Source: an uncultured virus (IMG/VR IMGVR_UViG_3300042568_000085) (lineage: Duplodnaviria; Heunggongvirae; Uroviricota; Caudoviricetes). Taken from it: a stretch of DNA of 64,000 nt. The notes below the pieces were generated by a model, which did not search any database, had not been told where the DNA came from, and was given only the letters and a program-made list of their open reading frames with translations. Below, piece by piece: positions 1-64,000 of the stretch. A program made the translations under genes and the position numbers. Positions within the stretch are counted from its first letter, which is position 1; each line of letters starts with the position of its first letter. The stretch lies in IMG/VR virus record IMGVR_UViG_3300042568_000085. One strand, written 5' to 3'.

Positions 1-43
1 TCTGCATGGTTAATCTGTGGGCCAGATACAGCATTGATTGTTG

Positions 44-688
44 TCATGTGATGTATTCCCGAAAAACGAACGGTTGATCCCAATTGACAAAAGCGCCGTT
101 TGTCATTGGTGTAAGAGTATACGTTGGGCAGACTTCAGCCACAAGATTAAACGTACAGTTTGTGCCAACAGAAACAGCACTGTTGACGGCAGGTAAACCA
201 ATGACAGGTCGATGGATTGGCACTGTTACCGTACTACCAGAACCGCGCAAAACATCGGTCGTTACCTTGTATGTATAACCGCCAAATTGGATGAAATCTC
301 CTGCACGAAACAAATTTAAAGCAGAAGACATTGCTGGCAACGTCTTCAATACAACAGATGTTGCATTTGCAGCAGGAGCAGCGTTTAACTGAATGCCAGT
401 TGGTTGAGATGGCGCACTTCCTAAATATGTTAAAAACCAAGATAAGTTTGTACTGGTAAATGCAATTACTTCAGGCAGTTGTCTGTCTTTATTGTCAATC
501 GCCTGAATAATTGCCCGTGCTGTTGGGTAGTACAGAAAGTTGTTAGGCGTGACCGTGAACACCCAAGGCACAGCCGTTAGGTACTGCGCCACAGTAATAA
601 AGCCTGATCTAGCAACTTGCTGACCAACCATGCGGCGGTTGTTCACCGTCATGGATTCCTGATTCTCAAAAATAGTTTGGAAGCTCAT
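44..688 (-). CDS. Distal tail / baseplate protein (Dit-like)
   Basis: Directly follows the tape measure gene; beta-rich with a GDFIQFGG-type motif; mainly positional. Confidence 0.55.
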   Translation of the reverse strand: MSFQTIFENQESMTVNNRRMVGQQVARSGFITVAQYLTAVPWVFTVTPNNFLYYPTARAIIQAIDNKDRQLPEVIAFTSTNLSWFLTYLGSAPSQPTGIQLNAAPAANATSVVLKTLPAMSSALNLFRAGDFIQFGGYTYKVTTDVLRGSGSTVTVPIHRPVIGLPAVNSAVSVGTNCTFNLVAEVCPTYTLTPMTNGAFVNWDQPFVFREYIT

Positions 689-3111
689 GCACGACCCCTG
701 TTAACTGCCAATGATTTGTTGGCATACTGATTAGCCGCCCAAATCGCGTTAGAACTGTTTAGCAACCTGTCTTCAAACGACTTGGTGTCAATGGCATTGA
801 TGTTGTAATTTGTGACGTTAGTGGTGCTTCCCATATTGCCCATTTGATTGTTAGGAATGATTGTTCCAGAGCCTGATGGCATAAACAACTCAGGCCCACG
901 CTCACCCACCATGTACGGGCTACCTGCGCTTACAGGGCCACCTGTAGCTCTTGGTGTTGCTTGATAGACATTTTTAAACCAGCCATCATTTGAGCCTCCG
1001 GGTGCGGTAGGCAGACCAAAAACTCCTTTTAAAAAGCTCAGAGCAGCAGCTTTCATTTGAATTGCAATCAAACTTTGTATAGTGTCACGAGCAAAGTCTT
1101 TCATGCTTAACTTGCCTGTCTTGACAAAGTTGTCAATAGCTGAAGACATGTTACTAAACACAGTATTAAATATTTCCCCTGTGCGTTTGCCAGATTCTTC
1201 TATTGTGACAAGACTTTTTGCAATTGCTTCTTGACGGTCAAGGTCTTTGCTTTGAGATTCTGATTTGCTTTCGCTGCGCTCAAGTTCTTTGCGTTTCCTT
1301 GCGTATTCCAAAGAAATTTGAGCCAACTTTTGCTCAGTCTCAGTCGCGTAAATCAATTGGTATTTAAGTTCAAGCGACTTGCGCTGGAACTCAAGATCTT
1401 CAGTTTTAGAGAATGCGCCTAAGTCTGCTGTTTCTCTTTCTTTACTTCTGCGAACAAATTCATCATCCATTTCTTTTTGAAAGGCAACTTTTGCTTCCTG
1501 TTCTTCCATGTACTTCTTGATCTGAATTTGCTTTATTTTTTCAGCAGTTTCAGTAGCAATGGCTATAGATTTGTTTTTGTATATCTCAAGATTTTGCGAT
1601 GTAAATTGGTTGTCTTCTTGAATGTTTTTGGCTTTCATTTCAAGTTGAGCGTCAGATAGCTTTTTGGCAGCATCTAATTGAAGCATCTGTATTTCGTTGG
1701 CGCTTTGTTTAGCAACAACAAATTCTTGTTCAGCTTTCGCTTTTGCCAATTCTGCGGCCTTGGCTATCCCCATAGGCCCATACTTATCTTCTTTGCGAAT
1801 GTCATCTGCATTTTTTGCGGCGGCTTTTGCTTTTGCTTTTGCTGTTTCGTCTTCTATTAACATAGATTGGAGCAACAACTTTCTTTGTTCAACTAATGAA
1901 TCAAGTCTAGCTTGACGTTCATCTTGAACTTGCTTCATTCGATTGCCGGGAGCATTAACAGCAGCAGAAGCTAAAGCAATTTCTTGGTTTAGCTTCTGCA
2001 AATCCGCGTTTTTGTCATCACGGCCCCAACCCATCATGGCATCCCAAGCATCTGAAGCAGCCTTGCCAAGCCATTTCCATCCTTCTTCAAAATAACCAAG
2101 TTCGCGCCGCGAGGTCTGGAAGCTTTGGTTGAGCAAAGTAGATTGCAGACGTATGGACTCTTGCAACTGACCTTGCTTTTCCAAAGCCTTAATGTTCTTG
2201 TATTGCTCAAGCGTCAGGAAATGGTATTTGTCGTTTAGTTGTTTTGCAGAACTAGCAGTACCGTCCAACAATGGAATAAGAGTCTCAGCGGCTTTTGCAG
2301 CATCAACGCCAGCAAGCTTAGAAAAGCGCAGGATAACTTCACCAACAGCCTGAATGGATGTATGCGTGTATTTCCCAGTTGCAGCCAATTGCTGCATCAA
2401 ATCTCTTGCATCACCAATAGCTACGTTTGTCTTTTCTGAAAGTACGTTTCCGATATTTAACAAACCAGTGTAAGTAACGCCAGCAAAGCCACCAGTCAAA
2501 GTCATTGCTGACTTAAAGCTTTCCAAGTCTTCTTTTGCTTTATAAAAAGCATATCCAACACTACCAACAACAGCAGTAACAGAACCAAGACCAACAACAA
2601 ATGGAGTAAACAACGAGCCAATGGCTTTAAACATATTGCCAACGCCACCCATCGTATCCTTCAATTGACCACCCTGTTGAATGGCAGCAATGAACGGGCT
2701 TTGACCAGAGGCAATCTGAGTAAAGAAGTCAGTGGTCTGATAGGTCAGGTTGATCTTCTGTTGCTCGTTCATCTTAAACTGAGCGCCAGCCATGTTTTTT
2801 ACTGCGTTAGCTTTTGCGTCATACGCAGCAGCTTCTTTACGCAACATTTCAATTAAAGAGCCTTCAGCACGTTGATACCGTCCAGCTTTAATTTCTCTTT
2901 CAACTTGCTCAACTTTTGTTAGCGTCTTGCCGTAATCTTCTGTTGCATAACGCAGAGCAACAATGTCTTTTGCCGCGCTATTTGAGTCACGCTCTACTTG
3001 CTTGGTAAAGCCGTGAAAAGTCTCTTTCGCCTTGGAAATCTTGACTTCAAGTTCTGCGGTATCAACGCCAAGAACAATACCAAGTCGAGCAATATTACTT
3101 GAAGCCATCAT
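685..3111 (-). CDS. Tail tape measure protein
   Basis: 808 aa, helical and Ala/Lys/Glu rich; lambda-type TMP motif QTTDFFTQIASGQSPFIAAIQQGGQ; C-terminal RATGGPV...VGERGPELF. Confidence 0.92.
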   Translation of the reverse strand: MMASSNIARLGIVLGVDTAELEVKISKAKETFHGFTKQVERDSNSAAKDIVALRYATEDYGKTLTKVEQVEREIKAGRYQRAEGSLIEMLRKEAAAYDAKANAVKNMAGAQFKMNEQQKINLTYQTTDFFTQIASGQSPFIAAIQQGGQLKDTMGGVGNMFKAIGSLFTPFVVGLGSVTAVVGSVGYAFYKAKEDLESFKSAMTLTGGFAGVTYTGLLNIGNVLSEKTNVAIGDARDLMQQLAATGKYTHTSIQAVGEVILRFSKLAGVDAAKAAETLIPLLDGTASSAKQLNDKYHFLTLEQYKNIKALEKQGQLQESIRLQSTLLNQSFQTSRRELGYFEEGWKWLGKAASDAWDAMMGWGRDDKNADLQKLNQEIALASAAVNAPGNRMKQVQDERQARLDSLVEQRKLLLQSMLIEDETAKAKAKAAAKNADDIRKEDKYGPMGIAKAAELAKAKAEQEFVVAKQSANEIQMLQLDAAKKLSDAQLEMKAKNIQEDNQFTSQNLEIYKNKSIAIATETAEKIKQIQIKKYMEEQEAKVAFQKEMDDEFVRRSKERETADLGAFSKTEDLEFQRKSLELKYQLIYATETEQKLAQISLEYARKRKELERSESKSESQSKDLDRQEAIAKSLVTIEESGKRTGEIFNTVFSNMSSAIDNFVKTGKLSMKDFARDTIQSLIAIQMKAAALSFLKGVFGLPTAPGGSNDGWFKNVYQATPRATGGPVSAGSPYMVGERGPELFMPSGSGTIIPNNQMGNMGSTTNVTNYNINAIDTKSFEDRLLNSSNAIWAANQYANKSLAVNRGRA

Positions 3112-3608
3112 TTACTCCTTTTCGACATTTTATTCGCATATGTCGTTAAAAATTGGGCAAAGTTTGTTTTGAAACTGTCTACAACTGACTCAGCGTTTTG
3201 CTCAATTGCTCTACGCAAAAATGGTTGTGCTGGAATTTTCTTAGTGCCGAATTCTTGAGCCAAAGATACAGCACTTCGCTTGACAGAAACCACGGCAATA
3301 GCTGCATCTGTTGGATTGACGTAAATTGATTGCAAGTCTCTTTTTGTCGGGATTCTTGCGTCTAATCGAACAGTGTCTCGCAAGTGGATTGGGCTTTTTT
3401 CTGTTCGGGGTGATGGGTCATATGGCGCTGTTGCCTTGACCTGATCGGCAACAGGCTGCATGGCTGCTTTTGCGGCTTTAACAATAGTAGCTCTTGCTGC
3501 TGAATCAGCGCGATGCATATCCATCAGTTCAGAAAGTTTCGCCTCAAGCTCTTCCATGCCCTCAACGCGAAACATCCTGTTTTTGCCATCAGGACTCCAA
3601 GAAGCCAT
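3108..3608 (-). CDS. HK97 gp10-like tail completion protein
   Basis: VEGMEEL...APYD...HLRD...QEFGTKKIPAQPFLRRA motifs. Confidence 0.85.
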   Translation of the reverse strand: MASWSPDGKNRMFRVEGMEELEAKLSELMDMHRADSAARATIVKAAKAAMQPVADQVKATAPYDPSPRTEKSPIHLRDTVRLDARIPTKRDLQSIYVNPTDAAIAVVSVKRSAVSLAQEFGTKKIPAQPFLRRAIEQNAESVVDSFKTNFAQFLTTYANKMSKRSK

Positions 3609-3609
3609 A

Positions 3610-3960
3610 CTATTCTTTCAGGTAAGCCTCCGAACCCGGTCTAGTAGCCAAGAATGCCATCAACTGCTTGCTGGCTTGCTCTTGCTGTTGTTCCTTTGTC
3701 AGCGGCGGGACAATGTATTCGTGCGTTGATGGAAGAACATCTTTCATCGTAAACGGTCTTGTTGTCTTCTGTATTTTCGAGTTTAAATTGCCTGTGGTCA
3801 AGGAACTCAAAGCCAGCAAGATAGCTTTGTTTCCTATCATCCCATCCGACAACATAATCTCGATATTCCGCATATCATCCGCAGGAACATCGTCAGGACA
3901 CCCACCATGAGCGTAAATATACGCTCTGGCTTGAAGGCGAATGTCCCAAATTAGTTTTTT
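3610..3960 (-). CDS. C-terminal extension of the tail assembly chaperone (GT-like product via -1 frameshift)
   Basis: The -1 frame is open from the slippery site (KLIWDIRLQARAYIYAHGG...) straight into the 3610-3873 ORF. Confidence 0.7.
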   Translation of the reverse strand, partial: KKLIWDIRLQARAYIYAHGGCPDDVPADDMRNIEIMLSDGMIGNKAILLALSSLTTGNLNSKIQKTTRPFTMKDVLPSTHEYIVPPLTKEQQQEQASKQLMAFLATRPGSEAYLKE

Positions 3961-4403
3961 CGAGAGTCCTTGTAACCGGGCTGAATCGCCTCAGAAATCT
4001 TAGCAAGGATTTCCAACTGAACGGCAGTAGGCCACTCAGCTTCAATGTCTTCGTAAGTGATTTCATCAAGCGTCCCATTTACAGGAACCAACAACTTGAT
4101 GTACTCCACCATTCGGTTTTCCATCTGCAAGATGGTTTGAACCAGTTCTTTAGTAGAGCGACCTTCAACAACTACATCATCTTCCGTCACTACAACACCA
4201 TCAAAAGTGCCAGTGCGAAAAGATGCTGTCATCTTGTCAAAGCGTTTTTGGAATTCGGTTTGGTCAAACTTCTCAATGCGATCTTGCATAGCATCAAGCT
4301 CTTTTGTCAGCGGAACACGAACTTTGAAGTTGTATCCTGCAAGCTCAAAAGACTTGGTACGCAGATTGGAGATTTCGCCAAAGGCAGATGTGAGTTTTGT
4401 CAT
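3951..4403 (-). CDS. Tail assembly chaperone (G-like)
   Basis: Lies between tail tube and tape measure genes; ends in A AAA AAC TAA. Confidence 0.72.
   Translation of the reverse strand: MTKLTSAFGEISNLRTKSFELAGYNFKVRVPLTKELDAMQDRIEKFDQTEFQKRFDKMTASFRTGTFDGVVVTEDDVVVEGRSTKELVQTILQMENRMVEYIKLLVPVNGTLDEITYEDIEAEWPTAVQLEILAKISEAIQPGYKDSRKN
3954..3960 (-). other. Programmed -1 ribosomal frameshift heptamer A-AAA-AAC
   Basis: X XXY YYZ heptamer immediately before the chaperone stop codon, with an open -1 frame. Confidence 0.75.
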
Positions 4404-4621
4404 GGTCGTGTTTTGATAATCTTGTGGTAAATCGACTCGTTCAGATTAAAAGCGTATTCAACAACTTCATCTGGACTCATCTTATCAGCATGATACTTTG
4501 CAATTTCATGTGCAAGAGCAATTGCTGTAATCCTCTGTTGAGGAAATCCGAACCAATTTTTAGTTGATTCGGATTGTGCTATCAAGAAGTTCAAGAGGTC
4601 ATTACTGTCTTTTACTATCAT
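4400..4621 (-). CDS. Hypothetical protein in tail operon
   Basis: 73 aa ORF with ATGA overlap into the next gene. Confidence 0.65.
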   Translation of the reverse strand: MIVKDSNDLLNFLIAQSESTKNWFGFPQQRITAIALAHEIAKYHADKMSPDEVVEYAFNLNESIYHKIIKTRP

Positions 4622-4627
4622 GTTTTG

Positions 4628-4852
4628 TTACTCTGTTGTTTCTGGTGGTACTTCTGGTGCGATTTCTTCAATGACCACCACAGGAGCAGTCACGTTGTAT
4701 TTCTTCAGCAAAGCCAAAGCAATAGCTTCGGCTGTATCGGTTTTGGCTGTAGCTTTTGCAAGCTCATCAGCGTCAACCACCATGCCACGGGCAACAAGAT
4801 CAATGTCGCCGTAGCTGGTCACAATTGCTTCAATTGCGTCTGAAAGTTTCAT
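4628..4852 (-). CDS. Hypothetical acidic protein in tail operon
   Basis: Start MKLSDAIEA coupled (TGATG) to the tail tube stop. Confidence 0.65.
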   Translation of the reverse strand: MKLSDAIEAIVTSYGDIDLVARGMVVDADELAKATAKTDTAEAIALALLKKYNVTAPVVVIEEIAPEVPPETTE

Positions 4853-5370
4853 CAGTTGTTCGACCAGCCGTACTGGTTGCCTCGCGGATGAACAGTAAAT
4901 GTGCATTTAGCTTCAGCGCCGGGTGCAGCGTCAATCTGGAATTGACCAACTCGACCGTTAAACGCATAAGCAATAGTGTTTGTGCCTTCCACTGCTGCAA
5001 CCACAAAAGTGCGGTCCACAACACCAGAATAAGCATCAGCACGGATTTGCAACAAGGCTGCGTCAGAAGGGTTCCAAGCAGCCGTGATGGTCAGACTTGT
5101 AGGAGCCGCTTGAACAGGAATCTTGTCGCTTTGACGAGATCCAGCAACGCTGAAACTTGCCACCGCATCATCCATACCAAAGGCGGGAATGGCCTCAACA
5201 GCCACAGCGATACCAGCAGTGCCAGTGCCGTTAGCAGAAGGGCCAACAATGGTAGTTACTTGACCAACCCAAACCGACAAGTTAGCCGTTGTCAAAGGAG
5301 TTGGAGTTGCAGCCGATTGCATCCAAAGAGATGCGGCAAAACCGGGAAGAACTTTTGCAGGAATAGCCAT
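4852..5370 (-). CDS. Major tail tube protein, paralog 2
   Basis: Size, position and beta-rich sequence; close paralog of 5380-5874. Confidence 0.75.
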   Translation of the reverse strand: MAIPAKVLPGFAASLWMQSAATPTPLTTANLSVWVGQVTTIVGPSANGTGTAGIAVAVEAIPAFGMDDAVASFSVAGSRQSDKIPVQAAPTSLTITAAWNPSDAALLQIRADAYSGVVDRTFVVAAVEGTNTIAYAFNGRVGQFQIDAAPGAEAKCTFTVHPRGNQYGWSNN

Positions 5371-5379
5371 GATGACTCC

Positions 5380-5874
5380 TTATGCGTTGTTAGACCAGCC
5401 GAACTGGTTGCCACGGGGATGGATCGTAAATGTAGCCTTGGCTTCTGCGCCGGGTGCAGCATCCACTTGGAACTGACCTACGCGCCCGTTAAAGGCGTAA
5501 TAAACGATGTTTGCACCCTCGGTAGCCGAAATGACGAAAGTGCGGTCAATAACGCCGGAATAGGCATCTGCTCGCATCAACAGCAAGTTGGTATCAGCAG
5601 GGTTCCATGCAGCCGTGATGGTCAAGCTAGTGGGCGCAGCTTGCACTGGAATCTTGTCAGATTGACGCGATCCAGCCACGCTAAAACTAGCCACGGCATC
5701 GTCCATGCCGAAAGCGGGGATTGCCTCGACAGGGATAAGGTTGCCAACAATGGCAATTGGAGACACGCTAGCAACCAAGGACAACTGTGCAGTAGTCAAA
5801 GGAGTAGGTGCGGCTCCGGGTTGTGCGTACAACGCTGCCGTAAAACCGGGGAGAACTTTGTTTGGTAAAGCCAT
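5380..5874 (-). CDS. Major tail tube protein, paralog 1
   Basis: Follows the tail terminator; shares VEAIPAFGMDDAVASFSVAGSRQSDKIPVQAAPTSLTITAAWNP exactly with paralog 2. Confidence 0.75.
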   Translation of the reverse strand: MALPNKVLPGFTAALYAQPGAAPTPLTTAQLSLVASVSPIAIVGNLIPVEAIPAFGMDDAVASFSVAGSRQSDKIPVQAAPTSLTITAAWNPADTNLLLMRADAYSGVIDRTFVISATEGANIVYYAFNGRVGQFQVDAAPGAEAKATFTIHPRGNQFGWSNNA

Positions 5875-5911
5875 TTTGAGTATCCTTCAAAAGTTGAACA
5901 ATTGTCTTGTA

Positions 5912-6331
5912 TTACGCTGGAATGTCAATGGTGCAATCCAAGAAGATTTGCGCCATTTTTTCCTCATCGTTGTAACTGTTATACAGCCACATAACATCAG
6001 CTTTAGATATGTAAAAGCCTTCTGCTGGACTGCCCAAAATTCCACTATACCCATGCAAGGCTTGCAAAATCTGATTTGAGATTGTAAAACCATCTTCAAT
6101 CTGTTGAGTGAAAATAGAAATCTGAAATACAGGTCGGTCAATGCCTTTGTTGCTTTGCTGTGTACCTGTATATACAGGCTGATGCACGTTACGCAACATC
6201 CAAGTAATGAACTTAGGCTGTGTGGCAAAGTTACGGTTAAAAGCCGCATACACAGGCACAGGCGTAACAATGTTCGCCAGTTGGTATTGTATGGCTTTGC
6301 CGTAAACAACAGGGTTAAGTTGAGTTGCCAT
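5912..6331 (-). CDS. Tail terminator / completion protein
   Basis: 139 aa, between head-closure and tail tube genes; FQISIF strand motif. Confidence 0.65.
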   Translation of the reverse strand: MATQLNPVVYGKAIQYQLANIVTPVPVYAAFNRNFATQPKFITWMLRNVHQPVYTGTQQSNKGIDRPVFQISIFTQQIEDGFTISNQILQALHGYSGILGSPAEGFYISKADVMWLYNSYNDEEKMAQIFLDCTIDIPA

Positions 6332-6675
6332 TACACCGCCGTAACTGGTTCAGATCGATAGCAAAGGAAAGTGACGGTCATACGATCATCAGATTCCCGC
6401 GCACTGTCAATACGCCAATTTTGCCCACGATATGTAATTGAATAAGCATATTGATTTGCCACTATCAATTTTGTGTTTCGCGTGTAATTCAAGGTCAAAT
6501 TAATCATGTCTTGGTACAGCCGATACTTATCAGCAATCTTCAGACTGTTTGCAACATCAGAAACTCTTGCCCGTGTCGCAAACCACAATGTCTGAACAGT
6601 CGCAGACTCACCAAAATCTGACTTAGTAAAAGTCAAATTGTTGACGTTGATGTTTTCAAAGCGAGCGATTGCCAT
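6331..6675 (-). CDS. Head closure (stopper) protein, SPP1 gp16-like
   Basis: Start MAIARFEN; DFGE...W...ITYRGQNWRIDS pattern; position. Confidence 0.75.
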   Translation of the reverse strand: MAIARFENINVNNLTFTKSDFGESATVQTLWFATRARVSDVANSLKIADKYRLYQDMINLTLNYTRNTKLIVANQYAYSITYRGQNWRIDSARESDDRMTVTFLCYRSEPVTAV

Positions 6676-7295
6676 TACGCCACTTCCTTCAAGTCGTAAG
6701 CAGACCACTTGCTTTTTAGCGGCTTTGCTTTAAGCAAGTAAGAAATGCTGCCAGTTGGTATTCCCGTCTGTTGGCTTGCTTGCAGCCAGCTTTCGTAAAC
6801 TATACCATTGACCATCAGCGGCTTATTTTTTGATGCTGCAAGTTTTCTTTTGCATTCTTCAGTTTTTGGAACACCACGAACATATTGCATAGTTTTTTCT
6901 ATGGCTTCTTTAGGCATTTTTTTGCCCTTCATGCCAGACACCCTTCCCATAAGAGCCTTTTTCTTATTGGCAAGATGTTGTTCAGATTGCTTAATGCCCT
7001 TCAGATGTGATCCAGAAGTTTCACCACCAATAGCAATGTTCCAACCTATCCTTGGTACTGGTCTTAACTTTTTCTCAATCTCAAGACAGTAATTTTCGTT
7101 TGACACCAAGATCACTTCTTTAACAAGATTGTCCCAACCGTATTTGCGAATTGCGTTATATAAAGTTTGTTCTTTGCCAGTTTTAGCGCACGACTTATGA
7201 GCAGACATACGTTGCTCAAAATTCATGGCTATTCCAACATAGCCTTCAATGGCTACGTTGGTTTGCTCCGGCAAATGAATCCAGTATACAAACAT
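6675..7295 (-). CDS. Free-standing GIY-YIG homing endonuclease with NUMOD3-like tail
   Basis: FVYWI...YVGIA...R..H, LYNAIRKYGWDN, GWNIAIGGE, and basic repeats (KQSEQH, KTEECKRKLA). Confidence 0.85.
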   Translation of the reverse strand: MFVYWIHLPEQTNVAIEGYVGIAMNFEQRMSAHKSCAKTGKEQTLYNAIRKYGWDNLVKEVILVSNENYCLEIEKKLRPVPRIGWNIAIGGETSGSHLKGIKQSEQHLANKKKALMGRVSGMKGKKMPKEAIEKTMQYVRGVPKTEECKRKLAASKNKPLMVNGIVYESWLQASQQTGIPTGSISYLLKAKPLKSKWSAYDLKEVA

Positions 7296-7299
7296 AAGT

Positions 7300-7971
7300 T
7301 CACATAATTAAGGGCTTATAGGGGCGTAACAGCGTAGTCACGCCAAACGGAATGTCTTTTAGCTTTGTCTCTGTCGCGTTTGCACGGTTGTTATACAAGT
7401 GCGTCAGCAACAACAAAGCCGCTTGTTTAACCACAGGGTAACTAGCAATCGGATTGGCAGTAGTCGTGTACTGAACAATGATTGGCGCAGTCATCACCGA
7501 GTTAACATCAGTCGGCAAGTTGTTCACAATTACTTTGTTGCCCGAGGCATCGTAGTAATAGCTTGAACTGTTCAATGTCTGAAACACTGGTGGAAACGCA
7601 TCGTTCCAATATCCAACAGAGTTGATCGTAAGACCTGCTACAGCCGGGTTGACGTTCTGACTTACTTCGGGCAAATCAAGACTGATTGGCGATGCAACGA
7701 GACTTTCTGACCCGTAATAAACACGATACGACACAGGCAAGATCGACATACCCAAGTAGTCTTCAATTGCTTGTCGTGTGGCAATGCCAAGATTCAAAAC
7801 ATATGCGTCTTGTGATGTGTCATCAAACAAGTTCAGATGGTTTGTGATTTCGTCAGCAGTCAGCCATGCAGTGACATTATCACGCCCAATCTGTTCAACC
7901 TTTGCATAGTTAAACGGATTGCGCGTCTGAGCGCCAAAAGGCGCAGCGTATTGATAATTGTCAACGCTCAT
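7300..7971 (-). CDS. Head-tail connector (HK97 gp6-like)
   Basis: LT.DEI..HL...D...AIEDYLG...VKQAALLLLTHLYNNR...IPFGVTTLLRPYK. Confidence 0.88.
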   Translation of the reverse strand: MSVDNYQYAAPFGAQTRNPFNYAKVEQIGRDNVTAWLTADEITNHLNLFDDTSQDAYVLNLGIATRQAIEDYLGMSILPVSYRVYYGSESLVASPISLDLPEVSQNVNPAVAGLTINSVGYWNDAFPPVFQTLNSSSYYYDASGNKVIVNNLPTDVNSVMTAPIIVQYTTTANPIASYPVVKQAALLLLTHLYNNRANATETKLKDIPFGVTTLLRPYKPLIM

Positions 7972-7973
7972 GT

Positions 7974-9014
7974 TTAAGTCTCGATAGAACGAACACCAGC
8001 AAAAACGTCACGAACAGTGCTGACCATACGCTTTTCAGCGTACAGCGTCACAAAACCGGGGGTTGTTTGTTCCATTGCCTGAACAGTCATTTCTTCCACA
8101 TCGGCAATCGTCATGAAACGAGGCCAGTTGGCAAGGTAGATTGGTTTTGCGCCAACAGTACCAATAGGATCAAGGTAAGGGTTTGGAATCACAGGGAAAC
8201 CAAACACATGCAGCAAAGAACCAGCTTCTTCTGAGCCTGTTTCAACAAAGCTGTATGCGCCGTTTTGGTGAGCGTATTTACGCAGGGTCTGAATGGCAGA
8301 TGGGTGCATCATCCAAGCAGTACCGGGCATAGACCAGTATTGACCCGGCAACGCATTAGCCATGTCAACCAAGGTTTCCATCTCTAGCTGCAAGTTGTTA
8401 AAGCCAACAGAAGCAATCGTATGGCGACCATTGGTGATAGCTGTACCGCTAGTGCCAAAAGCAGCAGAAGCGCCAGCAGCGCCGGGGTAGCTGTTCAGGC
8501 CACGCAAGCCATCAGTGCCACCAGTTGCTGTTGTTGTAGAACCTGCTTGATCGTTGTTTAGGCCGCACGATGCGCCTTCCAACTGGGCAAATTCCATCAT
8601 CAGGTCTTCAACCAATTCAGATTGCAAACCATTAACATCTGACAACACAGCCGAGCGAACAGGCAGTTGTGCGGAAATCACGCGAGTCGGCAACTGCCAA
8701 ATGCTAGTGTCAATGTTGGGCGAGCCGCTGTTAGCGTTAACTGCGTAACCCCAAGGGTTTGTGCTGTTGGCAGCGTTACCAGTTTTGGCAACAAACTGAA
8801 CAGCGGAATTTCCGGGTACTTTGATGTTTCGTGCGCCCTGACGGAACGGGTTTGCATATCGCAATGCAGCGAATGCGTCATCAAAGTGTGTGCGACCACC
8901 GACATTCAGTCCTGAACCAGTGATAGCAGATGCCTCGCGCAAGTCAATCTTGACTTGATCGCCAGTTTCCAAAGTTTGCTTAATTCCAGACAGGATGCGT
9001 TCGGTAATGGTCAT
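7974..9014 (-). CDS. Second HK97-fold capsid protein (paralog with a short N-terminus)
   Basis: Aligns along its length with 9071-10420 (EASAITG..GGRT, DTSIWQL, GLRGL.SY, LP.QYW, PGF.T...EKR). Confidence 0.85.
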   Translation of the reverse strand: MTITERILSGIKQTLETGDQVKIDLREASAITGSGLNVGGRTHFDDAFAALRYANPFRQGARNIKVPGNSAVQFVAKTGNAANSTNPWGYAVNANSGSPNIDTSIWQLPTRVISAQLPVRSAVLSDVNGLQSELVEDLMMEFAQLEGASCGLNNDQAGSTTTATGGTDGLRGLNSYPGAAGASAAFGTSGTAITNGRHTIASVGFNNLQLEMETLVDMANALPGQYWSMPGTAWMMHPSAIQTLRKYAHQNGAYSFVETGSEEAGSLLHVFGFPVIPNPYLDPIGTVGAKPIYLANWPRFMTIADVEEMTVQAMEQTTPGFVTLYAEKRMVSTVRDVFAGVRSIET

Positions 9015-9037
9015 AACAGTTCCTAAATTATTGGCAC

Positions 9038-9064
9038 AAAAAGGAGGGGCATTTACGCCCCTCC
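9038..9064 (-). terminator. Intrinsic terminator between the two capsid genes
   Basis: Minus strand GGAGGGGC-gtaaat-GCCCCTCC followed by TTTTT. Confidence 0.75.
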
Positions 9065-9070
9065 GATTTA

Positions 9071-10420
9071 TCAGGTAGCTGTACCTGTTGAGCGATAACG
9101 AACACCTGCGTTTGGATCACGAACACTGACGGCCAATCTCTTTTCGCCGAAAAATGTTATAAATCCTGGAAGTGTCTGGTCATAGCGGCGCATAACCATA
9201 TTCAACCTGTCTACCGTGGTGTGAAAACGCGACCAATCAGCAAAATACATTGGGTACAGGCTGTTAGTGCCAGCAGCGCCAGTTGTGGCTTGGAACGGAG
9301 TATCCAAATACTTGTTCATAACCACATCAAAGCCGAGCATTCGACCAATGATGCCATCAGGAATCAACGACTCAGTAGAGTTGAAGATTGGGCGACCGTT
9401 AGTATCTTGCAGACCACGGATAGCTTGAGCCAAAACAGGACTAACCATAAACTTGGCGTTACTGGTCCAATACTGTTGCGGCAAAGCCATTACCAAGTTA
9501 ATAACATCTTTGTATTGGATGTTATTAGCACCGACAGTGTTGGCGTTGGTAGTGATCTGGTCATAAGTAGCCAGCGAGTGCAGACCGCTTGTAGAGCCAG
9601 TGCCAGAAGTGCCAAAAGCAGCAGCAGAAGTTGTACCACCAGTGTAAGTGGCGTTAGAACCACCGTAACTATCAAGGCCACGCAAACCGTTTGTTCCACC
9701 GTAAGGGTTGCTCACGGATTGTGCAGCTTGGTCATTATTCTGAATTGCCGAAAGTGCCTCTGACTGACTGAATGAGGCCAGCATGTCGTCAACAACCACA
9801 GCTTCCAAACCATCAATGTCGTCCAGCGCAGCAGTACGAATTGGGAACTGCACGTTCAGGTCTTGCAAAACCAATTGCCAGATGCTTGTGTCTTCAGTGG
9901 TGGTTGCACCGTTGTTCTGGATCGCATAGCCCCATGCTTCACCCGGATTTCCTGTGCGCACACGAAACTGGTACGAGGAACCGTCAGTAGCCACAGTGCG
10001 AGACAGACCACGCAACGGGTTCATCAGACGCAGGGCCGTAAATGTTGGATCGTAGCCAGTACGACCACCCTTACCATCACCGCCACCTGTCAGAGCAGAG
10101 GCTTCTTTCAGGTACGCATCCATTTGGGCTTCGTCTGCAAAGATTTGCAGTTCTTTTTCCAGACGGTTGTTACCTTTGTAAAAGGTAGACAGTTGCTCAC
10201 GCACCGAACGGTTCACATCTTGGCGAACAGTTTTGGCGGGTGTGCGAATGAACTCGGGCATTTGGATAGAAGCAACTTTGGCTTCCAGAGCAGACACCAT
10301 TTCGCTGAATTCAGCTTTGACAGCCTCAACAGCAGCAGGGATTTTGGCTTCAACAGCAGAGATACCTTCGGCTTGTTTAGCTTCGATGGCATCCAATTTT
10401 TCGAGGATAACTTGAGACAT
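9071..10420 (-). CDS. Major capsid protein, HK97 fold, with N-terminal coiled-coil delta domain
   Basis: Follows the protease; IRGLQDTNGRPIF, MLGFDV and FADWSR motifs. Confidence 0.92.
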   Translation of the reverse strand: MSQVILEKLDAIEAKQAEGISAVEAKIPAAVEAVKAEFSEMVSALEAKVASIQMPEFIRTPAKTVRQDVNRSVREQLSTFYKGNNRLEKELQIFADEAQMDAYLKEASALTGGGDGKGGRTGYDPTFTALRLMNPLRGLSRTVATDGSSYQFRVRTGNPGEAWGYAIQNNGATTTEDTSIWQLVLQDLNVQFPIRTAALDDIDGLEAVVVDDMLASFSQSEALSAIQNNDQAAQSVSNPYGGTNGLRGLDSYGGSNATYTGGTTSAAAFGTSGTGSTSGLHSLATYDQITTNANTVGANNIQYKDVINLVMALPQQYWTSNAKFMVSPVLAQAIRGLQDTNGRPIFNSTESLIPDGIIGRMLGFDVVMNKYLDTPFQATTGAAGTNSLYPMYFADWSRFHTTVDRLNMVMRRYDQTLPGFITFFGEKRLAVSVRDPNAGVRYRSTGTAT

Positions 10421-10423
10421 GAT

Positions 10424-11206
10424 TTAACCTTTAAGACGTTTATCAAGGAGTTTGAGAAGTTCACGTTGCTCAAGAGCAGCGAGAATTTCAGCTTCGGTTG
10501 CCTCCGCATCAGAATCACTCTGAGTTGGCGCATTTTCAATAGGCTTTTCAACAGCATCACGCTGTTCAATCACCGTCTTGAACACAGATGCGGCGGCAAC
10601 CGACATCTGCTTGGACAGACCTGCATCCCGCAAGGCTTCTTCCAATACTTTCAAATCAGCAGAGCCATCAGGTCGGAAATACTCCAACTTTTTGATTTCT
10701 GCTTTCATGTTATTGGGGTGCATGACAACGCTAGTCTCTCGCAAACCACCTTTTGTGATTTGGAAATATGCTTCGTCTGATTGGTCTGGTTCGCCAGCAG
10801 CATTGACCATTTGATATTCTTCAGCATAAGCACCAACAGAAACACCGCCAAACATATTGGGGCTTTCTTTCATCACTTGGTACAGATCAGAGCCAGTTGT
10901 GGTGTTCAGATACAGGCGACCAGAAGCATTCATGCCCTCGTCATCCATCTCAATGCTTGTCCACTCGCCAACAGGGATAGCGTCAGCATTGTGATTGACG
11001 TACATAGGCAGTGGTCGGCCTGATGCAGCAAACTCTTTGGCCCACTGCATAAAGCCTTCTGGCTTGTAGAAAAACTTACGACCATCAGCGCCTTCTCGTG
11101 CGCCCCAAGTCGTAATGCGAGCCTCAATCTGTCCAGACGGTTGACCGTTGTCGGCTTTCTCGTTGAGATTTAGCTTGGCTTCGCAGATAAGATTCAATGT
11201 CTTCAT
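10424..11206 (-). CDS. HK97-family prohead protease
   Basis: PMYVNH, PVGEW, GVSVG, LRETSVVMHPNN motifs; between portal and capsid. Confidence 0.9.
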   Translation of the reverse strand: MKTLNLICEAKLNLNEKADNGQPSGQIEARITTWGAREGADGRKFFYKPEGFMQWAKEFAASGRPLPMYVNHNADAIPVGEWTSIEMDDEGMNASGRLYLNTTTGSDLYQVMKESPNMFGGVSVGAYAEEYQMVNAAGEPDQSDEAYFQITKGGLRETSVVMHPNNMKAEIKKLEYFRPDGSADLKVLEEALRDAGLSKQMSVAAASVFKTVIEQRDAVEKPIENAPTQSDSDAEATEAEILAALEQRELLKLLDKRLKG

Positions 11207-11342
11207 TGATTGCCCCTAAAGCAATTGATTGGTTATTGTCCTGTATTTTAGGGGGTTGCCCTAGAAGTACAGGCAACTGTTTAGGTCGTTTGACCTGTTT
11301 GGCTAATGCTACCAGATATTGTGTATCAGTACGCATAATATA

Positions 11343-12740
11343 TCAAGTAGTGCCAATGTTCATTTTTTTGGTCTGATTACCACCGCCGCCACCAGTATCT
11401 TTGGGGCTAGTACCTGCAATTGGATCAACAGGCTCTGGCTCTTTAACCAACTCATCACCACCCTCAACAGATGGCAGATTCATGTAGTTCCGGGCTTCGT
11501 TCGGGGTCATAATGCCACCCTTCACGCCAGAAGTAGCAAAGTTCATCTGGTCCAAAGGCGCACCCTTCAGGAAGTCCTTGGTGTCAAACTCCACGCACAA
11601 AGACGGGTAGCCTTCCAGCAAATGCTGAGTCAACTTCTGCTGAATGTTGACAATTGTGGGGTACATGGTGGTCTTGTAAAACTCGTCCAAAGCAGTTTGG
11701 CTGTTGTTGAACTTGCCATCATGTATGCCGATCATGGAAGGCGGCACACCAAACAAACCGCAGATTCGGCGCATAGTCATCAGTTTCAAAGCAGCCGCAT
11801 CAGTGTCCTGCAAGGTCAGCATTTCCAGTTTCTGATACTTCATGCCCTGATCCAGCAACATGCCCTGACCCGGCTTGCTAGGGTCACTGGTCTTGCTGCC
11901 AGTCATGTTGTTCCACGCCTCTTTCAGACGGGCGGCAATCTCTTTGTACTTGCCATCAGGAATAACCTGATCGGTGACAAACATGCCGGATGGCTTCGCG
12001 CCGTTCTGCATTACAAAGTTGGCGTACAGGTCAATGTCTTGGTCCAGACCAACCAACTCAGTCGCCAAAATAGCTTTGTTAAAACCAGCCGAGCCTTGCC
12101 ATGCCATTTCCTTGCCGTGCATGACTTGGAAATACTTGAACTCATGGTCTTTGTTAAAACCATAGCTAGGCGTAGACAGACGGAATGTTGGATAACGTGT
12201 AGGCGTGATGTTCACCGCAATCAGCGTTGAATCCAGCACATACATCTCAAGCGGAGTTTCAGTAGAACTGTTCTGGTCTTTCCTCCACCACAGGGTAAAG
12301 GCTTCACCAGACAACTCGTACCACATCAGCCACTGATACCAAAACTCATACTTGCTCTGAAAGTTGTTTGGCGTGTTTAGCAGACGAGCAACCTGTTTGG
12401 CTTTGGCTTTGTCTCGCGTTCCTACGCCTTCACCTTTGACAGCATCAACGGTTTTACCGTCTGCCATTTCGCAGCAAATCTTGATCGGCAACTGAGCCAA
12501 AGCACGGGCTTTTACCCCCACGCAGGACATGATTGTGCTGTTTCTGGTCAGCACAGACATATCCACCGGGCGACCAGCAGTTGTGGTGCTGGCAGTGGTC
12601 ACATAGAGGATTTGGGTGTTGACACCACCACGTTTGTCACTACCCTGATAAACAATGTTGTTACCAAGGGCTGTCTGACCGAACAAAGTATTGCTCTCAG
12701 ACTGAGTGTTTTTGCGCTTGAAAATGTCAAAAATTGCCAT
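11343..12740 (-). CDS. HK97-family portal protein
   Basis: LLNTPNNFQS, NGAKPSG, ICGLFGVPPSMIG, MTPNEAR motifs. Confidence 0.95.
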   Translation of the reverse strand: MAIFDIFKRKNTQSESNTLFGQTALGNNIVYQGSDKRGGVNTQILYVTTASTTTAGRPVDMSVLTRNSTIMSCVGVKARALAQLPIKICCEMADGKTVDAVKGEGVGTRDKAKAKQVARLLNTPNNFQSKYEFWYQWLMWYELSGEAFTLWWRKDQNSSTETPLEMYVLDSTLIAVNITPTRYPTFRLSTPSYGFNKDHEFKYFQVMHGKEMAWQGSAGFNKAILATELVGLDQDIDLYANFVMQNGAKPSGMFVTDQVIPDGKYKEIAARLKEAWNNMTGSKTSDPSKPGQGMLLDQGMKYQKLEMLTLQDTDAAALKLMTMRRICGLFGVPPSMIGIHDGKFNNSQTALDEFYKTTMYPTIVNIQQKLTQHLLEGYPSLCVEFDTKDFLKGAPLDQMNFATSGVKGGIMTPNEARNYMNLPSVEGGDELVKEPEPVDPIAGTSPKDTGGGGGNQTKKMNIGTT

Positions 12741-12764
12741 GATTTCCCCTCAATTTCCTACACT

Positions 12765-14444
12765 TTACCACTCTAGCGACCTAAAGCCAAATGATTCACT
12801 GACAAATACGTTATCCAAATGGCAATGCAAAGCCATAATCATGGCAATAATACCGTCCACTTTGGCTGACGGGTCTGCTTCGTTCTTCCTGACCTTCACG
12901 TTTCCGTTGACATCGGTGTAAACCTCGCAGTTTCCAAGCTGCCAACCAACAAACGGGTTGCCATCATGGTGAATTGCCTTCTTCAGAATCAGTTGCTCAG
13001 TAGTCTTAGACGGGTTTGACAGCATAGCCATGCCCTGACCAACCTTTTTTACAGGCAAGCCATCAGCGTACAGGTTTGCCACCAAAGCAGCGGCGTTGTA
13101 CGGGTCATACGCAATTTCTTTGACGTTGTACTTTTCACATTCCTGTTTGATGTAGTTCTGAATCTCGGTCAGGTCAGTTACGTTACCCGGCGTAAGCCTC
13201 AATATGCCAGTTGACTTGGCCTGTAAAAATATACTCTTGTAGTGGTTCGGAATTAGCTCAATGCTTTCTTCCGGTAGAAAGAATTGGAACTTGGCATAAA
13301 AGTTTTCTTCGCTGTACCTGTGCAAAGTACAGACAGCGTTCAAGTCCCGAGTGTGCGCCAAGTCAAACGCAACAAATGTTGATTCTGGTTTGTCAGTTGG
13401 GAATGGCGCAATTGATTCATCCCAATACCTACGGTCAACCCATGCAGAGTTAGCCGACACATAGATATTCAACTGTTTGCACAAGAACTCGTTTAGGCTT
13501 GCTGGCTTGGCAGACGCTTCTTCAGCCATCTGCTGAATGTGCTGAGTCGTGACCGATACCCCAAGCATCGGGTTCGCTTTGCCCCATACCGCAGGGTCAG
13601 CCCAATTATCTCCGGGATCAATGCTATACAGTAGACCAAACCAGCGAAAGCTATCAGCAGAAGCGCCACGCAGGACAGTACGAAAGTGGGAAAGGTCTTC
13701 AAAGAACTTGGTTTCCTTAGTGAAGCTGGCAGTTGTCAGGTACATACGCAGCGGGTTTTTCCGAGCGCCCATACCCGAATGCAACACCTCAATTGACTGT
13801 CTCTCAGTAATCTGAGCAGCCTCGTCAATCATGGCGCAAGACGGGTTCTTGCCGTCACCAGTCTTACGGTTCTCCCGTGACAGCGCCCGGTAAGTAGAGG
13901 TCGAGTCGCCAGCCTTCTTCAATTCACTACGGTAAGCAATAAACTTAGCCCCCAACTCGGGCCTCATGTTTTCTACGATAGCCTTGGACGAATCAAAGCA
14001 AATAGACGCTTGATCCCGGTTAGTAGCCAGAGTAAACACTTCAGCTCCAGCATCACCAAACTGCAACTCATACAGCGCAATGATGGACGCAATGGTTGTC
14101 TTGCCAGATTTACGAGGCACGAACAAAATGACATCGGTGACATATCGGTATGTGTGGTCTTTCCTGTCCCTGAACCCGTAGATAGCCGCCAAGTACATTA
14201 CCTGAAACGGCTGTAGCTCAATGGATTTCCCGGCATCCGGGCCTTTTACATGGCGGCAGAATTTGACGAATTTGAGGATGTGTTCAGCCTTGGCAGGGAC
14301 AAACTCGTAAGGCGCATCCTTACGCTCGACCATATCCAAGAACCGTTGGCAAGCTAGTTTGACATCCTCACACGCCTGAATGTCACCCCTAGTTACCGCT
14401 ACCGCATACTCAAACGCAGGGTTAAGCAGTGGCGAATAGCTCAT
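12765..14444 (-). CDS. terL: Terminase large subunit (Terminase_1 type)
   Basis: Walker A VPRKSGKT, Walker B MIDE, nuclease motifs AFDLA...DL, YDPYNA, KVDGIIA. Confidence 0.95.
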   Translation of the reverse strand: MSYSPLLNPAFEYAVAVTRGDIQACEDVKLACQRFLDMVERKDAPYEFVPAKAEHILKFVKFCRHVKGPDAGKSIELQPFQVMYLAAIYGFRDRKDHTYRYVTDVILFVPRKSGKTTIASIIALYELQFGDAGAEVFTLATNRDQASICFDSSKAIVENMRPELGAKFIAYRSELKKAGDSTSTYRALSRENRKTGDGKNPSCAMIDEAAQITERQSIEVLHSGMGARKNPLRMYLTTASFTKETKFFEDLSHFRTVLRGASADSFRWFGLLYSIDPGDNWADPAVWGKANPMLGVSVTTQHIQQMAEEASAKPASLNEFLCKQLNIYVSANSAWVDRRYWDESIAPFPTDKPESTFVAFDLAHTRDLNAVCTLHRYSEENFYAKFQFFLPEESIELIPNHYKSIFLQAKSTGILRLTPGNVTDLTEIQNYIKQECEKYNVKEIAYDPYNAAALVANLYADGLPVKKVGQGMAMLSNPSKTTEQLILKKAIHHDGNPFVGWQLGNCEVYTDVNGNVKVRKNEADPSAKVDGIIAMIMALHCHLDNVFVSESFGFRSLEW

Positions 14445-14793
14445 CTACATCACTCACTTTTGCCTTCAACTTCGGGCGACCACGGGCCACAAGACCTAGT
14501 TCAGCCAGCATCTTGATAGCCTTGTCAGCCATCTCAGTGCGAATCTTGAACCAAGCTGTCACGCCCTCGTTGTTGCCGTACACGGTGACATGGCCTCTGT
14601 CTCGGATGTTGATTTCAGCAGTCAGCAAGCTGTCAACCGTGATGACCAATGCGCCAACCAACAGTTCATCAGATGCCGTGAGTGTTCCTGTCGAGGCTTC
14701 GACTTCAGCGCGAATGGCTGTTTCAAACGCTGCTTTGTCCCAAGTGGACGGGTCGTTTAAGTAGCCAAGAATGTGACGAGGTTTTTTTGCCAT
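14422..14793 (-). CDS. terS: Terminase small subunit (P27-like)
   Basis: Upstream of and overlapping terL; start MAKKPRH; ELGL...R C-terminal motif. Confidence 0.8.
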   Translation of the reverse strand: MAKKPRHILGYLNDPSTWDKAAFETAIRAEVEASTGTLTASDELLVGALVITVDSLLTAEINIRDRGHVTVYGNNEGVTAWFKIRTEMADKAIKMLAELGLVARGRPKLKAKVSDVDELFATA

Positions 14794-15065
14794 AAGTTGA
14801 GTTCCTTTTGTCTTGTCATGCTTTAGCGTACCACATTTGGGGAATTCCCACAAAATACTCCCCCCTCTTGACTTTGTTCCCCTACGGATTCGTCCCCGCG
14901 CCTGCTCCTACGCCAAAAGCGACACTTTTAGTTTCTAATCTGTCACTTGATACTGCATGGGTACTGCTTTTTAAGGCATGGCGTGGCTTGATGATGCTGT
15001 ATTGCAAACCCAAGCATTACATAATTTGGCGTGTGCTGTATAGATGCACAGGATGACGGTGGATA

Positions 15066-15491
15066 CTAGATAGAAGTAATTACATAGTGATAATCAGACA
15101 GGCAATAATCTTTTTCACCATTGACTGTGTAATGTCTGAATATCCCTTTCAATTCAAGACCAGATTTAAATGAATGATGTGATTCACAAAGGCTTTGAAA
15201 GATATTTATTTTGAATGCCTGTTCACCTAATGCAGACCATTTGAATAGATGGTCTATATGCTCTGCTTGAGTTATCTGGTTATTTAATAAACAGGCTTGG
15301 CACAGTGGCTGTTTAGATAACTGTGCTGTTCTTTGTCTTGCCCATGCTGCTGTTTTGTAATGGGCATTGAATCGCTGCCTGTCTTGGGTGGTGGTCTTAG
15401 GTGGTGAATGCTCTGCACAAAAGGCACTGCCTTTAATGGATGGTGCTTTGCAGTGGTATCTGCTGCACTGTGTGGGTGGTGTCATAGGCAT
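15066..15491 (-). CDS. HNH endonuclease associated with the terminase (HK97 gp74-like)
   Basis: YKTAAW...QPLCQAC...HIDH...FQSLCESHHS; adjacent to terS. Confidence 0.85.
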   Translation of the reverse strand: MPMTPPTQCSRYHCKAPSIKGSAFCAEHSPPKTTTQDRQRFNAHYKTAAWARQRTAQLSKQPLCQACLLNNQITQAEHIDHLFKWSALGEQAFKINIFQSLCESHHSFKSGLELKGIFRHYTVNGEKDYCLSDYHYVITSI

Positions 15492-15498
15492 TTATAAA

Positions 15499-15629
15499 TT
15501 ATGCACATTTTATCCACAAAGGGCCAGGTTATCCACAGATGTGCAAGATGTGGGCCAGAGTTATGCACAGGTTTTCAGTCTTATATAAGACTTAAATCTG
15601 TGGATTGATAGCACTAGCAGTGTGGATAA
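15499..15629. promoter_or_regulatory. Cluster of five DnaA boxes (TTATNCACA) plus a 16-bp palindrome
   Basis: TTATGCACA 15499 and 15561, TTATCCACA 15510 and 15529, TGTGGATAA 15621; AGTCTTATATAAGACT 15577-15592. Confidence 0.75.
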
Positions 15630-15797
15630 CTTTTTCTAAGGGGTAAGTATGGGCAAAGCCAAAAACGTCTTAAAAGGGCTTTAAAGGGCTTCTATGGGCC
15701 TTTGTAGAAAAGAGACAAAGAAGCATAGTTTTTTGTTGATAACTTGCCTTATATATAGTGAAATAGAGACCCCTTTGTTTTTTATAGGAGATTCTCA

Positions 15798-16043
15798 ATG
15801 TCAACTTTCGGCTATGCACCCTTTTATTTCACCACTGGTCGCACCTATGACGCACCACAAGTGCTGCTTATCACTGTTGAACAGAAAAAAACTGACATAT
15901 ATGGACTGACTGACATCGTTGCCACATTTAAAGACGCATCGCGCCACATCTCAGGCCGAATCGAAACCATCTTGTTTCCCGGTGGTCTCATTGGCGAAGC
16001 AGTGTTGAAGGAATATGACGCTGGCAACTATTCCCCTTTGTAA
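15798..16043 (+). CDS. Hypothetical early protein
   Basis: 81 aa, strong AGGAG RBS. Confidence 0.7.
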   Translation: MSTFGYAPFYFTTGRTYDAPQVLLITVEQKKTDIYGLTDIVATFKDASRHISGRIETILFPGGLIGEAVLKEYDAGNYSPL

Positions 16044-16069
16044 CTTCAAACCTTTAAGGAGAAAACACC

Positions 16070-16294
16070 ATGAAATATCAACCAGCTTTCAACGTATGGG
16101 CCATGCCTGATGCCTTCTACAAGCACATCCAGCCCGGTCAATGGGTCTATGCAGGAGACAAGACTAACAAGGGCATCTTCTTAGGTGTCAAGAAGTCAGG
16201 CACTGTGGTGGTGGCTTGGTATCAAAACGCTAAGTCACACAAGTCATTTAGGGACTATGTGAAGACCCTGCACAACTATGCATCTGTTAAATAA
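16070..16294 (+). CDS. Hypothetical early protein
   Basis: 74 aa, TAAGGAG RBS. Confidence 0.7.
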   Translation: MKYQPAFNVWAMPDAFYKHIQPGQWVYAGDKTNKGIFLGVKKSGTVVVAWYQNAKSHKSFRDYVKTLHNYASVK

Positions 16295-16306
16295 GGAGAT
16301 ACCAAA

Positions 16307-16591
16307 ATGAAAGCCTACAAGCACTTAATCAAGCACTGCCTGTCTATGGGCTGCACTGTCTCTGTGTGGGATGGTGAGGAATGGCAGGTCAAAAGAAGCA
16401 CTGGTTACAAGGCCATCATTGATGCCATTGAATCAGTAGAAGAAGCACAGCTAAGAATCAGACAGAAAGATGCTGTCATTGGATGGGCCTTGGTGTCTGC
16501 CTTTGGCCTTGAAGATGATGAAACAGTGGTAGACCATACTTGCACATCATTTATGGATGAATGGTCAGATATTTATTCAGAAACCATTTAA
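16307..16591 (+). CDS. Hypothetical early protein
   Basis: 94 aa, TAAGGAG RBS. Confidence 0.7.
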   Translation: MKAYKHLIKHCLSMGCTVSVWDGEEWQVKRSTGYKAIIDAIESVEEAQLRIRQKDAVIGWALVSAFGLEDDETVVDHTCTSFMDEWSDIYSETI

Positions 16592-16604
16592 AGGAGAAAC
16601 CAAA

Positions 16605-16700
16605 ATGAAAGAAACATTAATTGATATCTGCTTTGCAGTATTTTTGGGCTTAGTGCTGTGCTTTGTTGCACTCCATAGCCTTGATGCCCTTTTTTATTAA
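16605..16700 (+). CDS. Small single-TM peptide (MKETLIDICFAVFLGLVLCFVALHSLDALFY)
   Basis: 31 aa ORF translated by hand; AAGGAG RBS; hydrophobic. Confidence 0.6.
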   Translation: MKETLIDICFAVFLGLVLCFVALHSLDALFY

Positions 16701-16725
16701 TCAACCAAAGACAAGAGAAAACAAA

Positions 16726-17376
16726 ATGCAAAAAATATTCATGCTCAAAAAAGTAGCATCTACTATCAATGGTGGATTAACTCAGACTTCTAAGATGCCT
16801 TGTAAGTCTTATTCTCTGCCTACACTGGCATGCAAGACAGGCTTCAAGATGGCACAGATTAAAGGCAGCATTTGCAGCACTTGCTATGCAGATAAGGGCT
16901 TCTACTCTATGTATCAAAACACCATACAACCAGCACAGCACGCTAGATTAGATTCTCTCTCTAGTGAGTATTGGGTGTCTTCTATGGTGGCTTTAATAGG
17001 TGCTGATGCTTTCTTCAGATGGCACGACAGTGGAGACCTGCAGGGTCTGTGGCATTTGGAGAAAATAGCACAGGTAGCAGCAGAGACACCAGACACCATG
17101 CACTGGTTACCTACTAGAGAATATGCAATGGTTAAAGAATATATCTCTAAATATGGAAGCCTTCCTGATAATCTGATCATTCGGTTATCTGCTATGTATC
17201 CTGATCAACCAGTAAAAGTGCCTTCAAGCCTTCAAGGGATTAAGAATATTACTGTGTCTAATGTCCATACTAAAAACCCTGTAGGAGAAGCTTGTAAAGC
17301 ACCATCACAAGGTGGAGAGTGCAGAGAGTGCAGGGTCTGCTGGTCTGCTGTGCCTGTGTCTTATGAGTTGCATTAA
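16726..17376 (+). CDS. GP88-like Cys-rich (putative Fe-S) protein
   Basis: TSKMP...SLP..AC.TG...SICSTCYA...FRWHDSGD...HWLPTRE...C..CR.CW pattern. Confidence 0.75.
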   Translation: MQKIFMLKKVASTINGGLTQTSKMPCKSYSLPTLACKTGFKMAQIKGSICSTCYADKGFYSMYQNTIQPAQHARLDSLSSEYWVSSMVALIGADAFFRWHDSGDLQGLWHLEKIAQVAAETPDTMHWLPTREYAMVKEYISKYGSLPDNLIIRLSAMYPDQPVKVPSSLQGIKNITVSNVHTKNPVGEACKAPSQGGECRECRVCWSAVPVSYELH

Positions 17377-17390
17377 TAGGAGATTTAAAA

Positions 17391-17600
17391 ATGATATTTA
17401 CAGATATTGAACATGAGTTTTTACGGGTTGTGCCTTTTCCTGTTAATCAGCCATTGATGAATGGAAAGATTCAATTACAGATTAAAACACCACAAGGCAA
17501 AACAAAACTGATTGAGATTTCACCATCACAATTCAAAGCCATTGAAAAAATGGTTTGTTATGGGTGGACACCAGTTTTTAATGAGGAGATTTCCAAATGA
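17391..17600 (+). CDS. Hypothetical protein
   Basis: 69 aa, AGGAG RBS. Confidence 0.6.
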   Translation: MIFTDIEHEFLRVVPFPVNQPLMNGKIQLQIKTPQGKTKLIEISPSQFKAIEKMVCYGWTPVFNEEISK

Positions 17601-17833
17601 GTTACTTTTCCGAATTAGATATTGAATTACAAGAGAAGGCAGATTACAAAATGCCAAAAGAAATCTGCATTAACTCTGTAGGGGTTTGCCTTGACGATAC
17701 AGGCCAGCCTGTGCAGCTTTATATTGTTGATACTATATTGGGATGTGGTTTACTGGATGTTTTTCTTTTAAATGGGCCAGAAGATCAAGAGCCAAGAGAA
17801 GTGCATCGAGATGACTTTTGGGTTTTGACTTAA
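17597..17833 (+). CDS. Hypothetical acidic protein
   Basis: 78 aa, GAGGAG RBS, ATGA overlap. Confidence 0.6.
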   Translation: MSYFSELDIELQEKADYKMPKEICINSVGVCLDDTGQPVQLYIVDTILGCGLLDVFLLNGPEDQEPREVHRDDFWVLT

Positions 17834-17834
17834 T

Positions 17835-17874
17835 AAACCCAAGAATACCCGGATTCTTTCCGGGTTTTTTTGGG
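17835..17874 (+). terminator. Intrinsic terminator ending the early operon
   Basis: ACCCGGA/TCCGGGT stem followed by a T-run. Confidence 0.75.
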
Positions 17875-17880
17875 CTTGCT

Positions 17881-18315
17881 ATGTAAGTGAGTGCTCACTT
17901 CTTGATATAAGGGTCTATAAGGCATTTTTAGAGTGTCAAGCCACTACCCTACAGGCAGCATAAAAACAAGCTGCTGTGGGCCTTGTATGGGCTGCTGTGG
18001 TGGTCTTGTCTGGTCTGTGGTCTGCTGCTGGTCTGCCTGTGCTGCTGCTACCAGATAAACCGAGGGTTTACCCTTAGGGGTTTTCCCCTACGTAGTAGGG
18101 GTTTACCCTGATGCGAAGTGAGTGCTTACATACATGGCCTTTGGCTTATATAACCAAGGGCTTAATAAGGGCCAGAAAAGTCTAAAAGCCAACTACGCAT
18201 TTCGGAAAAAAAATTTGGAAGAAAAAAAATGCCTAGTTGGACTAGGCAAAATGTTTCCCGTTCCGAAAACATGGCAAAACCAAAAAAACTTTTTCAAACT
18301 ATCTCAAATTTTTTC
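17881..18315. promoter_or_regulatory. Non-coding region with repeated palindromic motifs and A/T tracts
   Basis: AAGTGAGTGCTYAC twice (17884, 18116); three GGGTTTWCCC-type palindromes (18063-18109); GGTCT repeats; many A-tracts 18205-18315. Confidence 0.55.
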
Positions 18316-18494
18316 ACCAGATATGACGGTGGTTTCCAAGAACTTTCGTCAATTCTGTAGCAAATCACATCTTTGCTCTGTGCTTTGTAGCCAGAAGCGT
18401 AAGCAGCCCTAGCAACTGCCAATGCTTTTGCTTTTGTATCGAATGGCCCTTGCGAACCCCAATACCAACCTGCTTGATTCTTTGTGAGTGGCAT
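18294..18494 (-). CDS. Small hypothetical protein
   Basis: MPLTKNQAGWYWGSQGPF; coupled to the upstream stop. Confidence 0.6.
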   Translation of the reverse strand: MPLTKNQAGWYWGSQGPFDTKAKALAVARAAYASGYKAQSKDVICYRIDESSWKPPSYLVKKFEIV

Positions 18495-18883
18495 TATTTT
18501 AGGAATCTGAGTTTGTAAAGGGTAGATGCGACTTGATCGGACAGTTCATCAACGATGTTTTGCAGGTCGCTATCTTGAGGGAATCCGGGCATCTCGCGGT
18601 ATCTGGCAATTTCTTTGCCAACGTACAGAACTAGCTCTAGACCATTTTCCCCCAGAAAAAGTGCCTTTTCCGCGAAAAATATTTTCGACTTTTTGCCTTG
18701 GTAGGCTTCAATGAATTTGTCAGCCAAGTCTTCAATGCCTTCGTAGAACTCAGCAAGGGCCATGTGTTGAGCATAGCTATCCGTGCCAAAGTGGTGAATG
18801 TGGGCTGCTGTGACCGAGTTTAGAAGGCACATGGCAAAGTCGCCAATGATGTTTTCTTGTGCTTCTTTTACGCTGAATTTCAT
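18494..18883 (-). CDS. Ferritin/Dps-like four-helix protein (DUF5856-like)
   Basis: AHIHH...SYAQHMAL.EFYE...LADKFIEAYQG...LQNIVDE...TLYKLRFL. Confidence 0.8.
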   Translation of the reverse strand: MKFSVKEAQENIIGDFAMCLLNSVTAAHIHHFGTDSYAQHMALAEFYEGIEDLADKFIEAYQGKKSKIFFAEKALFLGENGLELVLYVGKEIARYREMPGFPQDSDLQNIVDELSDQVASTLYKLRFLK

Positions 18884-18900
18884 GGTGGATTCTCCTGTTG

Positions 18901-19359
18901 TCATTGTATAACCGTAACGTCTTTTGAGCGAGAGCGCAATTTGTTGCGGGTTTTTTCAATCATGCGCTCGTATTCTGACCGACTGATTGACCTTCTTTGC
19001 TTGTCGTGCCACTCTTGAACTTCAATGATTGACTTTAACCCAACGCCAGTTAACAGCATTTTTCCTGTTTTTTCATAGCGTTTGGTAGCGGCTTTAAGCT
19101 CTAGCTCTGCCATCATGCAATCAACCAGTGCTTCTGGACCAATAAGATTTCTTGCAACAATCTGACAAACGTTATTCATATCAACTAACTCTTGCCAAGT
19201 TTCAATTGTCCCTTTGCCCGTTCGCATAGCTTCAATTGCGGCCAATTCTTTTTTGCTTAATTCATCACGCTGATCTTTTGTTGTAATGCAAGCGCCAGCG
19301 ATGGCGTGTGCTATTGGATCAATCAACTGGTAAACCTTCCTTTTGCACTGCTTTCTCAT
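18901..19359 (-). CDS. Conserved hypothetical phage protein
   Basis: 152 aa, MRKQCKRKVYQLIDPIAHAIAGA start. Confidence 0.7.
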   Translation of the reverse strand: MRKQCKRKVYQLIDPIAHAIAGACITTKDQRDELSKKELAAIEAMRTGKGTIETWQELVDMNNVCQIVARNLIGPEALVDCMMAELELKAATKRYEKTGKMLLTGVGLKSIIEVQEWHDKQRRSISRSEYERMIEKTRNKLRSRSKDVTVIQ

Positions 19360-19553
19360 TTAACTCTATCCTTGTAAGTGTTGTACCGCCAAGCTGTTGC
19401 TTCTTTGTCTATGCGTTGCCAAATTTCTTCTTTTTCTATTTGAGACATAGAGTTCCACACAGCAACTTCCATGTAGGTTCTGCCACAACCTTTACAAACC
19501 GTGTCATAAAGAGTCGTACAGACTGCTATGCAAGGACTATCTGGCCTTGTCAT
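19356..19553 (-). CDS. DUF1289-like small Cys/Fe-S protein
   Basis: SPCIAVC...CKGCGRT..EVAVW. Confidence 0.8.
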   Translation of the reverse strand: MTRPDSPCIAVCTTLYDTVCKGCGRTYMEVAVWNSMSQIEKEEIWQRIDKEATAWRYNTYKDRVK

Positions 19554-19642
19554 TTGATAATCCTCATAAAAGCACCGCACCGGGCGCATTTGTAAATGGG
19601 CTGGCCCTCGACGGGCTCCCAACGGTGTTGGCATTCAGTCAT
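19550..19642 (-). CDS. 30-aa zinc-ribbon peptide MTECQHRWEPVEGQPIYKCARCGAFMRIIK
   Basis: Hand translation; ATGA-coupled on both sides; paralog at 57071-57163. Confidence 0.65.
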   Translation of the reverse strand: MTECQHRWEPVEGQPIYKCARCGAFMRIIK

Positions 19643-20007
19643 TTCATCATCTCCAGCATTGCTTGGCGGCAATCGTTCCACCCTGCCACATATGCAGGTA
19701 GTTCGTCTTCATTTGGGCCAATGGCATCAGGCACGGCTGGCTGTGCTGCTTTCAGTCGCTTGATCTCAGACATATGCTCCCGCAGCGATTCCTGCGTGGC
19801 TTCAAGCAAAGACCAGTCTCGGCCCTCTGGCGCAGGTGCTGGCTGTGCGGGTGGGGTGGTGTAGAGCTTTGTGCCGTGTGCAAGCGCATAGAAGTCGCCC
19901 GTTTGAGCGCAAGCCATAACATGGCCTGTCTTGCTCACTCGGATATACGCCACAGGCTCATAGTCCAGCCCCAACTCTCTGGCGTTCTCTGCCTTCTTGT
20001 CGAGGGC
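19629..20007. repeat. Direct repeat copy 1 (~380 bp; copy 2 at 57150-57528)
   Basis: Base-by-base comparison: identical except 19742/57263; offset 37,521. Confidence 0.95.
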
Positions 20008-20286
20008 TTGCTCCACTGCGCGGCCAGCATCGTAGCCATAGTTCCAGCCCATCTCCACCAGATCGAGTTGGTCTTCGCTGTAATGCTCGGTGCGGGGAAC
20101 GCCATGCTCCAGCACGTTGCCATTCTTCCACTGCTCAAAGGTTTTGTAGATCATTGTGTTCTCCTGCACAGTAGGTGCTGCAAGGGCTTGCTTGATGGCG
20201 GTGATGGCTTTGTCGGATTTGATGCCGATGTCTGCGTGTGCTTCCAGCGCTTCCAGCGCCAGTTTCAATACTTCGTCTTTATCCAT
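19639..20286 (-). CDS. Modular accessory protein (Eaa/Ead-like mosaic)
   Basis: Start MDKDEVLKLALEALE; C-terminal half shared with 57160-57789. Confidence 0.65.
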   Translation of the reverse strand: MDKDEVLKLALEALEAHADIGIKSDKAITAIKQALAAPTVQENTMIYKTFEQWKNGNVLEHGVPRTEHYSEDQLDLVEMGWNYGYDAGRAVEQALDKKAENARELGLDYEPVAYIRVSKTGHVMACAQTGDFYALAHGTKLYTTPPAQPAPAPEGRDWSLLEATQESLREHMSEIKRLKAAQPAVPDAIGPNEDELPAYVAGWNDCRQAMLEMMK

Positions 20287-20452
20287 TGTTCTTCTCCTTT
20301 CGCGGCGCACAAACTGCATGCCCTTTTCCAATTTGAGGCAAGATGCTTTCTCTCGCCTTGTAGCAATCTTCTTGGGTCTTGTATTCGTATTCGCGCTGCA
20401 TGTGGCAAATAGCAAAAGACATCCCAAAACACACTGAAAGAATCCAAGTCAT
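20279..20452 (-). CDS. Small Cys-containing hypothetical protein
   Basis: Hand translation MTWILSVCFGMSFAICH...; fills the gap with overlaps. Confidence 0.5.
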   Translation of the reverse strand: MTWILSVCFGMSFAICHMQREYEYKTQEDCYKARESILPQIGKGHAVCAPRKEKNNG

Positions 20453-20682
20453 GTGTTTAGCTCCTTTAATCGGGCTTCGATGGATCGGGCAAGGTTGTAA
20501 ATCCCGCTCACCTCGTAGCTTTCTATTTGGTGGTGCAGGTGTTCATTGGCGAGTGGGTAAACTTCCTCATCCGCGAGCCCAACCCATTGCCGCTGTGCTG
20601 CGGGTTTTGGCTTGCCTATCCTTTCAGGGATGCAACCGTATTTTGTGCAGTGCGCTACTGTTTCGCATTGGTCGCAGATCAT
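20449..20682 (-). CDS. Modular accessory protein
   Basis: MICDQCETVAHCTKYGC N-module shared with 57160-57789; WVGLADEE module. Confidence 0.6.
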   Translation of the reverse strand: MICDQCETVAHCTKYGCIPERIGKPKPAAQRQWVGLADEEVYPLANEHLHHQIESYEVSGIYNLARSIEARLKELNT

Positions 20683-20834
20683 GCTGTCACCCCTTTCATT
20701 TCCCATCCGAGTTGAAAATAGCTCCAGCGCGTTTGAAGGCTTGGGTTAACGTATTTGCCTTGTTTGCTCATGTAGAAGTCCGTGTGCCCCTTAGAGCGCA
20801 TCAAGGCTTCAAATACTTTTTGTGCGTGTGTCAT
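20679..20834 (-). CDS. Small hypothetical protein
   Basis: Hand translation MTHAQKVFEALMRSKG...; ATGA overlaps. Confidence 0.55.
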   Translation of the reverse strand: MTHAQKVFEALMRSKGHTDFYMSKQGKYVNPSLQTRWSYFQLGWEMKGVTA

Positions 20835-21031
20835 GTCTGCTCCTCGTTCATGTTTTCTTTCAAAAATAGTGTCAGTCGCTTGATCTTGCCTTTGTGGAAT
20901 TCGACCATCTTGGCCGAGTATTCCTGTTGTGTGTGCGCGTTAAGCAACTCGCGGCGCGAGTCCTCAAGCTCACGCAACGCAATTGACTCAGGGCTTGGCG
21001 TGGTCCACAGTTTTTTCAGATCTTGAATCAT
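20831..21031 (-). CDS. Small coiled-coil protein (homolog of 57786-58007)
   Basis: PS.E..ALRELE.S.RELL...QEY.AKMVE.H.GKI.RL shared. Confidence 0.7.
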   Translation of the reverse strand: MIQDLKKLWTTPSPESIALRELEDSRRELLNAHTQQEYSAKMVEFHKGKIKRLTLFLKENMNEEQT

Positions 21032-21204
21032 GACTTTCTCCTAGTTGCTTGACGTGTCCAGCACGCGGCGCAGATCCAGCGTGTAGGGTTCATGTTGATG
21101 CCGCCCTCTGGCGGCTTTTCAAGCTGGCACTTGGCGCACAATTTAAACTGGTGCGAAGGCGGCGGCTGCGAATTAAGAACAAGCTGTTTGGTAACGAAAC
21201 TCAT
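21028..21204 (-). CDS. Small zinc-finger protein
   Basis: Hand translation ...CAKC...KPPEGG...WICAACW. Confidence 0.55.
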   Translation of the reverse strand: MSFVTKQLVLNSQPPPSHQFKLCAKCQLEKPPEGGINMNPTRWICAACWTRQATRRKS

Positions 21205-21428
21205 GATGGCCTCGGGCAGTTCTCTGGCACGTCAACCAGGCAATACACAGCGGCCCACTGGCCCCTGAACGGGCCTTGCCAGCGGTCAACGTAGATACCA
21301 AAACAGGTATCCAACGATTTCCACAAGCTGTCAATTTTTACGCTTGCACACTCGGCGATCTCAGCCGCAGTGCGGCCATCTGGATGATCGCGCAAGCACT
21401 GCCTAATCTTGTCGTGATGGGACTTCAT
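21201..21428 (-). CDS. Small HTH-like protein
   Basis: IRQCLRDHPDGRTAAEIAE. Confidence 0.6.
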   Translation of the reverse strand: MKSHHDKIRQCLRDHPDGRTAAEIAECASVKIDSLWKSLDTCFGIYVDRWQGPFRGQWAAVYCLVDVPENCPRPS

Positions 21429-21588
21429 TTTTTGCTCTTTCGATTACTAAGTGCCGGTAGGCACGGATGGCCGTCTTCAAGTCTGCTTGCAGACTCTCGA
21501 TCAGCTCTTCTTGCTCAGACAGCCGCTTGGTGGCGTCTTGGGCAAACTTCGCTAGGTTGCGCGATTCCCATACCTCAAATCTGGTCAT
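21403..21588 (-). CDS. Small coiled-coil hypothetical protein
   Basis: 61 aa ORF in the operon. Confidence 0.55.
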   Translation of the reverse strand: MTRFEVWESRNLAKFAQDATKRLSEQEELIESLQADLKTAIRAYRHLVIERAKNEVPSRQD

Positions 21589-21613
21589 GCCGATTTATTC
21601 CTTAGTTAGAGTA

Positions 21614-21632
21614 TTCTAGCATATTGCTAGAA
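21614..21632. promoter_or_regulatory. Operator-like inverted repeat TTCTAGC-N5-GCTAGAA
   Basis: Same motif as the three sites at 27082-27174. Confidence 0.6.
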
Positions 21633-21830
21633 CGGGATGTTATCCCATGCCCAATGTTCACAATCCACGGTGCCGTGCAGCCACTCAGCAGGTGGCCTGG
21701 CATCAAACTTCTGGCACACGTTGCCAGATTGCAAATGCTCACAACGCAGGCAAGTCACCTGGATGGATTCAATGTCCTTGAGTTGCTTCTTCAGGTGCGT
21801 TTTGATGGCGTTCAGTTCGACTAAATTCAT
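21627..21830 (-). CDS. Small Cys-rich protein
   Basis: CLRCEH...C...PP...C..W...IPF. Confidence 0.6.
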   Translation of the reverse strand: MNLVELNAIKTHLKKQLKDIESIQVTCLRCEHLQSGNVCQKFDARPPAEWLHGTVDCEHWAWDNIPF

Positions 21831-23421
21831 ATTCTTTGACCTCTGTAAATTTTCCATTCTTACGGGTGGCGATGCGGGTGGGGGTCATCAATGTGTATCC
21901 AGTGTCAAGCAGTTCTTCTGTGGTGGTTTGGCATCCATTGCGCTGATCGCACCAGTTCAACGCCTTGCTTCTTGCAAAGCCACCATGATCCAAGCACACC
22001 CATTCACTGGCAACACATAGCAGGCCATCGTAGTAATCCACTTTTACGCTGTCGGGCTTGCCAGGCTTGCGGTGCAGCTTGTAGTCCACCCTGGTGACAT
22101 CGTGCCAAGTGTTGATGGCTTGCTGTTGCGCTGATAACAAAGCAGCGTAAGACAACTTGACATCTATCAACTTTGGCAACTCAAGTTCTTTGATCGTGCC
22201 ACCACAGGCGGCGCACACCAGTGCTGCCGGTGCGTTGCGCTCACCGCACTCTGGGCAGATGCAAAACGGGGCAGACTGGTCGCCAGTTCTTTTGCCACGG
22301 CTTTTGCCTTTGATGATGTCCACTGGCCCAAGGCGCTCAACGGTGTCGGTGAAGTCCAGCACCAAGCAATCTTCCTTGCCATCAGCAATGCGTGTGCCTC
22401 GGCCCATGCCCTGCACATACAGCACTGGCGATTTGGTTGGCCGGCACCAGATGATGCAGTCAACGTCAGGCACATCAAAGCCAGTGGACAGCGCCAGCAC
22501 CGTCACCAAGCAATGGATCTGGTGCGCCTTGAACTGGCGAATCAAGTCGGCACGCTCTTGTGCTGGTGTTTCGCCACAAACCACGGCGCTGACAATGCCT
22601 CGCTCGTTTAGCTTGTCTGACAGGCTTTCGGCGTTGGCGACACTTGGTGTAAAGGCAATCCATTTGCGGCGATGCTGGGCCATTACAACGGCTTCTTGGG
22701 CCACTTGCAGCAAGTAAGAGTCCACCACCTCGGACAGTTCTCCAATCTTGTAGTCACCATTGGAGATGCCCACTTGACTGGCATCAATCTTGGTGACCAT
22801 CTGCACCTTCGGTGGCACAAGTGGCGACAGAAACTTCTGGTCCAGCAACTCACGCATGTTGACGTTGGACGCAATGCCGGTGAACAGGGGATCATCGCCA
22901 TCGGTCAGCCATACCTGGTTGCCCCTGAACGGTGTGGCCGTCATGCCCACCGTGCGGAACTGGCAGATCTCACCCAACTTGGACAAGAACGTGCGGTACA
23001 TGCCAGCGTCAGACGCCTTGGTGCTGACAAGGTGCGCCTCGTCAATGATCACCACCTTGATGTCACCCAGCAGGTGCGCTGACTTGTGGATGCTGCCAAT
23101 GGTCGCAACAATCACATCAGCATGGTGCTGCTTCTTGCCCAGGCTGGCGCTGACAAAGCCCACATGGATGTTGTCCGGCAGCAGCGCCTGCAACTTGGCT
23201 GCGTTCTGCTCGGCCAGTTCCTTGCTGGGCACCAGCACCACCGTGCGTGGCCGGTACTCAGGCCACTGGTCCCACATCTGGCGCACGATCTCAGCGCAGA
23301 TCACCGACTTGCCCGAGCCAGTAGGCAGCACCAGCAAAGGGATCTCGTCATGGCTTTGGTGGTTGGTCCACCAATCAAACAGGTCGCTAATCGTGCGGCT
23401 TTGATATTCACGAAGCTGCAT
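21769..23421 (-). CDS. SF2 DEAD/DEAH-box helicase with zinc ribbon
   Basis: LREYQ, LPTGSGKS, IIDEAH, GMTATP, STGFDVP, QGMGRGTR, CPECG. Confidence 0.93.
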   Translation of the reverse strand: MQLREYQSRTISDLFDWWTNHQSHDEIPLLVLPTGSGKSVICAEIVRQMWDQWPEYRPRTVVLVPSKELAEQNAAKLQALLPDNIHVGFVSASLGKKQHHADVIVATIGSIHKSAHLLGDIKVVIIDEAHLVSTKASDAGMYRTFLSKLGEICQFRTVGMTATPFRGNQVWLTDGDDPLFTGIASNVNMRELLDQKFLSPLVPPKVQMVTKIDASQVGISNGDYKIGELSEVVDSYLLQVAQEAVVMAQHRRKWIAFTPSVANAESLSDKLNERGIVSAVVCGETPAQERADLIRQFKAHQIHCLVTVLALSTGFDVPDVDCIIWCRPTKSPVLYVQGMGRGTRIADGKEDCLVLDFTDTVERLGPVDIIKGKSRGKRTGDQSAPFCICPECGERNAPAALVCAACGGTIKELELPKLIDVKLSYAALLSAQQQAINTWHDVTRVDYKLHRKPGKPDSVKVDYYDGLLCVASEWVCLDHGGFARSKALNWCDQRNGCQTTTEELLDTGYTLMTPTRIATRKNGKFTEVKEYEFSRTERHQNAPEEATQGH

Positions 23422-23566
23422 TTTGGCGCTCCTTGAGCATTTCATCGGCCAACTTGTAGGCTTGTCCCACAGCCGTTTTACGATCACCATTGGCAAGCAA
23501 CCCAGTCAACGCAGCAGCGGCCAAATAATCACGCAAAGTGATGTCTTGAATAGGTGGGGGGTTCAT
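23408..23566 (-). CDS. Small conserved phage protein (TLRDY.AA...AY.LAD.ML family)
   Basis: Hand translation, 52 aa. Confidence 0.6.
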   Translation of the reverse strand: MNPPPIQDITLRDYLAAAALTGLLANGDRKTAVGQAYKLADEMLKERQNAAS

Positions 23567-24645
23567 ACAAATTGACCTCCATGTTGAAGTCTTAGATCCA
23601 GTGCAAACTCATCAATTAACGCTGTCTTGTCATTGCAAGCGTGAATCTCGGCGCTGCTGATGTGCGTTGGATGGTTGGCTGGCGTGCCGTTGACAAACCT
23701 TTTACCATCCATCTCATACACCACACCACCGTCCACCATGTCCACTGGCGTGGCGCTCTTAGACAGCAAGATCGGGATGTACCGATGCAAGTCACAGCCA
23801 GTGCGCTGAATGTCAACAGGCAAATCGGCTCTGTGCTCGGCACAAGACCAGCGTGCATCGCCATCCATCTCGGGCGTAGCGTGGGCGCATGACCGGCAGG
23901 TGGGCGCAGGCACATCAGTACCGTGGCAGATGCTGTGGTAATCGCAGAACTTGCACTCGTACCAAGACGGGTCTTGGCTGATCCCCACCGGCGGCTCGGT
24001 GGCCGTAATCACCGCCAAGGCTTTGTCAATGATGGCTTGCGTTTCGTTCTTGTCGTACTCCAGGCGCTCGGTATAGATGTCATCATCGTTCTTGTTGACC
24101 ACAATGTAGATGGCGCGGGTGCAGCCATCCTCACCGTACAAGTCAATGCTCCATTTCATGTACATCTGCATCTGCGCGTAGTGTTCGGGCTTGGCCTTCT
24201 TGACTCCAGACTTTTGCATGTCCTTAAACATCTTGTCTGATGCCGTCTTGATCTCCAGCACATGCGGAGACTTCGGCGCTTGCGGCAAACCAGTCACAAT
24301 GCCATCAGCGTTGCCTTTGAAATGGTTGCCACTAGTTGGCTCTGTGAACGACCACTGCTTGCCGGTCGCTGGGTCCATGTCATACACGGTGCAGCCAATC
24401 GCAGCCAGGTCAGCGTAGATGCGCGGCTCTTGCAGGTGACCCGTCTGGAACACTCGATACAAGCGGCCAGAGAACTCGGCAGGCTTTGACCACCGAAAAC
24501 TGTACCAGTGCTGACGCAAGCAGGGCTTGCCAATCGCACTAGCACCAAGATAGGGGCGCTGTGACTCAACACCATACTTTGCCTTGTAACTGGCAAAGAT
24601 GGCATCGGCCACAGGGTCCACAACAGATTGTGGAAGTGCGGCCAT
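23563..24645 (-). CDS. Cas4-like PD-(D/E)XK exonuclease
   Basis: LGASAIG.PC, GNADG, LEIKT, HYAQMQMYM, CKFCDY; Sak4-module context. Confidence 0.85.
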   Translation of the reverse strand: MAALPQSVVDPVADAIFASYKAKYGVESQRPYLGASAIGKPCLRQHWYSFRWSKPAEFSGRLYRVFQTGHLQEPRIYADLAAIGCTVYDMDPATGKQWSFTEPTSGNHFKGNADGIVTGLPQAPKSPHVLEIKTASDKMFKDMQKSGVKKAKPEHYAQMQMYMKWSIDLYGEDGCTRAIYIVVNKNDDDIYTERLEYDKNETQAIIDKALAVITATEPPVGISQDPSWYECKFCDYHSICHGTDVPAPTCRSCAHATPEMDGDARWSCAEHRADLPVDIQRTGCDLHRYIPILLSKSATPVDMVDGGVVYEMDGKRFVNGTPANHPTHISSAEIHACNDKTALIDEFALDLRLQHGGQFV

Positions 24646-24648
24646 GAT

Positions 24649-25131
24649 TTACTTCTTGGCCCAAGCTGGTGCGCTTGGCTTGGCAACTGGTGCTTCCTCG
24701 GCCTGCGCCACAAAGGCTGGTGCAGCCGGACGGATACCACCAGCAGCTTCGTAGCCCTTGATGTTGTTGCTGGCCTGGTACTCACCCTTGGCCTCACGCA
24801 CCACCACCTTGATGCTAACCGGCTTCATGTGCAGGGCAGCAGTGTCTTGCAGCTTGATCACGTTCACAGCGTGGCACAGCGCAGACAGTTGCGACTGGGC
24901 AATGCGCTGCGTGTCTTCGTTGCTGTGCTGGATGTTCAAGTTGTCCCACACCTTGCGGCCCTTGTACTGGCCGTCAATGATCTCAAACGTCAGCTTCAAG
25001 CCAGTGCCGTTGCCCGAGCGCAGGGGCGCAACGTCAGACTCTGTGATGTGTGCCAGATAAGTGCCAGCAGGGATTGGGCCGTTAGATGCCTGGGGTGCCA
25101 CTTGCGAGGCGTCAAAATTAAAATGTGCCAT
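24649..25131 (-). CDS. DUF669-like ssDNA-binding protein
   Basis: PIPAGTY...LKLTFEI..G.YKGRKVW, ends PAWAKK. Confidence 0.8.
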   Translation of the reverse strand: MAHFNFDASQVAPQASNGPIPAGTYLAHITESDVAPLRSGNGTGLKLTFEIIDGQYKGRKVWDNLNIQHSNEDTQRIAQSQLSALCHAVNVIKLQDTAALHMKPVSIKVVVREAKGEYQASNNIKGYEAAGGIRPAAPAFVAQAEEAPVAKPSAPAWAKK

Positions 25132-25167
25132 TGTTTTCTTTCAAAGTTAAGGTTACGAACTGAGTGA

Positions 25168-25911
25168 TCAAGACTGCGCTGTGGTCAGTGCGTCTTGGAA
25201 TGCCGCCCAGTCAAGCGGCATATTTGTCAGGCCAAAGCGGTTACCACCACAATGGGCCGGGTGAGGTTCAACGTGCAAGATGCGCTCACCAGTGGTGGTG
25301 GCCTTGGTTTCTTTGTTGCCAAAGCCAGCGTCTGTCTTGCTGGTGAAGATGCGATACCCTGCGTAGCCAACAACGTCAGCCCATTCTTGGACCAAGCCAG
25401 CAGCGCGGTCGTGCAGCTTCAGCACATGACTGTCATAGCCCTCTGTCAACGGGTCTTCAACTCTCTTAATCTTGTCGTGCGCAATCAAGATGATGCCCAT
25501 GCCCTTGCTGGAGCGCAGCACCTCAAGACCAGACAACAAGTTGCGCCACTCTTCGGCTGCGGCAATGTAGCCCTTGCCAAATCCTGGCTGCTCAATGTTC
25601 TTCCAGTTGTTGGCCTTGCACACATGGTCTTGCACCAGTGGCTCAAGCCAATCGAGCGAGTCAATGAACAGCGTCTGGAACTCGTGCTCTTGGTTGATCA
25701 GCGTGTCAATGGCCGTGTAGACCTCGGCCAAGCTAGTCGCCAGTGGGAATGCGTTAGCGTCCACAGCGTCAGCACCGTCCTCAGTCAAGATGCCAATGGC
25801 GTTGGGGGCCATAGCAGCAAACGTGGTCTTGCCGATCTTTCCTTGACCAACGATCACAATTTTTGGGCTGCGCACTCGGCGCGTCTTGGAGATGGATTTC
25901 AAATCAAACAT
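25168..25911 (-). CDS. Sak4-like AAA_24 ssDNA-annealing ATPase
   Basis: GQGKIGKTT, TEDG, IDSLDWLE, ILIAH, EWADVVG. Confidence 0.9.
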   Translation of the reverse strand: MFDLKSISKTRRVRSPKIVIVGQGKIGKTTFAAMAPNAIGILTEDGADAVDANAFPLATSLAEVYTAIDTLINQEHEFQTLFIDSLDWLEPLVQDHVCKANNWKNIEQPGFGKGYIAAAEEWRNLLSGLEVLRSSKGMGIILIAHDKIKRVEDPLTEGYDSHVLKLHDRAAGLVQEWADVVGYAGYRIFTSKTDAGFGNKETKATTTGERILHVEPHPAHCGGNRFGLTNMPLDWAAFQDALTTAQS

Positions 25912-25912
25912 G

Positions 25913-26281
25913 TCAGTCTTTCAAAAGTTCAATGGAGGGTTTTGCAGGTTTGCTCGTGATGTACTCAGCGGCCTGTGCGTAGGCTGCTGAATCCAGATCT
26001 TTTAAGGCACGCAGGTGCGTCAGGTCTATTTCGGCCTTCCAGCGGAAAGCACTTTGGGCGTTCTTACCCAGCGAGTCCCAGCCGGCTTGGACCTTGGCCG
26101 TGTCAACCGTGCGGTTGATCTTCCATGTGATCTTGACCTCCTCGTCGGTGTGGCTACCTTCACCGCCATCAGGCTTTGTGAACTGCTTTTCAATTAACTC
26201 TTCTAAACGCAGGCGGTCGGCCTTAGCGGTAGCTTCGGCCAGCTTGGCTTGGCGCAGTTGCGCAATCAATTCAGAAATCAT
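25913..26281 (-). CDS. Conserved hypothetical protein of the recombination module
   Basis: 122 aa; FRWKAEI...ITSKPAKPS. Confidence 0.7.
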   Translation of the reverse strand: MISELIAQLRQAKLAEATAKADRLRLEELIEKQFTKPDGGEGSHTDEEVKITWKINRTVDTAKVQAGWDSLGKNAQSAFRWKAEIDLTHLRALKDLDSAAYAQAAEYITSKPAKPSIELLKD

Positions 26282-26645
26282 TTTGGTCTTCCTTTATGTG
26301 TGCCAGTGCGGCGTCTTCAATTTCCTCGACCACGCTATCGCAGAGTAGGTGGGCAATGCTTTCACCCAAGTGGTAGGCGCTTTCGAGGGTCACACTCTCG
26401 GGGTAACCAGGCTCATCAGGTGAGCCTGCAAAAGCTGCCTCGTAATCAAGATGGCAAGTCAACTGAATGCCATTGGCGGCGTAGTCAAAAACCATGACGC
26501 CACGAGGGGCTGGAGGTGCTTTGGTTTGCTCGTCAAAGCACAGGTCAGCAAAGCGTACCAGTTCGTTAACGGTAAACACGGCAACAGCCAACTCGTCTTT
26601 GGCGGCTTGCTGGGCAAGCCTGATGATGGTGGTGTCGTCCATCAT
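26271..26645 (-). CDS. Hypothetical acidic protein
   Basis: ORF in the early leftward operon. Confidence 0.6.
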   Translation of the reverse strand: MMDDTTIIRLAQQAAKDELAVAVFTVNELVRFADLCFDEQTKAPPAPRGVMVFDYAANGIQLTCHLDYEAAFAGSPDEPGYPESVTLESAYHLGESIAHLLCDSVVEEIEDAALAHIKEDQNDF

Positions 26646-26785
26646 GCTGACAACCCATAGAACAGGCAAGCTGCCAAGCCAATGCCGATGATGCAGGCCA
26701 ATGCAATGCCATATGCAGCGTCTGCACGGCCATGCAGCTTGGCTGCTTTAACCTGGTAATGCTGGTGGTATTTGTGGTGTTTCAT
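26642..26785 (-). CDS. Small membrane peptide (MKHHKYHQHY...GIALACIIGIGLAACLFYGLSA)
   Basis: Hand translation; C-terminal hydrophobic helix. Confidence 0.55.
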   Translation of the reverse strand: MKHHKYHQHYQVKAAKLHGRADAAYGIALACIIGIGLAACLFYGLSA

Positions 26786-26825
26786 GGTTTGCTTTCAATG
26801 GCAGGGTGCCGTGGCCCCATTTGAT

Positions 26826-27014
26826 TTAGTTGTAAGACAAACCCTGGAATTCAAAACTATCAGCAAGATCTGGCGCAGCAGACTTACGAATGTTTATGGA
26901 AACGCAAGCAAAGCCATACCGCTCTGCCAGGTATTGTTTGCCGTCTGGCGTGTTAGCGACTACTGTGATTTCAGTAGCGTTGAAGTCTGCGGGAGAGAAA
27001 GTGAAATCGGTCAT
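26826..27014 (-). CDS. Hypothetical protein, first gene of the leftward operon
   Basis: Start MTDFTFSP with AGGAGG RBS. Confidence 0.6.
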   Translation of the reverse strand: MTDFTFSPADFNATEITVVANTPDGKQYLAERYGFACVSINIRKSAAPDLADSFEFQGLSYN

Positions 27015-27079
27015 GTGACCTCCTAAGTTATGGCCTTTCGGCGTGATGGTCAGTGAACTATTTCCCTGCCATGTGATGA

Positions 27080-27174
27080 ATTCTAGCGTAATGCTAGATC
27101 TTGTCAAGCCCCCTGCTAGAAAATATTTCATAGGTGTTTTCCCTAATGCGTTGTTGTTCAAGCAGTCTGCTAGA
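27080..27174. promoter_or_regulatory. Divergent promoter region with three TC(T/A)AGC-N5-GCTAGA operators
   Basis: Operators 27082-98, 27104-20, 27158-74; minus-strand TTGACA (27107-02), 16 bp spacer, TAGAAT (27085-80). Confidence 0.7.
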
Positions 27175-27185
27175 CTCACCAGCCT

Positions 27186-27401
27186 ATGAACACACAAATC
27201 ACACCAGACGAGCGCCGACAACTGGCAGAAAAAGTTGGCATCAATGAACAGTATCTCTACCAGTGCCTGACTGGGCGCAGAGAGATGTCAGCCTCTGAGG
27301 CTGTGAGAGTAGAGCAAGAGACCGGTGGCCGGTTAGGGCGCAAGATGGTGTGCCAAGGCAGTTGGCAGTCCATCTGGCCTGAACTGGTGGAGGCAACGTG
27401 A
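27186..27401 (+). CDS. Cro/YdaS-like HTH regulator
   Basis: RRQLAEKVGINEQYLYQCLTGRR...W..IWPEL. Confidence 0.85.
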   Translation: MNTQITPDERRQLAEKVGINEQYLYQCLTGRREMSASEAVRVEQETGGRLGRKMVCQGSWQSIWPELVEAT

Positions 27402-28120
27402 ATGAGTTGGCTCTTTTCGCAGGCGCTGGTGGAGGAATACTTGGCGGGAAACTTCTCGGATGGCGAACAGTCTGCGCCGTTGAATGGGAACCCTATCCAG
27501 CAAGCGTACTGTGCGCCCGACAAAATGACGGACTTCTCCCGCCTTTCCCGATTTGGGATGACGTACAAACCTTTGACGGAAAGCCGTGGCGAGGAATTGT
27601 TGACGTCGTTTCGGGCGGGTTTCCATGCCAAGATATCAGCGCACAAGGCAAGGGAGATGGCTTGGACGGAGAGCGATCAGGAATGTGGTCCCACATGGCA
27701 AGGGTGGTTGGCGAAGTACAACCACAATTTGTCTTTGTGGAAAACTCCCCAATGCTCACTTCTCGAGGAGGAACAAGAGTCGTTGGCGACCTTGCCCAAA
27801 TGGGGTATGACTGTAAATGGACTGTTGTGGGAGCAGCCGATGTTGGAGCCAATCACAGAAGAGACAGAATTTGGATTGTGGGCCACTCCAACAAGATGCG
27901 ATTACAAGGGGACCACGGGGACAGCAAATTTCCAATCAAGAAAAAGACAATTTCAGAATTTGACTGGTGGACTGGTGACTGGAACGATCTACCCCAACCC
28001 TACTACATACGAGGCAATGATGGGGTGGCCGCTAGGGTGGACAGACTTAAGGCCATTGGGAACGGACAAGTCCCACTGTGCGCAGCAACAGCATGGAAAT
28101 TACTCAGCGAAAGAATTTAA
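27398..28120 (+). CDS. DNA cytosine-C5 methyltransferase, catalytic (alpha) chain lacking TRD/motif IX
   Basis: Motifs I FAGAGG, IV GFPCQDIS, VI VENSP, VIII HRRDRIW, X RLKAIGNG. Confidence 0.9.
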   Translation: MNELALFAGAGGGILGGKLLGWRTVCAVEWEPYPASVLCARQNDGLLPPFPIWDDVQTFDGKPWRGIVDVVSGGFPCQDISAQGKGDGLDGERSGMWSHMARVVGEVQPQFVFVENSPMLTSRGGTRVVGDLAQMGYDCKWTVVGAADVGANHRRDRIWIVGHSNKMRLQGDHGDSKFPIKKKTISEFDWWTGDWNDLPQPYYIRGNDGVAARVDRLKAIGNGQVPLCAATAWKLLSERI

Positions 28121-28127
28121 TGACTAA
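27402..28127 (+). CDS. Overlapping +1-frame ORF, putative MTase beta chain (TRD + motif IX)
   Basis: 241 codons open; LWATPT..DYKG and PNPTTYEAMMGWPLGWTD motifs. Confidence 0.7.
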   Translation: MSWLFSQALVEEYLAGNFSDGEQSAPLNGNPIQQAYCAPDKMTDFSRLSRFGMTYKPLTESRGEELLTSFRAGFHAKISAHKAREMAWTESDQECGPTWQGWLAKYNHNLSLWKTPQCSLLEEEQESLATLPKWGMTVNGLLWEQPMLEPITEETEFGLWATPTRCDYKGTTGTANFQSRKRQFQNLTGGLVTGTIYPNPTTYEAMMGWPLGWTDLRPLGTDKSHCAQQQHGNYSAKEFND

Positions 28128-30165
28128 CTTATCAACCATCTTCCCCAATGGCTTTGCAGCAGCAACAGAGAGCCAAGACCTGATCAACCCTGAGGGTGCT
28201 TTTCGCGCTCACTGTGAGGCTAGTGGCCTGCTGATCAAAGACCTCATCGCTGACGGCGAGATCCACCGGGTGCCTCATGTGTCGAGCAAGAAGGGATCGC
28301 TTGACGGGTGGTACATCTTGCACACCAGTGGCAAGGTGCCAGTGGGCATTGCCGGCTGCTGGAAAGAGCCAACCTTTGAGGCTAAGTGGGTGGCTGACAT
28401 TGGCAGAACCATGAGTTTTACCGAGAGGTTTGAACATGACAAGTGGGTGGCTGATCTGAAGGCCAAGAAAGAGGCTGAGAGACTTGCCAGCCAAGCGGTG
28501 GCAGCAGAGCGTGCAGAGGATGAGGTCGGCACATATGCTGATGCAAGTGACGACCACCCCTACCTGGTGAGGAAACACATTCAGGCACATGGCATCAAGA
28601 TTGACAGGGCTGGCCGTCTGGTGGTGCCAGTGATCAATCAGTCTGGGGAGATATTGTCCTACCAGACCATTGACGCAGAAGGCAACAAGCGGTTCTTGAA
28701 GGGTGGCAAGATCGAGGGTGGTTTTTTTGAGTTGCGGGGTAACCGCAAGATAGTGTTCGTGGGTGAGGGTTTTGCCACTTGCGCCAGTATTCATGAGGCT
28801 ACGGGGTACACCGTCATGGTGGCGTTTGATTGTGGCAACTTGTCCAAGGTAGCCAAAGCAGCCAAGGAGATGTTCCCCGGCTCCAAGATTGTGATCGGCG
28901 CTGACAATGACCAGTTCACCGAGGGCAACCCTGGAGTGACCAAGGGCCGAGCAGCGGCAGCGATGGTGTTTGGCGAGATTGTGTATCCATCATTCGGGGA
29001 TGCTGACATGGTGGACAACAAGCCAACAGACTGGAATGACCTGCACTGCCTGCAAGGACTGGATGCCGTGAAAGAACAAATTGAGCGCGTGGCTGGGCCT
29101 GTGCGTGACAAGCTGGCGTTTGAGTTCACCAGAGCAGATTCCTTGCAACTGAGCGAGATTAAGTGGGTGGTCGATGACTACATCGAGGCTGACAGCTTGG
29201 CGCAGGTGTTCGGTGACCCAGGCGGGGGAAAGTCCTTTGTCTCAATTGACTTGGCCTGCTGCGTGGCAACCGGGCGTGATTGGCACGGTCACCAAGTTCA
29301 GCAAGGTGCAGTGTTCTACATCGCTGGCGAGGGACACAATGGTTTGGCTCGGCGCTTTAAGGGCTGGGAATTGGGCAATGGCACCACACTTGACGGCGCA
29401 CCGTTGTTTAAAAGCCACAGGGCAGCGCAACTGTATGACGCAACAGAGGCTGCTCTGGTGGCTGACTCCATCAAAACCTTGTCGGCCGAGTGCGGCCATG
29501 TGCCATCCATGATCGTCATCGACACCTTGGCTCGGAACATGGGCGGGGATGAGAACAGCACTCAGGACATGAACAGCTTCATCCAGCACTTGGACACTTA
29601 CTTGCGCCAAGATTACAAGTGCTGTGTGTTGGTTGTACACCACAGTGGCGCAATGGACAAGGACCGGTCACGGGGTAGCACAGCACTGAAGGGCGCATTG
29701 GATGCAGAGTACAAGTGCCAGTTGGACTCGGGAACCAAAACCATCCAGTTCGAGTCTAAGAAGATGAAGGACGCAGAAATGCCAGCGGCCAAGAACTTCC
29801 AGATCACCCAAGTGGATCTGCCCATCCTCGACAAGCACGGCAATGCGGTCAAGGGTGCATATCTCACCAGTGTGGACATCTCAGGGCTGGTCAGCAGCGT
29901 GCAAAAGCGGACGATCTTGCCGGGCAACCAGTTGATCGCATTGAACTGCCTTGTTGCTATCGAGGTCAAGAAGCAGGCTGATGGCTTGGACGGTATGGCC
30001 GTGTCAGCGAACTACGATGAGTGGCGGGAATCGGCCAAGAGCCACGGGCTGAACTCCAGAAGATTTAAGGAATCGGTTGAGGGTTTGACCAAAAAGGACA
30101 TGGTTAACGTGCGCAATGACGTGTACCGAACCGTACCGAAGGCACCAAATTCTGAGGCAATTTAA
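28120..30165 (+). CDS. Primase-helicase (Toprim + AAA_25/RepA-like)
   Basis: HPYL..K, EGFAT, ADND, DWND; GDPGGGKS, YIAGEG, VIDTLAR, HHSG, RGS.AL. Confidence 0.92.
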   Translation: MTNLSTIFPNGFAAATESQDLINPEGAFRAHCEASGLLIKDLIADGEIHRVPHVSSKKGSLDGWYILHTSGKVPVGIAGCWKEPTFEAKWVADIGRTMSFTERFEHDKWVADLKAKKEAERLASQAVAAERAEDEVGTYADASDDHPYLVRKHIQAHGIKIDRAGRLVVPVINQSGEILSYQTIDAEGNKRFLKGGKIEGGFFELRGNRKIVFVGEGFATCASIHEATGYTVMVAFDCGNLSKVAKAAKEMFPGSKIVIGADNDQFTEGNPGVTKGRAAAAMVFGEIVYPSFGDADMVDNKPTDWNDLHCLQGLDAVKEQIERVAGPVRDKLAFEFTRADSLQLSEIKWVVDDYIEADSLAQVFGDPGGGKSFVSIDLACCVATGRDWHGHQVQQGAVFYIAGEGHNGLARRFKGWELGNGTTLDGAPLFKSHRAAQLYDATEAALVADSIKTLSAECGHVPSMIVIDTLARNMGGDENSTQDMNSFIQHLDTYLRQDYKCCVLVVHHSGAMDKDRSRGSTALKGALDAEYKCQLDSGTKTIQFESKKMKDAEMPAAKNFQITQVDLPILDKHGNAVKGAYLTSVDISGLVSSVQKRTILPGNQLIALNCLVAIEVKKQADGLDGMAVSANYDEWRESAKSHGLNSRRFKESVEGLTKKDMVNVRNDVYRTVPKAPNSEAI

Positions 30166-30433
30166 GCAATGACCATGCCAGAAACAGCCAGAATTGATGT
30201 ACCGATGTACCGAAACGGCAATTATTTTGAGGGTGAAATGTACCGAACCGTACCGATCTGTACCGATTTCGGTTCGTTCGGTACAGTCCAAGTGTACCGA
30301 AACCATGTACCGATGTACCGAAACGTACCGAAACGTACCGATGCCCGACTTGCCCGTTGTACCGAAACGTACCGAAGGGGTATATATACCCCCTTCGGTT
30401 CGGTACACAAAGTCGGGTCAAAGTATCGGTACA
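30121..30433. repeat. Iteron array / putative replication origin
   Basis: 14 direct and 3 inverted GTACCGA copies, many 10 bp apart, plus the near-palindrome ACCGAAGGGGTATATATACCCCCTTCGGT (30371-30399). Confidence 0.8.
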
Positions 30434-30461
30434 TGGGGTTCGGGGTTTTTAAGGAGTTGGA

Positions 30462-30800
30462 ATGATTGAAGTGGAAATGGACATGAAGGTGGTCAGCATG
30501 GCGAACATGAGGATGCACTGGGCGGTGAAAGCGAGGTTGGTGAAGAGTCAGCGCCAGAAGGCGTTTAACGCGCTGGCGAGTGTTGCCGCACCTCCGGCCC
30601 CACCTTGCACGATTGTGCTCACCAGAGTGGCTCCTAGGGCCTTGGATGGGGATAATCTTCAGTCTGGATTCAAGGCTGTGCGTGATGGGGTGGCTGATTG
30701 GCTTGGCATTGATGATGGAAGCCAGTTGGTGGAATGGCAGTACAGGCAGCGCCCCGGCACTGTCAAGACTTACAAGGTTGAGATCGAGGTGATAGCATGA
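30462..30800 (+). CDS. RusA-like resolvase / endonuclease
   Basis: LDGDNL...KAVRDGVA..LGIDD. Confidence 0.75.
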   Translation: MIEVEMDMKVVSMANMRMHWAVKARLVKSQRQKAFNALASVAAPPAPPCTIVLTRVAPRALDGDNLQSGFKAVRDGVADWLGIDDGSQLVEWQYRQRPGTVKTYKVEIEVIA

Positions 30801-30831
30801 TGGCGTGTGCAAATGCAGTTGCCGCACTTTC

Positions 30832-30861
30832 GGGGAAAGCACCGCATTGGTGTGAGTACCC
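30832..30861 (+). ncRNA. Candidate cis RNA hairpin with loop-E (GAA/AGUA) motif upstream of terS
   Basis: GGG-GAA-A-GCACC-loop-GGTGT-G-AGTA-CCC; same architecture at 63841-63918. Confidence 0.45.
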
Positions 30862-30882
30862 TTATTTTTTAGGAGTCCACAA

Positions 30883-31398
30883 GTGACTGAAAACTTGGCG
30901 TCAGAAATGACAGTGAAGAATCGTCCAGGCAGGCCAACGCTGTATCCGATTGAGCACCCAATCTGGGCTGAGATATGCAAACAGATCTCAACTGGCAAAA
31001 GCATCACCAGCACCCTCAAGCAGCCTGGTATGCCCAGCTACCAATGCGCCATGCTCATGATTCGGAACAATGCAGAGTTCCGCGCCATGTACGAACGAGC
31101 AACCGAAAGCCGTGCCGATCGACTGGCTGAAGAGATCATCGAGTTGTCCGATGCAGAGATGCCAGCACACTTGGAAGGACCAATGGCGTCTGCTTGGGTT
31201 CAGCAAAAGCGTATGCAAGTGGACGCACGCAAGTGGGTAGCGTCAAAGCTGTACGCCAAACGATACGGCGATCGCATCGACGTTGCCGTGACCGACACCC
31301 GCATTAGCGTCATGGATGCGCTCAAAGAAGCAAAGCAGCGTGTGCTTAAAGATGAAAGCAACGTAGTGGATGTCGAGAGCAAAGCTGTTGATTCGTGA
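30883..31398 (+). CDS. terS: Terminase small subunit (Sf6/P22-like)
   Basis: GRPTLY, F..MYERA, DRLAEEII, VDARKWVASKL..KRYGDR. Confidence 0.88.
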   Translation: MTENLASEMTVKNRPGRPTLYPIEHPIWAEICKQISTGKSITSTLKQPGMPSYQCAMLMIRNNAEFRAMYERATESRADRLAEEIIELSDAEMPAHLEGPMASAWVQQKRMQVDARKWVASKLYAKRYGDRIDVAVTDTRISVMDALKEAKQRVLKDESNVVDVESKAVDS

Positions 31399-31545
31399 CA
31401 TTTGGTGAGGTAATCGCTGCTGGTTTGGCTGGATTAAATGTTGTTGATGGGAGGGTTATGCGCTTTCCGCATAGATTTTGTATCGTTACGCGCACGCGCC
31501 CAACCGGCTACGCATTAGGGTTAACCCTGACGCAAAAGCGTAGTC

Positions 31546-31573
31546 ACTTCCTACAACGTTCATTATGTAAAGT
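31546..31573 (+). other. dif-like (XerC/XerD) site
   Basis: ACTTCCTACAA-CGTTCA-TTATGTAAAGT: 11-6-11 layout, right arm close to the XerD arm TTATGTTAAAT. Confidence 0.6.
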
Positions 31574-31583
31574 CGATGCCAAA

Positions 31584-31672
31584 TTATCCACAGAAAAACT
31601 AGCACCGACTGCCTACATTCCTAGTTATTCACAAGCCGCTGTGGATAACTGTGGACAAAACCCTGTGCACAA
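31584..31672. promoter_or_regulatory. DnaA-box cluster
   Basis: TTATCCACA 31584, TTATTCACA 31625, TGTGGATAA 31640; one-mismatch boxes at 31650 and 31664. Confidence 0.7.
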
Positions 31673-31798
31673 CCCGTGGCTGGCCGTCCCGCCGGCGAGG
31701 GCGGGGGGGTAGGGCCGGCGGCGGAAGGTCACGGTGACGGTAGCCCCTCACACAATTTTTAATTTTTTGTTTTTTAAAAAATCAATTAACATCGCCCC

Positions 31799-33115
31799 AT
31801 GCCGATTTACCAAAACGCCCTCGCCCAGCGTCCAGCAAACATGCTGGCGTACCAAGACACGTTGAGTGCGACCCCACGCAACCAGGTGCTTGGGTACTTG
31901 GCTGATTTGGCGGCTGCGTCTTACGCACCGCAGCGCACGCAGCAGATGCAGGGCATGGCGCAGTTCTTGTCACTGCCAGCGGTGAGTCAGACATTGGATC
32001 GCTTGTCCTATGGCGAGCCACTGACAACTGGTAGAGGGATGACCACCCAGATTAGGCCAGAGGCTATTGAGGCGGCAATGGCCGTAGCACCACTGGCGCA
32101 ACCTGCCACGATGGCGACCTTGCAGGCAGCGAGGGCGGCAAGGCAAGCAGCTTTTGCGACTAGGGGTTTGCCAGTTGGTATGTCTACGCAAGCTGTTGGT
32201 GGGATGAATTTCTTGCGACCTGGCGTGGCAGCACCGCAAGAGGAAGCCTTGCGGCTGGCGCAGCAGCGTGCCGCGCTCCCACCATCTCAAGGCGGTCTGG
32301 GTTTGCCTGCAAACAATACGGCAGAGCAAAGGGCGGCAATTATGTTTCCTGATGAGGTGTTTCATGGAAGCAAAACACCTGAAAACATTAAGAAACTGGT
32401 CGCTGGCGGTGAATCTGGATCAATTCGGACTGGTGACGCTTATGGTACTGGCGTATATACGACAACAGATGCTGCTGGTGATGCCAGTGCTTATGGTGCT
32501 GGTGGCGCTGTTTTCCCATTAAGGATTAACAGATCTGGTCATTTACAAATTGATGCGCCAAATGCTGATGACTTGCAAAAGCTGAGTAAGTTTGCTGGTG
32601 AGTCAATGTTGCCGTCTGATAAAGCAAGGTTTACTGTTGGTCGGGAAAGGCGTGAATTTAAAGATGTGCAAGATGCCCGTGACTTCTTTGCTAACCAGCG
32701 TGAAAACTGGAATCAGTTTGGCGGTGGTTATGACAGAGCGCGTCCAGAAGCATTGGCAAACCCTGATGGCACTTTTGCTGTGGAATTTACCAATTTTGAT
32801 GCGCCGGTGCCAATTACCAGCGGCAAAGATGCCGATACTTTGTTAAGGGCCACTGGTTATGACAACGTGCAGTCTCTTGGATACACAGGTCACACTTTGG
32901 ATAGAGGAAATGGCAGGTTGTGGGATGTAACGGCAGACACTGACCAGTTGCGCTCCCGATTTGCCGCCTTTGACCCATTCCGCAGAACTGCCGCAATTGC
33001 CGCAACAATGGGTGTTGCCGCGCCGGATCTTTTGGCCGCAGAACAAGCCCAGCAAGACGCATACACACAAAACGAGATGCGTAAATTTATGCGTCAAGGT
33101 CGCCAGAACAAATAA
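31799..33115 (+). CDS. Putative ADP-ribosyltransferase-fold (ART-PolyVal-like) virion protein
   Basis: VFHGS...GTGVYTT...ASAY...VFPLRI...GYTG...QLRSRFAAFDP; low-complexity N-terminal half. Confidence 0.6.
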   Translation: MPIYQNALAQRPANMLAYQDTLSATPRNQVLGYLADLAAASYAPQRTQQMQGMAQFLSLPAVSQTLDRLSYGEPLTTGRGMTTQIRPEAIEAAMAVAPLAQPATMATLQAARAARQAAFATRGLPVGMSTQAVGGMNFLRPGVAAPQEEALRLAQQRAALPPSQGGLGLPANNTAEQRAAIMFPDEVFHGSKTPENIKKLVAGGESGSIRTGDAYGTGVYTTTDAAGDASAYGAGGAVFPLRINRSGHLQIDAPNADDLQKLSKFAGESMLPSDKARFTVGRERREFKDVQDARDFFANQRENWNQFGGGYDRARPEALANPDGTFAVEFTNFDAPVPITSGKDADTLLRATGYDNVQSLGYTGHTLDRGNGRLWDVTADTDQLRSRFAAFDPFRRTAAIAATMGVAAPDLLAAEQAQQDAYTQNEMRKFMRQGRQNK

Positions 33116-34642
33116 ATGCAAACCACCATCTACAAGCCCGAAGACGAACAAGAGTTGATGGCAACGCTGTGGACACCGGCGATTGCCGACGACCCTGAGG
33201 CTTTTGTCTTGTTTGCTTTTCCTTGGGGCCAGGAGAACACGCCACTGGCGAACTTCAAGGGTCCACGCAAGTGGCAACGCGAGGTGCTGCGTGAGATCAC
33301 CGAGCACATCAAGCGCCAGCAGGGCCGCATAGACTTTGAGACACTGCGTCATGCTGTGTCTTCTGGCCGAGGGATTGGCAAGTCTGCACTGGTGTCTTGG
33401 TTGACCATCTGGATGCTGTCCACCAGGATTGGCTCGACCACCATCATCTCGGCCAACTCAGAGTCTCAGCTTCGTGCGGTCACATGGGCCGAGATCACCA
33501 AGTGGTTGGCGATGAGTATTAACAGCCACTGGTTTGAGGTTGCAGCGACAAAGATCACGCCTGCCAACTGGCTCACTGATCTGGTGGAAAAGGATCTGAA
33601 AAAAGGCACACGCTACTGGGCTGTTGAGGGCCGGCTGTGGTCAGCCGAGAACCCAGATGCTTATGCTGGAGTTCACAACTTTGATGGTGTGATGGTGATC
33701 TTTGATGAGGCGTCCGGTATCGAGGACAGCATCTGGGCTGTGACGGCTGGTTTCTTTACCGAGAACACTCCCAACCGACTTTGGCTGGCGTTTTCTAACC
33801 CACGGCGAAACACGGGGTACTTCTACGAGACTTTTCACTCAAAGCGAGACTTCTGGAACACCAAGGTGGTGGACGCCAGGACGGTGGAAGGCACGGACAA
33901 GGCTGTGTACCAGAACATCATTGATGAGTACGGCCCTGACTCAAGCCAGGCTCACGTTGAGGTTTACGGGCAGTTTCCCAATGCTGGCGATGACCAGTTT
34001 ATTCCGTCAAACATTGTGGATGAGGCGATGAGCAGGGCCAAGTACAAGGACCAGACAGCGCCCATCATTGTGGGGGTTGACCCAGCACGCTTTGGCGCTG
34101 ATGCCACGGTGATTGCTGTGAGGCAAGGCAGGGATATTGTTCGCATTGACCGCCACCGTGGGGATGACACCATGACGGTGGTGGGCCACATCATTGAGGC
34201 CATCGAGGAGTTCAAGCCTGCCCTAGTTGTCATCGACGAGGGAGGTCTTGGCGCTGGCATTGTTGACCGGCTGAAAGAGCAACGCTACAAGATCAAGGGT
34301 GTCAACTTTGGCAACAAGAGTGCGAACCCCATCATGTATGGCAATAAGCGTGCTGAGATGTGGGGCAAGATGAAGGACTGGCTGAGATCTGCCAGTATTC
34401 CCAAAGACAGGTTCTTGAAGACTGATTTGGTTTCGCCTATGATCAAGCCAGATTCTAGGGGTACAATTTTCTTGGAGAGCAAGAAGGACATGAAAGCAAG
34501 AGGCCTTGCATCGCCTGATGCGGCAGATGCTATTTGTGTGACTTTTGCGTTTCCTGTGGCTCATAGAGAGTACACTGAGCAACCACTCACTAGGCGCAAC
34601 GCTCAAAACGGTGCTGCCCTTACTTCTTGGATGGGGTCATGA
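33116..34642 (+). CDS. terL: Terminase large subunit
   Basis: SGRGIGKS, IFDEASG, SNPRR, GVDPARFG.D, SPDAADA. Confidence 0.95.
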   Translation: MQTTIYKPEDEQELMATLWTPAIADDPEAFVLFAFPWGQENTPLANFKGPRKWQREVLREITEHIKRQQGRIDFETLRHAVSSGRGIGKSALVSWLTIWMLSTRIGSTTIISANSESQLRAVTWAEITKWLAMSINSHWFEVAATKITPANWLTDLVEKDLKKGTRYWAVEGRLWSAENPDAYAGVHNFDGVMVIFDEASGIEDSIWAVTAGFFTENTPNRLWLAFSNPRRNTGYFYETFHSKRDFWNTKVVDARTVEGTDKAVYQNIIDEYGPDSSQAHVEVYGQFPNAGDDQFIPSNIVDEAMSRAKYKDQTAPIIVGVDPARFGADATVIAVRQGRDIVRIDRHRGDDTMTVVGHIIEAIEEFKPALVVIDEGGLGAGIVDRLKEQRYKIKGVNFGNKSANPIMYGNKRAEMWGKMKDWLRSASIPKDRFLKTDLVSPMIKPDSRGTIFLESKKDMKARGLASPDAADAICVTFAFPVAHREYTEQPLTRRNAQNGAALTSWMGS

Positions 34643-34806
34643 TGGCTACAAAACCCGGTCTTTACAGTAACATCAACGCCAAACGCGCCCGTATTGCCGC
34701 AGGTAGCGGCGAAAAGATGCGCAAACCCGGCGCTGCTGGCGCACCCTCGGCCAAAGACTTCAAAGAGTCGGCCAAGACTGCCAAACCTGCTAAAAAGGCC
34801 AAGTGA
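34642..34806 (+). CDS. Small basic protein (MATKPGLYSNINAKRARI...)
   Basis: Hand translation, 54 aa, TGATG-coupled. Confidence 0.7.
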   Translation: MATKPGLYSNINAKRARIAAGSGEKMRKPGAAGAPSAKDFKESAKTAKPAKKAK

Positions 34807-34976
34807 TGCCACTCGTCAAGACAAAATCCCCCGAGGCGTTTCGCAAGAATGTGAAGGCCGAGGTAGCTGCGGGTAAACCCGTAAAGCAGGCCGTTGCGAT
34901 TGCCTACTCTGTTAAGCGCGCGGCGGCGGGCAGCGGTAACCCTCCCAAAAAACCAACAATGAAGACCAAAAAATGA
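34806..34976 (+). CDS. Small basic protein (MPLVKTKSPEAFRKNV...KQAVAIAYS)
   Basis: Hand translation, 56 aa, coupled on both sides. Confidence 0.7.
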   Translation: MPLVKTKSPEAFRKNVKAEVAAGKPVKQAVAIAYSVKRAAAGSGNPPKKPTMKTKK

Positions 34977-35221
34977 GCCTCCAAGCCTTGCAAGACTGCC
35001 TAATCGTGCGCCCAGACATGGAAAAACATGAGCTTTTCATCCTGTTGCGTGACAAACAAACTGGCACGGGTGTGGTAATCTCCGCTGGGCCTGACGCCAA
35101 AGACGTAAAAGTCGGTGACAAGGTGCTATTTGGTGATTCCATCGGCCAAGATTTGAAATATGAAGGTGACAACCTTCTGGTCATGAGGGAATCACACACC
35201 CTCGGAGTATTTGACGCATGA
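34973..35221 (+). CDS. groES: GroES-like co-chaperonin
   Basis: LQD.LIVRP...TGVVISAGP...VKVGDKVLF...LLVMRE. Confidence 0.85.
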   Translation: MSLQALQDCLIVRPDMEKHELFILLRDKQTGTGVVISAGPDAKDVKVGDKVLFGDSIGQDLKYEGDNLLVMRESHTLGVFDA

Positions 35222-37416
35222 AAGACACCACCGGAATCGTAGCCGCAGCAAATGTGGCAAAAAACGGACCGTACCCGTCAAAAGGCGGTTCCGAGGAAAT
35301 TCTGACCGTTGCCCGTTCACGCATGAAGATGGCAATGGCGGCGTTTTCCCAGACTCGGGAAGACGAACTTGACGATTTGCGGTTCTACGCAGGCTCCCCA
35401 GACAACCAGTGGCAGTGGCCTGCTGACGTGCTCCAGACTCGTGGCGCGGTGCAGGGTCAAACGATCAACGCCCGCCCCTGCCTGACCATCAACAAGCTGC
35501 CGCAGCACGTTCACCAAGTGACGAACGAGCAGCGTATGAACCGTCCCGGCATCAAGGTGATCCCGGCTGACGACAAGGCCGATGTGGACATGGCAGATGT
35601 GTTCAATGGTGTCATACGCCATATCGAATACATCTCCGATGCTGATGTGGCCTACGACACCGCCTGCGAGAACCAAGTGTCCTACGGCGAAGGCTACATC
35701 CGGCTGCTGACCGAGTATTGCGACGAAGACACGTTCGATCAGGACATCAAGATTGGGCGCATCCGCAACAGTTTCAGCGTCTACATGGACCCCATGATCC
35801 AAGACCCCACGGGCGCAGACGCCCGTTGGTGCTTTGTCACGGAAGACCTGACCAAAGCTGAATACGAGCGCATGTATCCCGATGCAGCGCCCATCAGCAC
35901 CTTGATGAGCCTTGGCGTTGGCGATCAGTCCATCGCTCAGTGGATTGGTGAGAACACTGTCCGCATCGCCGAGTATTTCTACATCGAGTACGAGAAACAA
36001 ACGCTCAACCTGTACCCCGGCAACCAGACTGCGTTTAGCGGTTCGCCCGAGGACAAGACGCTGCGCTTGATGTTCGGCAAGCCAATCCGCACCCGTGAAG
36101 CTGACCGCAAAAAGGTCAAGTGGTGCAAGATCAACGGCTACGACATCCTCGAAGAACGCGAGTGGGCTGGCACATACATCCCCGTGGTGCGCGTGGTCGG
36201 CAACGAGTTTGAGGTTGACGGCCAAATGTACGTGTCGGGCTTGGTGCGCAACGCCAAGGACGCCCAGCGCATGTACAACTACTGGGTGTCGCAGGAAGCT
36301 GAGATGCTGGCGCTGGCCCCCAAAGCCCCGTTTATCGGGTACGGCGGTCAGTTTGAAGGCTACGAGCAGCAGTGGAAGACTGCCAACACGAACAACTGGC
36401 CCTATCTGGAGGTCAATCCAGACGTTACAGACGGCCAAGGCGCTGTGTTGCCACTACCCCAGCGGGCACAACCTCCAATGGCCTCCAGCGGCCTGTTGCA
36501 GGCCAAGGCGGGCGCTGCTGAAGACATCAAGTCGGCCACCGGCCAGTACAACGCCTCGCTGGGCATGACCAGCAACGAGCGTTCGGGCAAAGCCATCCTT
36601 GCGCGTCAGCGTGAGGGCGACATCGGCACCTACCACTACGTTGACAACCTGGCCCGTGCGATCCGTCACATTGGTCGTCAACTCGTGGACCTGATCCCCA
36701 AGATTTACGACACCGAGCGCATTGCCCGCATCATCGGTGAGGACGGCGAGCCAGATACCGTCAAGATGAACCCGATGCAGGAAGAACCAGTCAAGCGCAT
36801 CGTGGACCAAGAAGGTAACTTGATCGAGAAGATCTACAACCCGGCTGTTGGCAAGTACGATGTGCGCGTGATCACTGGTCCCGGCTACGCTACCAAGCGT
36901 CAAGAGGCTTTGGAAAGCATGGCCCAGTTGCTGCAAGGCAACCCACAGTTGTGGCAAGTCGCTGGCGACCTGTTTGTCAAGAACATGGACTGGCCTGGTG
37001 CTCAAGACCTCGCCAAGCGGTTCAAAAAGACCATCGACCCCAAAGTGCTGGCCGATGATGACGATCCAGCCTTGGCAGCAGCCAATCAGCAGATGGAGGC
37101 AATGGCTGCTGAGATGGAAAACATGTTCCAGATGTTGCAAAACGTCAACCAGAGCATGGAAGCCCGTGAGATGCAGATCAAGCAGTTTGAGGCTGACATC
37201 AAGGCATATCAGGCCGAAACACAGCGCATTTCCGCTGTTCAAGCTGGCATGAGTGAGCAACAGATCCAAGATATTGCTATGGGCGTTGTGGCTGCTGCGA
37301 TGGAATCCAACGACAATATGGTTATGATGAACCAGCAGCGCGAGATGCCCGAGATGCAGCCTGAAATGCAGCCCGAGATGATGCCGTTCCAAGGAGACAT
37401 GAATGAAATGCGCTGA
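35218..37416 (+). CDS. P22-like portal protein
   Basis: DDLRF...QW, RPCLTINKL, GLVRNAKDAQRMYNYW, SGKAILARQ, GKYDV...GP.Y.TKRQE. Confidence 0.93.
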   Translation: MKDTTGIVAAANVAKNGPYPSKGGSEEILTVARSRMKMAMAAFSQTREDELDDLRFYAGSPDNQWQWPADVLQTRGAVQGQTINARPCLTINKLPQHVHQVTNEQRMNRPGIKVIPADDKADVDMADVFNGVIRHIEYISDADVAYDTACENQVSYGEGYIRLLTEYCDEDTFDQDIKIGRIRNSFSVYMDPMIQDPTGADARWCFVTEDLTKAEYERMYPDAAPISTLMSLGVGDQSIAQWIGENTVRIAEYFYIEYEKQTLNLYPGNQTAFSGSPEDKTLRLMFGKPIRTREADRKKVKWCKINGYDILEEREWAGTYIPVVRVVGNEFEVDGQMYVSGLVRNAKDAQRMYNYWVSQEAEMLALAPKAPFIGYGGQFEGYEQQWKTANTNNWPYLEVNPDVTDGQGAVLPLPQRAQPPMASSGLLQAKAGAAEDIKSATGQYNASLGMTSNERSGKAILARQREGDIGTYHYVDNLARAIRHIGRQLVDLIPKIYDTERIARIIGEDGEPDTVKMNPMQEEPVKRIVDQEGNLIEKIYNPAVGKYDVRVITGPGYATKRQEALESMAQLLQGNPQLWQVAGDLFVKNMDWPGAQDLAKRFKKTIDPKVLADDDDPALAAANQQMEAMAAEMENMFQMLQNVNQSMEAREMQIKQFEADIKAYQAETQRISAVQAGMSEQQIQDIAMGVVAAAMESNDNMVMMNQQREMPEMQPEMQPEMMPFQGDMNEMR

Positions 37417-37765
37417 TTTTGTAGGCGAGTTGTTCTTGGCTCGTGACGTGGCCCATTCGGTTCACCTGAACACCCGGTCCTACTCCAAACACAAGGCGCT
37501 GCGGCACTTTTACGAAAATGTGATTGAGTTGGCCGACAAGTTTGCCGAGGCTTACCAAGGTCGTCGTGGTCTAATTGGACCCATCAGCCTGATGAGCGCC
37601 AAGAAGAACGGCAACATCATCGAGTTTTTGGAGCAGTCCCTCAAAGACATCGAGGGTATGCGCTATGAGGTGTGCGACAAGAACGACACCCCGATTCAAA
37701 ACATCATTGATGAAATTGTTGGGCTTTACCTGTCCACCCTGTACAAGTTAAAATTCCTCGCATAA
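37403..37765 (+). CDS. Ferritin/Dps-like protein (DUF5856-like)
   Basis: AHSVHLNT.SYSKHKAL..FYE...ADKFAEAYQG...TLYKLKFL; homolog of 18494-18883. Confidence 0.8.
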   Translation: MKCADFVGELFLARDVAHSVHLNTRSYSKHKALRHFYENVIELADKFAEAYQGRRGLIGPISLMSAKKNGNIIEFLEQSLKDIEGMRYEVCDKNDTPIQNIIDEIVGLYLSTLYKLKFLA

Positions 37766-37774
37766 GGAGCCGAA

Positions 37775-39667
37775 ATGTCGGTAAATCTTTCACCCGTTGG
37801 CGGCGCAGGCGCTCAGTTTTTTGACAACAATGGCGACCCGTTGTCGGGCGGAAAACTGTTTACCTACGCAGCGGGTACAACCACTCCAGCGGTTACGTAT
37901 ACATCGTCTTCAGGTGTCACTCCTCAACCAAACCCAATTCTTCTTGATGCGGCAGGTCGAGTGCCGGGCAGCAGTGAAATCTGGTTAACTGCGGGTGTAG
38001 CTTACAAATTTGTGCTCAGGACCAGCACAGATGTGTTGTTGGCAACATGGGACAACATTTCGGGCATCAATTCGCTTGGCAACGCCAGCACTGTTGGCTT
38101 CACTGGCTTTAAAGGTCAAGTCGGAACAGTTCAAGATCTTGGTGGAAACACAGGCGCTGACTGGATTGGTTTTACGCAGGCTGGTACTGGTGCTGACCCA
38201 CTTTCAGCGCAAGACAAGATGCGTCAAATTGTCCATGTGGCAGATTTTGGCGCTGCTGGAGATGGTACAACCGATGACACCGCAGCTATTCAGGCAGCTA
38301 TTGACTACGTTCAAGTAGCCAGCAGCGGCCAGATTGAACTGCACTTTGACGCCAAGCGATACCGCATTGTTGGCACACTTAGCATTACCGGCATGGTTCG
38401 TTTGGTTGGTCAAGGCGCATTTGATTTGGACAATGCGCGGCCCATCACATTGCCGGGTAAGGGTACATGGTTGATTCACGCTTCAACCACAGGCCCATTG
38501 ATTCAAGTCACGGGTGATTTAAACAAAGGCGCTGGTTTGTTTGACATTGCGATCTTCCAAGAAGGTCACGCAACACCGGGCCCGGGCTGGGTGCCTGCGG
38601 TGCGCGATTGGGTCATTCGCGTTGAAGACACCCAAGGCACTTTGTTTTTGAATCGTGTCCACTTCCACAACGTCTATCGTGGTGTTTTGACAGATTTCGC
38701 AGTTCGCCTTCAATACGAAAACCTCACAGGTCAGTTCTTCTACCGTGGTTTTTCCTTTGACCGTGTGTACGACATCGGTAAGTTTGATGGCCTTCATGCT
38801 TGGACCTATTGGAGCGAAGCTGACTCGGTGCTTCAGTGGCAACAAGCCAACTGCGTTGAAATTACGCTGTACCGTGTCGATGGCTTGTGGATGGACCGCA
38901 TCTTTACGTTTGGTGTTGCCGTTAGTCTGTTTGTCACTGTCAGCACCTACGGTGGCTCGGCCAAAGTGATCATGATCGACAGTTTTTACTCCGATTTTTG
39001 CGGTCGGGCTATTGTTGTGGACTCCAGCAGCAACGCTCACTTGCAGATCTCCAACTTGTTCCACTTGGGGCAAGCGTGGCCCCCTACTTCCCCGGCTACT
39101 GCTTTGCCGGGATCTGCCGTCATCGACATCTCGTCCGGCAGCAACCACTTGGTGCAAGTCAGCAACGTCTATTCCGTCTTGTCGGAAACCCACGCTGTGC
39201 GCGTTGACGGCACCTTCAACACTCTATGGATTGGCAGCGGCATTTTTGAATCGTACAGCCGAGGCAGCGCAGGTAACGGCGCTATCAATGTCACCACCAC
39301 CAACATCGTTCGGTTTAGCTCGGTTCCTTTGCTCAACCCATACGCTGGCGGTGCGGCCACCATCGTTAACGGCACACCTGGCGGCGTTATTTTTGAGCCA
39401 ACTCGGCAAGTTGTTACGCAAGCAAACGTCAATTACCCAGTTACCGCAGGCAACGTAACTGGGCAACTAGTTTCTTACACCGCTGAAGGTGATGCAACAG
39501 CAGGTGTGGCTGTCGTTGCCAAATCAACAGGCACCGTCAACATTGGCACAGGCACAAACCTTTTGGGGTTCTACAACGCCGCCGCTACAGCCCGTCAAAC
39601 TGGCGTTCCGGTAACAATTGCCGCTGTGCATCAGGCGTTGGTCAATCTTGGCCTGATCGCACCTTAA
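37775..39667 (+). CDS. Tailspike 1 (head-binding domain + beta-helix)
   Basis: QFFDNNG.PL.GGKL.TY.AGTTTP N-terminus; DFGAAGDGTTDDTAAIQAAID pectate-lyase-like start. Confidence 0.85.
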   Translation: MSVNLSPVGGAGAQFFDNNGDPLSGGKLFTYAAGTTTPAVTYTSSSGVTPQPNPILLDAAGRVPGSSEIWLTAGVAYKFVLRTSTDVLLATWDNISGINSLGNASTVGFTGFKGQVGTVQDLGGNTGADWIGFTQAGTGADPLSAQDKMRQIVHVADFGAAGDGTTDDTAAIQAAIDYVQVASSGQIELHFDAKRYRIVGTLSITGMVRLVGQGAFDLDNARPITLPGKGTWLIHASTTGPLIQVTGDLNKGAGLFDIAIFQEGHATPGPGWVPAVRDWVIRVEDTQGTLFLNRVHFHNVYRGVLTDFAVRLQYENLTGQFFYRGFSFDRVYDIGKFDGLHAWTYWSEADSVLQWQQANCVEITLYRVDGLWMDRIFTFGVAVSLFVTVSTYGGSAKVIMIDSFYSDFCGRAIVVDSSSNAHLQISNLFHLGQAWPPTSPATALPGSAVIDISSGSNHLVQVSNVYSVLSETHAVRVDGTFNTLWIGSGIFESYSRGSAGNGAINVTTTNIVRFSSVPLLNPYAGGAATIVNGTPGGVIFEPTRQVVTQANVNYPVTAGNVTGQLVSYTAEGDATAGVAVVAKSTGTVNIGTGTNLLGFYNAAATARQTGVPVTIAAVHQALVNLGLIAP

Positions 39668-39676
39668 GGACAACAA

Positions 39677-41233
39677 ATGGCTTCTACAAATTTCATTCCA
39701 AACATCACAGTCATTGAAGCCGATTGGCTCAATGACGTAAACAACGCCGTTTACAACACGCTAGATGGGTTTGTAAACGTCAAAGAATTTGGCGCTGTTG
39801 GTGATGGGGTAACGGATGACACGGCAGCAATACAAGCAGCTATTGACGCATCGGTCAGCGTATACATGCCCTCTGGCACTTATTTGACCAGCAGTCCTTT
39901 AATCTTTAACAGAGGAAACCAAACTCTAAATGGTGATGGTGGGCACACAAGCAAAACTGTAATTCTGGGATCGCACACCAGCGGTCCCGTTTTGCAAATC
40001 AAACAACGTAGCCCAAAAATTATCGGCGTTGCTTTTAGGTCAACGCCAACCAGATACGCAGCCACTACGACCACGGGTCACGGGATTCTTATGGGCGGGG
40101 ATGACACGCCTGCTGGTGCTGCGGTAGTTCTTTCGCGCCAGTGGCTTGAAGATGTCTACATTTTTCAACAGCCCACAGACGGTTTGAACTCTCGGTACGG
40201 TACTGAACTTTCCGAATACCATCAAGTAACAGTACAAGACGCCAAACGGCACGGGTTTGTTTTTGACGATGGAACAACCAGTGGAGCAACAAATAAAGGC
40301 GGCGCGCCATTTCACTGGTCTTTGTTTAATGTCCGCGCCCTTGAGTGCGGCGGCAATGCCCTTGTTGCAGGTGCGCCGGGTCAAACCACATCACCTCAAC
40401 ACTTGTATGCGTTGAACTTTCAAGCACTTGGTTGTGCTTGGGACAGCGCAGTGCGAATTACTAACCATCAGATATATATTGTTGTCAATGGCGCAATTTT
40501 TGACATCCTTGATGTTGAAGATCAACAGTATGCAAATTCTGTAACGTCTGGTGGTTCACCAAGAATAGCTAGTGCAACGCCGACAGGCGGCATTTTTGCT
40601 GCTGGAAATAGATATACCTTTGACCACCCGTTCTTTTCGTCGTTGACAACGTGTATTTTGTTTTCGGGAAACACCGTATCTCATCGCGTGTACACACCGA
40701 GAATTTTTGGCACGTCCGGCGCTCCACAGGCAGTTTCTTTTACGGTCCCTTCGACCGTTCTTGATTTCCAAGGAAACTTTGCCACTGCGTCAACACCCGG
40801 ATCAGCAAGACTTGTATCTTGTCAGTCCCAAACATCGCGCTATTTTATTGATGGTGTTGAGTTTCTTGGAACAGGGGGAACTACTGCTGATTTTGCGTTA
40901 ATCCCTAATAACGTGCCCAGCGTGTTGGTGGTAAACGCTGGAACCGTGCCTGAGATTATCTCAAATTTAGTTCAAATTGAGGCACAGTCGGATACCGCAC
41001 CGCTTGATGACGCAGATCGTATCAACTTTCTTAATAACTTTCCTCCCGGTCAAATTGTTCGTATTTACGCCAAAGCAGGTGAAACCATCACATACATAAG
41101 CGGTACTGCAAGCGGTGTTAACAACAGAGGATTAGACCTCAATGCGGCAACACGGGTCGTTACTGACACAAATGAATTGTGGTTAACTTACAGCTCCAGA
41201 GATGGCCGCTGGAAAGAAGTTGCGTACTTCTAA
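39677..41233 (+). CDS. Tailspike 2 (beta-helix depolymerase-like)
   Basis: ADWLNDVN N-terminus; VNVKEFGAVGDGVTDDTAAIQAAID. Confidence 0.82.
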   Translation: MASTNFIPNITVIEADWLNDVNNAVYNTLDGFVNVKEFGAVGDGVTDDTAAIQAAIDASVSVYMPSGTYLTSSPLIFNRGNQTLNGDGGHTSKTVILGSHTSGPVLQIKQRSPKIIGVAFRSTPTRYAATTTTGHGILMGGDDTPAGAAVVLSRQWLEDVYIFQQPTDGLNSRYGTELSEYHQVTVQDAKRHGFVFDDGTTSGATNKGGAPFHWSLFNVRALECGGNALVAGAPGQTTSPQHLYALNFQALGCAWDSAVRITNHQIYIVVNGAIFDILDVEDQQYANSVTSGGSPRIASATPTGGIFAAGNRYTFDHPFFSSLTTCILFSGNTVSHRVYTPRIFGTSGAPQAVSFTVPSTVLDFQGNFATASTPGSARLVSCQSQTSRYFIDGVEFLGTGGTTADFALIPNNVPSVLVVNAGTVPEIISNLVQIEAQSDTAPLDDADRINFLNNFPPGQIVRIYAKAGETITYISGTASGVNNRGLDLNAATRVVTDTNELWLTYSSRDGRWKEVAYF

Positions 41234-41242
41234 GGAACAATT

Positions 41243-42403
41243 ATGGCAAACAGATTTTGGGTGGGTGGCTCTGGAACCTGGGACGCAAGTTCCACTACCA
41301 ACTGGGCGGCTACATCGGGCGGCGCTGGCGGTGTTTCTGCGCCCACAACCGCAGATGTAGTGTTTTTTGACGCTAACTCTGGCACGGCGGCTACAGTTAC
41401 CGTTGCTTCAACAGCGGCCACTGGCGCTACAACTGTTGACAAGTCTGACATAACATTAAGCCTAAGTGGCAACGCAACACTCGCTGTTCAGTCAAACAAC
41501 TTTACGCTTACATCAGGCACATTAACACTTAACAACAATACTCTTACTGTTGGTCGATTTGCGTCAAGTAACACAAACGTCCGAACCATAAATTTTGGCA
41601 CTGGTGATATCACAGTAACCGGTAATAGTTTTGCTGGCGTATTAGGTATGAATACAATAACTGGGTTTGTGTATTCTGGAACGCCAACATTCAATTGCAC
41701 TTATTCTGGCTCGGTAGGAACTCGAATAATACGTGCTGGCAATACTGCTGGCGGCTCGTCAGCTACAGCCGTAACAGTAAACATCACAGCAGGAACCGAT
41801 ATTGTTGATGTTGGCGGGCACTTCCTTAATCTGAATTACACCGGGTACAAAGGCGCGGCTACGGCTGCTGTTGGTAGGTTTATTTACGGTAATTTGACTT
41901 TTGATTCTGGAATGACCATTAGCTCAACCGGTAATTTTCGACTGGCTGGGACATCCGGTGTCCAACAAATCACGACAAACGGAATCACAGTTGATACGCC
42001 TTTTTCTTTTGATGGTGTCGGAGGCACGTTTGCTTTTCAAGACGCGCTCACTCAAGGCTCAACAAGAGCGTTCACTATCACCAATGGTACTGTCCAACTC
42101 AAAGCGGGTGTGACCAGCACAGTTGGTAGCTTTGTGGCTAATAACGCCAACGTCAAGTTTTTACAGTCTACAACGCCCGGATCGCAAGCTACACTATCAC
42201 AAGCATCAGGTACAGTTAACGTAGTTGACTTAACTATTCGTGACATCAACGCTGTTGGCGGGGCTTCTTGGAACGCTTACACTGACTTTGAAAACACAGA
42301 TGCCGGTAATAATGACGGATGGAACTTTAGCTTGTCACCCCCGTATTCAACGGCTGAGTTTCCTATTGCATTAAGATCGTTCACACAACCCCGGAGATTC
42401 TAA
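41243..42403 (+). CDS. Gly/Thr-rich beta-solenoid structural / fibre protein
   Basis: MANRFWVGGSGTWD...; repetitive beta-strand pattern. Confidence 0.6.
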   Translation: MANRFWVGGSGTWDASSTTNWAATSGGAGGVSAPTTADVVFFDANSGTAATVTVASTAATGATTVDKSDITLSLSGNATLAVQSNNFTLTSGTLTLNNNTLTVGRFASSNTNVRTINFGTGDITVTGNSFAGVLGMNTITGFVYSGTPTFNCTYSGSVGTRIIRAGNTAGGSSATAVTVNITAGTDIVDVGGHFLNLNYTGYKGAATAAVGRFIYGNLTFDSGMTISSTGNFRLAGTSGVQQITTNGITVDTPFSFDGVGGTFAFQDALTQGSTRAFTITNGTVQLKAGVTSTVGSFVANNANVKFLQSTTPGSQATLSQASGTVNVVDLTIRDINAVGGASWNAYTDFENTDAGNNDGWNFSLSPPYSTAEFPIALRSFTQPRRF

Positions 42404-42404
42404 A

Positions 42405-42713
42405 ATGGCAAACAACCAACTCAAAATTGTTACCTCGTGCCTCGGCTATCAGCAAATCACCAACTTAAGTGCATCCGCTGGCTTAACTTTGCCCACGACC
42501 GATGCCAACGGGCTTAATTGCACCCCCGCCTTTGCGCTGATTGTTGCGGAAGGCGCCCCTGTGCGCTGGCGCGATGACGGTGTAGCACCCTCCACTTCTG
42601 TTGGTATGCCTATTGCTGTCGGTGTTCCGTTGCAGTATGACGGTGACTTGACAAAAATCCGCTTTATCCAACAATCGGCAAGCGGAATTTTGAATATCAG
42701 TTACTATCGGTAA
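42405..42713 (+). CDS. Small conserved virion protein
   Basis: LGYQQIT...VRWRDDGVAP...LNISYY. Confidence 0.65.
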   Translation: MANNQLKIVTSCLGYQQITNLSASAGLTLPTTDANGLNCTPAFALIVAEGAPVRWRDDGVAPSTSVGMPIAVGVPLQYDGDLTKIRFIQQSASGILNISYYR

Positions 42714-42765
42714 TGTTTAACCAACCGTACCGGCGAGGTTCACCGGGGTTCCAATGGAACATGAA

Positions 42766-43554
42766 ATGACTGATGAAGTCCAAACCTTAGCGGAAGTAGA
42801 CTCCGCGCAAGCACCCGAGGTGACGGCCACCACGGACAATGCACAAAATGCGCCGGTAGTAGCTGAGAATCAAGACGGTAGCACCCAGGAAGAAAAGAAG
42901 TATTCCCAGGCTGAAATCGACGCGATGATTGGCAAGCGCCTCGCAAGAGAACAGCGCAAATGGGAACGTGAGCAGCAGGCAAAGCAGGCACCCGTGCCAG
43001 CCGCGCCAACGGAGATTCCGACCGCAGATCAATTTGACAGCCCACAGGCATACGGTGATTTCATCCGTGCCGAAGCTGAAAAGCTGGTCCAACATCGGGA
43101 GATCCAGAAACAACGCGCTGAGATTGAAGAAACTTTCGCAGAACGTGAGGAGGAGGCCCGGTCTAAATACGATGACTTTGACCAAGTTGCGTATAACCCG
43201 AATCTTCGAGTCACCGATGTGATGGCCGAAACCATCAAAGCGTCTGACCTTGGACCTGATCTGGCCTATTGGCTGGGCAGTAACCCCAAGGAAGCTGACC
43301 GCATAGCCCGCTTGTCGCCCCTGTTGCAAGCGCGTGAAATTGGAAAAGTTGAGGCTAAACTAACTGCCGAGCCTTTCCAAAAGAAAACCTCGACTGCGCC
43401 TGACCCGATTCGTCCGGTAACCGCACGAGCAACAACCACTGGTGTCACTGACACCACCGATCCTCGTTCTGTCAAAAGCATGAGTACATCGGACTGGATT
43501 GCTGCCGACCGCCAAAGACAAATCGACAAAGCAAAGTCACTCCGCAACCGCTAA
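42766..43554 (+). CDS. Scaffolding protein
   Basis: Directly upstream of the coat gene; acidic, coiled-coil; APDPIRPV, MSTSDWI. Confidence 0.8.
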   Translation: MTDEVQTLAEVDSAQAPEVTATTDNAQNAPVVAENQDGSTQEEKKYSQAEIDAMIGKRLAREQRKWEREQQAKQAPVPAAPTEIPTADQFDSPQAYGDFIRAEAEKLVQHREIQKQRAEIEETFAEREEEARSKYDDFDQVAYNPNLRVTDVMAETIKASDLGPDLAYWLGSNPKEADRIARLSPLLQAREIGKVEAKLTAEPFQKKTSTAPDPIRPVTARATTTGVTDTTDPRSVKSMSTSDWIAADRQRQIDKAKSLRNR

Positions 43555-43569
43555 TTTTAGGAAATCATC

Positions 43570-44769
43570 ATGAGTAACTCGCTTCTCACCATTGACATGA
43601 TCACCCGCAAATCGCTGGAGATCTTGGAAAACAACCTCGTCATCACCCGCAACGTGAACCGCCAGTACGACGACAGCTTCGCTGTTGAAGGCGCAAAAAT
43701 CGGTTCTACACTGCGTATCCGTTTGCCCGACCGCGCTCTGGTTACTGACGGTGCCGCCCTGCAAGTTCAGGACGACAACGAACAGTTCACCACTCTGACT
43801 GTTTCCAGCCAGAAGCACATCGGTATCAACTTCACATCCGCTGAATTGACCATGCAGTTGGACGACTTCGCAGAGCGTGTCTTGAAGCCACGTATCAGCC
43901 AGTTGGCCTCTACCGTGGACGCTGACGTTGCCAACGCCTACCGTCTGGTGGGTAACTCTGTCGGTACTCCCGGCATCGCCCCTGCCACTGCCTTGGTGCT
44001 GTTGCAAGCCCAGCAGAAGCTGAACGAGAACGCCGCCACCATGTCGCCTCGTTACGCTACCGTGAACCCTGCCGCTAACGCTGCTCTGGTCAACGGTCTG
44101 TCTGGTTTCTTTAACCCCACAGATGTCATCTCTCGCCAGTTCAAGAACGGCATGATGGGTGAGCAAGTGTTGGGCTACGAAGAAGTCAACATGTCTCAGT
44201 CGATCAAGGTCCACACCTGCGGCACCCGTGCTGCTACTGGCACCGTGACTGCTGCTGCCGTGACTGCTGAAGGCGCAACCACTCTGACTCTGACTGTCGG
44301 CTCTGGCGAAACCATCAACCCCGGTGACGTGTTCACAATCGCTGACTGCTTTGCAGCCAACCCACAGACTCGTGAGTCCACAGGTTCGTTGTTCCAGTTC
44401 GTGGCGATCTCCTCCTCCACCAGCACTACCACAGCCACTGTGACTGTCGCCCCGATCTACTCGGCTGCTAACGCCCTGTGTACCGTGGTGTCCTTGCCTG
44501 CTACGGCCAAGGCTGTCATCTTCGTTGGTGCCGCTAGTGGTTCGTTCCCCCAGAACTTGGTGTACCACCGTGACGCCATTGCGTTCGCCACTGCCGACCT
44601 GTTGCTGCCACAAGGCGTTGACATGGCAAGCCGTGCCGTTCACAACGGTATCAGCCTGCGTGTTGTTCGTCAGTACGACATCAACAACGATCGTATGCCT
44701 TGCCGTGTTGACGTGTTGTATGGTTACAACACCATCCGTCCACAAATGGCTTGCCGCATCTTCGGCTAA
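43570..44769 (+). CDS. Major capsid protein (P22 coat family)
   Basis: MSNSLLTIDMIT...KIGSTLRIRLP...CRVDVLYG. Confidence 0.93.
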   Translation: MSNSLLTIDMITRKSLEILENNLVITRNVNRQYDDSFAVEGAKIGSTLRIRLPDRALVTDGAALQVQDDNEQFTTLTVSSQKHIGINFTSAELTMQLDDFAERVLKPRISQLASTVDADVANAYRLVGNSVGTPGIAPATALVLLQAQQKLNENAATMSPRYATVNPAANAALVNGLSGFFNPTDVISRQFKNGMMGEQVLGYEEVNMSQSIKVHTCGTRAATGTVTAAAVTAEGATTLTLTVGSGETINPGDVFTIADCFAANPQTRESTGSLFQFVAISSSTSTTTATVTVAPIYSAANALCTVVSLPATAKAVIFVGAASGSFPQNLVYHRDAIAFATADLLLPQGVDMASRAVHNGISLRVVRQYDINNDRMPCRVDVLYGYNTIRPQMACRIFG

Positions 44770-44776
44770 ATCGAAC

Positions 44777-44798
44777 CGGGGGCTTCGGCCCCCGTTCT
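44777..44798 (+). terminator. C(UUCG)G hairpin after the coat gene (weak terminator or processing stem)
   Basis: CGGGGGC-TTCG-GCCCCCG with a short T tail. Confidence 0.55.
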
Positions 44799-44823
44799 CA
44801 AATCAATCTGAAAGGAAATTATC

Positions 44824-45219
44824 ATGTCTCTCCCTAATGGCGCAGGCGGTTACCAACTCGGTGACGGCAACCTTGGCGAAGCTAACCTGACGGTTCAAGG
44901 TGCCCCCACAGCACTGACAGCCGCAGCAACTTTGACCGCTGCTCAACTGTCAAATGGTCTGTTCACATATGACGGCGCTGCTGTCAACCTGACTTTGCCC
45001 ACCGTGGCACTGTTGGAAGCCGACATTACCAGCGCACAAAAAGTGAACGCGGCGTTTGAGTTCGGCATCATCAACATTGGTGCAACCAATGCTGCCACTG
45101 TTGTGGTCGGCACTGGCTGGACCATCGTTGGCGCAGCCGCTGTTGCCGCTGCTACATCGGCCCGATTCCTCGCCCGTAAAACCGGCGCAGGTACTTGGAC
45201 GCTGTATCGCGTTGCTTAA
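44824..45219 (+). CDS. Putative capsid decoration protein
   Basis: Ala/Thr-rich, directly after the coat gene. Confidence 0.55.
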   Translation: MSLPNGAGGYQLGDGNLGEANLTVQGAPTALTAAATLTAAQLSNGLFTYDGAAVNLTLPTVALLEADITSAQKVNAAFEFGIINIGATNAATVVVGTGWTIVGAAAVAAATSARFLARKTGAGTWTLYRVA

Positions 45220-45235
45220 TTTTTAGGCAACTGGT

Positions 45236-45259
45236 AAAACGGGGCTTCGGCCCCGTTTT
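45236..45259 (+). terminator. Intrinsic terminator
   Basis: AAAACGGGGC-TTCG-GCCCCGTTTT. Confidence 0.75.
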
Positions 45260-45274
45260 CACATGGAGATTTAA

Positions 45275-45511
45275 ATGAACATTGTCCTTGTACACCCTGA
45301 GTTTGGTGCCAAAGTTGCCACCAACGAAGCTGAAATTGAGATGGATGAAAAAAACGGCTGGACACGGTACAATCCTGCCACACCTGTCGAGGTGGCACCC
45401 GAGCCGGTAGTCGAAGCGCCAAAGCGCAAGTACACTCGCAAAGTGACCGATCAATCCATCGAACAGCCCAACAGCGACACGCTGGCAAGCGACGAATCCG
45501 AAGGGAAGTAA
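45275..45511 (+). CDS. Small conserved hypothetical protein
   Basis: HPEFGAKVA...E...DEKNGW. Confidence 0.7.
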   Translation: MNIVLVHPEFGAKVATNEAEIEMDEKNGWTRYNPATPVEVAPEPVVEAPKRKYTRKVTDQSIEQPNSDTLASDESEGK

Positions 45512-45512
45512 C

Positions 45513-46055
45513 ATGGCTTCTGCGATCTACGCAATAGTAAACAACGTCACACGAGACATGTACGTTGGTTCAGCCGTTGCTGTAAGTCGCAGATGGCGTG
45601 CCCATCGAAATGCGCTGGTCAAAAAGTGCCACCACAGCACCCGTTTGCAGCGTGCGTATGCAAAATACGGTTCAGACGCATTTGATTGGGAAATTGTGCA
45701 GTTTGTTGAAAACAAAGACTCACTAATTGACCGCGAACAATTTTGGATTGATTTTTTCCGGCCTGCGTACAATGGTCGCCCAATAGCAAATTCACCACTG
45801 GGTACAAAACACTCCCCAGAGACTCGGGCTAAGATGAGCGAGTCTGCCAAAAAACGCGGATTTTCTGAAGAACATAAGCGAAACATTTCGTTGGCAAAAA
45901 AGGGCGTTTCTACGGTCACCGATGCTCAACGCAAATTGCTAAGTGATCGAGCCAAAGCGCGTGTGTTTTCGGTTGAAGAACGCGCTAAGATTTCAGCGTC
46001 CTTGATTGGAAATAAACGCGCTGCCTTTAAACAATCAAAAGGAGATTCCCAATGA
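45513..46055 (+). CDS. Free-standing GIY-YIG homing endonuclease with NUMOD3 repeats
   Basis: AIYAI...YVGSA...RW..H, LQRAYAKYG, REQFWID, YN, KHSPETRAKMS. Confidence 0.88.
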   Translation: MASAIYAIVNNVTRDMYVGSAVAVSRRWRAHRNALVKKCHHSTRLQRAYAKYGSDAFDWEIVQFVENKDSLIDREQFWIDFFRPAYNGRPIANSPLGTKHSPETRAKMSESAKKRGFSEEHKRNISLAKKGVSTVTDAQRKLLSDRAKARVFSVEERAKISASLIGNKRAAFKQSKGDSQ

Positions 46056-46762
46056 GTTACACAGCGGGGGATCAAATCAATCGAGCACTTAGGCTGCTTG
46101 GTGTTCTTGCCGAAGGTGAAACCCCGTCAGCGGCTACCAGTCAAGACGGCTTGACTGCAATGAACCAGATGATCGACTCGTGGAACACCGAGCGCCTATC
46201 TGTGTTCTGCACCCAAGACCAAGTGTTCAACTGGCCCGTGGGCCAGATCAAGCAGACCCTTGGCCCCTCTGGTGATTTTGTGGGCAACCGCCCAATCCAA
46301 CTTGATGATGGCACCTACTTCCGCGCCCCCAGCGGCGTGTCGTATGGCATCAAAATCATCAACCAAGATCAGTACAACGGCATCGCTGTTAAGACCTCGA
46401 CATCGACCTTCCCGCAGGTCATCTTCATCAACAACACGTTCCCCAACGTGGAGATGTACATCTACCCTCGGCCAACGCAGTTGCTGGAGTGGCACTTCAT
46501 CTCGGTGCAAGAGTTGACGCAGCCTGCCACACTGGCGACCGAGTTGTTCTTTCCACCAGGTTATATGCGGGCGTTTGCCTACAACTTGGCAATGGAGATG
46601 GCCCCTGAGTTTGGCGTGGAGCCAAGCCCACAGGTGCAGCGCATCGCCATGACAAGCAAGCGTAACCTCAAGCGCATCAACAACCCATATGATGTGATGA
46701 GTCTGCCCTACGCTGTGGTGGCAAATCGTCAGCGGTTCAACATCTACGCCGGTAACTTCTGA
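46052..46762 (+). CDS. Head-tail adaptor (P22 gp4-like)
   Basis: TAGDQINRALRLLGV.AEGE, YNLA.E.APEFG; position. Confidence 0.75.
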   Translation: MSYTAGDQINRALRLLGVLAEGETPSAATSQDGLTAMNQMIDSWNTERLSVFCTQDQVFNWPVGQIKQTLGPSGDFVGNRPIQLDDGTYFRAPSGVSYGIKIINQDQYNGIAVKTSTSTFPQVIFINNTFPNVEMYIYPRPTQLLEWHFISVQELTQPATLATELFFPPGYMRAFAYNLAMEMAPEFGVEPSPQVQRIAMTSKRNLKRINNPYDVMSLPYAVVANRQRFNIYAGNF

Positions 46763-46764
46763 TC

Positions 46765-46926
46765 ATGGAATTCACATTTCGTTCCCGTAAATTCGAATTG
46801 TGCATTCGTTTGGGTCGCGTGTACAACGTGATGCTGGAAAAATATCTTGGTTCTGCAATCAACGTGCGTGTCGGTAAGACTGTTTGGACTACCGGCAAAG
46901 GCTTACGAAGGATAGGTACAGCATGA
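46765..46926 (+). CDS. Small basic hypothetical protein (MEFTFRSRKFELCIRLG...)
   Basis: Hand translation, 53 aa; ATGA-coupled to the next gene. Confidence 0.5.
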   Translation: MEFTFRSRKFELCIRLGRVYNVMLEKYLGSAINVRVGKTVWTTGKGLRRIGTA

Positions 46927-48452
46927 AGACGCCCATCCTCGGTTCATCCTACGTCACCCGCAGCGTCAACGCTGCGGATGCCCGCATGGTCAACCTGTTC
47001 CCCGAAGTCATCCCCGAGGGTGGACTAGAGCCTGCGTTTTTAAACCGCGCACCAGGTTTGCGCCGACTGGCAACAATCGGCACTGGTCCAATTCGTGGTC
47101 TGTGGGATTTTGCGCCGGACAGCAACACCGCTTTTGTCGTGTCGGGCACTCAGTTGTTCAAGATCAACCGCAGCTACACGGCTACACTGCTGGGTACTGT
47201 GGTAGGCACTGGCCCTGTCAGCATTGCCGATAACGGCACTCAGTTGTTTATCGCAGCCAACGGGCCAAGCTACATCTACAACAACACAACAAACGTGTTC
47301 CAGCAGATCACTGACCCAGACTTTCCTGGTGCGGTAAGCGTGGGTTATCTGGATGGCTACTTCGTGTTCAACGAGCCAAACAGTCAAAAAATTTGGGTTA
47401 CCAGTCTGCTGGACGGTCTGTCCGTGGACCCGCTGGATTTTGCAAGCGCCGAAGGTGCTCCCGATGAAGTCACTGGTTTGATTGTTGACCACCGTGAGGT
47501 CTGGGTGCTGGGCACCAACTCGGTCGAGGTTTGGTACAACGCAGGCACCCCAGACTTTCCATTACAGCGCATCCAAGGCGCTTTTAACGAGATTGGCTGC
47601 ATATCCCCTTACTCGCTTGCCAAACTCGATAACGGCGTGTTCTGGCTGGGTTCTGACGCCCGTGGCAAGGGCATCGTCTACCGGGCCAACGGCTACACGG
47701 GCACCCGCATCTCAACGCACGCTGTTGAGTGGCACATCCAACAATACAGCGACATCACCGACGCTTTTGGGTACACGTACCAACAAGACGGCCATAGTTT
47801 TTATGTGCTGATCTTTCCATCGGCCAACACCACATGGGTGTATGACGTGGCGACGCAGGCGTGGCACGAGAGAGCCGGGTTTAACAACGGTGACTTTACA
47901 CGGCACCGCAGCAACTGCCAGATGGCGTTTAACAACGAGATCATTGTTGGCGACTTTCAAAACGGCAACATCTACGCATTCGACCTTGAAGACTATTCGG
48001 ACAACGGGCAGATTCAAAAGTGGCTGCGCACATGGCGAGCGCTGCCTACGGGTCAAAACAACTTTAAACGAACTGCGCAACACAGCCTTCAGCTTAACTG
48101 CGAGGCTGGCGTTGGGTTGAATGGAATTGCTTATCCTGTTCGCAATAACTCGGCAATTGCTAACATCGCAATTGCCAGTATTGCAGTTGCCGGAACCAAT
48201 TCTCTCCAACCATCGGATGCAGCAATTACCCCCCAAGTCATGTTGCGATGGAGTGATGACGGTGGGCACACATGGTCTAACGAACACTGGGCACCCATTG
48301 GCCGAATCGGCACTTATGGGCAACGCACGTTCTGGAGGCGTTTGGGCATGACGCTCAAGCTGCGTGACCGGGTTTACGAGTTGTCGGGTACTGACCCCGT
48401 GAAGATTGCCATCACTGGCGCTGAACTTATCCTTAGCCCGACCACAGCGTAA
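46923..48452 (+). CDS. Tail hub / DNA stabilisation protein (P22 gp10-like)
   Basis: GPIRG, FASAEG.PD, TWVYD..T..WHER, LRWSDDGG.TW, WRRLG. Confidence 0.88.
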   Translation: MKTPILGSSYVTRSVNAADARMVNLFPEVIPEGGLEPAFLNRAPGLRRLATIGTGPIRGLWDFAPDSNTAFVVSGTQLFKINRSYTATLLGTVVGTGPVSIADNGTQLFIAANGPSYIYNNTTNVFQQITDPDFPGAVSVGYLDGYFVFNEPNSQKIWVTSLLDGLSVDPLDFASAEGAPDEVTGLIVDHREVWVLGTNSVEVWYNAGTPDFPLQRIQGAFNEIGCISPYSLAKLDNGVFWLGSDARGKGIVYRANGYTGTRISTHAVEWHIQQYSDITDAFGYTYQQDGHSFYVLIFPSANTTWVYDVATQAWHERAGFNNGDFTRHRSNCQMAFNNEIIVGDFQNGNIYAFDLEDYSDNGQIQKWLRTWRALPTGQNNFKRTAQHSLQLNCEAGVGLNGIAYPVRNNSAIANIAIASIAVAGTNSLQPSDAAITPQVMLRWSDDGGHTWSNEHWAPIGRIGTYGQRTFWRRLGMTLKLRDRVYELSGTDPVKIAITGAELILSPTTA

Positions 48453-49564
48453 TGGCAACTTCTCAACTTACCAACATCACGCCTCCTCGGGTTCCTTTGC
48501 TGGACCCGAAGACCGGACTCATCTCGCGTGAGTGGTATAGGTTTTTCCTGAACCTGTTTGTGTTGACCGGCAGCGGCCAGAACACGGCATCGCTGACCGA
48601 CTTGCAGTTGGGTCCACCGATGCCCACTCAGGAAGACTTTGGCGAGGTTGTCATCGACATTGAGTCGGCTCAAAAGCAGCCGACTCAGGAGAGTGCGCTT
48701 GACCAGATTGCCGAGTTGCAAAAGCAAATTGACGGGTTGCAAACGCTACCCCGTGACGAACTGGGTACGATGGCCGCGCTCCAGCAGGACAACGTGCCGT
48801 GGCTGCAATTTGACACCACGCCTGACGGGTTTCCGACTGGCCCGCTTGCCAACGGCACGGTGTACTGGGACGATGCCGATGCGATCAAGACGCTCAACAT
48901 CGTCATGGAGGACAGCGGCGAGGTCATCCAACACGTTGGTGAAGAAACTTATTACCGGGTCAAGGCCAGCGCCACTATCACCAAGGGTCAAGTCGTCATG
49001 TTTACGGGCACCGTGGGTGCCTCTGGTGGGCTGCGTGGCGCACCGGCCACTGGGTTGACCTCAACGCAGAGCGAATACATTATGGGTGTTGCCACCCAGA
49101 ACATCGCCAACAATGGATGGGGTTACGTCACATGGTTTGGTGAGGTTAAAAAAGTCAACACCACTGGCGGCGCAGAGGCTTGGGTTGACGGGCAGATTTT
49201 GTATTACAACCCCGCTGTTGCAGGTGGTCTGACCAAAAACGTCCCTACGGCCCCCAACCCCAAAGTCATCGTGGCATCGGTGGTCCATGCGGCCAGCAAC
49301 GGCATCTTGTTTGTGCGACCCACATTCGGCTCGGCTTTGGGTGCAACCGACTCCAACGTCGAGATTACCGGGCTTGCCAATGGTGATTTGCTCCAGTACG
49401 ACTCGGTGCAGGCCCGCTGGGAAAACGTGCCTGCATCGTCTGCGCTTTCAGGTGCAGGGGGTGTTTCTGGTTCTGTCACATTGGCAAAGATCACGGTTTT
49501 GGGCGCAGACGGGTCGTTGACGTTCACCGATGGTTTAATTACGGCGTTTACCGCGCCAACATAA
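48452..49564 (+). CDS. Tail needle / fibre protein
   Basis: ITPPRVP..D..TG.ISREWYRFF N-terminus after gp10, coiled coil, beta-rich C-terminus. Confidence 0.65.
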   Translation: MATSQLTNITPPRVPLLDPKTGLISREWYRFFLNLFVLTGSGQNTASLTDLQLGPPMPTQEDFGEVVIDIESAQKQPTQESALDQIAELQKQIDGLQTLPRDELGTMAALQQDNVPWLQFDTTPDGFPTGPLANGTVYWDDADAIKTLNIVMEDSGEVIQHVGEETYYRVKASATITKGQVVMFTGTVGASGGLRGAPATGLTSTQSEYIMGVATQNIANNGWGYVTWFGEVKKVNTTGGAEAWVDGQILYYNPAVAGGLTKNVPTAPNPKVIVASVVHAASNGILFVRPTFGSALGATDSNVEITGLANGDLLQYDSVQARWENVPASSALSGAGGVSGSVTLAKITVLGADGSLTFTDGLITAFTAPT

Positions 49565-49576
49565 GGAGAAACCCTA

Positions 49577-49912
49577 ATGACAGTCACCGTCAAAAACCTT
49601 GTGCCATCAAAAGATGTCGCAAACAGCCAAACAACCCAGTACACCGCAACTGGCGTAACCACGATCATTGACAAGTTCACCGCGACCAATTACAGCGCCA
49701 GTGCTGCCACGATCTCGGTCAACTTGGTTACGCTTGCTGGCTCTCCTGGCAACAGCAACCTGATCACCAAGACCAAGACGCTTCAGCCGTCTGAGGTCTA
49801 CACGTTCCCCGAGTTGGTCGGACAGGTTTTGAATCCTGGCAGCTTCATCAGTACAATCGCTGGAACCGCCAGCGCCATCAACATGCGCGTCAGCGGGCGT
49901 GAGGTGACCTGA
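49577..49912 (+). CDS. Small virion structural protein
   Basis: TTQYTA...IIDKFTATN...YTFPELVGQ. Confidence 0.65.
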   Translation: MTVTVKNLVPSKDVANSQTTQYTATGVTTIIDKFTATNYSASAATISVNLVTLAGSPGNSNLITKTKTLQPSEVYTFPELVGQVLNPGSFISTIAGTASAINMRVSGREVT

Positions 49913-50451
49913 TGCGAGTAACTTACGGTAAAGGTTTTGAAGTCGCAGTAAACGCACCATCAAAGGTGTGGTTCCGCGAAACGGTTCTGGCTGCGCAAGC
50001 AGAAATGCAGTCCATGATTGACAGCGGCGCTGTTGAGTCTTTGGCGCAAGAATGCACTCTCAAACATTATTTTGCACCCAAAAGCGAAAAGTACGGGTGC
50101 AGCACCTACGCCCGTGAGATATTTTTACCCAAAGGTTCATTTGTCGTTGGCAAAATTCACCGTCATCAACACTTGAACATCATTTCCAAGGGAAAAGTTA
50201 AAGTCTTTACTGAGTTTGGTGAAAAATACTTTGTAGCGCCTTGCACGTTTATTTCTGAAGTAGGCTTAAAGCGGGCAGTTTACGCAGAAGAAGATACGAT
50301 ATGGACCACGGTTCACCTCACAGAGTTTGAGAACGAGTCGGACTTAAGTAAAATTGAGGAAGAGGTAATTTCGCCGTCTTATGATGAGATGGGGTTGATT
50401 TCTTCCACGGCAGAATTGTCTAAGTTACAGGCACAAGGGGTATCACCATGA
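49912..50451 (+). CDS. Cupin-fold protein
   Basis: HYFAP...YAREIFLPKG..VVGKIH.H.HLNIISKG. Confidence 0.7.
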   Translation: MRVTYGKGFEVAVNAPSKVWFRETVLAAQAEMQSMIDSGAVESLAQECTLKHYFAPKSEKYGCSTYAREIFLPKGSFVVGKIHRHQHLNIISKGKVKVFTEFGEKYFVAPCTFISEVGLKRAVYAEEDTIWTTVHLTEFENESDLSKIEEEVISPSYDEMGLISSTAELSKLQAQGVSP

Positions 50452-51167
50452 CATACGTAGCAACCGCAATTGGAGGCAGTGCTTTATTGGGCGCTTACTC
50501 AGCCAACAAGGCAGCTAAAGCTCAAGCCGGTGCTGCCGACCGTGCTGCCGATTTGCAGCGTGAGCAGTTTGAGCGCAACGTTGAGTTGAACGCTCCGTTT
50601 CGTGAAGCTGGTATCACTGCGCTAAACAAACTGGTTCCGTTGGCGTCCGAGTACACACCCTTTGGGATGCAGCAGTTCCAAGCTGACCCTGGCTATGCGT
50701 TTCGCATGTCCGAAGGCATGAAAGGTTTGGAACGATCCGCTGCTGCCCGGGGTGGTTTGCTTTCGGGTGGTACGCTTAAAGGAATTCAACGATTTGGTCA
50801 AGACCTTGGTTCACAGGAGTACCAAAACGCATTCAACCGTTACCAGACCGAGCGTAACGCCCGTTTAAACCCATTACAGTCTTTGGCTGGTGTTGGTCAA
50901 ACTACTTCTGCGCAATTAGGTGCAGCGGGGCAAACAATGGCTGGCAATGTAGGCCAAGCAATGGGTGCAGCAGCCCAAGCCCGAGCATCTGGCTACATGG
51001 GCGGTGCCAGCGCGTTGACTCAAGGCTTGGGTTCGTACATGAATTACAACCAGCAGCAAAATCAGAACGCATTGTTGGGCCAGCTTATTGGCAACCGTGG
51101 CTTACCATCGTCTGGGATTGGGGCCAATACTTACAGCGGTCAAGGTCCAACTGGATATGCACCATAA
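50448..51167 (+). CDS. DNA ejection protein (P22 gp7-like)
   Basis: Gly/Ala/Gln-rich; DPGYAFR, SAAARGGLLSG. Confidence 0.78.
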   Translation: MTYVATAIGGSALLGAYSANKAAKAQAGAADRAADLQREQFERNVELNAPFREAGITALNKLVPLASEYTPFGMQQFQADPGYAFRMSEGMKGLERSAAARGGLLSGGTLKGIQRFGQDLGSQEYQNAFNRYQTERNARLNPLQSLAGVGQTTSAQLGAAGQTMAGNVGQAMGAAAQARASGYMGGASALTQGLGSYMNYNQQQNQNALLGQLIGNRGLPSSGIGANTYSGQGPTGYAP

Positions 51168-51176
51168 GGATTAAAC

Positions 51177-52739
51177 ATGGCACTCGTTAACCCCAACATC
51201 GCAATGTCATTTCGTATGCCCGAGTTCCAGCCTCGGAATGCGTTGGCAGAGTACGCTCAGATTCAGCAAATCCAGGGCGGTCAGCAAGCACAAGAACTGG
51301 CTCGGTTTCAGCTTGGTGCTGCGCAACGTGCCGAGGGTGTGCAAAACGCATTGACAGAAGCATATGCGTCTTCTATTGACCCCACTGGGAACATTGACTA
51401 CAACAAGTTGATTGGTTCACTTTCAAAAGGTGGCGGCGCATCACAAATACCTGCCATCATCAAAACCAGAGCCGAAACAACTGCTGCTCAATTGGCGCAA
51501 AAAAAGACACAAGGTGAGATTGATAAAAATCAATTTGACTTGCAAGACAAAAAGTTGAAGTTTGCATGGAACGCTGTGGGGTCTGCCACAACTCCAGAAG
51601 CAGCAATTGCTGAATTAACCAAAGGCGTCAAAGAAGGCATCTTTGACATGCGTTCGGCTACGGAAGAAATTCAACGAGTTCAAAATTTAAACCCAGATCA
51701 ATATCGACAATATCGAGTTGAAAAAATTATGGGCATCTTGGACGCCAAAGACAAGCTGCCAATGATGCTGCCCAAGACTGTACGCCAAGAAGCAGGCGGT
51801 CAGATTTTGAGTATTCAAGACAACCCAATGATGCCGGGTTACGGTCAGCCTATTGCTGGTGCGGCCATTACTAAGACACCGACTATTGGTGAACTCACCG
51901 CGCAAAAGCAGTTGGGTGTGTCGCAAGGTCAACTTAATTTGGCGCAGCAAAAATTTGCGTTTGAGAAGGCCAATCCTGGCTTTGAATTGAAAGAAGCTGA
52001 AGACGGTTCAATTGTTGGCGTCAACAAGCGCACCTTGCAGGCTTTCCCTGTTTCAATTGGTGGCGCTACGCCTGCGGCTGCTCCAGCGGCCCCTGGTGCG
52101 GGTATGCCTGGGCCACGTATGCCATCGCCAGCAACACAAGCCATCCCCGGCATGACCAGTGTGTTGGATCAGCCAGCGGCTGTTGCTTCTGCGGCTGGTA
52201 CACCATTGCGTGGCAAAGGCACTGCGCTGACAGAATCTCAAGGCAACGCTACGGCTTACGGCCTGAGAATGAGAGAGGCCAATGCAATTTTGGAGCCATT
52301 GGAAAACGCCGGAAAAACAAATACCGGCTTGATCAAGAATGTTGTTGGCGGGGTTGTTGGGCTTACACCACTTCTTGGTGAAAAACTTGAAGATGCGTCT
52401 GGTTCCGTCTTTAACGCATTGCCTCGGATTTTGGGTGGTCTTAGCCCAGAGCAACAACAAGTGGCTCAAGCAAGGATCAACTTTATTACGGCCATTTTGC
52501 GAAAAGAATCTGGCGCTGCAATTGGTGCAAATGAATTTGCAACTGCCGAGAAAAATTACTTTCCTAAGCCTGGTGATGACGCTGCCACGATTGCGCAAAA
52601 GCAACAAGCGCGTAGAACTGCCATCAAGGCAATGGAAATTCAAGCTGGACCGGGTGCAAGGCAAATGGGCGGTGCTGTCGGTACAAGTGGCATACCCGGT
52701 GCAAGTGCAAACAATCCGTTGGGCTTACCAGGACTTTAA
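51177..52739 (+). CDS. DNA ejection protein (gp20-like)
   Basis: Position; LRKESGAAI...E...YFP.PGD motif. Confidence 0.65.
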   Translation: MALVNPNIAMSFRMPEFQPRNALAEYAQIQQIQGGQQAQELARFQLGAAQRAEGVQNALTEAYASSIDPTGNIDYNKLIGSLSKGGGASQIPAIIKTRAETTAAQLAQKKTQGEIDKNQFDLQDKKLKFAWNAVGSATTPEAAIAELTKGVKEGIFDMRSATEEIQRVQNLNPDQYRQYRVEKIMGILDAKDKLPMMLPKTVRQEAGGQILSIQDNPMMPGYGQPIAGAAITKTPTIGELTAQKQLGVSQGQLNLAQQKFAFEKANPGFELKEAEDGSIVGVNKRTLQAFPVSIGGATPAAAPAAPGAGMPGPRMPSPATQAIPGMTSVLDQPAAVASAAGTPLRGKGTALTESQGNATAYGLRMREANAILEPLENAGKTNTGLIKNVVGGVVGLTPLLGEKLEDASGSVFNALPRILGGLSPEQQQVAQARINFITAILRKESGAAIGANEFATAEKNYFPKPGDDAATIAQKQQARRTAIKAMEIQAGPGARQMGGAVGTSGIPGASANNPLGLPGL

Positions 52740-52741
52740 TT

Positions 52742-54613
52742 ATGGCAACACTCGCCGAATTTCGCGCAGCGTATCCGCAGTACGATGCCGTGCCAGATGT
52801 AAAACTGGCCGACTCGCTGCACCAGAAGTTTTACAGCCAGATTCCCAAGATGGACTTTTACAAGACCATTGGGCTAGGCGCGGCTGCGGCAATTCCTGGC
52901 GCTGAAAATGTGGTGACTGGTGTTAAGCCACCAGAAGTGTCAATGCGTGATCGTGTTGCCGGCATCATTGAAACACCGCTAGCACTGGGTGCCACCTTGG
53001 CCGGCGGTTTGATTTCTCCAATTGCGGGTGGCATCTCACTTGCTGCCAGCGGCAAAGGCATCAACACGCCAGAAGGCCGCAAGGCTATGGAAGCTGGCAT
53101 GAAGGCTGTTCAGTATCAGCCCCGCACACAGACTGCACAACAGGCTTTGGGTGCATTTGGTGAGTTTTTGCAGCCTCTGACGGCGGCATTGCCTCCGACA
53201 CTTGGCAGTGTTGGCACCACCCTCAATGCTTTGGCTGTCCCTGCTTTTCAGCAAACCACTGCGGCTGCTCGGCCAATGGTTGCTCAAGTTGTGCCACCCG
53301 TGCAGAACGCTTTGGCGCGAGTATTGCCAACGCCACAGCAACCGCAAATGCAAGGCATGGGTGCTGCGACTACCGCAGAAGATCTGATGCGCCAAGAGCG
53401 TTTGCAACGCTTTAATATTCGTGCTAAAGCCGGTGAGCGTGAAAAGAATTTGCAAAAACAACAGTTTGAATCTGAAGTTGAACGTGGCGTCATTGCCGGC
53501 ATTCCTGAAGACGTAAAAATTGAATTATCTGAAAAGGCCAGAGCATTTGAAGCTGGTAAAAAGCAAGACATTATTCGCAACTTTGAGCGCATGACTAACG
53601 AAGTCGGCGCAGAAGTTGCCGACCCAACGCAAATGAGGGCTGTGGGCCGAATCGTAGACAAGGCGTTGAACGACGAGTACACCAAGAAATTTGATGCGTA
53701 CAAGCAGTTATATGCCCGAGCCGACAACGCTGGCGAGACATTGCAGCAAGTGCCGTATCAAAGTTTGCTGGATTACATTAACACCAAGACGCCAACACAG
53801 CGCCAAAAGCTAGACCCAATCTTGGATTCTGTGGCTGAGTCATTGAGAATGAATGACCCACAAAATACTGGCGCAATTTCTGTGCGTGCTCTTGAAGACA
53901 TCTACCAGCAAATTGGCACAGTCAAAGATTCGGCAAACGCCAAGCCTATGAAAAACATCATTACCCAGATGGGTGAGGGTGCTGGCGGTGAGTTGTATCA
54001 AGCGGCACGCAAAGCCAGAGAGCAATTGGCAAAGCAGTTTGAAGACGTGTCCAGAGTGGACAAGTTGTTGAGCACCAAGTCTGGTTATGCTGACCGCAGG
54101 GTGGCGCTTGACGATGTGTTCAAGCATATTGTGTTGGACGGCTCTTTGGAAGAAATGCGCACGGTCACCACCTTGCTGAAAAAAGGTGGACCAGCCGGCC
54201 AACAAGCCTACAAAGAATTGCAAGGCCAAACCATTCAACAGATGAAAGAGATGCTCACCAAAGGTGATCAGATGTCTTTCAGAAACCTCAACACGTTCAT
54301 CAACCAACTGGACAACGAAGACAAGTTGGTTTACATGTATGGCAAATCTGGCCGTGATCAAATCATGGATCTGAGAGATGCCATCAAAGATGTGGTGGTC
54401 AAAGAGCCTGGCGCTGTCAATTACAGCAACACTTCTGGCGCTGTCTTGCGTGGCCTTGAGGCTTTGCAGAAATTGCCCGTGCGCCTACCTGGCGTGCAAA
54501 CAGCCGCTGAAGTTGCGCGTACACGCCAAGTGAAGAAGCAGTTTGAGAAATCACTGCAACAGCCAAACCAGTTGGCTCCTAAGAGTTCCAACAAAAACGC
54601 ATTGGTGAAGTAA
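52742..54613 (+). CDS. DNA ejection protein (gp16-like)
   Basis: Position; N-terminal EFR..YPQY...D..LAD.LH.KFYS; helical. Confidence 0.65.
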   Translation: MATLAEFRAAYPQYDAVPDVKLADSLHQKFYSQIPKMDFYKTIGLGAAAAIPGAENVVTGVKPPEVSMRDRVAGIIETPLALGATLAGGLISPIAGGISLAASGKGINTPEGRKAMEAGMKAVQYQPRTQTAQQALGAFGEFLQPLTAALPPTLGSVGTTLNALAVPAFQQTTAAARPMVAQVVPPVQNALARVLPTPQQPQMQGMGAATTAEDLMRQERLQRFNIRAKAGEREKNLQKQQFESEVERGVIAGIPEDVKIELSEKARAFEAGKKQDIIRNFERMTNEVGAEVADPTQMRAVGRIVDKALNDEYTKKFDAYKQLYARADNAGETLQQVPYQSLLDYINTKTPTQRQKLDPILDSVAESLRMNDPQNTGAISVRALEDIYQQIGTVKDSANAKPMKNIITQMGEGAGGELYQAARKAREQLAKQFEDVSRVDKLLSTKSGYADRRVALDDVFKHIVLDGSLEEMRTVTTLLKKGGPAGQQAYKELQGQTIQQMKEMLTKGDQMSFRNLNTFINQLDNEDKLVYMYGKSGRDQIMDLRDAIKDVVVKEPGAVNYSNTSGAVLRGLEALQKLPVRLPGVQTAAEVARTRQVKKQFEKSLQQPNQLAPKSSNKNALVK

Positions 54614-54820
54614 ATGAGTGAGCAAATTAGCGCGACGGACGCACGATTGACCACGCACGAGCAAGTGTGCGCGCATCGTTACGAAGGCATTCAAAAAAGT
54701 TTTGAGTCAGGCTCCAAGCGCATGGCTAAAATCGAGTATCTGCTCTACGCAGTAATCGCTGCGGTCTTGCTTGGCCCTGGCGTTGCGGCTGAGATGGTTA
54801 AAAAGATCTTCGGACTCTAA
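54614..54820 (+). CDS. Small coiled-coil + TM protein (holin/antiholin-like)
   Basis: HE.VCA.RY...KRM.KIE followed by a TM helix. Confidence 0.65.
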   Translation: MSEQISATDARLTTHEQVCAHRYEGIQKSFESGSKRMAKIEYLLYAVIAAVLLGPGVAAEMVKKIFGL

Positions 54821-54822
54821 CC

Positions 54823-54921
54823 ATGAAAGACTGGGCCGTCAGTTTCATTGCTGCGGTCCTTCTTGTCGGGCTTGTTGTCTGGTGCGTTAAGGTTCTTGTT
54901 GAGGTTTTGTATGGCGGATGA
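54823..54921 (+). CDS. 32-aa single-TM peptide
   Basis: Hand translation MKDWAVSFIAAVLLVGLVVWCVKVLVEVLYGG. Confidence 0.55.
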   Translation: MKDWAVSFIAAVLLVGLVVWCVKVLVEVLYGG

Positions 54922-55528
54922 GAAGCTGGGTTCCAGCACGATGCTCGACAAAGTGCTCGGGTATGTAGACTCCCCGTTTAAACTTTTTGCCATCCTTATC
55001 ATGGGTCTGGTTACGTTTACCGGGTATTTTGTTTGGCAAAATCAAACGGTATTGATCGGCGCGTATCAGGAGAACAAGAAGATGCCAACAATCCATGAGG
55101 AGCGCGTGGATGATGCGGCAAGCCTGCTGTTTAAACAAACGGATGCCAAGTTTGTTGCCATCTTCAAAGTTAACCCAATTTTTGGGACTCGCGTCCTGTA
55201 CCGCCTGTACACCAAGGATGGGCGCAGCAAAGACATGGAAGGTTTGGATGTCGGACTTTTTACGACAAACGTGTCAAACAACAATGATGTTGTAAAGCTG
55301 ATGGCGGGAGAGATACCTTGCAGTCCGTATTTACGAGCGCAGTCACAGTTGGGTATTTGGTATATTGCACAGGGTGTTTCTTACACCTGCCGAATCAGCG
55401 TGCCACCCGACCGAAGCAGGTTTATTGGGCAAATAACGGTTGGATGGGTAGCGCAGCCCGAGAACATGGAGAACATACACTCCATGCTGGATATTGCAGC
55501 AAACATGCTTATTAAAAGGGGTAACTGA
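54911..55528 (+). CDS. T4 holin T-like protein (one TM + periplasmic GAF-like domain)
   Basis: Topology and motif pattern resemble T4 gpT as recalled; located in the lysis cassette. Confidence 0.55.
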   Translation: MADEKLGSSTMLDKVLGYVDSPFKLFAILIMGLVTFTGYFVWQNQTVLIGAYQENKKMPTIHEERVDDAASLLFKQTDAKFVAIFKVNPIFGTRVLYRLYTKDGRSKDMEGLDVGLFTTNVSNNNDVVKLMAGEIPCSPYLRAQSQLGIWYIAQGVSYTCRISVPPDRSRFIGQITVGWVAQPENMENIHSMLDIAANMLIKRGN

Positions 55529-56052
55529 TGCTTTCACTTATTTCAACTCTCGGGGGTCTGCTGATCTCTGGTCTGCCAAAGCTGCTGGAGTATTTTCAGA
55601 ACAAGGCTGATCAAAAGCATGAATTGGCACTGGCTGCTGTTCAGACGGAGCGTGAGCTTGCACTGGCCGCTGCTGGCTTTGCTGCGCAAGCCAAGATCGA
55701 AGAAATCCGCACCGAGCAGGTGGCAATGGAGACCGAGGCCCGTATGACCGAGGCCGAGGCTGGCATGGTGCAAGGCGCTCAGGAGCACGACAAGGCGGTG
55801 CTTGCCAAAGCTTCCACATGGGTTGCCAACTACGTGGGCACTGTACGCCCCACGGTGACGTACATCTTTATATTTGAGCTGGTGGCAATCAACGCTTTCC
55901 TTTGCTTCTACCTATGGCAGCATCCCGGCTTGATCACCAGCATTGACGACGTGATCCGCTACTCCGACTTAATCTTCTCCGGCGACGAGATGGCTATGCT
56001 GGGTGGAATCGTGGGATTTTGGTTTGGTAGCCGCCAGTGGAGCAAGAAGTGA
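55528..56052 (+). CDS. Holin-like membrane protein (3TM type)
   Basis: N-terminal hydrophobic segment, coiled coil, VRP.VTY, GFWFGSR. Confidence 0.7.
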   Translation: MLSLISTLGGLLISGLPKLLEYFQNKADQKHELALAAVQTERELALAAAGFAAQAKIEEIRTEQVAMETEARMTEAEAGMVQGAQEHDKAVLAKASTWVANYVGTVRPTVTYIFIFELVAINAFLCFYLWQHPGLITSIDDVIRYSDLIFSGDEMAMLGGIVGFWFGSRQWSKK

Positions 56053-56552
56053 AAACTTCTGACAAAGGCATCCACTTGATGCACGAGTTTGAGGGCTACA
56101 GAAACAAGCCGTACAAATGCAGCGCAAAAATTTGGACTGTTGGGTGGGGCCACGCCATGTACGGCGATCAGTTGCGCTTGCCCAACGTGCGTACTGGCGC
56201 ATACACAGGAATGATCCGTGATGACTACCAACTCAAGCCAGAAGACAACCGGGTCTGGTCGAAGGAAGAACTGGTTGCGATTTTCAAGGATGACCTCGTT
56301 TCTTTTGAACGCAGTGTTCTTCGACTTGCTCCCAATCTGGCTGGGCATCAGCGCAAGTTTGACGCTTGTGTCGCTTTGGCCTTCAATGTAGGCTCGGGCA
56401 ACTTTCAGCGCAGCACCATCCGCCAGAAAATTTTGCGGGAAGACTGGGACGGCGCAGCCGAGGCGTTCTTGGCTTGGTCTAAGGCTGGCGGAAAAGTTCT
56501 ACCGGGGCTGGTGCGCCGCCGCAAGGCAGAGATTGCACTGTTTCTGTCTTAA
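56049..56552 (+). CDS. Endolysin, GH24 lysozyme
   Basis: FEG...PYKC...WTVGWGH, FDA.V..AFNVG, LPGLVRRR.AE..LF. Confidence 0.92.
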   Translation: MKTSDKGIHLMHEFEGYRNKPYKCSAKIWTVGWGHAMYGDQLRLPNVRTGAYTGMIRDDYQLKPEDNRVWSKEELVAIFKDDLVSFERSVLRLAPNLAGHQRKFDACVALAFNVGSGNFQRSTIRQKILREDWDGAAEAFLAWSKAGGKVLPGLVRRRKAEIALFLS

Positions 56553-56682
56553 CCCTCACACGCTCTTCGGTTGAAAAGCGGTGCAAGTTGGCGCGCTCAT
56601 AACGGCGCGTCACCACGCCGTCTGTCTTGCGTGTTCGGGTTTCCTTCACCGATGTCCACGCACCACAGTGAGGGTAAGTCAT
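56479..56682 (-). CDS. Degenerate NrdR/Ogr-like zinc-ribbon protein
   Basis: MTYPHCG...VKETR...RRYERANLHRFST.E; expected Cys positions read Tyr and Arg. Confidence 0.45.
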   Translation of the reverse strand: MTYPHCGAWTSVKETRTRKTDGVVTRRYERANLHRFSTEERVRVKTETVQSLPCGGAPAPVELFRQP

Positions 56683-56684
56683 GC

Positions 56685-57074
56685 TCATAATGATTTCCTG
56701 AGTTCCCGCACCTTGTCACGGGTCAATCCCATATTGAACACGCTGCTCATGCGAATGGTGTTGATGGTCTTGTGCTCACTCCTGCGGCGGTTCTCTCGCA
56801 CGTTGGGCTTGGGTCTTGGCTTGTCGAGTTTGTCACCCAGCATAAACACGGCGCGGGGGTAACGCCGTGCATCATCGTGGTCGTGGGTCCAGTCTGCAAC
56901 GTAGATGCGCTTCTCCCCCGCCTTGGTGCGTTTGTTCATGCGATTCAGCACAGCGTGTGCATCGTAGCGTCCGATGTCGGCGTAGTCTGCGAACTTCTGC
57001 GCTGTCAGCTTGCCGAAAGCCTCAAACGCCTCAAATGCCTTGATGACGTGAGCGCCTGTGTTGGTTGTGGTCAT
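56685..57074 (-). CDS. Hypothetical wHTH-like protein
   Basis: Start MTTTNTG; RYPRAVF..G...D.P.P. Confidence 0.6.
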   Translation of the reverse strand: MTTTNTGAHVIKAFEAFEAFGKLTAQKFADYADIGRYDAHAVLNRMNKRTKAGEKRIYVADWTHDHDDARRYPRAVFMLGDKLDKPRPKPNVRENRRRSEHKTINTIRMSSVFNMGLTRDKVRELRKSL

Positions 57075-57163
57075 TTGATGATCCTCATAAAAGCGCCGCA
57101 CCGGGCGCATTTGTAAATCAGTTTGTCAGGCACTTCTTCCCATCGGTGCTGGCATTCAGTCAT
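57071..57163 (-). CDS. 30-aa zinc-ribbon peptide MTECQHRWEEVPDKLIYKCARCGAFMRIIK
   Basis: Paralog of 19550-19642. Confidence 0.65.
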   Translation of the reverse strand: MTECQHRWEEVPDKLIYKCARCGAFMRIIK

Positions 57164-57528
57164 TTCATCATCTCCAGCATTGCTTGGCGGCAATCGTTCC
57201 ACCCTGCCACATATGCAGGTAGTTCGTCTTCATTTGGGCCAATGGCATCAGGCACGGCTGGCGGTGCTGCTTTCAGTCGCTTGATCTCAGACATATGCTC
57301 CCGCAGCGATTCCTGCGTGGCTTCAAGCAAAGACCAGTCTCGGCCCTCTGGCGCAGGTGCTGGCTGTGCGGGTGGGGTGGTGTAGAGCTTTGTGCCGTGT
57401 GCAAGCGCATAGAAGTCGCCCGTTTGAGCGCAAGCCATAACATGGCCTGTCTTGCTCACTCGGATATACGCCACAGGCTCATAGTCCAGCCCCAACTCTC
57501 TGGCGTTCTCTGCCTTCTTGTCGAGGGC
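57150..57528. repeat. Direct repeat copy 2
   Basis: Matches 19629-20007 with one mismatch. Confidence 0.95.
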
Positions 57529-57789
57529 ACGGGCTTGCTTGATGGCGGTGATGGCTTTCTCGTGATCGTCAGCCAATACTTTCAAGCCAGCAACTTTGCC
57601 TTGCCGTGATGGGTAGTTGCCATAAAGTTTTTCTGCGTTGTAAGCGTCTTCACGCACAAGATCAACGCTGTTCTCCAACGCCTCCAGCGCCAAGTCGAGT
57701 GCTTCGTCTTTTGACACAAGTGCTGGCTGCTTCGGCACACAGCCATGTTTTGTGCAGTGCGCTACTGTTTCGCATTGGTCGCAGATCAT
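57160..57789 (-). CDS. Modular accessory protein (Eaa/Ead-like mosaic)
   Basis: Combines modules found split between 20449-20682 and 19639-20286. Confidence 0.7.
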   Translation of the reverse strand: MICDQCETVAHCTKHGCVPKQPALVSKDEALDLALEALENSVDLVREDAYNAEKLYGNYPSRQGKVAGLKVLADDHEKAITAIKQARALDKKAENARELGLDYEPVAYIRVSKTGHVMACAQTGDFYALAHGTKLYTTPPAQPAPAPEGRDWSLLEATQESLREHMSEIKRLKAAPPAVPDAIGPNEDELPAYVAGWNDCRQAMLEMMK

Positions 57790-58007
57790 GCTGTCTCCTT
57801 GTCTTGTTCTTTCATGGACGCTTTAAGGAACTTGCTCAAGCGAACGATCTTGCCTTGGTGGTATTCGACCATCTTGGCTGTGTACTCCTGATGAGCCTGT
57901 GACTTCAGCAGTTCACGCTTTGATTCTTCAAGCTCACGCAGCGCAAGATTCTCTGCGCTTGGTGGCGCGAACAATGTTTTGATGTATTCAATCGTGTTAT
58001 TCATCAT
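57786..58007 (-). CDS. Small coiled-coil protein (homolog of 20831-21031)
   Basis: Shared ALRELE...QEY.AKMVE motif. Confidence 0.7.
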   Translation of the reverse strand: MMNNTIEYIKTLFAPPSAENLALRELEESKRELLKSQAHQEYTAKMVEYHQGKIVRLSKFLKASMKEQDKETA

Positions 58008-58258
58008 GTTCCTTTTGTTCCCCAATCGGGAAACTTCTCGTTTGCCGCAAGTTCTTCAAGTTGGACGTAAAGGTTGTCTAAGCCGGGGTCTTTAAAGCTA
58101 CGAGCGCAATAGCAACTCCAAAAAAAAGCGGCTTCTTCCCACAAGCAATCCTTAAATAGCCTGTCACGCACAAATGCGCCGGGGCTATTAGGCATATACA
58201 GTTTCTTGCTGTCTTCTATTTCGGCTCTCATAGCCGCTGCAATGGCTGCGTAGTTCAT
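58004..58258 (-). CDS. Hypothetical protein
   Basis: 84 aa ORF in the operon. Confidence 0.6.
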   Translation of the reverse strand: MNYAAIAAAMRAEIEDSKKLYMPNSPGAFVRDRLFKDCLWEEAAFFWSCYCARSFKDPGLDNLYVQLEELAANEKFPDWGTKGT

Positions 58259-58291
58259 TTCTGTCCTATCTTGTTGCTGATGGCTCTATTA

Positions 58292-58645
58292 TCAGGAAAG
58301 CCAATCTTTTGCACATCCGGATAAACCCTTAGGTATAGGCACATCGTCAGGCCATAATCCAAGTAGCACCAACTTCTTTACTGTCTTGTAATGAGCAAGT
58401 GACCATTTTTCTTGGCGCTCGTACCAAGGCAAATCTTTTCCTTGGTCAATCATCATGTGGCATTCATAGCAAAGGCTTGCAATCATGTTGTCATCAGCTT
58501 TGATTCCACGACCCTTGCCGCTACCCCAATTTGTGTGCGCTGCAACAACAGTGCCATCCTCAGCACCGCAACGCTGGCAAGGGATAAGCCTAGCGTTTTC
58601 CAGCAACTTCTTGCTACGAACGTAGTTATGTTTTGGGAACATCAT
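58292..58645 (-). CDS. DUF1364/DUF968-like HNH-type nuclease
   Basis: RSKKLL...PCQRCG...AAH.N...KG.GIKADD...LC..CH..ID. Confidence 0.75.
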   Translation of the reverse strand: MMFPKHNYVRSKKLLENARLIPCQRCGAEDGTVVAAHTNWGSGKGRGIKADDNMIASLCYECHMMIDQGKDLPWYERQEKWSLAHYKTVKKLVLLGLWPDDVPIPKGLSGCAKDWLS

Positions 58646-58946
58646 CAATCGTGACTCCATTAGTGTTGGCCCAATACAGCAACCACTCGGTAAAACTGAT
58701 GGCTTGCTCTTTGGTAAACCGTCTGCTTTGATGGCCTAGCTGTACAACACGTTCACCGTCAATGCTTGGCATGACCTTGCTAATGCTAGACATTTCACCG
58801 CTTTCATGCGCCCATTGGTCAATGAGGAATCGCTTAAAGCTCTCAGCGTTCCAGCGGCTACCGTGCAATGTTGCTTGCTTGGCAATCTGACCAATGATGC
58901 TGTGATACAGCTTTTCTTGCTCACGGCTTTTCATGTCGGGTGTCAT
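58626..58946 (-). CDS. ninB: NinB-like recombination protein
   Basis: SREQEKLYH..IG.IAKQ...W...KR...VQLG..SRRFTK. Confidence 0.7.
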   Translation of the reverse strand: MTPDMKSREQEKLYHSIIGQIAKQATLHGSRWNAESFKRFLIDQWAHESGEMSSISKVMPSIDGERVVQLGHQSRRFTKEQAISFTEWLLYWANTNGVTIDDVPKT

Positions 58947-59206
58947 ATAACCCCAATGGCTCTTAAAGCCGCTTCAGGGCTGTCAACCCTGCACAGAGTA
59001 CCACCACACCACTTTGCAAAAAAATCTTGCTGTAGGCTCGTTAAACGCTTTGTAGGGCCACTTTTCAGTTCCATAAGAAATGTGTGGTTCTTGTAGCCAA
59101 CCAAAAGGTCAACTGGCAGACCGATCACCCAAACGTAACAACCTGCATCCCTAAGAACCTTCACTATTTCAGCTTGGTTTTCATCCACGCGAGCAGCGTA
59201 TCTCAT
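58943..59206 (-). CDS. VRR-NUC-like PD-(D/E)XK nuclease
   Basis: ARVDENQ.EIV..LR..G...VDLLVG....LMELK...LT..Q. Confidence 0.8.
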   Translation of the reverse strand: MRYAARVDENQAEIVKVLRDAGCYVWVIGLPVDLLVGYKNHTFLMELKSGPTKRLTSLQQDFFAKWCGGTLCRVDSPEAALRAIGVI

Positions 59207-59873
59207 CTTGCTCCTTTATTTTGTAGTCTTTAAATACCGTACCTTTGCTGGCATCACCACGCCAACATTCTTTAACCCATCCACGCTTACCTGATTTGTA
59301 AGTGCGCCAATGACCTCTGGCTTGATGCCTTTTTGGACTTGCGTGTGTACCGCCTTGATACTCTTGTTTTGATTGTGATGGTTCAATAACTACCGTATGC
59401 CATTCGTAAAGTGGCTTTAATCCACGTTTGCTGCGGCTTGCGTTGGCTTTGTGTGGTGTTGGTACATACGCTTGAACTTTCATGTCAAGCGATGCGTAGA
59501 ACATTGTCACAATTGCACACATCATTGATTGGTCTTGACGGTCTATTGGCCTATCAACTTCACCAACCTTTGGTTCGCCATTGTGTTCGGCAAAAAGAAA
59601 AGAACCAAGGCTTTTGTATCCTGTTGGTTTTATAATCCAGCCCGTTACCACAGTAGCAGATGACTCAGCTAACACCGACAACATGAAATCACCCTGCTCT
59701 GTGCGACCGCATAACATCATGTTTTTGTATGGGGCTGGATGCAATAAATATTTACGTTGGTCATAACCAATATATTTTTTGATTGCACCCGTTACATCAA
59801 ACCATTGCATTTCTGTTGGATCAAGATTAGAAACTGAAACCATCTTGACCATTTCTTTTATTAAAGGTGTCAT
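59181..59873 (-). CDS. Conserved phage protein with C-terminal GTHASP.RH..RGHWR motif
   Basis: 230 aa; basic His/Arg/Trp C-terminal module. Confidence 0.7.
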   Translation of the reverse strand: MTPLIKEMVKMVSVSNLDPTEMQWFDVTGAIKKYIGYDQRKYLLHPAPYKNMMLCGRTEQGDFMLSVLAESSATVVTGWIIKPTGYKSLGSFLFAEHNGEPKVGEVDRPIDRQDQSMMCAIVTMFYASLDMKVQAYVPTPHKANASRSKRGLKPLYEWHTVVIEPSQSKQEYQGGTHASPKRHQARGHWRTYKSGKRGWVKECWRGDASKGTVFKDYKIKEQDEIRCSRG

Positions 59874-59980
59874 AGCGGTGCGTCTCCAGCGTCATCACGC
59901 TTTTGCTTTTCGTATTCACGAATTTGCTTGCGTGTCCAAGGTGTTGGGCCTGATGGTGGGGGGAAGGGCCATGTGTTCAT
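59870..59980 (-). CDS. Small hypothetical peptide (MNTWPFPPPSGP...)
   Basis: Hand translation, 36 aa; ATGA overlaps. Confidence 0.5.
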   Translation of the reverse strand: MNTWPFPPPSGPTPWTRKQIREYEKQKRDDAGDAPL

Positions 59981-60183
59981 TCCAATTCTCCATTCTGTAA
60001 TCTTGTCATGTAATTACGAATTCTTGCTACAGAACCCGTGCCGTATTTTTTCTCTAACCATTCCATCCTGACCTGAGTCAGAACTTTTTGCTTGGTCACT
60101 TGGTAGGTGCAAAGCAATACTCTTGCTTCGCCCAACTCAATCATGTATCTGTCGCCAGCGTTTTCAATCTGTTTGCGTGTCAT
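59977..60183 (-). CDS. Hypothetical protein
   Basis: Start MTRKQIE. Confidence 0.55.
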   Translation of the reverse strand: MTRKQIENAGDRYMIELGEARVLLCTYQVTKQKVLTQVRMEWLEKKYGTGSVARIRNYMTRLQNGELE

Positions 60184-60367
60184 AGATAGGCCAAAGTTCA
60201 ACCAAACCCCATTTCTTTTTTGGATACCTGCGAACAATTAATGTTTTTTTAAGACGCTGGATGCTGGCCCACACTTGTTTTGTTGTCCAGCAGGTAATTT
60301 CTTCAATCTCTTTGCTAGACAGTTCGCCGTGTTCAAGTAGGCGTTTGAGTGCGTAAACTCTTGTCAT
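60164..60367 (-). CDS. Small winged-HTH protein
   Basis: LKRLLEHGELSSKEIEEITCW...V. Confidence 0.65.
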   Translation of the reverse strand: MTRVYALKRLLEHGELSSKEIEEITCWTTKQVWASIQRLKKTLIVRRYPKKKWGLVELWPIYDTQTD

Positions 60368-60702
60368 TTTTTTACCCTTGCAATTATTTCAGCAATCCGT
60401 TTTTTGTTTGCAGCCATTTGCTCTGCTGTTAGTTTATTTTCCAACATTGGCAAAGTAGGCTCGGGTGCTTTTCTGCACATCGCACGAAACTCAAGAACTG
60501 TTGGCGGCTTACCGCTGTCAGGCATGTTTTTCAAAGCATAAGCAATTGAGTCAGGATGATCTTTAAAGCCAGCTAGCTCATGTGACCAATCAGCTTTAAC
60601 TTCAGCGATGTCCAAACCTTCCCAACGACCAAGAAAGTCTCGTCCATAGATCATGGTCAGCTTAGTAAAGATTCTTTCAACCCAAGGCATAGGCAAGCTC
60701 AT
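60364..60702 (-). CDS. Helicase loader-like (lambda P-like) protein
   Basis: IF.KL..IYG..F..RW...W..EL...PPT..EF...CR; follows the initiator. Confidence 0.65.
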   Translation of the reverse strand: MSLPMPWVERIFTKLTMIYGRDFLGRWEGLDIAEVKADWSHELAGFKDHPDSIAYALKNMPDSGKPPTVLEFRAMCRKAPEPTLPMLENKLTAEQMAANKKRIAEIIARVKK

Positions 60703-61478
60703 TTGTTCACCTCAATAGCTTTCTGAGATTCCATGTCAATAGTGCGAAAGAAATCGCTTGCGTCTTGGTATGGTGCATGTTTGGCAATGCTTGGTACGGC
60801 CTCTTGCATCTTCAAACGCATTGACCTCTGGTAAACAGTCTCAGTCTGGTTCTGCTTTTCATCAGACCGTAACCAAGAAGCCTCAAGCCCTTGTGAACCT
60901 CTTGCACACCAGATGGTCAGAAATGCGTTTAGGGTAATGCCGGCCTTTTCTGCTTCTTTCCTTGCAGACTTCAGTACGGTTTCGGTCACAGGTGCTTTCT
61001 TGGCTTTCCTGAGAGACAACCAATCTTCCCATTCTTGTAAACCAACATCAGGGGGGCAAGCAACGACAGTTGCGCTCTCTCTCTTTGGTTTATGGTTATT
61101 GGTTATTGGTTCTTGGTTAATGGTTGCTATTGGGGTAGCAATAGGGGGGCTATTAGCCTCGCCATCACCACCCTTTAGCCACCTCTTAGCAGCCCCACGC
61201 TTTCCATCTTCAATGAACTTGCGATACTTGGCAATTTCATCGTCAGCCCTTGGGTTTATGAACCCATTCTCAGTTGAAACAAAAAACTCATTAAGGACAG
61301 TAAGAACGTCTTGTTCATGCTCTCTCATGCCTATCTGACGCGCAATGTCCCGCTGTTTAATTGGCTGTTCATGAAGGTAGTAATGGTCAAGAAGTCGGCG
61401 AAAAGCCAAGTCTTCCATTTGAGAAAGATGGTGCGTGTGACTTTTGTAGTCACCAATGTGAAACTGGTAATAGTGCAT
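60699..61478 (-). CDS. YdaU/DUF1376-family replication initiator
   Basis: MHYYQFHIGDY...T.HLS..E.LA.RRLLD.YY..E.P. Confidence 0.85.
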   Translation of the reverse strand: MHYYQFHIGDYKSHTHHLSQMEDLAFRRLLDHYYLHEQPIKQRDIARQIGMREHEQDVLTVLNEFFVSTENGFINPRADDEIAKYRKFIEDGKRGAAKRWLKGGDGEANSPPIATPIATINQEPITNNHKPKRESATVVACPPDVGLQEWEDWLSLRKAKKAPVTETVLKSARKEAEKAGITLNAFLTIWCARGSQGLEASWLRSDEKQNQTETVYQRSMRLKMQEAVPSIAKHAPYQDASDFFRTIDMESQKAIEVNK

Positions 61479-61589
61479 TAAAGCAACTCCGCAAATCTCC
61501 CTGAAAGAAACGCACGGCAGGTGGGGAGTTCACTTTTCCCGAGGCTCATGACTTCCTCGGTAGCCGGGTTTCAAATACTATACCACCAC

Positions 61590-62006
61590 TCAAGCCCTAC
61601 TGTAAACAGTGATCTGAGGATGGTTCGTGTAGTTCTGCTGCATGATTGTCACCTCACGCTTTGTAAAGATTGCTTGATCTTTGTTGCGCCAGTTAAAAGC
61701 ATTGCCTGTTGACTTGGCTGTGCCATCCTCCCAAGCATCGGTCTGCTTTTTAAATTCCTGAACAAAAACCTTTGGCTGTTGCTTTTGTGCAACAAATGAT
61801 TTGCCTGTTAACTGGTGATGGTAGGCGTACTTGCCGTTGCCTTGCAAAACTTTCTTGACGCAGACAATGTAGCCTTCAGCCACCAAAGCGTCTTTGATGG
61901 CTGCTGGTGATTCATGGAATCGTGTTGACATCCTATTCATAATGATTCGATGGCTTACAGGGCCATCTTTTAGTTGTTCGAGGTAGTAGAGTTTTGCTGG
62001 TAACAC
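61590..62006 (-). CDS. Hypothetical (wHTH-like) protein
   Basis: 138 aa ORF. Confidence 0.55.
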   Translation of the reverse strand: MLPAKLYYLEQLKDGPVSHRIIMNRMSTRFHESPAAIKDALVAEGYIVCVKKVLQGNGKYAYHHQLTGKSFVAQKQQPKVFVQEFKKQTDAWEDGTAKSTGNAFNWRNKDQAIFTKREVTIMQQNYTNHPQITVYSRA

Positions 62007-62170
62007 AGGCTGATTTCCTTCTTTGTGGTGAGTTCAATAGCGCGAGCAAAAAGAGCAACGGTAGCTGCCTCAAAGTCGCCGGGGTCAAAAGTGTATTGCT
62101 TTATAGACTGAATTGCAGTGACGCAAAGCTCCTGCGCGGCAATGGTTTCGTAGTGGTCTGGTGTAGTCAT
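61970..62170 (-). CDS. Hypothetical protein, first gene of the leftward operon
   Basis: Start MTTPDHYE. Confidence 0.55.
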   Translation of the reverse strand: MTTPDHYETIAAQELCVTAIQSIKQYTFDPGDFEAATVALFARAIELTTKKEISLCYQQNSTTSNN

Positions 62171-62275
62171 GCTGGCAAGGTTATCATTGTTGACCTGTTT
62201 GTCTATCAGGGTTTCCCCTAGTGTTTTTTTTGTTGATGCGTCATAAGATTGAGGCTCAACAAGCAACTTAATCAC

Positions 62276-62800
62276 ATGAAACAAATTTCATCTTCTTTTG
62301 TCAAAGCGCAACAAGCCTTTGGCCCTGCAATCAAAAACGCCAAATCACATCAAAACAAATATGCCGATCTTGGCTCTTGCTTTGACGCTGTAATTGATGC
62401 GTTTCACAAAAACGACATTGCTGTTGTCCAGCAAACGCACGAATCACCTGATGGCGTGATTGTTGAGACTATTTTTCTTCATGCTTCTGGTGAACAAATG
62501 TCAGGCGGCAAACTGTTTGTACCTTTTAGCAAAAAAGACGCACAAGGCTTTGGTTCTGCGTTGACTTACGCTAGACGCTATTCCTTGATGGCATCTTGCG
62601 GTCTTGCACCTGAAGACGATGATGGAAAACGAGCATCTGAGCCAGAAAAATCAGCTAAACCAGTTCTGTCAAACAAACGATTTGATGCTGCTGTGCAAAC
62701 AATACTTGCAAAAACTTACACAGTAGAAAAATTGCGCGACACTTTTACTTTGACAGCAGAACAAGAGTCAGCACTTACTCAGGCTTTGGCAAATGCTTAA
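62276..62800 (+). CDS. erf: ERF-family ssDNA annealing protein
   Basis: KYADL, ET...H.SGE, DAQGFGSALTYARRYSL....GLAPEDDDG. Confidence 0.92.
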   Translation: MKQISSSFVKAQQAFGPAIKNAKSHQNKYADLGSCFDAVIDAFHKNDIAVVQQTHESPDGVIVETIFLHASGEQMSGGKLFVPFSKKDAQGFGSALTYARRYSLMASCGLAPEDDDGKRASEPEKSAKPVLSNKRFDAAVQTILAKTYTVEKLRDTFTLTAEQESALTQALANA

Positions 62801-63428
62801 ATTCCGCGCATCATCCCTTGCAGAAATTATGACTGATGGCAAAGGTTCAGTTGAAACTTTGTCTGTTGGTGCTAAGACAGCCATCATTAAACAGGCCAAA
62901 GAGTTCATCTACGGCTATGACGAAATCATCACCTCAAAATACATGACTAAGGGTATTGAGGTTGAAGATCAATCTATTGAACTGCTTAACTCTGTGCTGT
63001 TCAAAAACTTTGTTAAGAACACTGAACGCAAAACTAATGATTGGATTACTGGTGAGTGCGACATTGTTGGCGACAACAAAATTCACGACATTAAATCATC
63101 GTGGTCGCTGTCTACTTTCCCTGTTTTGTCTTATCAAGGTGAAGATAAAACCTATGAATGGCAGGGCAGGGCATACATGATGTTGTGGGACATGGATGAA
63201 TTTGAGATCGACTATTGCTTGGTGTCTACACCAGAGCATTTGATCGGTTACGAAAATCCAGCCATTCACAATGTTGACCACATTGCACCCGAACTCAGGG
63301 TTACAAGAGTTTTTTACAAGCGTGACAAGGCGCTTGAAGACAAAATAAAAAAGAAGGTAGAGGAGGCAAACGTGTTTTATCAACAAATCATCAAGCAAAT
63401 CTCGCAAGAGCATGAAGGAAATCTATGA
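62793..63428 (+). CDS. YqaJ/lambda-exonuclease-like PD-(D/E)XK nuclease
   Basis: FRASSL, KG..VE, GECDI, DIKSSW, YEWQGRAYM.LW. Confidence 0.82.
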   Translation: MLKFRASSLAEIMTDGKGSVETLSVGAKTAIIKQAKEFIYGYDEIITSKYMTKGIEVEDQSIELLNSVLFKNFVKNTERKTNDWITGECDIVGDNKIHDIKSSWSLSTFPVLSYQGEDKTYEWQGRAYMMLWDMDEFEIDYCLVSTPEHLIGYENPAIHNVDHIAPELRVTRVFYKRDKALEDKIKKKVEEANVFYQQIIKQISQEHEGNL

Positions 63429-63835
63429 ATAATTTGACAGTCGCTGGTCAGCTTGGTCGTGACGCTGAAGTTCGGTTTTTGCCTAATGGCGATCCTGTAG
63501 CAAACTTTTCCATTGCCGACAGTCAAGGAAAAGACAAAGACGCTATCTGGTGGAATTGCCAATTGTTTGGAAAACGTGCTGAATCATTGGCACAGTACCT
63601 TGTCAAAGGTCAAGCTGTGACCATTACAGGTAGCGTAAGCCAACGTAAATACACTGACAAAAATGGTGTTGAAAAGTTCAGCACAGACGTTCGCGTCAAC
63701 GATGTTGCTTTGCAAGGTGGAAAGCGTGAAAGCGGTCATGCGCCACAGCGTCAAGAAGCACCACAGAGTCAGCAAACATCAAAGCAAAAGCCACCAAGCG
63801 GTTTTGATGACATAGATGATGACATTCCATTTTGA
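63425..63835 (+). CDS. ssb: Single-stranded DNA-binding protein
   Basis: G.LGRDAE.R, L.KG..V...G, acidic tail DDDIPF. Confidence 0.95.
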   Translation: MNNLTVAGQLGRDAEVRFLPNGDPVANFSIADSQGKDKDAIWWNCQLFGKRAESLAQYLVKGQAVTITGSVSQRKYTDKNGVEKFSTDVRVNDVALQGGKRESGHAPQRQEAPQSQQTSKQKPPSGFDDIDDDIPF

Positions 63836-63840
63836 TTAAC

Positions 63841-63918
63841 GGGCCTGAAAGCGAATGCTGGTTATTGGGGAAAGCTGCCTGAGACTACAGAGAGACACCA
63901 GTGCAGCGAGTAAGGCCC
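63841..63918 (+). ncRNA. Candidate structured RNA with loop-E motif downstream of ssb
   Basis: GGGCCT-GAA-A-GC...TGC-TGGT...ACCA..GCA-GC-G-AGTA-AGGCCC; second hairpin at 63930-63966. Confidence 0.5.
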
Positions 63919-64000
63919 ACCTTAATTAAGTTAGCAATGTTATTGGCATCTAATAAGGTTGCTAACCTTCATAACTTAGGACAAAACATGAAATTCAAAG

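What the first reader, a model, noticed from the sequence alone, without database searches (positions are those of the whole stretch)
15060..18060. CpG-depleted island at the predicted first-ejected genome end, a possible T5-like 'stealth' leading region in a small siphovirus
Seen (manual count): 2 CG dinucleotides in 15060-15800, none in 16230-16940 and about 9 in 16940-18050. GC, CC and GG are common there, and the neighbouring terminase gene has CG on almost every line. The island holds the HNH gene and an opposite-strand operon of small genes with strong RBSs, including GP88-like. Known: in HK97-like phages cos lies between HNH and terS, so this would be the last-packaged, first-ejected end; T5 first-step DNA avoids restriction sites and encodes host-takeover genes. 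Inference: entry region purged of CG-containing restriction/defence targets that expresses anti-defence proteins before the rest enters. It is bracketed by DnaA boxes and a palindrome/A-tract block that could act as an injection pause signal.
Basis: partly seen in the sequence, partly recalled or inferred. Interest (0 to 1): 0.8.

Follow-up and report, generated by a model that had tools for sequence, protein, structure and literature searches.

The report
CpG-free gene cassette at phage end
A 3-kb stretch almost free of the dinucleotide CG sits right beside the physical end of a lake-water phage genome; it is a swappable accessory gene cassette that appears to be kept CG-free by selection, but why is not settled.

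Summary
Window 15060-18060 has 26 CG (o/e 0.21) against 0.83 for the window. Island genes hold 11 CG against 87±7 expected from backbone codon usage.

I mapped the cohesive end at 14895-14904 from contig ends: 21 of 46 relatives' contigs stop at 14894.

The island is a self-contained unit:
- an HNH gene on the minus strand;
- a cluster of 5 DnaA boxes;
- a plus-strand operon of small genes closed by its own terminator.

It is a swappable cassette. Relatives with near-identical backbones carry CpG-depleted (4 of 17 in the TerL-anchored sample), normal or CpG-enriched (1.2-1.8) cassettes at the same place.

Depletion marks one deep HNH/cassette lineage. It is constrained at synonymous sites (T before G fixed, p=0.006) and shows no deamination signature. 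No CpG-poor donor genome was found.

Against a general "stealth" reading:
- the backbone is more purged of 6-bp palindromes than the island;
- one operon gene keeps normal CpG;
- the DnaA boxes lie on the wrong side for a T5-like stop.

Verdict: a real, unusual, lineage-specific and probably selected feature. The mechanism is unresolved, and the T5-like reading is only partly supported.

The parts
14422..14794 (-). Small terminase gene (flank, normal CpG). The likely start is the ATG at 14794.
   Evidence: Pfam Terminase_4 E 1.9e-5; sequence read.
14895..14904 (.). cos core, a 10-nt cohesive end (CCCGCGCCTG on the + strand).
   Evidence: 21 of 46 relatives' contigs end exactly at 14894. Contigs L082, L086, L089 and L145, L148 start at the position of 14905. 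In run X2 the Logan contigs break at 14894|14905 with a 10-nt gap, while a contig of X1 spans it.
14905..14938 (.). Conserved right-end cos flank, shared by all cassette types. Homology to other cassette types breaks at about 14938.
   Evidence: blastn breakpoints at 14932-14944 in 9 loci; conserved starts CTCC...ACTTTTAGTTTC.
15066..15491 (-). HNH endonuclease gene, CpG o/e 0.06. It belongs to the depleted unit.
   Evidence: phrog_144 E 1.5e-16. Present in 18 of 18 right-end regions. The depleted HNHs form one clade, support 99/96.
15492..15797 (.). Divergent control region with 5 DnaA boxes (15499-15629; 3 are perfect TTATCCACA), a palindrome at 15573-15596 and a promoter-like site for HNH (15535-15507, minus strand).
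   Evidence: A cluster of 3-6 boxes is kept in 10 of the 11 depleted cassettes listed, L082 (identical to the window) included. L012 has one box, and the 7 other cassettes have 0-1.
15798..16043 (+). orf81, the first operon gene, with normal CpG (12 CG, o/e 0.93).
   Evidence: Conserved in the window/L082, L085 and L087, with dN/dS about 0.2-0.3 at dS 0.55-1.0. Absent from L025, L027 and L057.
16070..16294 (+). orf74, basic, function unknown.
   Evidence: phrog_21585 E 2.6e-25. Homologues at 33-56% identity in phages of Pseudomonas, Nitrincola, Limnohabitans and others.
16307..16591 (+). orf94, acidic (pI 4.65), no CpG.
   Evidence: phrog_5680 E 7e-9.
16605..16700 (+). 31-residue hydrophobic peptide gene with a strong RBS, no CpG.
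   Evidence: RBS repeat family D1; cluster c9.
16726..17376 (+). GP88-family protein, Cys-rich, CpG o/e 0.10.
   Evidence: PF17338 E 3.5e-19. Model pLDDT 78. Only weak matches to TIM-barrel and radical-SAM folds, Z<=6.
17391..17600 (+). orf69, function unknown.
   Evidence: Cluster c10, o/e 0.17.
17597..17833 (+). orf78, very acidic (pI 4.05), function unknown.
   Evidence: Family members at 43-53% aa identity (L057, L089) are still CpG-poor at 0.09-0.14, and L087 (51%) is at 0.41.
17847..17875 (+). Intrinsic terminator that closes the plus-strand operon. Its stem holds two CCGG.
17876..18229 (.). Non-coding spacer with a TG-rich tract (about 17960-18050) and GGGGTTT(T/A)CCC hairpin repeats. 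CpG returns to normal here, and backbone homology resumes at about 18163.
18222..18248 (-). Intrinsic terminator that closes the leftward backbone operon.

Best explanation
What it is (well supported). The island is the right-end accessory module of an HK97-like cos siphovirus that is abundant in lakes and probably virulent. The module runs HNH gene, DnaA-box control region, then a self-terminated operon of small genes. It begins within about 160 nt of the cohesive end. It is a recombination hotspot where alternative cassettes are exchanged between near-identical backbones.

How the CpG desert arises (inferred). The window carries one old allele class of this module in which CpG is removed and kept out by purifying selection acting on the DNA itself. 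It is not produced by codon usage, GC content or methyl-C deamination.

The most likely agent is CG-directed host nucleases, meaning restriction enzymes of many specificities. The backbone shows that these are a dominant pressure on this phage. The backbone solves the problem site by site, by purging palindromes. The fast-shuffling small-gene module at the end that should enter the cell first solves it generically, by having almost no CG at all. That would let the module be transcribed before it can be cut.

Shown: location, module anatomy, lineage restriction, and constraint at synonymous sites. Inferred: entry order, early expression, and the identity of the selective agent.
For: - cos was mapped at 14895-14904, and the desert is the only CpG outlier in three near-complete relatives and lies next to cos.
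- The depletion is at DNA level. CpG is missing in all codon contexts and in non-coding DNA. Island genes hold 11 CG against 86.6 or 37.8 under two null models.
- All 10 NCGN contexts are low, at 0.11-0.70.
- There is no TG/CA excess: 1.37-1.39 in the island against 1.33-1.42 in the backbone. Arg has moved to AGR.
- Constraint persists through the lineage's diversification. Synonymous pyrimidine sites before G are 8 polymorphic, 18 fixed T and 0 fixed C. Before non-G they are 47, 12 and 15 (Fisher p 0.0056). There is no such effect in adjacent backbone genes of the same contigs.
- Depletion persists at dS 2-2.7, and the depleted HNHs form one deep clade.
- All depleted homologues sit in this backbone. 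Of 53 GP88 loci, the 8 at >=81% identity are depleted and the 45 at <=71% are not. No fetched locus is CpG-poor throughout.
- The backbone shows extreme avoidance of CG-containing 6-mer palindromes, 2 against 56 expected.
- By zero-order o/e, GATC, GTAC and TCGA are lower in the cassettes than in the backbone, but only GATC stays lower under the Markov expectation.
- The module has its own terminator and RBS-matched small genes.
- Precedent: motifs in the first-injected region alone decide restriction sensitivity in T5-like phages and in Autographiviridae (PMC10644984 passages; PMC12455610 abstract).
Against: - Relatives with 94-99% identical TerL carry normal or CpG-enriched (1.2-1.8) cassettes at the same end. 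The enriched ones keep many CG palindromes, 30 in 18 kb.
- orf81 stays CpG-normal inside depleted cassettes.
- Non-CG 6-mer palindromes are purged less in the island than in the backbone.
- The island also differs from the backbone in non-CG dinucleotides (delta* 0.09-0.10) and in GC (0.42 against 0.48). This fits a foreign origin.
- Local avoidance pays off only if the rest of the genome enters late, and no two-step entry is known for cos siphoviruses.
- Lambda may eject either end first (PMC10287942, abstract).
- No cassette gene has a recognised anti-defence function.
- Host and host RM systems are unknown.
Confidence: 0.42

Rival explanations
1. Compositional heritage. The cassette is a classical moron-type import from an unsampled gene pool (another phage group or mobile element) whose DNA is CpG-poor throughout. 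Frequent re-import, rather than local selection, keeps it different from the backbone.
For: - Step-like CpG boundaries coincide with the homology breakpoints at about 14938 and 18163.
- Cassettes of every flavour are compositional aliens even when CG is ignored: delta* 0.09-0.10 for depleted and 0.17-0.22 for enriched, against 0.01-0.05 among backbones.
- GC is lower (0.42).
- orf81 with normal CpG looks like a piece with another history.
- L001 and L003 lack the operon altogether.
- Island genes are more similar between contigs than the neighbouring backbone gene is, which suggests horizontal spread.
Against: - No donor was found. There were 0 globally depleted contigs among 53 GP88 loci, 17 orf78 loci and 80 DnaA-pair loci, and homologues in other phages have normal CpG.
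- The HNH gene, a working part of this phage's packaging machinery, belongs to the depleted unit and forms a deep clade found only next to this cos.
- The synonymous-site constraint is visible within the lineage.
Confidence: 0.27
2. Self-protection from the phage's own packaging nucleases. The cos-associated HNH nickase and the terminase act near cos while the last few kilobases are translocated slowly. If the nickase prefers CG-containing short sites, the last-packaged DNA is purged of them to avoid premature cutting. Other HNH clades with other specificities would allow other compositions.
For: - Depletion is co-inherited with one HNH clade and confined to the cos-proximal right arm.
- The cos core itself contains two CpG.
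- Published cos-adjacent phage HNH enzymes are site-specific nickases with 3-7 bp sites, several containing CG such as CG|GT (PMC3592412, abstract and Table 1 passages read).
- ACGG/CCGT (0.15) and GTAC, GAAC and GGAC are among the most depleted words.
Against: - L012 has a depleted cassette with an HNH of the 'normal' clade.
- orf81 keeps 12 CpG at 900-1140 nt from the end.
- All NCGN contexts are depleted, not one motif.
- The terS side of cos is not depleted.
- The specificity of this HNH is unknown.
Confidence: 0.1
3. A physical or regulatory requirement of this module. One version is that CpG-poor, TpA-richer DNA is more bendable, which would suit the last-packaged, most tightly curved DNA. 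Another is that it favours binding by DnaA or nucleoid proteins, or the stability and translation of the module's transcripts.
For: - TpA is higher (0.74 against 0.56) and AA/TT lower in depleted cassettes.
- CpG depletion has been linked to higher predicted cyclizability in bacteria (PMC11282364, abstract read).
- The DnaA-box cluster is conserved in 10 of the 11 depleted cassettes listed and is absent or single in the others.
Against: - CpG-enriched, A-tract-richer cassettes (AA/TT 1.44) sit at the same position in sister phages, so there is no general physical need.
- The depletion covers genes on both strands and the spacers.
- GpC is not depleted, which argues against a simple RNA-stability effect.
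Confidence: 0.1
4. Mutational decay. CpG methylation followed by deamination, or another local mutator, erased CpG without selection.
For: CpG loss is the classical signature of methyl-CpG decay. One relative carries a C5 methyltransferase next to cos.
Against: - There is no TG/CA excess.
- Arg CGN is replaced by AGR, which needs transversions.
- The same molecule's backbone is unaffected.
- C5 methyltransferase passes the cut-off in 1 of 20 records, and that record is a CpG-enriched type.
Confidence: 0.03

Closest known systems
First-step-transfer (FST) region of T5-like phages
   Same: - It is a terminal region expected to enter first and carries small genes of unknown function in divergent units.
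- The presence of restriction targets there decides sensitivity.
- DnaA boxes occur in the region (PMC10644984 passages; 10.1101/866236 passages).
   Different: - T5 has long terminal repeats and a proven two-step entry. This phage has 10-nt cohesive ends, and no pause is known.
- The T5 boxes lie at the inner border of the FST. Here they lie between HNH and the operon, 600-725 nt from the end.
- T5 avoids particular sites. Here nearly all CG is gone, and only in one cassette lineage.
Variable leading (early-injected) region of Autographiviridae, such as Murciavirus against the Type I RM Mme2I
   Same: It is a hypervariable first-injected region, and motif absence there alone gives escape from restriction (PMC12455610, abstract read).
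   Different: Those are podoviruses with transcription-driven slow entry. In them a single motif matters, not a dinucleotide-wide purge.
Morons and hypervariability hotspots of HK97-like and other phages
   Same: It is an extra transcription unit with its own terminator and atypical composition. It lies between genes that are adjacent in relatives (L001, L003). The moron definition is recalled from Juhala/Hendrix work, which I did not read here. For the hotspot survey 10.1101/2024.10.15.618418 I saw only the search listing.
   Different: - The essential HNH gene shares the atypical composition.
- The composition is extreme (o/e 0.1-0.2), old and under constraint.
- A mirror-image CpG-enriched class exists at the same site.
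Leading regions of conjugative plasmids
   Same: The first-entering DNA carries early-expressed anti-defence and establishment genes. This is recalled, apart from the listing of PMC13370423.
   Different: Plasmid DNA enters single-stranded and uses ssDNA promoters. No CpG purge has been reported, to my knowledge.

Membership tests
T5-type first-step-transfer region | Lies at the genome end that enters the cell first | tested here: inconclusive
   It lies at the right cohesive end. The entry order is inferred from last-in-first-out, which has been questioned for lambda (PMC10287942).
T5-type first-step-transfer region | Two-step entry with an injection stop signal at the inner border | not testable with these tools
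   The DnaA-box cluster is proximal (15499-15629), not at the inner border. The inner border has terminators and hairpin repeats.
T5-type first-step-transfer region | Long terminal direct repeats that contain the region | tested here: not met
   The genome has 10-nt cohesive ends. The island occurs once per genome in G002-G004.
T5-type first-step-transfer region | Restriction targets absent there but present in the rest of the genome | tested here: not met
   This holds for CG in general. For 6-mer palindromes, however, the backbone is purged more strongly than the island.
Moron / accessory hotspot | Present or absent between genes that are adjacent in relatives | tested here: met
   In L001 and L003 the HNH is followed directly by the backbone genes c3/c2. 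The other contigs carry variable operons there.
Moron / accessory hotspot | Own promoter and terminator | tested here: inconclusive
   A terminator lies at 17847-17875. No consensus sigma-70 promoter was found for the operon. Only weak promoter-like sites were seen (3 found against 8.2 expected).
Moron / accessory hotspot | Nucleotide composition unlike the flanks | tested here: met
   delta* is 0.11 with CG and 0.09 without it, against 0.01-0.05 among backbones.
HK97-like cos packaging module | HNH gene, cos, terS and terL in that order | tested here: met
HK97-like cos packaging module | 10-nt 3' cohesive ends | tested here: inconclusive
   A 10-nt gap separates the left-end and right-end contig termini. 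This fits trimmed 3' overhangs, as in HK97 (PMC9410871, Fig. 1 legend). The polarity was not measured.
Methyl-CpG deamination decay | TG/CA excess matching the CpG loss | tested here: not met
   TG/CA is 1.37-1.39 in the island and 1.33-1.42 in the backbone.
GP88 family (PF17338) | Match above the Pfam gathering score | tested here: met
   70 bits against a cut-off of 24.4. The family has no known function.

The most novel reading that the evidence does not exclude
A cos siphovirus population keeps alternative CG-free and CG-rich leading-end cassettes as long-lived balanced alleles. The CG-free class would be a generic stealth design: it erases every CG-containing target from the first DNA to enter. 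That DNA carries a DnaA-box-controlled operon of counter-defence or takeover genes, so the phage can disarm CG-directed restriction before the rest of the genome is exposed. If so, this is a T5-like strategy evolved independently in a small HK97-like phage.
Probability: 0.2. Interest if true: 0.85.

Novelty: new variant of a known kind. Interest (0 to 1): 0.62.

Why it matters
Restriction avoidance in phages is known site by site and genome-wide, and for the first-injected regions of T5-like and T7-like phages. A dinucleotide-wide purge would be a new form of sequence-level adaptation. It is confined to a 3-4 kb exchangeable module at the cohesive end of a small siphovirus, held by selection, and has a CpG-enriched counterpart in sister phages.

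It points to a testable link between genome-end position, entry or packaging order, and defence evasion. The phage group is very abundant in lakes (357 related contigs in IMG/VR).

It also offers a simple signal for finding leading-end modules in uncultured phages: local CpG o/e next to mapped cos sites. If the cause is instead the phage's own HNH/terminase nucleases, it would reveal a constraint on last-packaged DNA that has not been described before.

Tried and rejected
- **Near-identity searches.** Searches of the phage and E. coli collections found nothing.
- **Read-based terminus mapping.** This was not possible because all 24 runs are kept as contigs. Contig ends were used instead. Runs X1 and X2 may be the source sample, so they are not independent.
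- **Host identification.** The only TerL match in 185,579 species genomes is a 4.7-kb contig of a Chitinophagaceae MAG, which I regard as uninformative. No tyrosine integrase was found in 5 records.
- **'Methylate or eliminate' idea.** A C5 methyltransferase passes the cut-off in only 1 of 20 records. It is an enriched type, L036, where the gene lies between cos and terL. This is too sparse to support the idea.
- **GP88 function.** Foldseek found no match at E<=0.001. VIA gave only Z<=6 matches to radical-SAM and GH18 barrels, within noise. NCBIfam gave nothing for 12 proteins. The Atlas returned only GP88 clusters.
- **Non-coding RNA.** Rfam found no RNA family in 14500-18700.
- **Donor search with a DnaA-box pair pattern.** It returned 120+ unrelated contigs. 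Some have moderately low CpG (0.37-0.45), but their homologues of cassette genes have normal CpG.
- **CpG gradient from the end.** None was seen. The profile is a step.
- **Literature.** I found no report of a local CpG desert in a phage genome. The library lacks most subscription journals.

Full report
**Observation.**

There are 2 CG in 15060-15800, none in 16230-16940 and 9 in 16940-18050. For 15060-18060 there are 26 CG (o/e 0.21, GC 0.41), against o/e 0.83 and GC 0.50 for the window. GpC o/e in the island is 1.2-1.5.

The depletion is far beyond what composition explains:
- Island genes hold 11 CG. The same proteins written with backbone codon usage give 86.6±6.7.
- Shuffling the island's own codons among synonymous sites gives 37.8±4.0 (0 of 500 shuffles <=11).
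- GC-matched 3-kb windows elsewhere have o/e 0.66-0.84.

CpG is missing at codon positions 1-2 (4 against 18.5 expected), 2-3 (0 against 31.1) and 3-1 (7 against 36.7), and in non-coding DNA. NCG codons are 0 of 156. Arg is AGR in 15 of 19 cases, against 41 of 165 in the backbone.

**What the window is.**

The structural genes are those of an HK97-like siphovirus, all on the minus strand: tape measure, two capsid-family genes, protease, portal, TerL, TerS. The closest isolate is Methylophilaceae phage P19250A, with TerL 61% identical. IMG/VR holds 357 related TerL stretches, and the DNA occurs in lake-water metagenomes.

The window is not one genome:
- Contig L082 matches 14905-20007 at 100% and then continues at 57070-64000.
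- About 0.4-0.45 kb at 19.55-20.0 kb is repeated at 57.07-57.53 kb.
- Contig depth differs on the two sides. In run X1 it is 47-52 up to 19.6 kb and mostly 19-23 beyond. In X5 it is 6-12 and then mostly 15-21.

So a 37-kb P22-like genome (20.0-57.07 kb) sits between two copies of a shared segment. This is most simply an assembly path through a repeat. It does not affect the island.

**Genome end.**

I examined 46 relatives' contigs whose end lies upstream of terL. Of these, 21, from 20 different metagenome ids, stop at exactly the position of window 14894, although their sequences differ there.

From the other side:
- L082, L086 and L089 and L145 and L148 start at the position of 14905.
- L090 starts with the intervening 10-mer, and L087 spans it.
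- In run X2 the contigs break at 14894|14905 without the 30-nt overlap that a graph branch gives. A contig of X1 spans 14512-18929. X1 and X2 may be the source sample.

The missing 10 nt (CCCGCGCCTG) fit a 10-nt cohesive end whose 3' overhang is lost in library making, as in HK97 (PMC9410871, Fig. 1 legend passage). The variable module begins 35 nt from the right end, and the desert begins within about 160 nt of it.

**Anatomy.**

- HNH (15066-15491, minus strand) and a plus-strand operon diverge from a 306-nt region: orf81, orf74, orf94, a 31-residue peptide, GP88-like, orf69 and orf78.
- That region holds 5 of the window's 11 DnaA boxes within 130 bp, three of them perfect TTATCCACA.
- The operon genes share near-identical AAGGAGA-N-ATG initiation regions.
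- The operon ends at an intrinsic terminator at 17847-17875. The leftward backbone operon ends at a convergent terminator at 18248-18222.
- No function could be assigned to the operon genes. The GP88-like model (pLDDT 78) gave only noise-level matches to radical-SAM or TIM-barrel folds.
- No integrase was found in 5 related records, 3 of them >=90% complete. There is almost no trace of the phage in bacterial genomes. The phage is probably virulent.

**Relatives.**

All 18 right-end regions compared have the same plan: cos, HNH, variable plus-strand operon, then conserved backbone genes. Homology to other cassette types breaks at about 14938 and resumes at about 18163. These are the CpG boundaries, and the profile is a step rather than a gradient.

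The cassettes come in three flavours:
- Depleted: the window/L082, L025, L027, L057, L012, L085-L089, L142 and L146.
- Normal or absent: L001 and L003.
- Normal to CpG-enriched: L040 is near normal (0.46-1.27 per gene). L026, L035, L036, L048, L143, L145, L147 and L148 are enriched, mostly 1.0-1.8 in 500-nt bins and per gene.

In the TerL-anchored sample, which is not biased by cassette genes, 4 of 17 loci are depleted.

Flavour does not follow the backbone. L057 (depleted) and L001 (normal) both have 99% identical TerL. Backbones of both types have the same dinucleotide signature (delta* 0.01-0.05). Cassettes are alien even when CG is ignored: 0.09-0.10 for depleted and 0.17-0.22 for enriched.

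In three near-complete depleted-type genomes the desert is the only outlier and abuts cos. Another opposite-strand early-looking block in G002 has normal CpG. No other desert occurs in 1.64 Mb of related loci.

**Origin of the depletion.**

It is not deamination decay. TG/CA is not raised (1.37-1.39 against 1.33-1.42). Instead CC/GG, AG/CT and TA rise.

It is inherited:
- The strongly depleted HNH genes (o/e 0.06-0.37, 10 rows) form one clade with support 99/96 and two deep branches. L012 (0.42) groups with the normal clade.
- Depletion persists at saturated synonymous divergence. The HNH of L089 has dS 2.7 and o/e 0.19. The orf78 of L057 has dS 2.0 and o/e 0.09.

It is constrained. In depleted cassette genes, synonymous pyrimidine sites followed by G are 8 polymorphic, 18 fixed T and 0 fixed C. 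Those followed by another base are 47, 12 and 15 (p 0.0056). Adjacent backbone genes in the same contigs show no such effect.

No donor was found:
- Of 53 GP88 loci, the 8 at >=81% identity are depleted (0.10-0.25) and all lie in this backbone. The 45 at <=71% have o/e 0.40-1.54.
- The orf78 family (17 loci) gives the same picture.
- Homologues next to DnaA-box pairs in unrelated phages have normal CpG.

I therefore favour selection against CpG acting on this module lineage. An unsampled CpG-poor gene pool with frequent re-import cannot be excluded.

**Testing the 'stealth' reading.**

For it:
- The position is right.
- CG-containing restriction targets are evidently a strong pressure on this phage. 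In the backbone 1-14800, CG-containing 6-mer palindromes are 2 against 56.2±6.7 expected from dinucleotide shuffles.
- By zero-order o/e, GATC, GTAC and TCGA are lower in the cassettes than in the backbone: 0.20/0.40/0.49, 0.20/0.23/0.80 and 0.19/0.31/0.44 for depleted/enriched/backbone. Under the Markov expectation only GATC stays lower, 0.27 against 0.49 in the backbone; GTAC is 0.57 against 0.86 and TCGA 0.76 against 0.80.
- There is precedent that only the first-injected region matters, in T5-like phages and in Autographiviridae (PMC10644984 passages; PMC12455610 abstract).

Against it:
- Sister phages do without the depletion, or have the opposite.
- Non-CG 6-mer palindromes are purged less in the island (27 against 48.6) than in the backbone (67 against 164.8).
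- orf81, a conserved gene (dN/dS about 0.2-0.3), keeps 8-14 CpG inside three depleted cassettes over dS 0.55-1.0.
- The terminal 160 nt has 5 CpG.
- The DnaA boxes are conserved in 10 of the 11 depleted cassettes listed (L012 has one) and are absent or single in the others. But they lie before the operon as seen from the end. They therefore cannot be a T5-type stop that admits the operon first. The T5 DnaA model is itself an untested proposal (10.1101/866236).
- A local purge helps only if the rest of the genome enters late, which is unknown here. Lambda may eject either end first (PMC10287942, abstract).

**Other readings.**

Published cos-adjacent HNH enzymes are site-specific nickases, several with CG-containing sites (PMC3592412). 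This suggests that the last-packaged DNA might be purged of the phage's own nuclease targets. L012 and orf81 speak against a simple form of this idea.

A mechanical or regulatory need is made unlikely as a general rule by the CpG-rich sister cassettes.

A phage C5 methyltransferase passes the cut-off in 1 of 20 records, an enriched type. That is too few to build on.

**Verdict.**

The predicted terminus is confirmed. The island is a lineage-specific, apparently selected, CpG-free allele class of an exchangeable right-end module. The T5-like stealth mechanism is possible but only partly supported, and several of its specific predictions fail.

I found no report of such a local CpG desert in a phage (searches, in a library that lacks most subscription journals).

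Noticed in passing
window 19550-20007 and 57070-57528; 20008-57070: The window is a composite. A roughly 0.4-0.45 kb near-identical segment occurs twice, with a 37-kb P22-like podovirus genome between the copies. The siphovirus continues at 57.07-64 kb (ERF, SSB and other genes). Contig depth differs between the two parts in runs X1 and X5, so this is probably an assembly path through a gene segment shared by two co-occurring phages.
   Followed up: partly
window 1-14800 and 20500-64000: Both phages avoid 6-bp palindromes very strongly. In the siphovirus backbone, those with CG are 2 against 56 expected and those without CG 67 against 165. CAATTG (18) and TTGCAA (11) make up 29 of those 67. 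In the P22-like part the figures are 51 against 235 and 191 against 433.
   Followed up: partly
L145 1-4000; L148 1-3500; L036, L035, L026, L048 right ends: Sister phages carry CpG-enriched cassettes (o/e 1.2-1.8, GCGC up to 3x) at the same right-end position, with the same step back to about 0.7 in the backbone. The right end is therefore compositionally bimodal in this phage group.
   Followed up: partly
L036 / G006:C1:8716-9348: One CpG-enriched relative has a C5 cytosine methyltransferase gene inserted between cos and terL (112 bits). None was found over the cut-off in the other 19 records searched.
   Followed up: partly
window 31584-31648: A second cluster of three DnaA boxes lies in the P22-like phage, upstream of its packaging genes.
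   Followed up: no
window 7974-9014 and 9071-10420: Two adjacent genes both match the Phage_capsid family (E 1e-20 and 2e-25). The same pair of positions exists in P19250A.
   Followed up: no
window 6675-7295 (-) and 45513-46055 (+): There are ORFs resembling GIY-YIG homing endonucleases, one inside the siphovirus head-tail connector region and one in the P22-like phage.
   Followed up: no
window 17960-18050 and 18060-18110: The non-coding spacer beyond the operon has a TG-rich tract of low complexity built from GCTGCTG/GGTCTG units. It is followed by three GGG(G)TTT(T/A)CCC hairpin-like repeats. No Rfam family matched.
   Followed up: no
L201, L211, L215, L221, L231 and others: Homologues of the GP88, orf74 and orf94 genes lie close to DnaA-box pairs in otherwise unrelated phage contigs. 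In several isolated podoviruses GP88 lies near the ends of the record. This suggests a widespread early module associated with DnaA boxes.
   Followed up: partly
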